Translations under genes and position numbers: made by a program
Shown: piece by piece, positions 1 to 40,220 of the stretch
Numbering within the stretch: position 1 is the first letter of the stretch
Layout: each line of letters begins with the position of its first letter
Notes under the pieces: model-generated
Seen by the model: the letters and a program-made list of their open reading frames with translations, nothing else
Databases searched by the model: none
What the model was told of the DNA's origin: nothing
Source: an uncultured Gemmatimonadota bacterium
GTDB lineage: Bacteria > Gemmatimonadota > Gemmatimonadetes > Palauibacterales > Palauibacteraceae
DNA: 40,220 nt
Direction: 5' to 3'
Assembly (NCBI GenBank): GCA_964392705.1
Contig: CAYMQZ010000005.1
Span: 1-40,220, forward strand

Positions 1-1305
1 GCCGACCCCAGGTCGTTCATCGACGCGATTCATCCCGACGACCGGGAGCGGGCGATCGCGTCGTTCGCGCCCGATGGGACGGTCATTCCGTTCGACGTCG
101 AGTATCGCGTCGTCCACCCGGACGGCACGGTCCGCTGGATCCGGGCTCGTGGTTTTCCGATCCGTGACGAGAGCGGGGAGGTCTATCGCTTCGCCGGCAT
201 CGCCGAGGACATCACGGAGCGGAAGCGGGCGGTCGATGAGATCACCCGCCAGGCGGAGGTCCTGGAGCGAGGCAATCGTCGCCTCACCTTGCTCGGAGAG
301 ATGACCGGTCTGTTGCAGACCGTGGTCTCCGTCGAGGAAGCGGCCACGATCGTCGGTGGCTACATGGCACAGGTTCACGTGGGTGACAGCGGCGCTATCT
401 ACCTCTTCAGGGAATCGCGGAACCTTCTCGACCTCCTCGCGCGCTGGGGAGATCAGGAGGTGGCCGAGAGCGTCGTCCCGGACGAGTGCTGGGGATTGCG
501 ACGCGGGCAGGCCTATCGGCCTCCCGGTCCGCAGCCCGCGCTGCGCTGCAAGCATGTGCAGCAGGTGGACGGCCCCGCCGGGTATCTCTGTCTGCCCATG
601 ATGGTCGAGGGCGGCGCCCTCGGACTGCTGCACGTCATCGTCGGCGACGAATCCCCGACGATCGGCGAAGCCGACGCGCTCTTTGCGCGACGGATGTCCG
701 AGCAGCTGGGACTGGCGCTGGCGAACCTCCGATTGCGTGAGAAGCTGCGCGTCGAAGCGATGGAGGATGCGCTGACCGGGCTCTTCAACCGCCGGTTTCT
801 CGAGATCTCGCTGGATCGTGAGTTCGCTCGTGCCACGCGCGAGAAGAAGAGCGTCGCGCTGGTCATGCTGGATATCGATCGCTTCAAGCGCTTCAACGAC
901 AACCACGGCCACGATGCCGGGGATGTCGCGCTGCGCCAGCTCGGTCAGGTGCTGATGGAGAGCTGCCGCGCGACCGATCTGGCCTGCCGCTTCGGCGGGG
1001 AGGAGTTCGCCGTGGTCCTGCCGGATGTGACGAGGGAGGCAATGGCGGCATGGGCCGAGCGCCTCCTGGAAAGAGTGCGCCTCATGAAGGTCGTGGCCGA
1101 GGGGCTGGTGTTGCCGAAGCTCACGGTCTCGATCGGCATCGCCTTCTTTCCCGAGCAGGGCGAGACGACCGCGGATGTGATCCGAGCCGCCGATCAGGCC
1201 CTGTACGCGGCCAAGAAGGCCGGACGGGACCGCTACGCGTTCAGCACCGGGAAGCCGGGAGCGGCCGCCGGCGTGAGGCAGGAAACGGGAGACGGCGCGG
1301 AATGA
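1..1305 (+). CDS. PAS/PAC-GAF-GGDEF diguanylate cyclase, 5'-truncated by the window edge
   Basis: Frame 1 is open from base 1 (IHPDDRERA..EYRVVHPDGTVRWIRARG..GIAEDITERK = PAS/PAC), then a GAF-like segment (ECWGLRRG..CLPMM), then DALTGLFNRR, DIDRFKRFND and RATD-LACRF-GGEEF (I-site plus active site). Confidence 0.93.
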   Translation, partial: ADPRSFIDAIHPDDRERAIASFAPDGTVIPFDVEYRVVHPDGTVRWIRARGFPIRDESGEVYRFAGIAEDITERKRAVDEITRQAEVLERGNRRLTLLGEMTGLLQTVVSVEEAATIVGGYMAQVHVGDSGAIYLFRESRNLLDLLARWGDQEVAESVVPDECWGLRRGQAYRPPGPQPALRCKHVQQVDGPAGYLCLPMMVEGGALGLLHVIVGDESPTIGEADALFARRMSEQLGLALANLRLREKLRVEAMEDALTGLFNRRFLEISLDREFARATREKKSVALVMLDIDRFKRFNDNHGHDAGDVALRQLGQVLMESCRATDLACRFGGEEFAVVLPDVTREAMAAWAERLLERVRLMKVVAEGLVLPKLTVSIGIAFFPEQGETTADVIRAADQALYAAKKAGRDRYAFSTGKPGAAAGVRQETGDGAE

Positions 1306-1363
1306 TGGGCGCCGAGATGCCGCCCGTTCGCGCTCCCCGGTGTGCCGTCGCGATCCAGGCCCT

Positions 1364-2038
1364 TCAGCGGACGTCGCGTACAGGCACGAACAAGGCCGCA
1401 TCGGCGTAGGCCCGGCCGTCCTCGGCGGCCCGGACCGCGAGGTACGCCTCCCGGTGGGGATCGAACCGGAACTCGCCCAACCGCACCCACGAGACGATGC
1501 CGTGCTGGAGCCCGCCGTGGATCTCGTCCGGCTCGCGCATGTCGACCGTGAGGGTGTCGACGCCGTCGGCGTGGCGGACGACGACGGGCACGGCGGTCGA
1601 GAGCGCTTCCGACCTCGGCCAGTAGAGGTGGACGTCGTAGGCCCCTTCCGCCGGGATGTCCGGCACGAAGCGCACCTCGCCCGGCCCCCCGCCGTCGTGG
1701 CGGAGGGCGGTCATCCCGAACTTCCCCTCCGGCGACTCGCGGCTCCACGAGCCCGAGATCTGCACGCGATCCGCGTCCCCGTCGTCCACCAGCGCCTCGG
1801 GCGTGCTGCCGTCGGCCAGCGGGTTCTCCTTCAGCTCGCGCTGGAGGGCCGCCACGTCGACGGCCTGGACGAGGGTGTCGGCGTCGATCGCCATGGAGGC
1901 GGCGACGGCGGCTACCTGTCCCAGCACCATGTAGACCGGCTCCATGCGGATCGAGCCGAACGCGATGTGGGAGGCCGATAGCGCCACGGGCACGAGCAGG
2001 TTCGTCACCTCCTCCCGCTTCGGGGTGAGCGAGCGCAC
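1364..2038 (-). pseudogene. 3' fragment (~224 aa) of the FAD oxidoreductase gene at 16809-18869: end of the FAD domain plus golvesin/xanthan-lyase-like C-terminal domain
   Basis: 1458-2035 is identical to 16903-17480. It lacks the signal peptide and Rossmann motif, and homology stops abruptly at 2035. A GTG at 2038 could allow expression, but the RBS is weak. Confidence 0.8.
1458..2035. repeat. 578-bp direct repeat, copy 1 (copy 2 at 16903-17480, offset 15445)
   Basis: Manual comparison found no differences, and the two copies give identical translations in several frames (e.g. ORFs 1656-1934 and 17101-17379). Confidence 0.95.
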
Positions 2039-2165
2039 TCGCTCCGCTTCGTGCGCCCGGCAGGACTCGGTGTCGCTCGCTGCCGCTCGCGACGTGACTC
2101 CTCCATGGTTCAGCAGCGCCGCCGTGTTGTGGTCGCTCGCTGGGCGCTCGTGACGCGACTCCTCC
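2027..2165. repeat. Cluster of REP-like imperfect palindromes
   Basis: gtcgctcgctgccgctcgcgacgtgactcctcc (2072-2104) and gtcgctcgctgggcgctcgtgacgcgactcctcc (2132-2165), period 60; a related hairpin gcgcac-tcgctccgcttc-gtgcgc lies at 2033-2056. Confidence 0.65.
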
Positions 2166-2550
2166 CGGGCGCATAGCCTCCCGCGATGGCGGCCCTGGTG
2201 AACCAGCCGCGCACGCCGGACGTCGCGCTACGGCCGGGGGGCAGGGTGGACCACCCGCCCGGCGACCTCTACCGCTTCGCGGAGCTCACGTGCCAGCCGA
2301 TCCCCCCACGAGTGGCGCCGGCGATCCGATCCGGAGCGCGTCGTCGCCCACCGGCGGCCGCGCCGCGCCCGGGTGTCCGATCGCGAACAGTCGGTCCCGG
2401 ATTCGCACACGACCGGATCCCGCGGATCCATCGTGATTCTGGCGTAAGCACGGGCCGCACAATCACTTCGATTTTGTCGAGCGTCCGGTATGTCCCGTGC
2501 ACCGCGAGCCGGTCGCCGGGTGGGGGCGCTCTCAGACGGAAAGGACACCG

Positions 2551-4965
2551 ATGGACACGCTGCTCCAGGACGTGCGGTTCGCCCTCCGACAGCTCCGCAG
2601 GCGTCCGACGTTCACGGCCGTGGCCGTGCTCACCCTGGGGCTGGGCATCGGCGCGGCGACCGCGATCTTCAACGCCGCCGAGGTGGCGCTCTTGCGGCCC
2701 CTGCCCTTCGAGCACGAGGACCGGCTCGTGCGCGTCTTCCGGGTGCCGGAGGCGGGCACGCCGCGGATCAGCCTGCGGCCGCGCACCTACGCGGCCGTCG
2801 AGCGGCGCGGGCGGTTCTTCGACCGGATCGTCGCCCAGCGCTACACCACCTTCGCGCACCCGACCGATGCCGGACCGGAGCGTGTGGTGGGAATCGCGGT
2901 CACGGCCGGGTGGGCCGAGACGCTCGGCGTGCGGGTCCACCTCGGCCGCACCTTCACGCCGGAGGAGGAGCGCCTGGGAGCGGCGAGCGGGGTGGTTCTG
3001 CTCAGCTACGGCGCCTGGCAGCGACGGTTCGGCGGCGACGAGCGGGCCCTCGGCCGGCGCATCGAGCTGAACGGCCGCCCGTACGAGGTCGTGGGGGTCA
3101 TGCAGCCGGGACTGAGCTACCCGTACAACGCGGAGCTGTGGGTGCCGATGCGGGTGGAGGACGAGCAGGTCGGTCCCTGGTCGTTCAACGTCCAGGCTCG
3201 ACTGCGGCCGGGAGTCACCCTGCACTCCGCCCGCGAGGAGCTCCGGGCCATCGCCCGCGAGGCGGAGCGCACCGGCGAGGCGCCGGCGCTCGACGCCGAG
3301 GGCATGACCCTGACGGCGGTGCCGTTCCGCGAGCTGTTCGTGGGCGAAGAGGGGCGTACGACGCTGGCCCTGCTGGGCGCCGTGGGGTTCCTGCTGCTCA
3401 TGGTGTGCGCCAACCTCGCCAACCTGCTCCTGGCGAGGGGGCTGAGCCGGGGGCGGGAGCTCGCCGTCCGGGCCAGCGTCGGCGCATCGCGCGGCCGGCT
3501 CGTGCGGCAGCTCTTCACGGAGAGCCTGGTCCTGGGCGGCCTCGGCAGCGCCTTGGGCATCGGCCTGGCCCGCCTGGGCAGCGGGCTGGCGCGCCCGCTC
3601 CTCCCGGGTCCGCTCGAGTACGTGGAGGCCGACGTGACCATGAACGTGCCGGTGCTTGCCTTCGCGGTGGGCCTCGCCCTGCTCGTCACCCTCCTGTTCG
3701 GCCTGCTTCCGGCGCTGCGTCTGTCCCGACTGGGCTCCGAGGCCGGCCCGATGCGCACCAGGGGCGCGGCCGGCGACCCTTCCGGGCGCCGGCTCGGCGG
3801 ATCGCTGGTCGTGGCCGAGATCGCGCTCGGCCTGGTGCTGCTGACCGGCGCGGGGCTCGTGGTGCAGGACCTCCGCCGGCTGGCGTCGGTCGACCTGGGA
3901 TACGAGCCGACGGGCCTCCTGACTCTGTCAGCCTCGCTGAGCCGCGAGCCGTATACGGAGCCCCCGGGGAGGGTCGACTTCCTCTCCCGGGCGGTCTCCG
4001 AGCTGGCCGCGCTGCCCGATGTGTCCGCCGCCGGCGTGACCTCGATGTTCCCGTCCGACCGGGGGAACGCCCTGGCCCGCGTCGAGATCGAGGGCCGCGA
4101 GACCGCGCCCGGCACGCCCCCGCTGGTCAATCACCGGCTGGTTACGCCGGGCTTCTTCGAGGCGCTGGGCGTCGCCCTGGTCGCCGGCCGCGGCATCTCG
4201 GAGCGTGACCGCGCCGACGCCGCTCCCGTGGTCGTGGTCAGCGCCGCGATGGCGCGCCGGTTCTGGCCCGGCGAGGATCCGATCGGACGGCGCGTGCGGC
4301 GCCGCGGGGACGAAGAGGGCGAGTGGATGACGGTGGTGGGGATCGTCGAGGATGTCAGGAAGTTCTTCGACGTCCGGGAGACGTGGTATCTGCCGTACGC
4401 GCAGCACGCCGACGAGCGCTCCGCGTCCAGCGCGACCTTCGTCCTGCGAAGCGCGAGCGGGGGCCCGCCGCCCGCGTCGCGGGTGCGTGCCGCGATGGCC
4501 GGAGTGGCACCCGAGCTGCCGGTGGTGGATCTCGCCACAGCCCGGGAGCTCCACTCGGAGTCGCTGACCCGCCAGCGTCAGGCCGCGGGTCTGAGCGCGG
4601 GGTTCGCGGGATTCGGCCTGCTGCTGGCGGCGATGGGAGTCTACGGATCGATCTCGTACGCGGTGAACCGTCGCAGACGAGAGCTCGGGGTCCGGATGGC
4701 GCTGGGCAGCGACCGGGAGAGAATCCTCCGGATGGTGCTCGGCGAAGGGCTCCGTCTCGTGCTCCTCGGAACCGCGCTGGGAGCGCTGGGAGCGTTCGGT
4801 GTGACGCGCCTGCTGCGGGGGGCCCTGACGGAGGTGAGCGGGCTGGACCCGCTCATCGTCGTCGGCGCCGTGCTCGTGCTCGGGTGTACCGCGATCGGGG
4901 CCACGGCCGTGCCCGCGCGCCGCGCGGCCCGAACCGATCCGATGAGCGTGCTCCGGGAGGAGTGA
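2551..4965 (+). CDS. ADOP-family duplicated ABC permease (2x MacB_PCD + FtsX), 804 aa
   Basis: Canonical start MDTLLQDVRFALRQL..AVLTLGLGIGA after aagga; CANLANLLLAR..RELAVR..GASR; second repeat RRRELGVRMALG; ends PARRAARTDPMSVLREE. Confidence 0.93.
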   Translation: MDTLLQDVRFALRQLRRRPTFTAVAVLTLGLGIGAATAIFNAAEVALLRPLPFEHEDRLVRVFRVPEAGTPRISLRPRTYAAVERRGRFFDRIVAQRYTTFAHPTDAGPERVVGIAVTAGWAETLGVRVHLGRTFTPEEERLGAASGVVLLSYGAWQRRFGGDERALGRRIELNGRPYEVVGVMQPGLSYPYNAELWVPMRVEDEQVGPWSFNVQARLRPGVTLHSAREELRAIAREAERTGEAPALDAEGMTLTAVPFRELFVGEEGRTTLALLGAVGFLLLMVCANLANLLLARGLSRGRELAVRASVGASRGRLVRQLFTESLVLGGLGSALGIGLARLGSGLARPLLPGPLEYVEADVTMNVPVLAFAVGLALLVTLLFGLLPALRLSRLGSEAGPMRTRGAAGDPSGRRLGGSLVVAEIALGLVLLTGAGLVVQDLRRLASVDLGYEPTGLLTLSASLSREPYTEPPGRVDFLSRAVSELAALPDVSAAGVTSMFPSDRGNALARVEIEGRETAPGTPPLVNHRLVTPGFFEALGVALVAGRGISERDRADAAPVVVVSAAMARRFWPGEDPIGRRVRRRGDEEGEWMTVVGIVEDVRKFFDVRETWYLPYAQHADERSASSATFVLRSASGGPPPASRVRAAMAGVAPELPVVDLATARELHSESLTRQRQAAGLSAGFAGFGLLLAAMGVYGSISYAVNRRRRELGVRMALGSDRERILRMVLGEGLRLVLLGTALGALGAFGVTRLLRGALTEVSGLDPLIVVGAVLVLGCTAIGATAVPARRAARTDPMSVLREE

Positions 4966-5088
4966 AGGGGGGGAGAGGGTCTACGGCTCCTGCGGGTCGC
5001 CTCCCACATAGCCGCCCTCGAAGCGCCGTCGCCAGTCGGCTCGGTCGCTGAGGGCGACGGGCTTGAGCGGGTCGATCGCGCGTGGGAT

Positions 5089-7743
5089 CTACTGCGCCTT
5101 CAGCACCTGCGACGGCTCGGTGGAGACGGCCCGGCGAGCCGGGAGTCCGGCGGCCAGCGCGGCGACCGCCAGCAGGACGCACGCCGTACCGAGAAAGGCG
5201 CGCGGATCGGCCGGGGCCACGCCGAACAGGACGGCATCCAGCACGTCGGAGAAGAGGAGGGAGAGCCCCCACCCTGCCGCGATGCCTGCGGCCGTCAGCA
5301 GGAGCATCCGTCGCAGGACGCCCAGGACGATGTCTGGGCCCGATGCTCCCAGCGCCATCCGGATCCCGATCTCGGGCTCCCGTTCCGCGACCGTCTGCGA
5401 CAGCACCCCGTAGATTCCGAGCGCGGCGAGCAACAGGGCGGCGACGCCGAAGGCGGAGAGGATGCCGAGGGCGAAGCGGCGGTCGGAGACGGCGCCCGCG
5501 ACGGTCGACTCGAGTGACCAGAACTCGTGTCTCGGCATGCCGGGGTCGACCTCCTCGAGCAGCCCGGACACGGTGGCGACCACCTGCGAAGGCGGCAGAC
5601 GCGACCGCACGACGAGGTCCGTGCCGAGGACGTCGGGCATCTGCGCATACGGGAAGTAGACCTCGATGCCGGCGCCCGTCTCCGGCGACAGGTGCCGCAC
5701 ATCCCGCGTGACACCCACGACCTCCCACTCCCAGTCGCCAAAGAACGCGAGACGGCGCCCGAGGGCCTCCTCCTCATTCCCGAAGATCCGCCGCGCCCCG
5801 GTCTGGTTGAGGAGGACCACGGGCGTCGACCCCTCCCGGTCGGCCGGCGAGAAGTTGCGACCGGCCACCAGCGGGATCCGCATGGTCGGCAGGTAGCCCG
5901 GACCGACGACGTGGGGGAACACGCCCTCACCGGTGTCTTCCTGTCCCGGCCGGTCGACGACCCTGAACGGCCACTCTCGATTGCGGCCCAGCGGCAGGGC
6001 ATCGATGAGGCCGACGCTCTGGATGCCGGCGGCCGCCTCCACCCGCTCGGCGAGGCGGGCGTAGGACCCGCTTCGCTCCTGGTGGGATTCGAAGTCGGTA
6101 CTGCGGCCGAGCTGCCAGGCGATCGTGTTCGCGGGCTCGAACCCGAGATCCACGTCGAGGACGGCCCGGAAGCTCGCGAGCAGCAATCCTCCGACGACGA
6201 GCAACGCGCAGGCGAGCGCCACCTCCACCATCACGAGCCCCTCCCGTAGACGACGGGCACCGCGGCTCGCGCTGCTTCCGCGTGAGGCGGCCTGAAGCAC
6301 AACGGCCTCCCCGCCTTCGGCCACCTGGAGCGCCGGGATCGTCCCCACCGCGACTCCCGTGAGCACGGCCACGCCGGCCGCGACGAGGAGCGCGGAAGTG
6401 TCGAGCTCGACCGAGTCCATGAGGGGGATGTGGATCATGGCCGCGTTCCGCACGAGGCCCGTGGCGAGCCGGGCCAGGAGGCTCCCGAACGCCGCGCCGA
6501 CGAGCGAGATCCCCAGCGTCTCGAGCACGAGCTGCCGCATCAGCCGCGCGCGCGGCGCCCCGAGGGCCTTCCGGACCGCCATCTCGCGGGCGCGCGACGG
6601 CGACCGCGCCAGCAGGAGCCCGGAGACGTTCACGCACACGATGAGGAGGAGCATCCCCGCGGCGGCCGCGAGCAGGAGCAGGGAGCCGCGGAACGGCCCG
6701 GCGAGGTGGTCCTGGAGTGTCTCGAGCTCCGCTCCGAGGCCCCAGCGCTCCGGATCCTCCTCCCCGAGCGCCGCGATGAGCGCGGCCAGCTCGGTCTGCG
6801 CCGCCTCGGGCGTCACGCCGGGCCGCAGTCGCCCGATGAGGGCGAGAACGTTCCCCTGGAAGGCGTTGTCCCTCGAGACCACGAACGGCAGGAGGAAGTC
6901 CACCTCGACCCCCGGGGTGAAGACCGAAGAGAAGTCGAAGCTGGCCGGCAGCACCCCCACCACCGTGCGGGGGATGCCGTTCAAGGTGACGCCCCGTCCG
7001 ACGACGGTCCGATCGGAGGCGAAGCGATCGCGCCACAGCCGGTGCGAGAGGATCACCGCCCGGGGGCCGCCCCGCTGGCCCTCTTCCGCGGTGAAGCTCC
7101 GCCCATGGAGCGGTCGGACGCCGAGCACGTCGAGGAAGTCGTGCGCCACGCCGACGCCGACGAGGCTCTCGGGCTCGCCGGCGCCCGCCAGGGTGTAGGC
7201 GCGTTTCGCGAAGAACGCATCGTAGCCGGTGATCCCGCTGAACGACCGGGTCCGGGCCCGGAAGTCGATCAGGTTCACGGTCCGCTGGGTGACCGCGGAG
7301 AGCGAGCTGTCCCCCGCCGCCTCGCTGTTGGAGATCCACACGAGCTCGTGCCCATCCTCCAACGGGAGGGCGACCGCGAGGGGCTTCAGGACGCTGTAGA
7401 CCGTGGTCACGGCGCCCACGCCGAGACCGATCACCGCGCCCACGAAGAGCGCGAAGCCGGGGGAGCGTCGGAGCATGCGGGCCGCGTGGACGGCATCCTC
7501 CGCGAGGCTTCCCGGGCGGGGCACGGAGGCGCGCCGGAGCGAGCGGAGGAGCGCGTGGGCGAGACGGCCGGAGGCGAGGCCGACGGCTTCGCGCCAGTAC
7601 CATAGCCGCGCCGCCGTCCGCCCCCGCGACTCGAGGACGCGGCTGAAGTCCTCGTGCAGGTCGCCGAGGATCGCGGAAGCGGCCGGGTCGCCCCGAAAGG
7701 CGCGGGCGAGGAGGCGCGTCGCCAGGCGCGGCGGGTGCGTCAC
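5089..7743 (-). CDS. ADOP-family duplicated ABC permease with N-terminal permease-prefix extension, 884 aa
   Basis: The GTG start overlaps the PadR stop (GTGA). Prefix HPPRLATRLL..GDLHEDF..WYWRE; CVNVSGLLLAR..REMAVRKALGA; EIGIRMALGA; PARRA C-terminus. Confidence 0.92.
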   Translation of the reverse strand: MTHPPRLATRLLARAFRGDPAASAILGDLHEDFSRVLESRGRTAARLWYWREAVGLASGRLAHALLRSLRRASVPRPGSLAEDAVHAARMLRRSPGFALFVGAVIGLGVGAVTTVYSVLKPLAVALPLEDGHELVWISNSEAAGDSSLSAVTQRTVNLIDFRARTRSFSGITGYDAFFAKRAYTLAGAGEPESLVGVGVAHDFLDVLGVRPLHGRSFTAEEGQRGGPRAVILSHRLWRDRFASDRTVVGRGVTLNGIPRTVVGVLPASFDFSSVFTPGVEVDFLLPFVVSRDNAFQGNVLALIGRLRPGVTPEAAQTELAALIAALGEEDPERWGLGAELETLQDHLAGPFRGSLLLLAAAAGMLLLIVCVNVSGLLLARSPSRAREMAVRKALGAPRARLMRQLVLETLGISLVGAAFGSLLARLATGLVRNAAMIHIPLMDSVELDTSALLVAAGVAVLTGVAVGTIPALQVAEGGEAVVLQAASRGSSASRGARRLREGLVMVEVALACALLVVGGLLLASFRAVLDVDLGFEPANTIAWQLGRSTDFESHQERSGSYARLAERVEAAAGIQSVGLIDALPLGRNREWPFRVVDRPGQEDTGEGVFPHVVGPGYLPTMRIPLVAGRNFSPADREGSTPVVLLNQTGARRIFGNEEEALGRRLAFFGDWEWEVVGVTRDVRHLSPETGAGIEVYFPYAQMPDVLGTDLVVRSRLPPSQVVATVSGLLEEVDPGMPRHEFWSLESTVAGAVSDRRFALGILSAFGVAALLLAALGIYGVLSQTVAEREPEIGIRMALGASGPDIVLGVLRRMLLLTAAGIAAGWGLSLLFSDVLDAVLFGVAPADPRAFLGTACVLLAVAALAAGLPARRAVSTEPSQVLKAQ

Positions 7744-8066
7744 GCCTCCCCCAGTACCGGTTCCAGGCCGTCGAGGAACGTGACGAGGACGGCCCGGGTC
7801 TCGCGCACCGCTGCCAGCCCATCCTCGGTCACCAGGAGCCGCCTCATCGGGTGGCCGCCCCGCTCCGGGACCTGGCTGGGCTCCAGCTCCCACGCGAGGA
7901 ACCTCTTCTCGACGAGCCGGTCGATGGTTCGGTAGAGCGCGCCCCGGGTCACGCGTCGCCCGGCGTTCGCCTCCAGGTCCTCGCGCACGCGGTTGGCGTA
8001 CGGTGCCTCCGCCTGCCTCAGCACCGCGAGCAGCACCAGGAACTCGAACTCACCGAGTCTGGACAT
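7740..8066 (-). CDS. PadR-family transcriptional regulator
   Basis: LGEFEFLVLLAVL..GALYRTIDRLVEKRFL..ERGG..RR..VTEDG winged helix; translationally coupled to the ADOP permease. Confidence 0.92.
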   Translation of the reverse strand: MSRLGEFEFLVLLAVLRQAEAPYANRVREDLEANAGRRVTRGALYRTIDRLVEKRFLAWELEPSQVPERGGHPMRRLLVTEDGLAAVRETRAVLVTFLDGLEPVLGEA

Positions 8067-8099
8067 CAGCGGTCCCTTCGCGGTTCTGTCGCCGGGGCG

Positions 8100-9449
8100 T
8101 CACGGGGGCGCCGTTCCGCCGACCGACACGGCCGTCGTCCAGATCTCGAAGGCTCCGCCGCGCGCGTCCGGCCAGAGCACGTGGAAGCGTCCATCCGCTC
8201 CGGCGGCGAGGCCGAAGTAGTCGCCCCCTCTCGGCCATCGTCGGACCGGGAACTCACCCGCGCGAGAGGCGTCGGGACAGGAGAGCTCCGTCGCGACTCG
8301 AACGGCGGGGCCGAAGGTCAGCCCGCCATCCACCGACGCGGCGAAATAGGGAGCGTAGCATCGCCCGGAAGGATCGTCCCGCCCGTCCATCCAGGCGACG
8401 CCGACCACTCCCTGACCGTTCACGGCGACCTGGGGCTCGGACCGCGAACCGTCCTCCGATGCGGGTGGCTCTAGCGGCGTCGCGGCGGACCACACCTCGC
8501 CGTGATCGGTCGAGTACGCGAGCAGGATCGACCGTTGCTCGTCCCCCTCACAAAGCTTGTAGAGCCGGTCCTGGAAGGGGCCGCTCGACGTATCCGCCGC
8601 CAGGAAGGTCGGGCGGTACCAGCACTCCTCCGTAACGAGCAACGGAATCGAGAAGGAATTGCCCTGGTCGGAGGAGGTCATCACCCAGGTGCGGGTGACC
8701 TCGAGCGCGCCGGCACGAGATCGGAACCCCCCCTCGGGCACAGGGCGTTGGAAATCGTTGTAGGCGATCACGAGGGTCCCATCGGAGAGCACGGCCAACC
8801 CGTCCGACCCCTGATTCAGGTTGCTCGGAACGACACGGTTCATCGTTTCGACATGCCCCCTTCCGGGCCGGACGCGTCCGACGAAGGCCATGAACCGGAG
8901 CTTCCCGGCAGCATCGCGACGACCTTGATGCGAGAGCACGTAGATCGTGCCGTCGGGCGCGGCGAGGGACCGTGGACCGTCATGCCCTCCGCCGAGGCCC
9001 TGCGGAATGTCGCGCCAGGTCTCCCCGCCGTCGCGGGAGAAGTACGCCACGAGGTTGTGGTCGGCCGGGTCCGGTAGGCTGGAGTGGGTCCCGAGGGCGG
9101 TCAGCACGGCGGTTCCCTCGTTCGTGAGCGACACCCAGGGGTCGCCGCATCCCGCGCCCCCGAGGTCACGGCGCTCCCAGTTGCGTCCCCCATCGGACGA
9201 GTGGAACGTGGCGCAGCGTTCCTCGGCCTGTGCGGGTTCCCCGGCGAGGTGGACCCAGCCGGCGGCCAACAGGTGGTCCGGATCCGAAGGATGCGTGGCG
9301 AGATGAGGTTCGATCAGCACCCGTCCGTCGGCCTCACGGGCGACCAGAACGTCCTGCTCGACGTCGTACTCGAGCTCCTGGGCCGAGGCGCCATGAGCAC
9401 CCGCTGCGATGGCTGCCATCAACCCCGCTGTTTGCCAGGACATCGTCAT
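8100..9449 (-). CDS. Secreted BNR/Asp-box beta-propeller protein (sialidase-like fold)
   Basis: Signal peptide ending ASA-Q; five Asp boxes (SSDGGRNW, SRDGGETW, SSDQGNSF, STDHGEVW, SVDGGLTF); C-terminal GDYFGLA. The start codon is uncertain (9449, 9443 or an upstream GTG). Confidence 0.85.
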   Translation of the reverse strand: MTMSWQTAGLMAAIAAGAHGASAQELEYDVEQDVLVAREADGRVLIEPHLATHPSDPDHLLAAGWVHLAGEPAQAEERCATFHSSDGGRNWERRDLGGAGCGDPWVSLTNEGTAVLTALGTHSSLPDPADHNLVAYFSRDGGETWRDIPQGLGGGHDGPRSLAAPDGTIYVLSHQGRRDAAGKLRFMAFVGRVRPGRGHVETMNRVVPSNLNQGSDGLAVLSDGTLVIAYNDFQRPVPEGGFRSRAGALEVTRTWVMTSSDQGNSFSIPLLVTEECWYRPTFLAADTSSGPFQDRLYKLCEGDEQRSILLAYSTDHGEVWSAATPLEPPASEDGSRSEPQVAVNGQGVVGVAWMDGRDDPSGRCYAPYFAASVDGGLTFGPAVRVATELSCPDASRAGEFPVRRWPRGGDYFGLAAGADGRFHVLWPDARGGAFEIWTTAVSVGGTAPP

Positions 9450-9500
9450 GAACACCCGCACGAGCACCCTCTGCACACCCCTCCGCTTGCTGGAGACGGC

Positions 9501-9539
9501 TGACGAATCGTAGTATACATTGCATACTACGAAAGTCAA
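9501..9539 (-). promoter_or_regulatory. Sigma70-type promoter overlapped by a palindromic operator (candidate PadR site)
   Basis: Minus strand TTGACT(9539-9534)-16 nt-TATACT(9517-9512); inverted repeat tcgtagtat-acattgc-atactacga (9508-9532); AT-rich patch in GC-rich DNA. Confidence 0.75.
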
Positions 9540-9546
9540 GAGCGTC

Positions 9547-11238
9547 TCACCCGCCCTCGAAGCGTCGGCTCCAGCCCGTGCGCTCGCTCAGGACGACGGG
9601 CTTCACGTCGCCCAGCCGCCGCCCCCGGGACTCCTGTCGCAGGTAGGTCCGGTGCGCGCCGCGGCTCACCCGGAAGACGGCCGGAGGGGCCAGTTGTCCG
9701 AGGCGCCGGCAGTGAAGGTAGTGCGGGTTCCGGGAGAGCTCGGCGTCCAGCCGCGCCGCCAGGGCGGAGTCGAGCGGAAGCTCATCTGCCGGGGCGACAT
9801 CGAGCGGAAGCTCGTCCCGGGGCGCCACGGGCAACGTCTCGACCAGGAGCTCGTCCGGAAAGGCGGGCGGGTCTTCCAGGTAGAGCGTGTAGCGGGGGAC
9901 GGCGTCACCGTCGTCCGGCGCCAGCATGGCGAAGGTCGGCGTCCGATCGCCGAACAGCCGCTCCAGGGCCTCCGCCACGAATCCGGCGGCCAGCTTTTCT
10001 CCGCGGAGGTCCGAGATGCCGCCCTCCCGGTCGACGAAGCGGAGGGAGGGCGTCCGGGCGTGGAACCCTTCCACGCGCACGCGGTCCCGCAGCCGATACC
10101 GGTACAGCCCGGCGCCGGTGGTCAGGACCACGCCGTAGGTCTCCCCGGAGCGCAGCTCGGTCACGGTCCGCGGCCGGCCGGTCTCGTCCAGGAACTCGAA
10201 GAAGTGGGAGCGCACGGCCACGAGCCGCGCCCGGCCGATCGGGATGGACACGACGCCCTCGGTCGCCAGCAGGCCCTTCGGCTGGACGGCCACGCCCGGG
10301 AGCCACCGCTCGAGCTCCTCGGCCGCTCCGGCCGAGGGGCCGTCGGCCCAGCAGCTCACGAGCTCCAGGCGCGGCCAGATGCGGTCCCTGGTCTCCGGTC
10401 CGGCGGACTCCAGCTCGCGCGCCCTGGAGCGATCGGCCCGACGCCAGCCCCGCAACTCTCCGCGAAGCGCGATGGGCAGCTCGCCCGGCGGCCGGACGAA
10501 CCCGTCGGCGACGTCGCGGAGCAGGTCGTTCCACCGCTCCCGGATCGTTTCCAGCAGCAGGACGAGGAAGGAGGGGTGCCAGACCGAGACGAGCCGGAGC
10601 TCCCGGGCGCGGAGCAGTCCGAGCGCGCTCAGGTAGCGGAAGCTCCGGGGATCCGGCGCGAGCCGGACCGCCTCGGGCACGGCCAGCGCGCCGCGCACCA
10701 GGCGGCGGCCGAGGCCGCCGACGTAGGCGCTGTCCTCCTCGAAGCCGATCGGGAGGGCCGCGCTCCCCGCCCCGTCGTCCGGGATGGCCGGCGAGACCGA
10801 CCAGTAGGCGGGCCCGCCCCGCAGCTCCGGGCGCCGCGCGAAGAGGTCGGCGACCCACGGCGCCACGGCGCGGCGGTACTCCGCCCCGAACCCGTCCGTC
10901 CAGGGGATGAGCTTCCGAGCGGCCGTGGATCCGGCGCTCGGGAGCAATCGTCGTACCGGCTCGGCGGTCAGGACGCCCGGCTCGCCGTGGCGGATCCGCG
11001 CGATGAGCGGCGCGAGATCGTCGTAGTCGACGATGGGCACGCGACGCCGGTACTCCTCGACGCCACGGATCGTGGCGAAGCCGTGCGCGCGGCCGTAGAC
11101 GGTCCCGGCGTTGCGGCGCAGATAGTCGCGGAGCAGGCGCCGCTGGACGGCGCCCGGATCCCGCAGCGCCCGCTCGAACAGGCGGGCCCGCGGGAGGCAG
11201 GAGAAGTGCCAGAGCGCGTTGGCCGCCCGCGGGTTCAT
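9547..11238 (-). CDS. GH3 family acyl-adenylate-forming enzyme (acyl acid-amido synthetase fold), 563 aa
   Basis: RRVPIVDYDDL; motif I PSAGSTAARKLIP; motif II LLATEG; FFEF; motif III TTGAGLYRYRLRD; FVDR..SDLRGEKL. The ATG overlaps the upstream stop (ATGA). Confidence 0.88.
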   Translation of the reverse strand: MNPRAANALWHFSCLPRARLFERALRDPGAVQRRLLRDYLRRNAGTVYGRAHGFATIRGVEEYRRRVPIVDYDDLAPLIARIRHGEPGVLTAEPVRRLLPSAGSTAARKLIPWTDGFGAEYRRAVAPWVADLFARRPELRGGPAYWSVSPAIPDDGAGSAALPIGFEEDSAYVGGLGRRLVRGALAVPEAVRLAPDPRSFRYLSALGLLRARELRLVSVWHPSFLVLLLETIRERWNDLLRDVADGFVRPPGELPIALRGELRGWRRADRSRARELESAGPETRDRIWPRLELVSCWADGPSAGAAEELERWLPGVAVQPKGLLATEGVVSIPIGRARLVAVRSHFFEFLDETGRPRTVTELRSGETYGVVLTTGAGLYRYRLRDRVRVEGFHARTPSLRFVDREGGISDLRGEKLAAGFVAEALERLFGDRTPTFAMLAPDDGDAVPRYTLYLEDPPAFPDELLVETLPVAPRDELPLDVAPADELPLDSALAARLDAELSRNPHYLHCRRLGQLAPPAVFRVSRGAHRTYLRQESRGRRLGDVKPVVLSERTGWSRRFEGG

Positions 11239-11969
11239 CCGAGGCGTCTCGCCCCCTCCGGCCGGCGCGACGCTCCGTACAGCATCCTGAGACCCGCGCG
11301 GGTGAGGTTGGCGTCGCCCAACTCGGCCAGGCAGACGAGCTCGTCGCCCTCCGCGTGGCCGGGGTTGAGGCGGGCGAACAGCGCCACGTGGGGGTCGTCC
11401 AGCCTGCCGGCGGGCAGCTCGCGGAGGCCGGGCCGCAGGCGCTGGGGGCGGGCGAGGCGCACGATGCCGGTCGTCGGATCGTAGCGGTCGCCGAAGCGCC
11501 GCCGCGCCAGGCGATCGCGCCTCGCGCGCAGCTCGTCGGACGCGGATGAAGCGTGACGCGGATAGAAGCGCCGGCAGAACACGGGGAGAAAGCGGTAGGT
11601 GCGGAAGCCGGAGGTGATCAACAGCCACCACAACCGGCCGGCGCCCTGCCGCGCGTGGAGCCGCCGGACGCCGCGGATCCAGGTCCGGGCCAGGGCCGGC
11701 GAGCCCCGGGACGCCGGCTCGACGATCGTGTCGCCCGAATAGACGACCGTGTGCCGCTGGCCGCTGAGACGGTCCTCGTACAGGAGGAGGGTCGAGAACC
11801 CGACGAGGCGGCGCGATCCGTCCTCGAGCAGGAGCACCCAGTTCTTCTCGGCCAGATCGGCCCGGAACCCGTCGCGGTCCACCCCGAGGAAGTGGCGACG
11901 CAGGAGCCGATACATCGCGGCGGCGCAGGGGGCGTCCACCGCTTGGCGCGGGATCAGGCGGCCATTCAC
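11235..11969 (-). CDS. GNAT-fold hypothetical protein, 244 aa
   Basis: 3' part of ORF 11235-13358. The GTG start overlaps the upstream stop. LVGFST and VVYSGDTIVEPASRGS resemble GNAT beta3/beta4 motif A; also LLITSGFRTYRFL and NPGHAEGDELVC. Confidence 0.75.
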   Translation of the reverse strand: MNGRLIPRQAVDAPCAAAMYRLLRRHFLGVDRDGFRADLAEKNWVLLLEDGSRRLVGFSTLLLYEDRLSGQRHTVVYSGDTIVEPASRGSPALARTWIRGVRRLHARQGAGRLWWLLITSGFRTYRFLPVFCRRFYPRHASSASDELRARRDRLARRRFGDRYDPTTGIVRLARPQRLRPGLRELPAGRLDDPHVALFARLNPGHAEGDELVCLAELGDANLTRAGLRMLYGASRRPEGARRLG

Positions 11970-13294
11970 AGCCTGGCCCCCTCCACCCGGACGTTCCGAG
12001 CGTCGAGCCCCGCCGAGGCCGGGTCGAAATCCCGGTCGTGCACCAGGTAGAGCACGCTCGTGTACGGGCGCCCGCCGAAGCGGCGCCGCAGGGCCGCGAG
12101 CCAGGCGTGCGAGGCGGGCAGGGCCACCGAAAGGTACTCCAGACCCAGACGCGCCGCCCGCCGGCAGGCGGTCTCGACCAGCCGGACCGCCACGGCCTCG
12201 TCGTCGGCGGCCAGGTGGGACAGATGCGCCATCCGGAGGGCCGTGCCGGGGCGGGGGAGGGTCGGCCTGCCCGCCGTCTGCAGCGCCGCGTTCAGCCACG
12301 GACGGAGTCGGCGGAGCCACCCCGCGTAGCCGCTCACCACGCACTGCCGGAGGGGCCGCTGATCCCAGATGGCGCCGCAGCCGACGATGCGGTCCGCCTC
12401 GCGGGCGACGAGGGGATGCCACTGGCCCAGGCTTCCCCCCGCGAGCTCGCGCAGCCGCCCGACGTCCCACCGGGGCGCCAGCCGGTGGCCGCGACTCCGC
12501 CCCTCGAGGTACGCGGCCACGGCGGCGATCTCCTCCGGATCCGGCCGCGCCACCGTGCGCGCGAGCCGCGCCGCCGTCCGTCGCCCCCGCCCCGGCCACC
12601 CCGATCCAAGGCGGGCGACGGACCGCGAGAGCCGTCCCGCCCGCGCCGGGAGCACCAGGGTCACGAGCCCCGCGATCGGGGTGTAGACGGGCAGCCCCGG
12701 AAGTCCCCGCTCCAGGAGCCGCCGGGCGGGGGTGTTGTCGGCCACGATGGCGGTCAGGTCGAACGGAAGCTCGTCCTCCGCCCGGAGCCGCCGGGCGAGG
12801 CCGTAGCCTTCGACCAGGGCACGCCGCCGGAGGCGGTGGCCGGGCGCGGCGCGGAGCTGTCCGAGGTAGCCCAGGAGCGCCGGCCTCCCGTCGAACCACA
12901 CCTCCTGGACCGACCGGCTCCCCATGGCGAGGATCTCGTCCGTCCCCGGGTGGCGGACCACGATCGTCGCCGACCGCTCGCCCCCGAGGCGGGCGGCGGC
13001 CAAGTAGCTCCGCTCGCGCGGGAACGAAAGCCGGATCGAGCCCCCCAGCGGTGCCTCGCGCAGCAGGCGGCGGAGCGCGGGGTCGTCCTCCGGACCGGCG
13101 AGCTCGCAGCGCCAGGCCCGCCCGTCCCGTGGCCGAGCCCCGTCGAGGGGACGGCTTCCCTCCGGCCCCGGAGCCGTGTCGCCACGGCGCTGGTTCGTTC
13201 CCACGCTCTTTCCGGACCGATCGGACGGCGCCGCCGCGCCGCCGGCCTCCCCGCGCCGCGCTGCGGCCACGCCATCCCTCGCCGCCCGGCTCAC
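11966..13294 (-). CDS. Probable tandem GNAT-fold acyltransferase-like protein, ~442 aa
   Basis: The GTG overlaps the rSAM stop. AGPEDDPALRRLLRE..IRLSFPRE; GYLGQLRAAPGHR (motif A-like); TAIVADNTPARRLL; second half IVGCGAIWDQR. The N-terminal ~60 aa are low complexity, so the start is uncertain. Confidence 0.72.
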   Translation of the reverse strand: MSRAARDGVAAARRGEAGGAAAPSDRSGKSVGTNQRRGDTAPGPEGSRPLDGARPRDGRAWRCELAGPEDDPALRRLLREAPLGGSIRLSFPRERSYLAAARLGGERSATIVVRHPGTDEILAMGSRSVQEVWFDGRPALLGYLGQLRAAPGHRLRRRALVEGYGLARRLRAEDELPFDLTAIVADNTPARRLLERGLPGLPVYTPIAGLVTLVLPARAGRLSRSVARLGSGWPGRGRRTAARLARTVARPDPEEIAAVAAYLEGRSRGHRLAPRWDVGRLRELAGGSLGQWHPLVAREADRIVGCGAIWDQRPLRQCVVSGYAGWLRRLRPWLNAALQTAGRPTLPRPGTALRMAHLSHLAADDEAVAVRLVETACRRAARLGLEYLSVALPASHAWLAALRRRFGGRPYTSVLYLVHDRDFDPASAGLDARNVRVEGARL

Positions 13295-14664
13295 GCCTCC
13301 AGCAGCCGTCCCCGCCACGCCTCGTCTCCCAGGGGCAGGCCGTTCCGGCCCTCGACATCGCGCTGGTGCATGGCGTTGATCACGAAAAAGTTCGCCAGCA
13401 TCCACGGGTCGGCACGGTTCACCCTCTGACGGCCCCGGGCCACGATGCTCGGCCACGAGTAGAAGCGGCGCCGGGCTTCGACGCACCGCCGGGCCAGCTC
13501 CTCGGGGGCCATCGTGGCCGGCCGGAACGGTACCATGTTGTAGCGGTAGCGCGGGTCCAGCCACCACGCTTCGTACAGCAGGCGGCCCTCCCGCTCCATC
13601 CGCTCGTACAGCGGCGTTCCCGGGAACGGCGTGATGTGGTTGAAGGCCGCGATGAACAGCCCCTCCTCGCGGGCGAAGCGGATGGCGGTGTCGAAGGCTT
13701 CGGGCGTGTCGCTGTCGTAGCCGAAGATGAAGGTGCCGTAGATCCGGATGCCGTGCCGCCGGAAGTTCGCCATCGCCTGGCGGGGGCCGCCGGCCATCAG
13801 GTTGAACGCTTTGTTCATGGCCCGAAGGCTGGTCGGGTTCAGGCTCTCGAAGCCCACGAGCACGCCCTGGCAGCCGCTCCGCCGCATCAGGTCGAGCGCC
13901 TCCTCGTCGTACGCGACGTTGATGCTCGCCTGGCTCACCCAGCGGACCCTCCGCCCGATCAGCGCCCGCATCAGCTCCTTGGCGGCGGCGAGGTCCGACA
14001 TGATGTTGTCGTCCACGAAGAAGATCATCCGGCCCGGCCTGCGCACCTCCTCGATCTCGGCCAGCACCCGCTCGACCGCGCGGTGGTTCTGCGTGGCGCC
14101 GAAGAACGACTGGATCGCGCAGAAGTCGCAGCGGAAGCGGCAGCCGCGGGCGAACTCGATGAGCCCGATCGGCAGGTATCGGCGTCCGCAGAAGATGGAG
14201 CGGTCCGGCGTCACGATCGCCTCGGGCCGCTCCGTCGCCCGGTAGACCTCCCGCGGCCGGCCGTGCCGATAGTCATCGAGCAGCTCCGGGAAGGCGTCTT
14301 CCGCCTCGCCCACCACGATGGACTCGCAGTAGCGGCTCACCTCCTCCGGGCAGAGGGTGGCGTGGAACCCGCCCATCGCGACCGGAACTCCCCGCGCGCG
14401 ATACTCGCTCGCGATCTGGTACGCCCTCCGGGCCGTGTACGTCTCGACGCTGATCGCCACCAGGTCCGTCGGCTCGTCGTACGGGATCGGCTCGAGCCGG
14501 TCGTCGTAGAACCGCTTCTCGATCCCGGTGGGGGTCAACGCCGCGACGGCCGCCGCCGGGAGCGGCGCCATCCGCCAGGTCCGGATGTAGCGTTTCATCC
14601 CGACGCGCCGCCCGACGCACGGGTGCACGATCGTGAGCCGGAACGGGCGGGTACGGCCGCTCAT
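13291..14664 (-). CDS. Cobalamin-binding radical SAM protein 2, 457 aa
   Basis: B12-domain features DLVAIS..AYQIA..GGFHAT..VGEAE; CxxxCxxC in RGCRFRCDFC; FFVDDN; VGFES; FIFGYDSD; TPFPGTPLY. ATGA coupling. Confidence 0.93.
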   Translation of the reverse strand: MSGRTRPFRLTIVHPCVGRRVGMKRYIRTWRMAPLPAAAVAALTPTGIEKRFYDDRLEPIPYDEPTDLVAISVETYTARRAYQIASEYRARGVPVAMGGFHATLCPEEVSRYCESIVVGEAEDAFPELLDDYRHGRPREVYRATERPEAIVTPDRSIFCGRRYLPIGLIEFARGCRFRCDFCAIQSFFGATQNHRAVERVLAEIEEVRRPGRMIFFVDDNIMSDLAAAKELMRALIGRRVRWVSQASINVAYDEEALDLMRRSGCQGVLVGFESLNPTSLRAMNKAFNLMAGGPRQAMANFRRHGIRIYGTFIFGYDSDTPEAFDTAIRFAREEGLFIAAFNHITPFPGTPLYERMEREGRLLYEAWWLDPRYRYNMVPFRPATMAPEELARRCVEARRRFYSWPSIVARGRQRVNRADPWMLANFFVINAMHQRDVEGRNGLPLGDEAWRGRLLEA

Positions 14665-16148
14665 ACGGCGCCGACGGCCCCCGCGCGCGACCCCGCGCTC
14701 CCGGCGCGCGACTCCGCGGTCCCATCGCGCGACCCCGCGCTCCCGTCGCTCGACCGGCCGGCCCTCGCCTCGCGGCCCGTCGACCACGCGTCGCGGCCCG
14801 TCGACCACGCGTCGCAGGTGTAGAACCGGTGAAGGTCCCACGCGTAGTGCCGGTAGGCCAGGTTCGTCGAGAGGGCCACGTGCCACGGCGCCGCGGTCTG
14901 TCGCAGCCGCCGCCAGGTGGCTCGCCAGCCGTAGGCCAGCTTCCAGGCGCGCTCCGTGCCCCGCTGGAGCTCGTCGACGCCCATGTTCCGGGGCCGGAAG
15001 ACCACGTGCTGCCCGTCGTAGAGTTGCCAGTCGCGGGTGAGGATGCGCCCCTCGGCCTCCAGCCGGCGGTGGAGCTCGGTGCCCGGGAACGGCGTGAGGA
15101 TGGCGAAGCGCGGCAGGTCCACGCCGATCTCCACCGCGAGCCGGGCGGTGCTCTCGAAGGCGTCCGGCCCGTCCGCGTCCATCCCGAACACGAAGCAGCC
15201 CTGTAGCGCGATGCCGCGCTCGTGCAGTCGGCGAACCAGCTCGGGATACCGCTCGGGATCGTTGAACCCCTTCCGCGAGCTCCGGAGGTTCTTCCGCGAG
15301 ATCGACTCGAGGCCCATCAGGAGCCCGCGGCAGCCACTCTCGGCCGCCAGGTCGAGCAACGGCCGGTCGTCGGCCAGCAGGGTCGTGGCCAGCCCGTACC
15401 ATTGGATCCGGAGCGGGACCAACGCCTCGAACAGATCGCGGGCGTACGCGCGGTCCGCGATGAGGTTCAGGTCGATGAAGATGGCGCGCCGCGCGCCCTG
15501 GGCGCGGATGTCGGCCACCACGTCCTCGACCGGCTTCTGGTGCGGCCTGCGCCCCCACGCCGAGGGCACGACGCAGAAGTCGCAGGCGTGGACGCAGCCG
15601 CGGGTCGCCTCGAAGACGTGCGACGTCAGGTAGCGCCGTCGGGGCAGGACCGAGCGGTCGGGCAGCGGGAGGCCGGAGAGGTCGAGGTTGGCCTCCTGCT
15701 CGTAACGGGGGCGCAGCCGTCCGTCGCGGACGTCCCGCAGGAGAGCGGGCCAGCTCGTCTCGGCGTACCCCACCACGATGCTGTCCGCGTGAGGGCTCGC
15801 GTCCTCCGGCACGAGGGTCACGTGCGGCCCGCCCAGGACGACCGGAATCCCGCGCGCCCGGAAGCTTCGGGCCAGCTCGTACGCCCGGAACGCCGTGCCG
15901 GTGATCACCGTCATGCCCACCAGGTCGGCGTCCAGCTCGACGTCGACTTCCTGGATGCCCTCGTCGACGCAGGTCAGCTCGACCTCGACGTCTTCGGGGA
16001 CGAGGGAGGCCAGCGTGGGGAGCGTGAGCGGCATGTACCGGAGCGACCGCCGGAAGATGCCTCCCCGGTGGCGGTAGAGCGGGCCCTTCGGGGAGATGAG
16101 CAGCACCCGGAGGGGACGCCGATCAGCGGGCCGGTCCGAATCCCTCAT
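14661..16148 (-). CDS. Cobalamin-binding radical SAM protein 1, 495 aa
   Basis: RBS ggagagg; PLTLPTLASL..DLVGMT..GGPHVT..VGYAE; RGCVHACDFC; FIDLN; MGLES; FVFGMD; TPFPGTEL. Confidence 0.93.
   Translation of the reverse strand: MRDSDRPADRRPLRVLLISPKGPLYRHRGGIFRRSLRYMPLTLPTLASLVPEDVEVELTCVDEGIQEVDVELDADLVGMTVITGTAFRAYELARSFRARGIPVVLGGPHVTLVPEDASPHADSIVVGYAETSWPALLRDVRDGRLRPRYEQEANLDLSGLPLPDRSVLPRRRYLTSHVFEATRGCVHACDFCVVPSAWGRRPHQKPVEDVVADIRAQGARRAIFIDLNLIADRAYARDLFEALVPLRIQWYGLATTLLADDRPLLDLAAESGCRGLLMGLESISRKNLRSSRKGFNDPERYPELVRRLHERGIALQGCFVFGMDADGPDAFESTARLAVEIGVDLPRFAILTPFPGTELHRRLEAEGRILTRDWQLYDGQHVVFRPRNMGVDELQRGTERAWKLAYGWRATWRRLRQTAAPWHVALSTNLAYRHYAWDLHRFYTCDAWSTGRDAWSTGREARAGRSSDGSAGSRDGTAESRAGSAGSRAGAVGAV
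14683..14815. repeat. 21-bp tandem repeats encoding the low-complexity C-tail of rSAM 1
   Basis: tcgcggcccgtcgaccacgcg x2 (DAWSTGR x2) and ~3 copies of (g/t)cgcgcgaccccgcgctcccg-like units (GSAGSRD/GTAESRA/GSAGSRA). Confidence 0.8.
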
Positions 16149-16225
16149 CGTGCCTCTCCCGTGCGTGCCTCGTTCGGCCGGCGGGCGCCGATGACGCTCC
16201 CGCCGGCCCACGCCGTAACTGCGCC

Positions 16226-16675
16226 TCAGGCCGGCTCCTCGGCCGGCTCGAGCCCCCGCCGGGAGCGCGAGGCCAGCGCGAGCAGCACGAGGAGCGCGAT
16301 GGCCAGGAGCCCGAAGACCGCCGCGTTCACCACGACCCGCCCCGGCGGAATCGCGAAGGTGGCTTCGATCAGCTCCAACTGGAGCAGCCGCTGCAGGACG
16401 CGGAGCAGGAGGACGACGGCGAAGCCGACCACGACGGCCCGGTAGCGGATCGGATCCAGAGCGGCGGCCACCCCCGCCACCCCGAGCCCGACCATGAACG
16501 CGCCGAGCATCTGGGCCAGGTACGTCAGGGGGACGCTCCACTCCAGATCGGCCCCGTAGAGCCGCGCCACCTGTTCCTGGAAGCCCGGGGAGACGAAGCC
16601 CCCGAGCCCGAGCACGAGGTGGGAGAGGGCGACGAACCACAGAAGCACCTTGAGGATGCGCAGGGTATCGTTCAT
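16226..16675 (-). CDS. Small four-TM membrane protein, 149 aa, first gene of the rSAM-GH3 cluster
   Basis: RBS gaggag before MNDTLRILK; four hydrophobic segments; no recognised enzyme motif. Confidence 0.8.
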   Translation of the reverse strand: MNDTLRILKVLLWFVALSHLVLGLGGFVSPGFQEQVARLYGADLEWSVPLTYLAQMLGAFMVGLGVAGVAAALDPIRYRAVVVGFAVVLLLRVLQRLLQLELIEATFAIPPGRVVVNAAVFGLLAIALLVLLALASRSRRGLEPAEEPA

Positions 16676-16808
16676 CGGCGACGACTCCTCCCGGAAGGGT
16701 GAGGGCCGGGACGGCGACTCCTCGAGGGAGGAGCCCGGGTCCGCGTACGAGGGCAAGCTACGCTCGTCGAGGCCCCCTTACAACGTTCGTGTCGCTGTCG
16801 GGGATTCT

Positions 16809-18869
16809 TCAGCGCCCTTCGCGCACGGGGACGAACAGCGCCGCGTCGGCATAGACCCGGCCGTCGCCCGCGGCTCGCACCGCGAGGAAGGCCTCCTCGC
16901 TCGGATCGAACCGGAACTCGCCCAACCGCACCCACGAGACGATGCCGTGCTGGAGCCCGCCGTGGATCTCGTCCGGCTCGCGCATGTCGACCGTGAGGGT
17001 GTCGACGCCGTCGGCGTGGCGGACGACGACGGGCACGGCGGTCGAGAGCGCTTCCGACCTCGGCCAGTAGAGGTGGACGTCGTAGGCCCCTTCCGCCGGG
17101 ATGTCCGGCACGAAGCGCACCTCGCCCGGCCCCCCGCCGTCGTGGCGGAGGGCGGTCATCCCGAACTTCCCCTCCGGCGACTCGCGGCTCCACGAGCCCG
17201 AGATCTGCACGCGATCCGCGTCCCCGTCGTCCACCAGCGCCTCGGGCGTGCTGCCGTCGGCCAGCGGGTTCTCCTTCAGCTCGCGCTGGAGGGCCGCCAC
17301 GTCGACGGCCTGGACGAGGGTGTCGGCGTCGATCGCCATGGAGGCGGCGACGGCGGCTACCTGTCCCAGCACCATGTAGACCGGCTCCATGCGGATCGAG
17401 CCGAACGCGATGTGGGAGGCCGATAGCGCCACGGGCACGAGCAGGTTCGTCACCTCCTCCCGCTTCGGGGTGAGCGAGCGATAGGAGATGGGGTAGGGCT
17501 CGACCACGACCGCCCCACCCAGGTCGTCGTCGGGCCAGCCGCCGACCTCGACGTTGCCCTCGTTCTTCACCATGCCGTCCACTACCACCCGCTGGACGTT
17601 GTGCGAGTCCATCGTGTAGGCGGCCAGGCCGACCCCGTCTTCCACGACCTCCCGTCCCACGGCGTGGTGCTCCGTCATCACGTGCTCGCCCACGAGCCGG
17701 CGGGCCTCGCGCACGTAGAGCTGGTGCGGCCAGCCGCCCGTGTCCAGGAACTCGTCAGCGCAGTAGCCCCAGCTCCCCGTCTGCTCCCGGAGGCGCGCCG
17801 GGACCCGCGGATCGTTCGCGAGGAAGAAGATGAGCCCTTTCTGGTACGCCTCGTGCTCCCGGCGGATCTCGGCCCGCCGCTCGTGGCCGGCCTCCGGGTA
17901 GTCCCAGTTCTTCCCGATGTAGTCGGTCGAGAACCCGCCGCGGTTGTTCCAGTCCGTCTTCCCGTTGGGCATGCGGCTGATGATGAAGAGCGAGTCCAGC
18001 GACGGCGTTTCCTCGGCCGCGATCCTCCGGAGCAGCAGCTCGTAGCGATCGGGGTCGTAGGCCTCCGGTCGGGCGATCGGGACGCGATCCTCGCCCTGGC
18101 AGAGGCTCATGCGGTAGTTGTACGCCTGTACCCCGCGGTCGCCGGTCCCGTTCGGCGCGACGCGCCCGCTGGTCATCTCGGGAAGCAGGCCGCTGGAGGG
18201 GTCCCCCGGCACGACGTAGGGATCCACCCCGTCGGGGAACTGGTGCCGCCCCCGCAGCTGCACGCCGTTCAGGGTCTCGGCGTAGATGTCGTTGCCCTCG
18301 CGGCCCACGATGTACGAGGCGCCGGCCATGGCCATCAGGTCGCCCTCGTAGCTCGCGTCGATGAACTGGCGGGCGGCCACGACCAGAGGGCCCGCTCCCG
18401 TACCGGGGCCGGCGTATTCCAGCTCGACGTCGCGGATGCGGGGGCCGTCCTTCCGAACCTCCTTCAGCCGCCGAGAGAACAGGATCTCGACATCGGCCTC
18501 GTCGACGTACGATTCGAACGTCCGCTCGGCGACGTGTGGCTCGAACTGCCACGCCTCGAACCAGCCGTACTGGCGTCCGACGCGGCGGTAGAAGTCGAGC
18601 GCCAGCCCGGTCACGGCGAACTTGTTCCCGATGTCGGTCTGGCCCAGGCCGCCCGAGCTCATGCCGCCCAGGTGCCGGCCCGGCTCGACCAGCAGCACGC
18701 TCCTCCCGTACGTCTTCGCGGTGTAGGCGGCGATGACGCCGGCCGACGTGCCGCCGTAGACGAGCACGTCCACCTCGAGATCCGATTGCCCGGAAAGGGG
18801 TGCTCCGGGAAGGGCGAGGAGGACGGCGGTCGCGAGGAGCGCGGTCGAGCGGAGGGGCATCGGCTTCAT
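16809..18869 (-). CDS. Secreted FAD-dependent oxidoreductase (FAD_oxidored type) with golvesin/xanthan-lyase-like C-terminal domain, 686 aa
   Basis: Signal peptide; DVLVYGGTSAG; HLGGMSSGGLG; FIDASYEGDL; LYVREARRL; AYTMDSH; ISYRSLTPK..SASHIAFGSIRMEP; C-domain EGAYDVHLYWP..WVRLGEFRF..ADA. Confidence 0.9.
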   Translation of the reverse strand: MKPMPLRSTALLATAVLLALPGAPLSGQSDLEVDVLVYGGTSAGVIAAYTAKTYGRSVLLVEPGRHLGGMSSGGLGQTDIGNKFAVTGLALDFYRRVGRQYGWFEAWQFEPHVAERTFESYVDEADVEILFSRRLKEVRKDGPRIRDVELEYAGPGTGAGPLVVAARQFIDASYEGDLMAMAGASYIVGREGNDIYAETLNGVQLRGRHQFPDGVDPYVVPGDPSSGLLPEMTSGRVAPNGTGDRGVQAYNYRMSLCQGEDRVPIARPEAYDPDRYELLLRRIAAEETPSLDSLFIISRMPNGKTDWNNRGGFSTDYIGKNWDYPEAGHERRAEIRREHEAYQKGLIFFLANDPRVPARLREQTGSWGYCADEFLDTGGWPHQLYVREARRLVGEHVMTEHHAVGREVVEDGVGLAAYTMDSHNVQRVVVDGMVKNEGNVEVGGWPDDDLGGAVVVEPYPISYRSLTPKREEVTNLLVPVALSASHIAFGSIRMEPVYMVLGQVAAVAASMAIDADTLVQAVDVAALQRELKENPLADGSTPEALVDDGDADRVQISGSWSRESPEGKFGMTALRHDGGGPGEVRFVPDIPAEGAYDVHLYWPRSEALSTAVPVVVRHADGVDTLTVDMREPDEIHGGLQHGIVSWVRLGEFRFDPSEEAFLAVRAAGDGRVYADAALFVPVREGR
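16903..17480. repeat. 578-bp direct repeat, copy 2 (inside the intact oxidoreductase gene)
   Basis: Identical to 1458-2035. Confidence 0.95.
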
Positions 18870-19250
18870 GAGGCGACTTCTCCGGTTCAGGGCATCAGGA
18901 CGGCCAGGACCACTCCGGCCTCGTCCCCATGGGCAAGGTAAGAGCCCCGGCACAGCACGAGGAGTGGAGGCCGCCCCGCCCCGGGCCTCGCGAGCGGCCC
19001 TCGAGCTCTTCGGCGTCCACGGTCCCTACCCCCCGGCCGGGCGCAGGTCCTCCGGAGTGCACGACCGACCCCCCCCATTCTGCAAACTTTTCCCTCTCCG
19101 GTCACGCGTGCCACGGCGGCCGACCACACGACCTCGGTATCCCGTAACGATTTCCGCCCGACGGAGAGGGTAAGGCCCGGGACTTGAATCAAGGCGTGGC
19201 TCGATACCGAGGGCCGCTGCCGTCGACCATCCTCTCTCCAGGAGTCGCCG

Positions 19251-20660
19251 TTGCCGGATCGGCACACCCCCATCCGCGTCGCGTCCGGGGGTCGCGCAGA
19301 ACGGGCGGATGTCTCGCCAGGGCGACCGAAGATCGCGCTGTACTCCCACGACGCCATGGGGATTGGGCACCTGCGTCGGAACCTTCTCCTGGCCGAGTGC
19401 TTCGTCACGGCGGCGCCGGGAACCACGGTTCTCCTCATCTCGGGCACGCGCGAGTCGGGAGCCTTCCCGGTCGTGCCGGGAGTCGACTGCCTGACGCTCC
19501 CGGCGCTGGAGAAGCGCGAGGATGGGACGTACGGTGCCAGGAACCTCCTGGTCGGGGCGAGGGCGCTTCACGAGTTGCGGAGGCGCAGCCTCCAGGCCGC
19601 TCTGGGGACGTTCCGCCCGAACGTGCTGATCGTGGACAAGCTCCCCCGCGGGGTGCTCGGCGAGCTCGATGAGACCCTCGCCGAGCTCCGGGCCGTAGGC
19701 AGCACGCGCACCGTGCTCGGGCTCCGGGACGTGCTTGACGCCCCCGGCGCCATCCGCGCCGAGTGGTCCCGGACGGCCAACGAGGCGGTGATCGCGCGAT
19801 ACTACGACGCGGTCTGGGTCTACGGGGATCCGAAGGTCTACGATCCGGTTCGGGAGTACGGCTTCGGTCGGAGCGTCACGTCGAAGCTGGCGTTCACGGG
19901 CTACCTCGATCCGCGTTTCCGGACGTCCGCGTGGCCGACGACCGCGGACGGCCTTCCGGGCTCGGCGAACCGGCGTCTCGTCCTTTGCCAGGTGGGGGGC
20001 GGTCAGGACGGCGACCGCCTGGCCGAGGCCTTCGCCCGCGCCGAATACCCTCCCGAGACGTACGGGGTGATCCTGACCGGCCCTTTCATGCCGGAGGCGG
20101 CGCGGCGGCGTCTGGAACACCTGGCGGCCGCGCGACGGGACCTCGGGGTGGTGGGCTTCACGAGCCGGCCGGAGGGGCTGCTGCGGTCGGCGGACCGGGT
20201 CGTCGCCATGGGCGGCTACAATACGGTCTGCGAAGCGCTGTCGCTGCGGAAGTCCCTGCTCGTGGTTCCCCGGGTTCGTCCACGGTGCGAGCAGCTCATC
20301 CGCGCGGAACGGTTCGCCGAGCTCGGCCTGCTGGAAACCCTCCACCCGGATCGACTGAGCGCCGAGGCCCTGTCCGAGTGGCTCCGACGCGACCTCCCCC
20401 GCCCGAGCGAGGCGCGGGATCGCGTGGATTTCGAGGGTCTCCAGCGCCTGCCGCGGCTCCTGAGGGAGTTGTTGGCCGGGGCGGCCGTCCGAGGCATCCC
20501 GCGCTCCCTCGAGAAGACGGGGGGAGGGACCGGACCGGCGGGGGCCGGGGAGGGCTCGCCCGCGGGGCGGGAGCGCGGATCGCTGACGGAGCCGGGCGAG
20601 AGGGGACCGACCGGTCTCGTTTCCGAGACGGCGAGGATGGGGGCCGACGGTGGGGGTTGA
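19251..20660 (+). CDS. GT-B glycosyltransferase (COG4671-like, GT28-type C-terminal domain) 1
   Basis: ALYSHDAMGIGHLRR; LIVDKLPRG; VLGLRDVLD; YYDAVWVYGDP; VGGGQDG; VAMGGYNTVCE; VVPR..EQLIRA. The TTG start follows aggag; an alternative start is ~19309. Confidence 0.88.
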   Translation: MPDRHTPIRVASGGRAERADVSPGRPKIALYSHDAMGIGHLRRNLLLAECFVTAAPGTTVLLISGTRESGAFPVVPGVDCLTLPALEKREDGTYGARNLLVGARALHELRRRSLQAALGTFRPNVLIVDKLPRGVLGELDETLAELRAVGSTRTVLGLRDVLDAPGAIRAEWSRTANEAVIARYYDAVWVYGDPKVYDPVREYGFGRSVTSKLAFTGYLDPRFRTSAWPTTADGLPGSANRRLVLCQVGGGQDGDRLAEAFARAEYPPETYGVILTGPFMPEAARRRLEHLAAARRDLGVVGFTSRPEGLLRSADRVVAMGGYNTVCEALSLRKSLLVVPRVRPRCEQLIRAERFAELGLLETLHPDRLSAEALSEWLRRDLPRPSEARDRVDFEGLQRLPRLLRELLAGAAVRGIPRSLEKTGGGTGPAGAGEGSPAGRERGSLTEPGERGPTGLVSETARMGADGGG

Positions 20661-20667
20661 GGCGGGG

Positions 20668-21960
20668 ATGCGCCGCGTAGCCATCTTCACCCACGACACG
20701 TTCGGCCTCGGACACGTGCGGCGGTGTCTTCACATCGCCCGCGCGCTGGTCGAGGGGGAGCCCCCCGCCACCGTGCTCTTGATCACGGGCTGTCCCGCCG
20801 TGGCCGCCCTCGGGGCTCCGCCCCGCGGCGCCGATATCGTCAAGATCCCCACCGTGGTCAAGACGGGGGCGCCGGAGCACCGTCCTCCCCACCTGTCTCT
20901 CCCGCTGGCGGAGACCACCGCGCTGCGGGCCCGACTCGTGCGCGAGGCGGTATCGGGTCTCGAGGCCGACGTCTTTCTGGTGGACAACTTCCCGCTGGGC
21001 TCGAGGGACGAGCTGCTTCCGGTCCTGCGTGCCCTGCGCCGGAGGAGGACTCGGACCGTGCTCGGGCTGCGCGACATCCTGGGAGCTCCCGAGGTGGTCC
21101 GGCGGGAGTGGAGGCGTCAGGGCGTCTACCAGATACTCGAACGCTATTACGACCGCATCCTCGTATACGGGCTCCCCTCGGTCCTCGACGTCGCCGAAGC
21201 GTACGATTTGCCGTCGCCCGTGGCTTCCCGGGTCGACTATTGCGGCTATATCACGGCGGAGGACCCGTTGCCGCCGGATGGCGCCCCGCCGGCGGAGATC
21301 GGAGAGGGGCCCTTCCTGCTGGCGACCGGCGGCGGCGGCGGCGACGCCTTTCCTCTCCTGGAGGCCTTCGTCGAAGCGCTCCCCCTGCTCCCGGACCTCC
21401 CGACCCTCGTCGTCACGGGACCCCTGATGAGCCCCGTCCAGCGGGAGGAGCTGGCTTCCAGGGTCGACGGTCGGCGTGACGTGACGATCCGCGACTACGT
21501 GCCCGGTCTCCGGACCCACATCGCGGCCGCCGCCGCGGTGGTCTCCATGTGCGGTTACAACACCGCGGCCGAGCTCATGGCCACGGGGACGCCGGCCGTC
21601 GTCGTCCCCCGCACCTGGCGGTACGGGGAGCACGCCCGAAAGAAGGCGGCGGGGGAGGAGTGGGAGCAGCTCATGCGGGCGCGCGCCCTCAGCGCCGGGG
21701 GCGTGGTGGAGCTCCTGGAGCCCGACGAGCTGGAACCGGAGCGCCTCGCCGAGCGCGTGCGGGCCGTCCTGGCGCGTGGCCGGCGGACGGGCGGTCCCCC
21801 GGCCGGACTGGACGGCCTGGCCGCGGTGAGGGAACGCTTGCTGGAGCTGGCCGAGAGTGGAGGGCGCCCGCGACCTGCGGACCGCGTCCGGGCCGCCGGT
21901 CCGGGAGAGGTAGGCTCGCTCCACCCCACGGTCGAGTTCGCGAGAGGAGGCCCGCGATGA
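20668..21960 (+). CDS. GT-B glycosyltransferase (COG4671-like) 2
   Basis: FTHDTFGLGHVRR; LVDNFPLG; LGLRDIL; YYDRILVYG; GGGGGD; SMCGYNT; EQLMRA; paralog of the upstream gene. Confidence 0.88.
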   Translation: MRRVAIFTHDTFGLGHVRRCLHIARALVEGEPPATVLLITGCPAVAALGAPPRGADIVKIPTVVKTGAPEHRPPHLSLPLAETTALRARLVREAVSGLEADVFLVDNFPLGSRDELLPVLRALRRRRTRTVLGLRDILGAPEVVRREWRRQGVYQILERYYDRILVYGLPSVLDVAEAYDLPSPVASRVDYCGYITAEDPLPPDGAPPAEIGEGPFLLATGGGGGDAFPLLEAFVEALPLLPDLPTLVVTGPLMSPVQREELASRVDGRRDVTIRDYVPGLRTHIAAAAAVVSMCGYNTAAELMATGTPAVVVPRTWRYGEHARKKAAGEEWEQLMRARALSAGGVVELLEPDELEPERLAERVRAVLARGRRTGGPPAGLDGLAAVRERLLELAESGGRPRPADRVRAAGPGEVGSLHPTVEFARGGPR

Positions 21961-23192
21961 CGAACCTTCCCGACTACCGACCGGGAGAGACCATCGGTTA
22001 CGTGCTCCGGAAATTCCCGGTCCTGTCCGAGACGTTCGTGCTGAACGAGTTGCTCGGCCTCGAGGCGCAGGGCGTGCCGCTGCACGTCTTCTCGCTCATG
22101 CGGCCGAACGACCCTCGCTTCCACGACGACCTGCCGAAGCTGAAGGCCCGGGTCTCGTACGTCCCGGACGCGACCGACCTGGCTAAGGCAATGCGGCACA
22201 ACCGGCGGCTCGCGGGTCGGGCCGGCCGGCGCTATCGGAGGGCCCTCTCCTACGTCGCGCGTCAGGCGAAGCCGGAGCTCCTGTGGCGGCTCCTCCAGGC
22301 CGGCTATGTGGCCAACGAGGCTCGCCGGCTCCGGCTTCGCCACCTGCACGCGCAGTTCGCCAACCGTCCGACCACCGTGGCGCTGCTGGCATCCCGGTTG
22401 ACCGGCGTTCCGTTCAGCTTCACGGCCCACGCCACCGATATCTTCAAGCACGCCGTGGACCGACAGGTGCTGGCGCGCAAGATCCGCGAGGCACGCTTCG
22501 TGGTGACCGTGAGCGAGTACAACCGGGACTACCTGGCGCGTCTCGCCGACGGGGCCGACCGGAAGATCGTGCGCATCCACAACGGCATCGATGTCGACCG
22601 GTTCGCGCCGAACGGGAACCCCCCTCCGAAGCCTTTCCGGATCCTCTGCGTGGCCCGGCTGGTCGAGAAGAAGGGCCTTCCATATCTGGTGGACGCCTGC
22701 GCGATGCTGCGGGAACGGGGAGTCGAGTTCCGTTGCGACATCATCGGCAAGGGAAGACTCCGCTCCGAGCTCGGCCGGCGGATCAAGGACCGGGGGCTCC
22801 GGCGCACGGTGCGTCTGCTGGGACCGAAGACCCAGGGCGAGGTGCTGGCCGAGTACCGGGCCTCGAACCTGTACGTCCTGCCGGCGATCGTCGGCTCCGA
22901 CGGAAACCGCGAGGGCCTGCCGGTCTCGATCGTCGAGGCGCTCGCCTGCGGCCTGCCGGTGATCGCCACCCCGGTGACGGGCATCCCCGAGGTGGTCCGG
23001 GATGGGCACAACGGGCTGATCGTCCCGCCCGCGGACGCGGCGCGGCTCGCCGAGGCGATCGAGCGCCTGATCCGGGACCCGCGGCTCTATCGGCGCCTGA
23101 GGGAAGGGGCCCGGCCCTCCGTGCTCTCGGCCTTCGACCGCCGCCGTACCGTCGCGGAGCTCCACCGGCTGATCGTGGAGGCGGCGACGTGA
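21957..23192 (+). CDS. GT4 family glycosyltransferase (WcaL-like), 411 aa
   Basis: ATGA coupling; KFPVLSETFVLNE; HLHAQF; SFTAHATDIF; VARLVEKKG; REGLPVSIVEALACG (EX7E). Confidence 0.92.
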   Translation: MTNLPDYRPGETIGYVLRKFPVLSETFVLNELLGLEAQGVPLHVFSLMRPNDPRFHDDLPKLKARVSYVPDATDLAKAMRHNRRLAGRAGRRYRRALSYVARQAKPELLWRLLQAGYVANEARRLRLRHLHAQFANRPTTVALLASRLTGVPFSFTAHATDIFKHAVDRQVLARKIREARFVVTVSEYNRDYLARLADGADRKIVRIHNGIDVDRFAPNGNPPPKPFRILCVARLVEKKGLPYLVDACAMLRERGVEFRCDIIGKGRLRSELGRRIKDRGLRRTVRLLGPKTQGEVLAEYRASNLYVLPAIVGSDGNREGLPVSIVEALACGLPVIATPVTGIPEVVRDGHNGLIVPPADAARLAEAIERLIRDPRLYRRLREGARPSVLSAFDRRRTVAELHRLIVEAAT

Positions 23193-24559
23193 AGATTTGC
23201 TACCTCTGTCCGGACCTCGGCATCCCGATCGGAGGGACCAAGGGCGCCGCCGCCCACGTGCGGGGTCTGGTCGCCGGTCTCGCGGAGCTCGGGCACCGGA
23301 TCCACGTGCTGAGCCCGGAGCCCGACGGAGCGACGGAGGCGGATCCGAGTCCGGACGCGAGGCGGGATCCGGGGCCGGGAGCGACGACGGGGGCGGAGCC
23401 GGAGACGAGCATGGAGCCGGGAACGGGATCGCGAACGGAGGCGCGCGTTTCCTTCGAACGGATTCCCATCCCTCCCCTGGTGGAAGGCCTTCGCCCCTCG
23501 CTTTCCCGTCCGTTGGCGCGCGCCCTGGCTCACCTGTGGACCAACGTCACGCTGGAGGCGACCCTCGAGCGGCGGCTCGTGGCCTTCCAGCCGGACGTCG
23601 TGTACGAGCGTTACAGCCCCTTCTCGGTGGCCGGAGGCGCCGTGGCCGGACGGTTCGGGCTCCCTCATCTGCTGGAGGTGAACTCGCCCCTCGCCTGGGA
23701 GGGGAGGACGTACCGGCGACAGGCGCTCGAGGAGGCGGCGGAAGGGCTCGAGCGCGCGGCGCTGAAGAACGCGTCCCTGGTGGTGGCGGTGAGCGAGGAG
23801 CTGCGGAGGACCCTGGTGGAGGTGACGGGGCTCCCGCACCGGAGGATCACCGTGGTCCCGAACGGCGTGGACGTCGGACTCTTCCGCCCCGGACGACCCG
23901 CCTTCGAAGGCCTCCGAGGGCGATTCGTGCTCGGGTTCGTGGGATCGTTGAAGCCCTGGCACGGGATCCAGGTGCTAATCGAGGCGTTTCGCCACCTGGC
24001 GCCCGACCCCCGCTTCCACCTCCTCGTGGTGGGCGACGGGCCGGAGAGGGCGGTCGTGGAGGAGCTGGAACGGGAGTGGCCCGGACGGGTCACCCGCCCC
24101 GGGGCCGTCTCGCAGCGCGAGGTCGCCTGGTACGTGGGGGCCATGGATGTGGCGCTAGCCCCTTACCCGCCGCTCGAGCGCTTCTACTACTCGCCGCTCA
24201 AGGTCCTGGAGTACATGGCGGCGGGGCGCGCGGTGGTGTGCAGCCGGATCGGGCAGCTGTCGCGCCTGCTGCGTCACGGAGAGACCGGGCTCCTGGTGCC
24301 GCCGGGGGACCCGATGGCGCTTGCCGCCGCCGTCCGGGCGCTGGCGGCGGACGATGACCTCCGGCGGACGCTGGGCCGGGCCGCCGCGCGGGAAGCCCGC
24401 GAGAGACACTCGTGGCGGGACCGGGCCGGCCGGGTCGTCGAGTTGGCCGGGGCGCTCGCTCGCGGCGCCCGGGTGGAGGCGGCGTCGGCGACTCGCGGCG
24501 CGCACGCGGCGTCGGGCGCGCTCGAGACGGCCGACGGCGTCGGGGAGGCGGTGGCCTGA
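23189..24559 (+). CDS. GT4 family glycosyltransferase, 456 aa
   Basis: GTGA coupling; VYERYS; LEVNSPL; VPNGVD; GFVGSLKPWHG; YSPLKVLEYMAAG. Confidence 0.92.
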   Translation: MKICYLCPDLGIPIGGTKGAAAHVRGLVAGLAELGHRIHVLSPEPDGATEADPSPDARRDPGPGATTGAEPETSMEPGTGSRTEARVSFERIPIPPLVEGLRPSLSRPLARALAHLWTNVTLEATLERRLVAFQPDVVYERYSPFSVAGGAVAGRFGLPHLLEVNSPLAWEGRTYRRQALEEAAEGLERAALKNASLVVAVSEELRRTLVEVTGLPHRRITVVPNGVDVGLFRPGRPAFEGLRGRFVLGFVGSLKPWHGIQVLIEAFRHLAPDPRFHLLVVGDGPERAVVEELEREWPGRVTRPGAVSQREVAWYVGAMDVALAPYPPLERFYYSPLKVLEYMAAGRAVVCSRIGQLSRLLRHGETGLLVPPGDPMALAAAVRALAADDDLRRTLGRAAAREARERHSWRDRAGRVVELAGALARGARVEAASATRGAHAASGALETADGVGEAVA

Positions 24560-24560
24560 G

Positions 24561-26420
24561 ATGCGGGTCGGGAACCACCGCTTCGGTCTCGGGAAGGTGC
24601 GGCGCGGCGCGCGGCGGCGCTGGCGCCAGTGGAAGGAGTGGGCGGAGATGGCGGCGCGGCTCGCCCCCTTCGTCCGGAAGCGCCGGCGGAAGCTGGCGCT
24701 GGCCATGGCCTGTGGGGCGGGCTACACGGCGGTCGGGCTCGCCCAGCCGTGGGCGCTGAAGCTGATCCTGGATACGGTGATCCTGGGCCACCCCCTCCCC
24801 GGATTTCTCGTCCCGGTGCTGCGCCCCGCGGCCGGCAGCCGCCTGCTGCTCCTGGACGCCCTGGTAGTGGCGATCGTCGGCCTGGCCCTGGCAAAGGGGC
24901 TGTTCTACTACTACCAGCGGCTGCTGGCCGCCCGCGTGGGACAGCGGGCGGTGGCCGACCTGCGGATGGAGCTGTACGGCCATCTGCAGCACCTCTGCTC
25001 CCGGTTCCACGACCGGCGGCGGACCGGCGACCTCCTCAACCGGCTCACGGGCGACATCCGGTTCCTCCGAGACATCTTCATCTCGCTGCCCATTTCGATG
25101 ACGGGGGAGCTGTTCCTGCTGGTGGGCATGCTGGCCGTCATGCTGGCCATGGACTGGAGCCTGACCCTGCTGGCTCTCCTCTCGGTTCCCGCGATCGCCG
25201 TGATCCTCCGGACCTACCAGGGTCCGATGCGCAAGGCGATCCGGCGGCAGCGGGACCGGGAGGGGGACATCGCCACCACGGCCGCCGAGGCGCTGGGCGC
25301 GATCCGGGTGATCCAGAGCTTCTGTCGTCAGGGCTTGGAGATCGAGCGCTTCGCGGTCTCGAACAAGCGCAGCCTGCGGACGGGTCTCAAGGCGACCCGA
25401 CTGGAGGCCAAGCTCCGCTGGTACGCCGAGGTCACGGTGGCCGTGGTCACCGCGCTGGTGATCGGGGTGGCGGCGCGCCGGGTCCTCTCCGGGGACCTCC
25501 TGCCCGGCGACCTGATCGTGTTCGTGAGCTACCTGCGGAACTTCAATCGGCCGTTGCGGCGGGTCTCGCGCATGGCCGAGCGGTCGGCGCGGGGCGTGGC
25601 GGCCGGCGAGCGCGTGCTGGAGATGCTCGCCGTGGAGCCCACGATCCGCGACGATCCCGATGCCGAGGAGGCCCCCGCGTTCCGCGGAGAGATCATCTTC
25701 GAGGGAGTCTCGTTCGAGCACCGCGGCGGGCAGCGCGTGCTCGATGGCGTCGACCTCCGGATCCGGCCTGGCGAGAAGGTCGCGATCGTGGGCCCCACCG
25801 GCACCGGGAAGTCCACCCTCGTGAGCCTCCTCGCCCGATTCTACGATCCGACCGAGGGCCGAGTCCTGATCGACGGATGCGACGTGCGGACCGTCACGCT
25901 CGAGAGCCTGAGGCGCCAAGTGGCGATCGTCTTCCAGGAGCCGGTCCTGTTCGCCGCCAGCATCGCCGAGAACGTCGGCTACGGAAAACCGGAGGCCACC
26001 GAAGAGGAGGTGCGGGCCGCGGCCGAGCGAGCGGGCGTCCACGACGTGCTGCTCGGCCTTTCGGAAGGCTACGAGACGGTGGTGGGGGAGCGGGGCTGCA
26101 CCGTGAGCGGTGGCCAGCGGCAATGCGTGGCCATCGCCCGGGCCATGATCAAGGATGCCCCGATCGTGATCCTGGACGAGCCGACGACCGGCCTGGACAG
26201 CGAATCGGCGGTCGTCGTTCTGCGCGCGCTCGACCGGCTGATGGAAGGCCGCACCGTACTCATGATCAGCCATCAGCTGGGAAGTATCCGGGCGGCCGAC
26301 CGCATCCTGGTGCTCCAGGGCGGGAAGATCGTCGAGGAGGGGACGCACGAGACCCTGGCGCAGGGGAGCGGTCTGTACGGCAGCCTGAGTCGCCTCCAGG
26401 TGGAGGCGCTCGTCTCGTGA
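24561..26420 (+). CDS. ABC exporter, fused TMD+NBD (MsbA/PglK-like), 619 aa
   Basis: Hydrophobic N-half; Walker A GPTGTGKST; signature VSGGQRQ; Walker B IVILDE; H-loop ISH. Confidence 0.93.
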   Translation: MRVGNHRFGLGKVRRGARRRWRQWKEWAEMAARLAPFVRKRRRKLALAMACGAGYTAVGLAQPWALKLILDTVILGHPLPGFLVPVLRPAAGSRLLLLDALVVAIVGLALAKGLFYYYQRLLAARVGQRAVADLRMELYGHLQHLCSRFHDRRRTGDLLNRLTGDIRFLRDIFISLPISMTGELFLLVGMLAVMLAMDWSLTLLALLSVPAIAVILRTYQGPMRKAIRRQRDREGDIATTAAEALGAIRVIQSFCRQGLEIERFAVSNKRSLRTGLKATRLEAKLRWYAEVTVAVVTALVIGVAARRVLSGDLLPGDLIVFVSYLRNFNRPLRRVSRMAERSARGVAAGERVLEMLAVEPTIRDDPDAEEAPAFRGEIIFEGVSFEHRGGQRVLDGVDLRIRPGEKVAIVGPTGTGKSTLVSLLARFYDPTEGRVLIDGCDVRTVTLESLRRQVAIVFQEPVLFAASIAENVGYGKPEATEEEVRAAAERAGVHDVLLGLSEGYETVVGERGCTVSGGQRQCVAIARAMIKDAPIVILDEPTTGLDSESAVVVLRALDRLMEGRTVLMISHQLGSIRAADRILVLQGGKIVEEGTHETLAQGSGLYGSLSRLQVEALVS

Positions 26421-26481
26421 GATCCGGGGGAATGCGTGTGATGCACTCTACGAAGGGCTGTGCAAAGCAGGGAGGCTGGCC

Positions 26482-28920
26482 GTGAGCGGCCGGAGCGACG
26501 GCGGCCTTCCGGGGCTCCCGACGGCGCTGGACACGGAAGCGTTTCGGGTCCTCCTCGGGGACGCGCTCGCGCGAGCGGGCGAGGAGCTGGAGGTGCTGGA
26601 CGTCGGGGTCGTGGACGTCCGCTACCGGCCGGGCCGACCGTGCTGGATCCTCTACAAGGTCAAGGGCCGGAACGCACGCGGCCGGACCGTCCGAACCCAC
26701 CTCTCGGGGCAGCTGTCGCCGGCGGGCGCGGCGCCCATCCGACCCTCCCCGCACCTCCTGGCCCACTACCGGGAATCCGATGTCGGCGCGCTGGAGTCCC
26801 CCATGCTGAGGCTCTCGGATCCACGGATGACTCTGTTCGCCTATCCGCTGGACACGGCGCTGCCCGGCCTGTTCGGGGCCGCCTCGCCGGCCGCGATGAA
26901 GGAGCAGCTGGGACGCCTGTGGAGGGACCGCCGGGTGCGCGTGCGGCGGGTGACGATCCGCCAGCTCGGCTATACCCCGCACGCCCGGGCGGCCTTCGAC
27001 TACGAGGTTCTGGGCGAGGGCCGCCGCACGGGCGCGCCGGAGCTCCGCTGGCTGATCGGGAAGATGCACGCCAAGAAGCCCGCGCCGCGCCTCTTCGCGG
27101 ACGCGTGGGCGGTGTGGAGCGCGTCGCACGGGAAGATCGGGCTGGCACCCCCCGTCGGGTTCCTGGGCCCGGTGGGGATGACGCTCCAGGAGCGGGTTCG
27201 GGGCGTGAGGTTGGGGGGGCTGGTGGACCGGCCGGGCTTCGACTCGACCGTGAGGCGCACGGCGCGAGCCCTGGCCCGTCTGCACGGGCTCCAGATTCCC
27301 CTCAGCTCGCGGCGGAAGCTGCACGAGGAGCTCAAGGGGATCCACCGGTGGGCCGGCATCCTGTCGGCCATCCGTCCCGAGTTGAAGGCTCGGGTGGAGA
27401 CGCTCCGGGACCGGCTATCGGCCGAGGTGCAGGCCCGGATCCGCCTCACGGCTCCGACCCACGCCGACTTCCATCACACGAACGTCCTGGTGGAGGGCGA
27501 CCGGATCACGATCATCGACCTCGACGAGATGGCGTTCGGCGACCCCATGGTGGATGTCGGCCGCTTCCTCGCTTCGCTCCGCGTCCCGGCGCGACGGGCG
27601 TTCGGTCGGATATCCGCCCTGGAGGAGGCGGGGGAGGCGTTTCTCGGCGAGTACCTGCGGCGTCGAGCGGACGACCAGAGCCGGGCTCGCCTCTTCGAGG
27701 CGTGCTCCCTCCTCATCGCGGCCGGCTCGTCGTTCCGCATCCAGCGGGACGGCTGGGAAGAGGAGGTCCATATGCTCCTGGATGAGGTGGAGCGGGTGCT
27801 CACCCTGGCCGTCCAGAGGACGGCCGTGCCCGTCGCCGGCCTCGGCGCGGGCGCCCCGGAGGAAGACACCGCGACCGCCGACGCCGCCGAGGAAAGCGCG
27901 CACGGCCCGGCCTCCGGGCCCGACGCACCCCCGGCGCTGCCCGATGGGCGGCCCGAGCTCGACCGGAAGGAGCGGGTCCGCTGGGCATCGAATGGCCTCT
28001 ATCTCCAGGCGTGCCTGGCGTCCGACGTGTCGGAAGCCTACGGCGCGATCCTGGAACGTTGCCGCGTGCTCGACCCGCCACGGCCGGACGGCTCGGGGGA
28101 GGCCCGCTACGAGCTCCGGGGAAGACGGGACGGTGAGATCTGGAAGGCGCACGTCACGGGTGTCCTGCGGGACTCGGGAGGCCTCGGGCTCTCGCGGCGC
28201 CTGGGCCGCCTGCGAAAGGCGCTGGACGGTGATCCGCGGGCCCCCCTGCTCCCGCGTCCCGTTTCCTGGGTGAGGACGATCGGCCTCCTGGTCTGGGAGC
28301 CCACGGAAGGTCCCCGCCTCTCCTCCCTGGTGGGGTCGGGCGAGCTCGAGGACGCCGCGGCGCGACTGGGCGGCGCCCTCGCCAGGCTCCACGCGGCGTC
28401 CGTCGACCTCGGGCGGGAGCGCTCGTTGGAGATCGAGCTGCGCGCCATCGGAAAGAAGGTGCGCCGTCTGTGCGAGCGTCGACCGACGCTCGGCGGCAGG
28501 GCCGGCGCGCTCCTCGCGGAGACCGCGGCCGAGGCGCGCGCCGCGCGTGCGCGACTCGGGCCGATCGTGCGGATCGTCCATCCCCGGCACGTGCTCTGTC
28601 CCGACGGGCGCGTGGCGATGGGGCGTCTCGAGGACCTCGTCCTGTCGCATCCCCTCCTGGATCTGGGCGACGCCGTGGCCCGCCTGCACCGGCTGGGTCT
28701 CCAGGAGGGTCACGCCGAAGAGGTCCGGGTGGCCGCTTCCCGGCTCCGCTCCGCCTACGGCGAGGTGAGCGCGGTCGACGAGATCGAGATGGGGACGTTC
28801 GAGGCGCTGGCCCTCGTGCGGGCGGCGTGCGGATCCGACGGCGGGTCCTGGCGGGAGCGGCTGGCGGAGAAACTGCTTGACCTGGCCGAGCGCCGTCTCG
28901 CGTCACCGGGGGTCTCGTGA
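26482..28920 (+). CDS. Aminoglycoside-phosphotransferase/choline-kinase-like protein with two tandem domains (second degenerate), 812 aa
   Basis: RBS ggagg before the GTG; YRPGRPC; ALARLH occurs twice; THADFHHTN..IIDLD..GDPMVDVGRF in domain 1 only. Confidence 0.8.
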   Translation: MSGRSDGGLPGLPTALDTEAFRVLLGDALARAGEELEVLDVGVVDVRYRPGRPCWILYKVKGRNARGRTVRTHLSGQLSPAGAAPIRPSPHLLAHYRESDVGALESPMLRLSDPRMTLFAYPLDTALPGLFGAASPAAMKEQLGRLWRDRRVRVRRVTIRQLGYTPHARAAFDYEVLGEGRRTGAPELRWLIGKMHAKKPAPRLFADAWAVWSASHGKIGLAPPVGFLGPVGMTLQERVRGVRLGGLVDRPGFDSTVRRTARALARLHGLQIPLSSRRKLHEELKGIHRWAGILSAIRPELKARVETLRDRLSAEVQARIRLTAPTHADFHHTNVLVEGDRITIIDLDEMAFGDPMVDVGRFLASLRVPARRAFGRISALEEAGEAFLGEYLRRRADDQSRARLFEACSLLIAAGSSFRIQRDGWEEEVHMLLDEVERVLTLAVQRTAVPVAGLGAGAPEEDTATADAAEESAHGPASGPDAPPALPDGRPELDRKERVRWASNGLYLQACLASDVSEAYGAILERCRVLDPPRPDGSGEARYELRGRRDGEIWKAHVTGVLRDSGGLGLSRRLGRLRKALDGDPRAPLLPRPVSWVRTIGLLVWEPTEGPRLSSLVGSGELEDAAARLGGALARLHAASVDLGRERSLEIELRAIGKKVRRLCERRPTLGGRAGALLAETAAEARAARARLGPIVRIVHPRHVLCPDGRVAMGRLEDLVLSHPLLDLGDAVARLHRLGLQEGHAEEVRVAASRLRSAYGEVSAVDEIEMGTFEALALVRAACGSDGGSWRERLAEKLLDLAERRLASPGVS

Positions 28921-29933
28921 GCGGGCGAGTGGCGGGCGCCGCGACGAGGAAGGAGGGGGCGAGCCCCGACCCGACGGGCGCGGGACTCGCCCACGTCCCT
29001 GCCGAGCGGCTTCAGGACGCGCTTGCCAGACGCTGTCGTGGACGCGTCCTGGTCCTGGAAGACGAGGCGAGCCGCCTGGCGTCCGACCTCGTCCGGCGAG
29101 GGTTGGAGGTGCTCGCGGGCTCGGCGACGAGCTCCGAAGCCGATCCTGCCCCCGGGGAGTTCCGGACGGTCCTGATCCACGGGCTCCTGGCCTCCGTCTC
29201 CCGACGAGAAGCCGAGCGGCTCCTGCGGCGGGCCTGGGATCGAGTGGAGCGCAAGGGGCGGCTGATCGCGGTGGTCCCGAACGCCGAGTGCGCGAACGGA
29301 AAGGAAGGGGGGCTGGACCGCCGGGCCCTCGATCGGCTCCTCCGCGAGCTCGGGAAGCCGAAGCTGGTCACCGAGCAGCCGTACCGCTGGGTGGTCATGT
29401 ACGTGGAGAAGAAGCGGCGAAAAAGGGAGGGTGTCCCGAACACGTCGCGCGAGGACAGGTACCGCGTAACGTCGGAGCTGTGTCGGGGGCGGGTGATCGA
29501 GCTGGGGTGCGGGGAGGGAGCCCTGGCCGCCCTCATCGCCGAGCGCGGATGCGAAGTGCTGGGCGTGGACCTCAGCGAGCGGAAGATCTCCGCGGCCCGC
29601 CTCGCACATCCACACGTCTCCTTCGTCGAGTCCGACATCCTCGACCTCGACCTCCCCGCGGCGAGCTTCGACACGGCCGTGCTGGCCGAGGTGCTGGAGC
29701 ACGTGACCGAGCGACCGGGAGAGGAGATGCTCCGTGCGGCCTGGCGCCTGGTGAGGCCGGGCGGCCGCCTGGTGGTCAGCGTGCCCAACGAGGACTGCGT
29801 TCCGCATCGAAACCACCTCCGACAGTTCGATCGGAAGGGGCTGGCCGAGACGCTCCGACCTTTCGGGTGGCCGAGATGGGTCTCGGAGCAGCCCTTCAAG
29901 TGGCTGCTCGCGTACGTGGAGAAGGCATCATGA
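28917..29933 (+). CDS. Class I SAM-dependent methyltransferase with a degenerate duplicated N-half
   Basis: VIELGCGEG, GVDLS, FDTAVLAEVLEH, VRPGGRLVVSVPN; GTGA coupling. Confidence 0.87.
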   Translation: MSGRVAGAATRKEGASPDPTGAGLAHVPAERLQDALARRCRGRVLVLEDEASRLASDLVRRGLEVLAGSATSSEADPAPGEFRTVLIHGLLASVSRREAERLLRRAWDRVERKGRLIAVVPNAECANGKEGGLDRRALDRLLRELGKPKLVTEQPYRWVVMYVEKKRRKREGVPNTSREDRYRVTSELCRGRVIELGCGEGALAALIAERGCEVLGVDLSERKISAARLAHPHVSFVESDILDLDLPAASFDTAVLAEVLEHVTERPGEEMLRAAWRLVRPGGRLVVSVPNEDCVPHRNHLRQFDRKGLAETLRPFGWPRWVSEQPFKWLLAYVEKAS

Positions 29934-30925
29934 CCGCTCGGCGCCGCCTCGTCCTGCTCGCCGGTCTGGTGGTCCTCCTTGGGCCCGCTGCCCCGGAAGC
30001 CCACGCCCAGTGGTGGGCGCGGAAGCGACCGCCGCCGCCCCCCTCCCCGACGACCAACACGCTCGGTCCCTGGCCCTTCACGCTGGAGGTGGGCGCGGCG
30101 GGCGTGTTCGATACGAACATCGAGAACGACCTCGATGAGCTGGACTCCCGCGGGATCGTGGCCGGGGTGCGGGCCGGGTTCCAGACGAGCATCCGGCGGC
30201 CGCTTCTGGAGGTCGCCTACGAGGGCGGCTACCAGTCGTTCGCCCGTACGGACCGCTGGGACCGGTTGACGCACGATGTGGAGGCGGTCCTCGCCCGGCG
30301 GGCCGGCCCGCTCTCGCTGGACCTGACGGGCGGCATGGGCCTGAACGCCACGACGGAGGATCGGGAGATCGGGAACCGGTACGCCGTCCGCCCACGGCTT
30401 ACGATCGGCCGGGGCGACGCCCGCCTGCGCCTGTACGGCCTCTACCGGGCGCGCCGGTTCGAGACCGACGAGAGCTCCGATGAGACGACGCGTGGCCTGG
30501 GGGGCGCCTTCCGGGGAGTGAGCGACGGGGCCACCGTGCAGTTCGGCTATCGCTACGAGGAGGCCGACTCGGAGAGCGAGCGCCGGCGCTACCTGCAGCA
30601 CCGCGCAACCGCCGACTACGAGGTGCCGCTGGGGCGGCGGGGCGGCCTGCGCGGAAGGCTCGAGTGGCGGCCCCGCCGCTACCTGGAGCGAACCGTGAGT
30701 CTGGACGGCGAGGAGGTCGCCCGACTGGACGCCCGCTGGACCGCCGCGGCGTCCCTCACCTACGACTTCTCCTGGGGCCAGGACCTGCGCCTGGACTACT
30801 CCTTTCAGCGCCGCACCTCCAACGACCCGGAACGGGCGTATCACGCGCACCGGGTCTCGTTGGGAACGCTGTTCCGCCTGATCGGCCCGAGGCGGCGCCC
30901 GCGGAGGGAGCCCGGCTACCGGTAG
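29930..30925 (+). CDS. Exported outer-membrane beta-barrel-like protein, 331 aa
   Basis: ATGA coupling; signal peptide ending AHA-Q; FDTN motif near the N-terminus; alternating amphipathic strands rich in Y/F/W/R (YEGGYQSF, FGYRYE, LTYDF, LDYSFQRRTSN). Confidence 0.7.
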   Translation: MTARRRLVLLAGLVVLLGPAAPEAHAQWWARKRPPPPPSPTTNTLGPWPFTLEVGAAGVFDTNIENDLDELDSRGIVAGVRAGFQTSIRRPLLEVAYEGGYQSFARTDRWDRLTHDVEAVLARRAGPLSLDLTGGMGLNATTEDREIGNRYAVRPRLTIGRGDARLRLYGLYRARRFETDESSDETTRGLGGAFRGVSDGATVQFGYRYEEADSESERRRYLQHRATADYEVPLGRRGGLRGRLEWRPRRYLERTVSLDGEEVARLDARWTAAASLTYDFSWGQDLRLDYSFQRRTSNDPERAYHAHRVSLGTLFRLIGPRRRPRREPGYR

Positions 30926-31003
30926 CGCGGGCCGATCCCACCGGGCGAGCTCCGGGGGCCGGGCCGCGACGGCCTGCCCAGGGAGAGGCGGCACCGGCCC
31001 GCG
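30926..31003. terminator. GC-rich stem-loop between convergent genes
   Basis: cgcgggccg(30926-30934)/cggcccgcg(30995-31003) plus an inner hairpin; there is no U-tract, so function is uncertain. Confidence 0.3.
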
Positions 31004-31011
31004 AGCCCTCC

Positions 31012-31557
31012 TTACATGGCCAGGCCGATCGGGTCGCCCACGACCGCCGCGCCGCCCAGCAGGCTCGACAGGACGTAGGAGACCCCGACGTAGACGAGCC
31101 AGGCCAGGAACGCGGTCGTGAGCGCCTGGCCGGTGTCGATGTCCAGGGCCTGCCGGATCGCCACGATGCCGGTCGCCAGCAGCCAGATGAAGGTGACTAG
31201 CTCGACCCAGGGGCCCAGCGCGGGAAGGAAGGTCGCCGCGCGCAGCACGCCGGGCGCCTGGGCGAAGCCGAGGGTCCGGAGCAGCTCTCCGGTGCTCGCC
31301 GTTCCCCCGAACACCTTGCTTCCCACCAGGTCCGTGACCGCCGCCCAGAGGAGCCAGCCCAGATAGGCCTGGGCTACCCCGAGACCCGCCGCCCACCAGC
31401 CCTGACCGAGGTTGCCGAGGGCCGTCGCCGCCGCCACGGCGCCCACCACGAGTGCCGCCTGGGCCGTGGCGGATGGGTCGTGCTCGACGTCCTCGTAGGC
31501 GTCGACGCGGAGCAGGGCGGCACCGACGGCACGGGCGACGATCGAACGTCTGCGCAC
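31012..31557 (-). CDS. Yip1-family membrane protein
   Basis: GAALLRVDAYEDVEHDPSATAQAALVV; ELLRTLGFAQAPG; VAIRQALD; ~5 TM. The start is uncertain (the ORF is open to 31713). Confidence 0.82.
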   Translation of the reverse strand: MRRRSIVARAVGAALLRVDAYEDVEHDPSATAQAALVVGAVAAATALGNLGQGWWAAGLGVAQAYLGWLLWAAVTDLVGSKVFGGTASTGELLRTLGFAQAPGVLRAATFLPALGPWVELVTFIWLLATGIVAIRQALDIDTGQALTTAFLAWLVYVGVSYVLSSLLGGAAVVGDPIGLAM

Positions 31558-31735
31558 GGATTCCAAGGCAGGCCCCCCGGGTTCTCCCGGATGCGGAGTG
31601 GCGCGTCGCGAGCGCGGCGGCGGCCGCGCGCCCGGTCCCGTGGCGAGAGCACGGTGGCGCCCACCCCGGGAGACGTAGGAAACGTCGCAGAATAGCCCGC
31701 CATTCCCGTTCACGCCACGCGCCGACGTTTATTCC

Positions 31736-31774
31736 TGTCTTGACAAAATAATTCTTCGAATTAGTCTTGGTACA
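31736..31774 (+). promoter_or_regulatory. Sigma70 promoter with overlapping palindromes, probably leaderless
   Basis: TTGACA(31740-31745)-16 nt-TAGTCT(31762-31767), ATG at 31774 with no SD; palindromes taattc-ttc-gaatta (31749-31763) and tgtcttgaca (31736-31745). Confidence 0.72.
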
Positions 31775-32424
31775 TGATGACCGTCACCGTCGGGCCCGAG
31801 CGCGGCACGCTGGAGGTGCTTTCCCGGCCGGAGCGTGCCGCCTCGGCGCTGGACCCGGACCGCCGGCGGCTCCTCGAGGCGCTGTGCGAGAGGCCGGATT
31901 CGGCGTCGGGGCTGGCGCGGCGCCTCGGGGACTCCCGACAGAGGCTCAACTACCACCTGCGCGGGCTCGAGAAAGCGGGGCTCGTGGAGCTCGCCGAGGA
32001 GCGGCGCCGGGGGAACTGCGTGGAGCGGGTGATGCGCGCCGTCGCGCGTCGCTTCGTCGTCGACCCGGGGGTGCTGGGCGAGCTGGCCGGGGAGCCGGGG
32101 GAGATCGGCGACCGCTTCTCGGCGGCCTACCTGATCGCCCTCGCGGCCCGGACGGTACGGGAAGTCGGCCGGCTGATCGAGCGGGCCCGACGAGACCGGA
32201 AGCGTCTGGCCACGGCGGGCATCGAGACCGAGGTGGTCCTGGCGCGACCGGTGGACTTCCAGGCCTTCGCCGAGGACCTGAGCGGCGCGATCGCGCGGGT
32301 CGTCGCGAAGCATCACGACGAGCGAGCGTCGGGTCGAGCCTTCCGGATCGTGGCCGGCGTCTATCCGGCCCCGGAGGGATCGAACGACGGGCGCGCGAAG
32401 GAGGAGAGAAGCCATGGCACATGA
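31774..32424 (+). CDS. ArsR-like winged-helix transcriptional regulator
   Basis: LDPDRRRLLEAL..SASGLARRLG.SRQRLNYHLR.LE.AGLVEL.EERRRGNC.ER; C-terminal extension. Confidence 0.88.
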   Translation: MMTVTVGPERGTLEVLSRPERAASALDPDRRRLLEALCERPDSASGLARRLGDSRQRLNYHLRGLEKAGLVELAEERRRGNCVERVMRAVARRFVVDPGVLGELAGEPGEIGDRFSAAYLIALAARTVREVGRLIERARRDRKRLATAGIETEVVLARPVDFQAFAEDLSGAIARVVAKHHDERASGRAFRIVAGVYPAPEGSNDGRAKEERSHGT

Positions 32425-33256
32425 CGAGGGAGCCGCCGAAGGCGGTGTGACGGAGGGCGCGGCGCTCGGCGCGCGCACCGAGGCGGGCCAGGCGGCCGGT
32501 GCCCCCGGGGAAAGCACGCGATCCGCAGGTGGTGCCGTGGAGATCGAGGCGTCCCCGGAACGGGTGTGGCGTGCCCTCACGGAGGCCGCGGAGCTCGAGC
32601 GCTGGTTCCCTCTCGAGGCACGGGTCGAGCCGGGGACCGGCGGCTCGATCTTCATGTCGTGGAAGAACGAGTACGCGGGCGAGTCGGAGATCCTGGCCTG
32701 GGAGCCGCCGGAGCTGCTCCGGATCTCCTGGGGCTGGTCCGAGGAGGGCCCGACCCAGGTCACGGAGTACCGGATCGAGGGAAGGGGCGGTCGGACGTAC
32801 CTGCGGGTCGTGACCTCCGGGTTCCCCGTGGATGCCGCGTGGGACGACTGGGTCGAGGGGACGAACCGCGGCTGGCACTACGAGCTGGCCTCGCTCAAGC
32901 ATTACCTCGAGGCGCACGACGGCCGGGACCGGCACGTCGTGTACCTGCGCCGGCGGGTGGGTTCGGGTCGGGAGGAAGCGTGGGATCGGCTCTTCGGACC
33001 CGAGGGGTTCGGGGCGCGCCCGCTCGGCGGTCGTCCCTTCGACGAGTCGCCCCCGGTGCAGTACGCGGCCCTGGTCGACGAGCCGCCGGAGGCGATGCTG
33101 CGGATCTCCGTGGAGCCGACGTACCTGGGCCCCGAGGCGCGGGACGTGACGCTGTGGCTCTCGGCGTGGGGAGATCACCGCGACCGCCTCGAGCGCCTGG
33201 AGCGGGACTGGAGGCGCCAGCTCGAGCGGCTGTTTCCGGAGGGCGAGACCCTGTAG
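32414..33256 (+). CDS. SRPBCC/AHSA1 (START-like) domain protein
   Basis: VEIEASPERVWRALTEAAELERWF..EPGTGG..WEPP..LRISW..GWHYELASLKHYLE; overlaps the regulator stop. Confidence 0.88.
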   Translation: MAHDEGAAEGGVTEGAALGARTEAGQAAGAPGESTRSAGGAVEIEASPERVWRALTEAAELERWFPLEARVEPGTGGSIFMSWKNEYAGESEILAWEPPELLRISWGWSEEGPTQVTEYRIEGRGGRTYLRVVTSGFPVDAAWDDWVEGTNRGWHYELASLKHYLEAHDGRDRHVVYLRRRVGSGREEAWDRLFGPEGFGARPLGGRPFDESPPVQYAALVDEPPEAMLRISVEPTYLGPEARDVTLWLSAWGDHRDRLERLERDWRRQLERLFPEGETL

Positions 33257-33399
33257 GGCACCGTGAAGGGGGGCGCGGCGTAAGACGAAGCCCCTTGCAT
33301 TTTGCGAAGCGAGGCCGAGCCCGGGCGCCCTCCGGGCTCCGAAGGGAATCCTCCCGCCGCGGTCGTCCCGTGAGCGGAGCCAGATGTACCTCGCGCGGC

Positions 33400-33422
33400 G
33401 TGACAGCGTAATCGACTGTCAC
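33400..33422. promoter_or_regulatory. Palindromic candidate transcription-factor site
   Basis: gtgacag-N9-ctgtcac, a perfect 7-bp inverted repeat ~200 nt upstream of the GGDEF-EAL gene. Confidence 0.4.
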
Positions 33423-33617
33423 AGCACGAGTTGAGTCGTTCCTCGCATGCTGCGGTGACGCCTTCGCCCGCGCCCGCGCGGGCCTCCCCGTCCCGGGGGC
33501 CCAGCCTTCCGAGCTCGGCGCGCTTCGTGCGAGCATGCCAGAGCGTCCAAGCCGGACCGGGCCGGTCGGATCCGCCCCGAACGGACACGGAAACGCAAGC
33601 TCGGGAGCTCACATACC

Positions 33618-35498
33618 GTGGATGCGGTCGCAGTGGTTCTCCTTCTCCTCGTGCTCGTCGCCTGGAGAATGTATCTGCGGGGCCAGCACAAGCAGCTCCA
33701 GCTCGCCCAGGAGCAATACGAATCCCTCTTCGAACACAACGTCGACGCGGTCGTCGCGGTCGATGCGAAGGGGACGGTCGATCGGGTGAACGCCGCGTTC
33801 GCGAAGCTCTCCGGCTACGAGGCCGAGGAGCTCGAGGGCGCCTTCTTCCCGTCGCTGATCTCCTCGCCCGACCGCGGCCGCGTGCTGGCGGTGCTCCAGC
33901 GGGCCACCCGCGGCGAGCCGAAGGCGTTCGAGACCGTGCTGCAGCAGAAGCAGGGCGGACAGGTGGAGATGGAGCTACTGACCATCCCGATCCTGGTGGG
34001 CGACCGCGTGGTCGGCGCCTACGAGATCGCCCGCGACATCAGAATGCGCAAGGAGTTCGAGCGGGAGCTGGAGAATCGGGCGCTGCACGACTACCTGACG
34101 GGCCTCCCGAACCGGGCGCTGTTCCAGGACCGGCTCGAGCACGCGCTGCAGCGCGTCGGCCGGCAGGGGCGAAAGGTGGCGCTCCTGTACTTCGACCTGG
34201 ACAAGTTCAAGGAGGTGAACGACACGGCGGGGCACGCCGTGGGCGACAGCCTCCTCTGCTCGGTAGCCTCCCGGCTCCGCTGCTTCCTGCGCGACGGCGA
34301 CACGGTGGCCCGGCTCGGCGGGGACGAGTTCGCCATCCTGATCGAGGACGTCGACGAGGGAGCCGAGGCCGTGGGGGCGGGCGAGCGGCTCATCGAGCTG
34401 TTCGAAGCGCCGTTCCGCCTGGACGGCAAGGAGCTCGAGTGCGGGGTGAGCGTCGGCGCCGCCGTGAGCTCGACCGATGCCGGGGACCCGGAGGAGCTCG
34501 TGCGACGGGCCGACCTGGCCATGTACGAGTCGAAGCGGAAGGGCGGCAACTGCTTCCAGCTCTACGTCCCGGAGCTCGAGGCCCCCGAGGCCTCGCCGGA
34601 GCAGGTGAAGACCGACCTGGATCTGGCGATCGAGCGCGAGGAGCTCACGCTGCACTACCAGCCGATCGTCGAGCTGGCCGGGACCTGGATCGTGGGCGTC
34701 GAGGCGCTCATCCGGTGGCAGCACGCCGAGCGCGGGCTGGTGCACCCGGCGGGCTTCCTGCCGGTCGCGGAGGATTCGGGCGTCATCCTGAACATGGAGC
34801 GATGGGTGCTTCGGCAGGGCTGCCGGCAGGTGCGCCGCTGGATGGAGCGCGGCCTGATCCAACGTCGGCCCTTCTACCTCAGCCTGAACCTCTCGGGCCG
34901 TTACCTGGCGCAGGAGAACGTCGTGCAGGAGTTGGCGACGATCCTGGAAGAGGAGGCGTTCTCGGCCGCATGGCTCCAGCTCGAGATCAGCGAGGGCGTG
35001 GTCAGCCGCTCGGTGGAGAAGATCGCCGCGTTGAAGTCGCTGGGCGTGAAGGTGGCGATCGACGACTTCGGCACCGGCGAATCGCCGCTCCGCTATCTCA
35101 TGGGCCTCAAGGTGGATGTCCTCAAGATCGATCGCTCCTTCGTGTTCGGGCTCGGCGGCGACCAGGCCTCCTCGACGATCGTGCGCACGATCCTGGCGCT
35201 GGCCGAGATGCTGAACCTGGAGGTGATCGTGGAAGGGATCGAGGAGCCCCTCCAGCTCGCCCGCCTGCAGGAGCTGGGAGGTCGCCTGGTCCAGGGCTTT
35301 TACTTCGGCGCCCCGGTCGACGCGGAAGCGTTCGAGCGCCTGCTTCGCGACGGCCTGCCCCCCTCGTGGGCCTGGAAGCCCGGAAGCCCTACGCCGGGGG
35401 CCGCGACGCGCGGCGGGCGCCGGTCAGCCACCGAGCGGGGAAGCGCATCCGCCGGGGAGCCACGCCCGATACCGTGGCGGGGAGCGGGGCCGGCCTAG
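33618..35498 (+). CDS. Membrane-anchored PAS-GGDEF-EAL c-di-GMP enzyme, 626 aa
   Basis: N-terminal TM; PAS (VNAAFAKLSGY..ARDI); HDYLTGLPNR; RDGD-TVARL-GGDEF; EALIRW, LEISE, DDFGTG, LKIDRSF, EGIE, QGF. Confidence 0.94.
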   Translation: MDAVAVVLLLLVLVAWRMYLRGQHKQLQLAQEQYESLFEHNVDAVVAVDAKGTVDRVNAAFAKLSGYEAEELEGAFFPSLISSPDRGRVLAVLQRATRGEPKAFETVLQQKQGGQVEMELLTIPILVGDRVVGAYEIARDIRMRKEFERELENRALHDYLTGLPNRALFQDRLEHALQRVGRQGRKVALLYFDLDKFKEVNDTAGHAVGDSLLCSVASRLRCFLRDGDTVARLGGDEFAILIEDVDEGAEAVGAGERLIELFEAPFRLDGKELECGVSVGAAVSSTDAGDPEELVRRADLAMYESKRKGGNCFQLYVPELEAPEASPEQVKTDLDLAIEREELTLHYQPIVELAGTWIVGVEALIRWQHAERGLVHPAGFLPVAEDSGVILNMERWVLRQGCRQVRRWMERGLIQRRPFYLSLNLSGRYLAQENVVQELATILEEEAFSAAWLQLEISEGVVSRSVEKIAALKSLGVKVAIDDFGTGESPLRYLMGLKVDVLKIDRSFVFGLGGDQASSTIVRTILALAEMLNLEVIVEGIEEPLQLARLQELGGRLVQGFYFGAPVDAEAFERLLRDGLPPSWAWKPGSPTPGAATRGGRRSATERGSASAGEPRPIPWRGAGPA

Positions 35499-35530
35499 TG
35501 CTCGCCGGCGAGCACTAGCTGACGCGCGAC

Positions 35531-35546
35531 GGGAACGTCCCTTGCA
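35531..35546 (+). promoter_or_regulatory. Possible sigma54 (-24/-12) promoter
   Basis: GGGAACG-TCCC-TTGCA; GG(35532-35533)-N10-GC(35544-35545). Confidence 0.4.
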
Positions 35547-35558
35547 ACGGAATCGGGC

Positions 35559-35897
35559 GTGCTCAAAGCATTGCTCGGCGTTCTCATCGGCATCTGGACG
35601 GCCACGATCGCGGGCGCGGCGGTCCTCGCGGTACGCTTTTATCTGAAAGAGCGGCGCGCGGGCGGCCTCGTCCGGATGGGCCGTCCCGTCGGGCCGACCC
35701 AGGCCCTGCAGGCCGCGGGGGCGGGGCCTACCGGCGCCGAGAGCCGCTCGGCCGTCCCCGATCAGAGGGTTGCGACCGAGGAGCGGGCGCCCGCCGCGTT
35801 TCCCAGCCGGCCGTTCATCGTCCTGCCGGGGAGCCGCGTGAAGCGTCGCGGGCGTCGGCGACGCCGCTCCGCGCCCGAGCAGCTGCTGGTGAGGTAG
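35559..35897 (+). CDS. Hypothetical small protein with N-terminal TM helix and basic tail
   Basis: LLGVLIGIWTATIAGAAVLAV hydrophobic stretch; fills an otherwise empty gap; no recognised domain. Confidence 0.5.
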   Translation: MLKALLGVLIGIWTATIAGAAVLAVRFYLKERRAGGLVRMGRPVGPTQALQAAGAGPTGAESRSAVPDQRVATEERAPAAFPSRPFIVLPGSRVKRRGRRRRRSAPEQLLVR

Positions 35898-36030
35898 GCC
35901 CACCACACGTTCGCTCGCCGATCGTTGCGCGGACGCGCACGGTCCGGACCCGTACGATCCGGAGGGGCGAGGCCCCTAGGCGGCGAGCGCGGTCGGCAGC
36001 CGTCGAGTGGGGTCCGGGTCCGGGTCGGGA

Positions 36031-36270
36031 TCAGAAGCGCTCGATCCGCCTGTCTCCGGACAATTTCCCCTGTCCGACGATCCGCTTCGGAACGCCGGAG
36101 GCGCTCCGCTTCGCATCGTCGTCCGTCACCCCGACGAGCTCGGGGCGGTCGGCCACGATCGTCGTTCGCTCGCCGAGGGCGGTCGGCCCGCCGTCGCAGG
36201 CGCCCAGGCTGAGCGCCAGCAGGGCGCCGAGCGCCGCGATCGCCATTTGCGCCTTCCACTGCGCGCACAT
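36031..36270 (-). CDS. Small putative lipoprotein, 79 aa
   Basis: RBS gaggagg; hydrophobic signal and lipobox LGA-C followed by DGGPT. Confidence 0.62.
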   Translation of the reverse strand: MCAQWKAQMAIAALGALLALSLGACDGGPTALGERTTIVADRPELVGVTDDDAKRSASGVPKRIVGQGKLSGDRRIERF

Positions 36271-36380
36271 CGTCGCCTCCTCGTCCTGGGGGAAGGCCTC
36301 GGCCGGGTCCACGAGATGGGGGCCCGACCCGCCGTGCGCTCAGAATGGCGGCTTCGGGTCACCCGGCGGTCACGCCTTCG

Positions 36381-36755
36381 TCATCGCGAGTTGACGGACC
36401 CGCGCCGCTGGCGCGGGTATCCCCGATTCTTCTCGACCATGCCGGCGACCGAAGTGCGGCCCACGGTGAGGAGGGCCTGGAAACGGCCGGCGACGCGAAC
36501 GCGGGCTCCCTCGCGCGGCACCCCGTGCCCGTCGCTCACGATGAGGAGCGTGCCGGTTCCGTCGTCCACCTGGTACGCTCCGTATCCGAGGGCGCCGGCC
36601 GCGTTCACCACCTGGCCCTCGACGCGCACGACCTCGCCGTCGAAGCGATAAGGGTCGTCGAGCAGGCGACCGATCGGCCGACTGCTGGCGCAGCCCGCCA
36701 GGAGGATCACGATTCCGACCGCCCCCGGGAGCCACATCGCTCGCGCCGCGCGCAT
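36381..36755 (-). CDS. OB-fold lipoprotein, 124 aa
   Basis: Lipobox LAG-C; IGRLLDDPYRFDGEVVRVEGQV..YQVDDGTGTL.IV..GARVRVAG. Confidence 0.8.
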   Translation of the reverse strand: MRAARAMWLPGAVGIVILLAGCASSRPIGRLLDDPYRFDGEVVRVEGQVVNAAGALGYGAYQVDDGTGTLLIVSDGHGVPREGARVRVAGRFQALLTVGRTSVAGMVEKNRGYPRQRRGSVNSR

Positions 36756-36857
36756 GATCTTCCCCCCTTTGTCGCCGTGTGCGGAGCCCTGCCGGTCCAC
36801 CCTCGCTCCCGTTCCCTTGACGTCGCACGGGTCGGCCGGGTCACGCTACCTTCGGTC

Positions 36858-38222
36858 ATGCGATCCGCCGACGACGACGTGTGGGAGGAGCTCCCGGCGC
36901 TCGCCTCGCCCGACTACGCGATCGACGAGCGGCCGGCCCGCTGGTGGGAGTCGCTGCTGTACGGATGGCAGCACACGCTGGTGGACATATCGCCCTTCGT
37001 GCTGCCGCTGGCCGTGGCGGCGGCGATCGGGATGACCGCGTCCGAGACGGCCTCCTTCATCAACTTCTGCCTCTTCTCCATGGGGGTGGCCACGCTGATC
37101 CAGACGACGGTCGGCAACCGGCTTCCGATCATCCAGGGGCCGTCGGCGACCCTGACCGGGACGGTGGCGCCCGTGGCCGCGCAGCTCGGAGCCGGCGCCA
37201 TGTGGGGCGGCGTGCTGGTGGGCGCCATCGTCGAGATGGCCGTCGGCGCGACCCGGGCGCTCTCCGTTCTCCGTCGACTCTTCCCGCCGGCCGTCGCGGG
37301 CGTCGTGGTGCTCACGATCGCCCTCGCGCTGGGCGAGGTGGCCGTGCGGTTGAGCGTCGGCGACGGGAGCGGGCGGAGCTTCGCCCTGGCGGGCTCGGTG
37401 ATCGCGCTCGTGGCCCTCCTCCAGACCCGGCTCCGGGGCGTGGCGGGAGGCCTGATCGCCCGCGCCGCCATCTTCGTCTCCATCTGGGCCGTCGGACTGG
37501 GTCTGGGCGGCCTCCTGGGCGAGGTGGACTGGTCCCTCGTCGCGGCGAAGCCGTGGCTCGCGGTCCCGGCGCTGTTTCCGTGGGGCGGGCCGGGCTTCGG
37601 CTGGGAGATCTCGGCGGCCGCCGTCCTGGCGATCCTGGCGGGTTACTTCGGCTCGATGGTCGAGTCTCTGGGCGACTACGCGGCCACCTGCGCGGTGGCG
37701 GGGGAGCGCTACACGGTGCGGCACATGAATCGCGGGATCTTCGCCGAGGGGCTCGGCAGCGTAGTCGCCGCGGCGTTCGGGGGGCTCCCGTGCACGAGCT
37801 ACACGCAGAACGTCGGGATCATCGCCGCCACGCGCGTGGCGAGCCGCTTCGTGGTGCAGATCGCCGCCATGATCCTCCTGCTGTACGGGCTGAGCCCCAA
37901 GTTCGGGGCCCTGCTCGTCGCGCTTCCCCGTCCGGTGCTCGGCGGCGTGTTCGTGATCGTGTGCGGGATGATCGCGTTGTCCGGGGTCCGGCTCCTCTCG
38001 GCCGCCCGGGACACCGCGGCGAACTACCTGGTGGCGGGGACGACGCTCATCCTGGCCGTGGGCGTGCCGGTGCAGGTCCGGTTCGGGCTCGGAGAGGCCT
38101 GGCTCGAGGGGCGACCCGTGCTGCTCCGGTTGCTGCTCACGAACTCCGTGGTGCTGGCGGTGCTCCTGGCCGTGAGCCTGCACCTTTGCCTCCAACTGCT
38201 TCCCGGGCGCGGCTGCCGCTAG
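36858..38222 (+). CDS. NCS2 (uracil/xanthine) nucleobase permease, 454 aa
   Basis: YGWQH (TM1 QH); GNRLPIIQGPS; ESLGD; RGIFAEG; signature SYTQNVGIIAATRV; PKFGA..P.PVLGG. Confidence 0.92.
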   Translation: MRSADDDVWEELPALASPDYAIDERPARWWESLLYGWQHTLVDISPFVLPLAVAAAIGMTASETASFINFCLFSMGVATLIQTTVGNRLPIIQGPSATLTGTVAPVAAQLGAGAMWGGVLVGAIVEMAVGATRALSVLRRLFPPAVAGVVVLTIALALGEVAVRLSVGDGSGRSFALAGSVIALVALLQTRLRGVAGGLIARAAIFVSIWAVGLGLGGLLGEVDWSLVAAKPWLAVPALFPWGGPGFGWEISAAAVLAILAGYFGSMVESLGDYAATCAVAGERYTVRHMNRGIFAEGLGSVVAAAFGGLPCTSYTQNVGIIAATRVASRFVVQIAAMILLLYGLSPKFGALLVALPRPVLGGVFVIVCGMIALSGVRLLSAARDTAANYLVAGTTLILAVGVPVQVRFGLGEAWLEGRPVLLRLLLTNSVVLAVLLAVSLHLCLQLLPGRGCR

Positions 38223-38246
38223 CAGGCGGAGCTCCTCGTCGACCTC

Positions 38247-40211
38247 TCAAAACGCCCGGCACGCCCTCCGGGCCGTCTCCTCGGCCTCCGCGGAGACGCG
38301 CACCCGTCGCAGGGCGTCCGTCAGTGTCCGGTCGTATCCGTAGAGGTCGTCCCGGAAGTTCACCTCCCCGGTCGGGTCGACGAACGCGGTCAGGTAGAGG
38401 ATGTACACGGGGATCGCCTCCGGAACCCGAACGCGCCGCGTCGTCGTCTCGGACATGGCCTCGTCGACGCGCGAGGCGGTCCAGCCGGTGTCCCGGAGCA
38501 CCCACGTCGCCAGCTCCCCGGGCTCGGCGACCCGGATGCAGCCGTGGCTGAACGCGCGCTCGGTCCGCTCGAACAGCTCCGGCTCCGGCGTGTCGTGCAG
38601 GTAGATGGCGTGCGCGTTCGGGAACACGAACTTGACTCGGCCCAACGCGTTGTAGGGACCGGGCCGTTGCCGGATTCGCCACCCGCCGTCGGCGACCCGC
38701 GACCAGTCGAAGCTGGCGGGATCGGGACCCACCTCCGGCACGCCGGAGCGCTCGACGCCCGGCGGCTCCTCCGCACCGTCGTCGTCGCTCGCGTCCTCCC
38801 CGTCGTCCGAACCCTCCCCGTCGTCCGAGCCCTCCCCCTCGGGCGGCACCAGCTCGTAGCCGTTGGCCGCCAGGAAGCTGGGATCCTGCAGCGCCTCGGG
38901 GACGATCTCGGCGCGCGCGATGTTCTCCGGGACCCACCAGTACGGGGCGAAGTCGATGTGGGAGAGCGTGTCGGAGAACACGGGAGTCGATCGGCCCCGA
39001 AACTGTTCTCCCACGATGACGGGCATCCGCAACGCCACGCGCTCCCCTTCGCGCGCCTCCAGGTCGAACGCCGGGAGATTCACGAGAATGTGACGCTCTC
39101 CGAGCCGGGATGGCAGGAAGCGCCAACGCTCCAGGTTCAGCCCGATCTGACGGATCCGGTCCTCCACGGGAACGTTGAGGGCGGACAGCGTCTTCCCTTC
39201 CACGACGCCCGTCGCCCGCAGACCGTGGCGCCCCTGGAAGCGCCGGACCGCCGCCTCGACGTCTTCGTCGAAGACGCGCGACGTCGGCCGTCTCAGGAGG
39301 CGCGAGATCAGGCCGGGCCCTCCGAGATCGCCCGTGGCGGCGAGCCGCTCGCGCAGGGCCGCGACCCCCGGGCCGTTATCGCCCGGCCGATACGTTCCCT
39401 CCGGGACCGGAGGCCAGCCGCCGGCCTCCGCGATCCGGCGGTAGCGGGCCAGGGCCGAGCGAAGGCCCGCGTATGCGGCGTGCGAGGGGCGGAGGGACGC
39501 CAGAACCTCCCCGACCTCCTCCGCGGCCGTCAGGCTGCGCAGGACGGCCGCAGGCTCGACGGCCCGTGCCGGCAGGTGGATCTCGGCTCCACGCTGCCGC
39601 GGCGCGATCCGGCCGGTCGCCACGTCGGTCGCGTAGCGTGCCATGGACGCGCTCAGCAGAAGATCCAGGCCCGCGAGGGCCCGCGAGCGGCTCGCTGCGC
39701 GGTCGGTCGGGTCCTTCCCGTCGATCGGCTCCTCCGGATCCGTCGGCTTCTCCGGGTCCGTCGGCTTCTCCGGGTCGCTCGGCCGATCGCCGTTCGGCCC
39801 CCGCACGGCCTCCAGGGCGTCGACGATCCCGGCCACGTCGTAGCGCGCGACGTCCAACCCCTCCAGGGGGGCCGAGCAGGCGAGCTCGAGAAAAGCGCGT
39901 GCCCGCCGCGAAAGTCCCCCTTCCCGGATCCACGCCGGCGTTCCCTCCCGCTCGGCGTAGAAGTCGGCCAGCGCCGCCCGGTCCGGAGGCTCTGGCGGCA
40001 GCCGCAGCGAGTCCGGGGATGGCCCGCCGGACGCGAATTCCGCCAGCGCCGCGCGGACCGCGGGGTCCGGCTCGTCGGCGCAGCCGAGGACAAGCCCGGC
40101 CACCACGGCGAGCCCCAGGACCGTCCCGAGCGCCGTCGTGGCGAAGGAGCGGGCGGGACGATCGCGTGGATCGGTCGTCGCGTGCCGTGGACCGCGGGTT
40201 CGTGCGCTCAC
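38247..40211 (-). CDS. L,D-transpeptidase, YcbB/LdtD type (scaffold + PG-binding + YkuD), putative lipoprotein
   Basis: VLG-C lipobox; FYAEREG.PAW; AVRRFQGRHGL..TGV; NLERWR; RQRPGPYNALG.VKF.FPN..IYLHDTP..FSHGCIRV. The frame stays open to the window edge, so the start may lie upstream. Confidence 0.92.
   Translation of the reverse strand: MSARTRGPRHATTDPRDRPARSFATTALGTVLGLAVVAGLVLGCADEPDPAVRAALAEFASGGPSPDSLRLPPEPPDRAALADFYAEREGTPAWIREGGLSRRARAFLELACSAPLEGLDVARYDVAGIVDALEAVRGPNGDRPSDPEKPTDPEKPTDPEEPIDGKDPTDRAASRSRALAGLDLLLSASMARYATDVATGRIAPRQRGAEIHLPARAVEPAAVLRSLTAAEEVGEVLASLRPSHAAYAGLRSALARYRRIAEAGGWPPVPEGTYRPGDNGPGVAALRERLAATGDLGGPGLISRLLRRPTSRVFDEDVEAAVRRFQGRHGLRATGVVEGKTLSALNVPVEDRIRQIGLNLERWRFLPSRLGERHILVNLPAFDLEAREGERVALRMPVIVGEQFRGRSTPVFSDTLSHIDFAPYWWVPENIARAEIVPEALQDPSFLAANGYELVPPEGEGSDDGEGSDDGEDASDDDGAEEPPGVERSGVPEVGPDPASFDWSRVADGGWRIRQRPGPYNALGRVKFVFPNAHAIYLHDTPEPELFERTERAFSHGCIRVAEPGELATWVLRDTGWTASRVDEAMSETTTRRVRVPEAIPVYILYLTAFVDPTGEVNFRDDLYGYDRTLTDALRRVRVSAEAEETARRACRAF
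39701..39790. repeat. 18-bp in-frame tandem repeat (DPEKPT-like) within the L,D-transpeptidase
   Basis: ccgtcggcttctccgggt x2 (39740-39775) with degenerate flanking copies. Confidence 0.8.
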
Positions 40212-40220
40212 GTCGATTCT

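What the first reader, a model, noticed from the sequence alone, without database searches (positions are those of the whole stretch)
9547..16675. Candidate undescribed pathway: 4-TM protein + two B12 radical SAM enzymes + two GNAT-fold proteins + GH3 amido-synthetase
Seen: six co-oriented genes. The last five are chained by four consecutive 4-bp stop/start overlaps (14661-14664, 13291-13294, 11966-11969, 11235-11238), indicating tight translational coupling. Established: B12-binding radical SAM enzymes methylate unactivated carbons or do ring chemistry (HpnP, TokK, BchE, OxsB); plant GH3 enzymes adenylate a carboxylic acid and join it to an amino acid; GNAT folds transfer acyl groups from CoA, ACP or tRNA. 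I know of no characterised pathway with this combination. There is no NRPS/PKS, carrier protein or precursor peptide. Inference: a stand-alone route to a methylated or cyclised N-acyl-amino-acid, aminolipid or signal molecule, with up to three acyl-transfer steps and two radical steps.
Basis: partly seen in the sequence, partly recalled or inferred. Interest (0 to 1): 0.85.

Follow-up and report, generated by a model that had tools for sequence, protein, structure and literature searches.

The report
Widespread uncharacterised amide-lipid operon with B12 enzymes
A soil bacterium carries a tightly packed six-gene operon, conserved in gene order across at least five bacterial phyla yet never studied, that most likely makes and then chemically decorates an unknown fatty-acid-plus-amine lipid.

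Summary
Six co-oriented minus-strand genes lie at 9547-16675, and the last five are joined by ATGA/GTGA overlaps.

Pfam confirms a GH3 amido synthetase and two B12-binding radical SAM enzymes. Pfam found nothing in the other three genes. Predicted structures show that the 244-aa protein has a GNAT fold. The 442-aa protein is a tandem GNAT closest to eukaryotic N-myristoyltransferase (Z 23), with a conserved E-x-A-x-L C-terminus.

The five enzyme genes keep the same order in 36 of the 80 best related loci, from five phyla. A rearranged copy sits on a Citrobacter plasmid. Nearby genes often encode fatty acid desaturases, PAP2 phosphatases, and Rieske or AurF-like oxygenases. In Burkholderia and Acinetobacter the GNAT, NMT-like and GH3 trio occurs without radical SAM genes; in Acinetobacter it is interleaved with an efflux pump.

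No characterised pathway matched. The nearest is OlsH, which scores 55 bits against a cut-off of 620. Seven literature searches found no description.

Best reading, at about 0.45: a new N-acyl-amine lipid pathway with oxygen-independent radical tailoring. The product itself is inferred, not shown.

The parts
16226..16675 (-). Small membrane protein (149 aa, four hydrophobic segments). It is an accessory gene, not part of the conserved core.
   Evidence: ORF and translation. Hydropathy. No Pfam or NCBIfam hit. Relatives were found in only 2 of the 80 related loci: L022 beside extra rSAM paralogues, and L023 just after GH3. None was found on the Citrobacter plasmid.
14661..16148 (-). rSAM1, a B12-binding (class B) radical SAM enzyme of 495 aa with CVHACDFC at residue 185.
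   Evidence: Pfam B12-binding 43.1 bits (cut-off 32.1) and Radical_SAM 43.6 bits (cut-off 29.5); DUF4070 19.3 bits is below its cut-off of 22. The best NCBIfam hit is HpnJ at 71 bits against a cut-off of 578. It is 40% identical to rSAM2. Orthologues are 61-77% identical across phyla.
13291..14664 (-). rSAM2, a B12-binding (class B) radical SAM enzyme of 457 aa with CRFRCDFC at residue 175.
   Evidence: Pfam. The best NCBIfam hit is HpnJ at 93 bits against a cut-off of 578. At least 7175 database clusters score E<=1e-100, including cultured Halomonas at 75% identity. The nearest solved structure is AprD4, at only E 1.5e-11.
11966..13294 (-). Tandem-GNAT acyltransferase with the N-myristoyltransferase fold (called 'Y442' here). 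The ordered core spans about residues 58-442, and the protein ends in E-x-A-x-L.
   Evidence: AF2 model pLDDT 84.8. Foldseek top hits are all NMT, E 2e-12. VIA-align gives Z 23.3, 307 aligned residues, rmsd 3.5, and the alignment reaches the last residue of both proteins. 145 of 150 family representatives end in Leu. The family has 4219 representatives at E<=1e-3 and no Pfam or NCBIfam model.
11235..11969 (-). Single-domain GNAT-fold acyltransferase with an insertion and a C-terminal extension (called 'X244' here).
   Evidence: AF2 model pLDDT 92.7. Foldseek top hit is AAC(2')-Ia, E 7e-7. VIA-align gives Z 10-12 to NatD, Gcn5 and AAC(2'), with LasI at 10.8 and FeeM at 10.0. At least 2706 clusters match. 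542 of 599 candidate stretches in species genomes encode a relative.
9547..11238 (-). GH3-family acyl-acid amido synthetase (563 aa), an ATP-dependent amide-bond former.
   Evidence: Pfam GH3 N 160.8, M 60.8 and C 27.4 bits, all above the 23.6 cut-off. OlsH model 55 bits against a cut-off of 620. Conserved in 55 aligned orthologues: the S-G-S...K motif (window form SAGST at residue 101), A-T-E (325), Y-R-Y-R-L-x-D (379) and G-E-K-L (413).

Best explanation
The stretch is one operon encoding an uncharacterised but widespread pathway to an N-acylated amine or amino-acid lipid (a lipoamino acid or aminolipid), followed by oxygen-independent radical tailoring.

Inferred mechanism:
1. The GH3 enzyme adenylates a carboxylic acid, most likely a fatty acid or an N-acyl amino acid, and joins it to an amine. 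This is what OlsH does for N-acyl-ornithine.
2. The N-myristoyltransferase-like tandem GNAT transfers a long acyl chain from acyl-CoA to a free primary amine, using its buried C-terminal carboxylate as the base.
3. The 244-aa GNAT adds a further acyl or acetyl group.
4. The two paralogous B12-radical SAM enzymes modify unactivated carbons of the product. This could be C-methylation or, less likely, BchE- or Grs-type oxidation or ring formation.
5. The small membrane protein, and the desaturase, PAP2 and oxygenase genes found beside the cassette elsewhere, are lineage-specific accessories.

Shown here: gene content, protein folds, intact catalytic motifs, conserved synteny and the linked gene families. 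Inferred: the substrates, the order of steps and the product.
For: 1. Operon structure. Four 4-base start/stop overlaps join the genes. The next gene has its own sigma-70-like site at 9539-9512 directly after the GH3 stop.

2. Conservation.
- All five enzyme genes are present in the same order in 36 of 80 loci: 18 Acidobacteriota, 11 Verrucomicrobiota, 4 Phycisphaerae, 2 Gemmatimonadota and 1 Myxococcota.
- 13 further non-cyanobacterial loci are partial, and 10 of these are cut by a contig end.
- The Citrobacter plasmid has all five families in a different order, which argues for functional rather than merely inherited linkage.
- In 17 loci the Y442 match ends on the base where X244 begins, as in the window.

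3. Links to lipid metabolism.
- A fatty acid desaturase gene (PF00487) lies in 24 of the 49 non-cyanobacterial loci, plus L023 and the plasmid.
- PAP2 lipid phosphatase genes occur in L033 and on the plasmid.
- The NMT fold has a Leu-terminated, invariant-length C-terminus.
- The only characterised bacterial GH3 makes lyso-ornithine lipid (PMC12493201: outline, Discussion and term passages read).

4. The amide-forming trio is the core. X244, a Y442-like protein and GH3 occur without rSAM genes in Burkholderia arboris, where hhalign gives 99.7% probability over 360 columns for the Y442-like protein. They also occur in Acinetobacter baumannii, inside an operon with HlyD, an EmrB-type MFS permease and an outer-membrane factor.

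5. The enzymes look active. The GH3 nucleotide motifs are conserved in the 55 aligned sequences, and both rSAMs have CxxxCxxC.
Against: - No substrate or product is shown. No RNA evidence is available.
- No acyl-CoA ligase, ACP or amino-acid-supplying gene lies in the cassette.
- X244's best fold matches are acetyltransferases of proteins and aminoglycosides rather than lipid enzymes, and LasI and FeeM are not distinguishable from them by Z-score.
- NMT is a protein-modifying enzyme.
- The best NCBIfam and PDB hits of the rSAMs include peptide and aminoglycoside enzymes (QCMT-type MJ_0865, ApyD, AprD4) as well as lipid ones (HpnJ, 'ladderane' rSAM). All are far below cut-off.
- The window's own genome (86.7% complete) gave no match to the cassette-linked desaturase with the one query used.
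- The efflux pump in Acinetobacter fits a secreted soluble metabolite as well as it fits a lipid.
Confidence: 0.45

Rival explanations
1. The cassette tailors a pre-existing envelope lipid rather than building a small lipoamino acid from scratch. Candidates are a phospholipid head group, lipid A or a hopanoid-type amine. GH3 and the two GNAT-fold enzymes would add amino-acyl or acyl groups to the lipid's amine or carboxylate. The rSAMs would modify its chains. PAP2 would remove a phosphate.
For: - PAP2 lipid phosphatases are linked to the cassette in L033 and on the Citrobacter plasmid.
- KshA-type Rieske oxygenases, which act on hydrophobic substrates, lie in L009 and L010.
- Fatty acid desaturase genes lie in 24 of 49 non-cyanobacterial loci.
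- Every lineage in which the cassette was seen has an outer membrane (record titles; that these lineages are diderm is recalled knowledge).
- The rSAMs are 60-80% identical across phyla, as expected for a universal and invariant substrate.
Against: - PAP2 is present in only a few loci.
- The plasmid-borne copy in Citrobacter must work on whatever that host offers.
- The Acinetobacter operon contains a tripartite efflux pump, which suggests a free, exportable product.
- No lipid A or hopanoid gene was seen beside the cassette in the loci examined.
Confidence: 0.2
2. The product is a water-soluble or amphiphilic secreted small molecule, not a membrane lipid. It could be a signal, an antibiotic-like amide, or an acylated polyamine or amino sugar. 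In this reading the rSAMs act as C-methylases, as they do in antibiotic pathways.
For: - In A. baumannii the trio lies within an HlyD, EmrB-type MFS and OEP efflux operon.
- X244's top Foldseek hits are aminoglycoside 2'-N-acetyltransferases.
- The nearest solved relative of rSAM2 is AprD4 from apramycin biosynthesis.
- The cassette is patchy: Y442 is present in 13 of 301 genomes of its own phylum. It also occurs on a mobilisable plasmid. Both are typical of secondary metabolism.
Against: - The NMT-like fold points to a long-chain acyl-CoA donor.
- Desaturase, FA_hydroxylase and PAP2 genes recur beside the cassette.
- No sugar, polyamine or amino-acid-forming genes are conserved next to the cassette.
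Confidence: 0.15
3. The enzymes modify a ribosomal peptide or a protein. The NMT-like enzyme would N-acylate a peptide amine, the B12-rSAMs would C-methylate residues as PoyC or MCR glutamine methylase do, and GH3 would ligate an amine to a carboxylate.
For: - NMT is a protein N-terminal acyltransferase (fold match).
- Tandem GNATs acylate Lys in lanthipeptides (PMC13060382; passages read).
- NCBIfam hits include the MCR glutamine C-methyltransferase and RiPP rSAMs, at 44-69 bits.
Against: - No small ORF is conserved within 1.5 kb of the cassette. The best cluster is in 5 of 35 loci, all from one lineage.
- No protease, leader-recognition (RRE) or lanthipeptide-type gene was seen.
- The recurring neighbours are lipid-type enzymes.
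- All RiPP rSAM models score far below cut-off.
Confidence: 0.1

Closest known systems
OlsH/OlsI ornithine-lipid pathway of Singulisphaera acidiphila (PMC12493201)
   Same: A bacterial GH3-family enzyme uses ATP to form an amide between a fatty acid and an amino acid as the first step of a membrane lipid. The window's GH3 has all three GH3 Pfam domains and conserved nucleotide motifs.
   Different: The window's GH3 scores 55 bits against the OlsH model, whose cut-off is 620, and matches only residues 17-138. None of the six genes encodes an OlsI-type alpha/beta-hydrolase. Instead there are two GNAT-fold enzymes and two B12-rSAMs. A term search of the paper's main text found no occurrence of 'radical', 'GNAT' or 'acetyltransferase'.
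Eukaryotic glycylpeptide N-myristoyltransferase (NMT)
   Same: The tandem GNAT fold matches over about 307 residues (Z 23.3, rmsd 3.5). The structural alignment ends at the last residue of both proteins. The family ends almost invariably in E-x-A-x-Leu-COOH, with Leu in 145 of 150. This matches NMT's use of the C-terminal carboxylate as catalytic base, which is recalled knowledge and not from a call.
   Different: There is no detectable sequence similarity. Pfam NMT models do not hit, and the family profile matches an NMT2 chain only at E 2.1. The protein is bacterial and translationally coupled to small-molecule enzymes. Its substrate is unknown.
Lipid-modifying class B radical SAM enzymes (HpnJ, HpnP/HpnR, GrsA/B, Gmm, BchE; review PMC13459092)
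   Same: The architecture is the same: an N-terminal B12-binding domain, a radical SAM core and a weak, sub-cut-off match to DUF4070. The enzymes occur as paralogous pairs or sets, up to five on the Citrobacter plasmid, like GrsA/GrsB.
   Different: Every equivalog model scores far below its cut-off (HpnJ 93/578, BchE 82/481, HpnR 53/650, ladderane-type 77/360). None of the pathways in the review's section list (outline read) is an amide-lipid pathway. A term search of its text found no 'acyltransferase', 'N-acyl', 'aminolipid' or 'amido'.
GNAT-fold N-acyl amino acid and AHL synthases (FeeM, LasI, TofI) and aminoglycoside AAC(2')
   Same: X244 shares the fold: LasI Z 10.8 with 164 aligned, FeeM Z 10.0 with 158 aligned, AAC(2')-Ia at Foldseek E 7e-7.
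   Different: There is no significant sequence match (best E 0.92). The Z-scores do not separate lipid-type from acetyl-type GNATs. X244 also has an insertion of about 75 residues and conserved motifs of its own, such as SGFRTYRFLP and GDELVCL.

Membership tests
GH3 acyl-acid amido synthetase family (Pfam PF03321/PF23571/PF23572) | All three GH3 domains score above the gathering cut-off | tested here: met
   160.8, 60.8 and 27.4 bits against a cut-off of 23.6
GH3 acyl-acid amido synthetase family (Pfam PF03321/PF23571/PF23572) | Adenylate-forming nucleotide-binding motifs are conserved (motif definitions recalled) | tested here: met
   In 55 aligned orthologues: G 100% and K 98% in the S-G-S...K motif (SAGST...K in the window); A-T-E 100%; R-Y...D 100%; G-E-K-L 100%. 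Positions 101, 325, 379 and 413.
OlsH lyso-ornithine lipid synthetase (NCBIfam NF052613) | Score at or above the curated equivalog cut-off | tested here: not met
   55.1 bits against 620, with only residues 17-138 matched
OlsH lyso-ornithine lipid synthetase (NCBIfam NF052613) | An OlsI-type alpha/beta-hydrolase O-acyltransferase lies in the same operon | tested here: not met
   None of the six operon proteins has an alpha/beta-hydrolase Pfam hit
Class B (cobalamin-binding) radical SAM enzymes | An N-terminal B12-binding domain, a Radical_SAM core and a CxxxCxxC motif | tested here: met
   PF02310 scores 37.5 and 43.1 (cut-off 32.1). PF04055 scores 56.7 and 43.6 (cut-off 29.5). CRFRCDFC and CVHACDFC are present. 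Cobalamin use itself is not testable here.
Named class B rSAM equivalogs (HpnJ, BchE, PhpK, HpnR, QCMT, ladderane-type, AprD4) | Score at or above the curated cut-off | tested here: not met
   Best hits are HpnJ at 93.2/577.6 for rSAM2 and 71.1/577.6 for rSAM1. All others are lower relative to their cut-offs.
GNAT superfamily (the 244-aa protein) | GNAT fold | tested here: met
   Model pLDDT 92.7. Foldseek probability 1.00, E 7e-7. VIA Z up to 11.9 with 152 aligned. No sequence models hit, although a few homologues carry PF13527.
GNAT superfamily (the 244-aa protein) | Acyl-CoA pyrophosphate-binding loop (Q/R-x-x-G-x-G/A) | not tested
   The invariant S-G-F-R-T-Y-R stretch follows strand 4, but it was not superposed on a CoA complex.
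N-myristoyltransferase (the 442-aa protein) | Sequence membership (Pfam NMT / NMT_C) | tested here: not met
   No Pfam hit. The family profile matches PDB NMT2 at E 2.1.
N-myristoyltransferase (the 442-aa protein) | Two-GNAT pseudo-dimer fold | tested here: met
   Foldseek E 2.2e-12, and all listed top hits (ranks 1-50, some ranks omitted) are NMT. VIA Z 23.3, 307 aligned, rmsd 3.5.
N-myristoyltransferase (the 442-aa protein) | The C-terminal residue's carboxylate sits in the active site (role recalled) | tested here: inconclusive
   The alignment runs to the last residue of the model (442) and of NMT (492/496/451). 145 of 150 representatives end in Leu after E-x-A-x. The position relative to a bound acyl-CoA was not measured.
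RiPP biosynthetic cluster | An adjacent conserved precursor-peptide gene | tested here: inconclusive
   The best small-ORF cluster is in 5 of 35 loci. Short, fast-evolving peptides or distant precursors could be missed.

The most novel reading that the evidence does not exclude
The cassette makes a new class of bacterial envelope lipid or lipid signal.

- It contains the first prokaryotic N-myristoyltransferase-type enzyme family, with more than 4000 diverse representatives, which uses a C-terminal carboxylate base.
- This enzyme works with a GH3 ligase and a GNAT to build a multiply N-acylated amine.
- A pair of B12-radical SAM enzymes, 60-80% identical across phyla, then performs oxygen-independent C-H functionalisation: methyl branching, ring closure or cross-linking.
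- Other lineages achieve the equivalent step with Rieske, diiron or desaturase oxygenases.

This would be an anaerobic/aerobic enzyme replacement of the BchE/AcsF type, acting on a lipid nobody has described.
Probability: 0.3. Interest if true: 0.85.

Novelty: new variant of a known kind. Interest (0 to 1): 0.72.

Why it matters
Bacterial aminolipids and lipoamino acids affect stress resistance, membrane behaviour and host immune signalling. Their biosynthesis is known for only a few types.

- **Scale.** This cassette and its rSAM-free trio are very widespread. There are at least 7175 rSAM2-type clusters, at least 2706 X244 clusters and 4219 Y442 representatives. They occur in soil Acidobacteriota, Verrucomicrobiota, Planctomycetota, Gemmatimonadota and Myxococcota, and X244-GH3 pairs occur in cyanobacteria. 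Halomonas carries an rSAM2 orthologue, and Burkholderia, Acinetobacter and an enterobacterial plasmid carry related loci. No member has an assigned function.
- **Enzymology.** Solving the pathway would assign chemistry to two large orphan GNAT families and to a highly conserved orphan branch of B12-radical SAM enzymes.
- **Lipid biology.** It could reveal a new lipid class relevant to lipid biomarkers and envelope biology.
- **Tractability.** Cultured carriers and a 12-kb plasmid-borne version make it directly testable.

Tried and rejected
**Known rSAM and GH3 pathways.** HpnJ, BchE, PhpK, HpnR, QCMT, ladderane-type, AprD4 and OlsH are rejected as memberships. All score far below their curated cut-offs.

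**Sequence searches against solved structures.**
- rSAM2's best hit is AprD4 at E 1.5e-11.
- The Y442 profile's best hit is E 0.062, with NMT2 at E 2.1.
- The X244 profile's best hit is E 0.92.
- None is usable for assigning function.

**ESM Atlas.** X244's nearest clusters are all 'hypothetical protein'. The membrane protein's nearest clusters are hypotheticals, with a weak BphX lead at 0.93 that I did not follow.

**The membrane protein as a core component.** Rejected. An iterated profile found it in 2 of 80 loci, and it was not found on the Citrobacter plasmid.

**Precursor peptide.** No conserved small ORF was found. The window itself was not included in that analysis because my script failed to build its database, so only 35 loci were analysed.

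**Cassette-type fatty acid desaturase in the window's own genome.** Not found with the one protein query used; the genome is 86.69% complete. This does not show absence.

**The cyanobacterial 312-aa protein and the Burkholderia 354-aa protein as Y442 relatives.** Rejected (hhalign probability 0.1% or lower).

**Plasmid cluster in other collections.** No match in E. coli complete genomes. No match in other plasmids beyond the one Citrobacter record at near-identity.

**Literature searches.** None found a description of this gene combination.
- GH3 / B12-binding radical SAM / acetyltransferase / gene cluster (hits were glycoside hydrolase family 3).
- 'Gretchen Hagen' plus 'radical SAM' (4 papers held both terms, 3 were listed, and all 3 were unrelated).
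- 'GH3 auxin-responsive promoter' plus 'radical SAM' (0 papers).
- B12-binding radical SAM / fatty acid desaturase / N-acetyltransferase / unknown lipid (1 unrelated paper).
- Bacterial NMT / tandem GNAT.
- A. baumannii plus GH3 auxin-responsive (1 unrelated paper).
- Radical SAM / aminolipid / cobalamin (none of the 15 listed of 289 papers holds 'aminolipid').
- Subscription-only papers are not covered.
The supplements of PMC12493201 (its GH3 tree and sequence lists) may include cassette-type GH3s.

**Expression.** No RNA holder was listed. The stretch is held by soil-metagenome DNA runs only.

Full report
**What is there.**
The window is contig C5 of a metagenome-assembled genome of 3.46 Mb in 476 contigs, 86.7% complete. 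G+C is about 72%. The best protein hits point to Longimicrobiales in Gemmatimonadota.

On the minus strand, 16675 to 9547 holds six genes:
- a 149-aa membrane protein;
- two paralogous B12-binding radical SAM enzymes, rSAM1 and rSAM2, 40% identical to each other;
- a 442-aa protein, called Y442 here;
- a 244-aa protein, called X244 here;
- a 563-aa GH3 protein.

Third-position G+C is 0.91-0.95 in all six genes, like the neighbouring genes. A sigma-70-like site (TTGACT-16-TATACT, 10 of 12 matches) lies directly after the GH3 stop, so the next gene has its own promoter-like signal and the operon most likely ends at 9547.

The neighbours are not shared by related loci. They encode a BNR-repeat protein, an FAD oxidoreductase with a Golvesin_C domain, MacB-type permeases and GT28-like glycosyltransferases.

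**What the proteins are.**
Pfam confirms GH3 N, M and C domains, and B12-binding plus Radical_SAM domains (with a weak, sub-cut-off DUF4070 match) in both rSAMs. Both rSAMs have CxxxCxxC.

NCBIfam gives no membership. OlsH scores 55 bits against a cut-off of 620. HpnJ, BchE, PhpK and the rest all fall far below their cut-offs.

X244, Y442 and the membrane protein have no Pfam or NCBIfam hit. AlphaFold2 models built on alignments of homologues are confident: pLDDT 92.7 for X244 and 84.8 for Y442, with Y442 residues 1-56 disordered.
- X244 is a GNAT. Foldseek's top hit is AAC(2')-Ia at E 7e-7. VIA-align gives Z 10-12 to many GNATs, including LasI at 10.8 and FeeM at 10.0.
- Y442 is a tandem GNAT. 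Its best matches are all eukaryotic N-myristoyltransferases: Foldseek E 2e-12, VIA Z 23.3, 307 residues aligned, rmsd 3.5. The alignment reaches the last residue of both proteins.

The Y442 family always stops at the same point. Of 150 family representatives, 145 end in Leu, 141 have Glu at position -5 and 144 have Ala at position -3. In NMT the C-terminal carboxylate is the catalytic base. That is recalled knowledge, so I treat the parallel as a strong lead and not as a demonstration.

GH3's nucleotide-binding motifs are conserved across the 55 aligned sequences.

**Conservation.**
X244 has at least 2706 relatives at 90% clustering. In a scan of species genomes, 542 of 599 candidate stretches encode a relative. 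The best 80 loci break down as follows:
- 36 carry rSAM1-rSAM2-Y442-X244-GH3 on one strand in that order: 18 Acidobacteriota, 11 Verrucomicrobiota, 4 Phycisphaerae, 2 Gemmatimonadota and 1 Myxococcota.
- 13 more non-cyanobacterial loci are partial. Ten are cut by a contig end. Three have room but lack one gene (L052, L056, L061).
- 28 cyanobacterial and 3 unclassified loci have X244 without rSAM or Y442 genes.

In 17 loci the Y442 match ends on the base where X244 starts, as in the window. Taxon labels are taken from the record titles.

The rSAMs are unusually conserved, at 60-81% identity across phyla. At least 7175 clusters score E<=1e-100 for rSAM2, including cultured Halomonas at 75% identity. 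The Y442 profile finds 4219 representatives at E<=1e-3 and 1935 at E<=1e-30.

Within the window's own phylum the cassette is patchy. Y442 is present in 13 of 301 genomes, or 11 of 128 genera, and in 5 of 41 close relatives.

**Variants that inform function.**

*Citrobacter plasmid.* A mobilisable IncF plasmid of Citrobacter portucalensis carries all five families in a different order: X244-GH3-rSAM1-rSAM2-Y442. They are followed by two more rSAM2-like genes, a PAP2 phosphatase and a hypothetical gene. A further rSAM1-like gene and a fatty acid desaturase lie on the other strand.

*Desaturases.* A fatty acid desaturase lies within 24 of the 49 non-cyanobacterial loci, at varying positions and orientations. 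L023 has another, arranged as GH3, membrane protein, desaturase.

*Extended loci.* L009, L010 and L033 add an AurF-like di-iron protein, KshA-type Rieske proteins (one fused to rSAM2), a hexapeptide-repeat membrane protein, PAP2 and a SnoaL-like domain.

*Cyanobacterial loci.* These combine X244 and a distant GH3 (26-31% identity, seen in 14 of 28 loci) with related accessory families. They have three Rieske proteins, an AurF-like protein (23 loci), a 2Fe-2S ferredoxin (19), an FA_hydroxylase (17) and a hexapeptide membrane protein (22). They have no rSAM genes.

*Burkholderia and Acinetobacter.*
- Burkholderia arboris has X244, a Y442-like protein (hhalign 99.7%), an unknown gene, a desaturase, GH3 and a Rieske protein.
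- Acinetobacter baumannii has HlyD, an EmrB-type MFS permease, X244, GH3, an outer-membrane factor, a Y442-like protein and a SurE-like phosphatase. The genes overlap.

Taken together, the amide-forming trio is the core. The rSAM pair is one of several alternative sets of C-H-functionalising tailoring enzymes. It is the only one of those sets that needs no oxygen.

**Interpretation.**
The recurrent partners are a desaturase, a hydroxylase, PAP2, an NMT-type acyl-CoA enzyme and a pump. The only characterised bacterial GH3 is OlsH, which makes N-acyl-ornithine (PMC12493201; outline, Discussion and term passages read). Together these point to a fatty-acyl amide, that is a lipoamino acid or aminolipid. 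It would be built by up to three acyl or amide transfers and then modified at unactivated carbons by two B12-rSAMs.

Which acid, which amine, the order of steps, and whether the rSAMs methylate or oxidise/cyclise are all inferred. Three rivals remain open:
- tailoring of an existing envelope lipid;
- a soluble secreted metabolite;
- peptide or protein modification.

The peptide/protein rival is weakened by the absence of a conserved small ORF; the best cluster is in 5 of 35 loci.

**Novelty.**
No search of the held literature found this combination. The 2026 review of lipid-modifying radical SAM enzymes lists Tes, Mss, Gms, GrsA/B, Gmm, Cds, HpnH/J/P/R, Jaw5 and ladderane. It contains no N-acyl or acyltransferase-linked system.

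The enzyme superfamilies are known. The pathway, the bacterial NMT-like family and this rSAM branch are uncharacterised. I rate it a new variant of a known kind, an amide-lipid biosynthetic operon, with a fair chance of something more novel.

**Limits.**
- Gene calls in the related loci come from my own ORF extraction.
- No expression data exist; only soil DNA runs hold the stretch.
- Supplements were not available.

Noticed in passing
window 9512-9539 (minus strand): A near-consensus sigma-70-type promoter (TTGACT, 16-nt spacer, TATACT; 10 of 12 matches) lies immediately after the GH3 stop and upstream of the BNR-repeat gene at 8100-9449. It was the only such site in 7.8 kb; shuffled sequence gives 0.2 on average.
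   Followed up: partly
window 1364-2227 and 16809-18953; 2437-4965 and 5089-7893; 19251-20660 and 20587-21960: The window contains three pairs of paralogous neighbours: two FAD_oxidored + Golvesin_C proteins, two MacB-type (MacB_PCD + FtsX) permeases, and two GT28-like glycosyltransferases. None is shared with related cassette loci.
   Followed up: no
L010 6538-8877 (Acidobacteriota MAG): A single 779-aa ORF fuses a KshA-type Rieske oxygenase domain to an rSAM2 orthologue. This joins an oxygen-dependent and an oxygen-sensitive enzyme type in one chain. Only one instance was seen, so an assembly error is not excluded.
   Followed up: partly
L093 6150-15583 (Acinetobacter baumannii record NZ_CP064203.1, labelled a plasmid but 3.97 Mb long): An operon interleaves a tripartite efflux pump (HlyD, EmrB-type MFS, OEP) with X244-like, GH3 and Y442-like genes plus a SurE-like phosphatase. 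It has no radical SAM genes. A literature search found no functional study.
   Followed up: partly
L014-L084 (cyanobacterial loci, e.g. L081 9956-18962): A conserved cyanobacterial cluster contains X244, three Rieske proteins, an unknown 312-aa protein, an AurF-like di-iron protein, a 2Fe-2S ferredoxin, an FA_hydroxylase, a hexapeptide-repeat membrane protein and a distant GH3. It occurs in cultured strains such as Calothrix NIES-4105 and Leptolyngbya PCC 7375. It appears to be uncharacterised.
   Followed up: partly
L052, L023, L074: Several cassette copies look damaged. L052 lacks rSAM2, and its Y442 match starts at residue 191. L023 and L074 show split matches in Y442, GH3 or rSAM1. These could be frameshifts, pseudogenes or long-read indel errors.
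   Followed up: no
L020 2957-5491 and L021 3464-4228: In a few Acidobacteriota loci, a possible PspA/IM30-like protein (suggested only by its N-terminal sequence and not checked with any tool) and an AAA ATPase lie directly upstream of rSAM1. If the PspA-like reading is right, this hints at a link to membrane stress. It was seen in only 5 loci.
   Followed up: no
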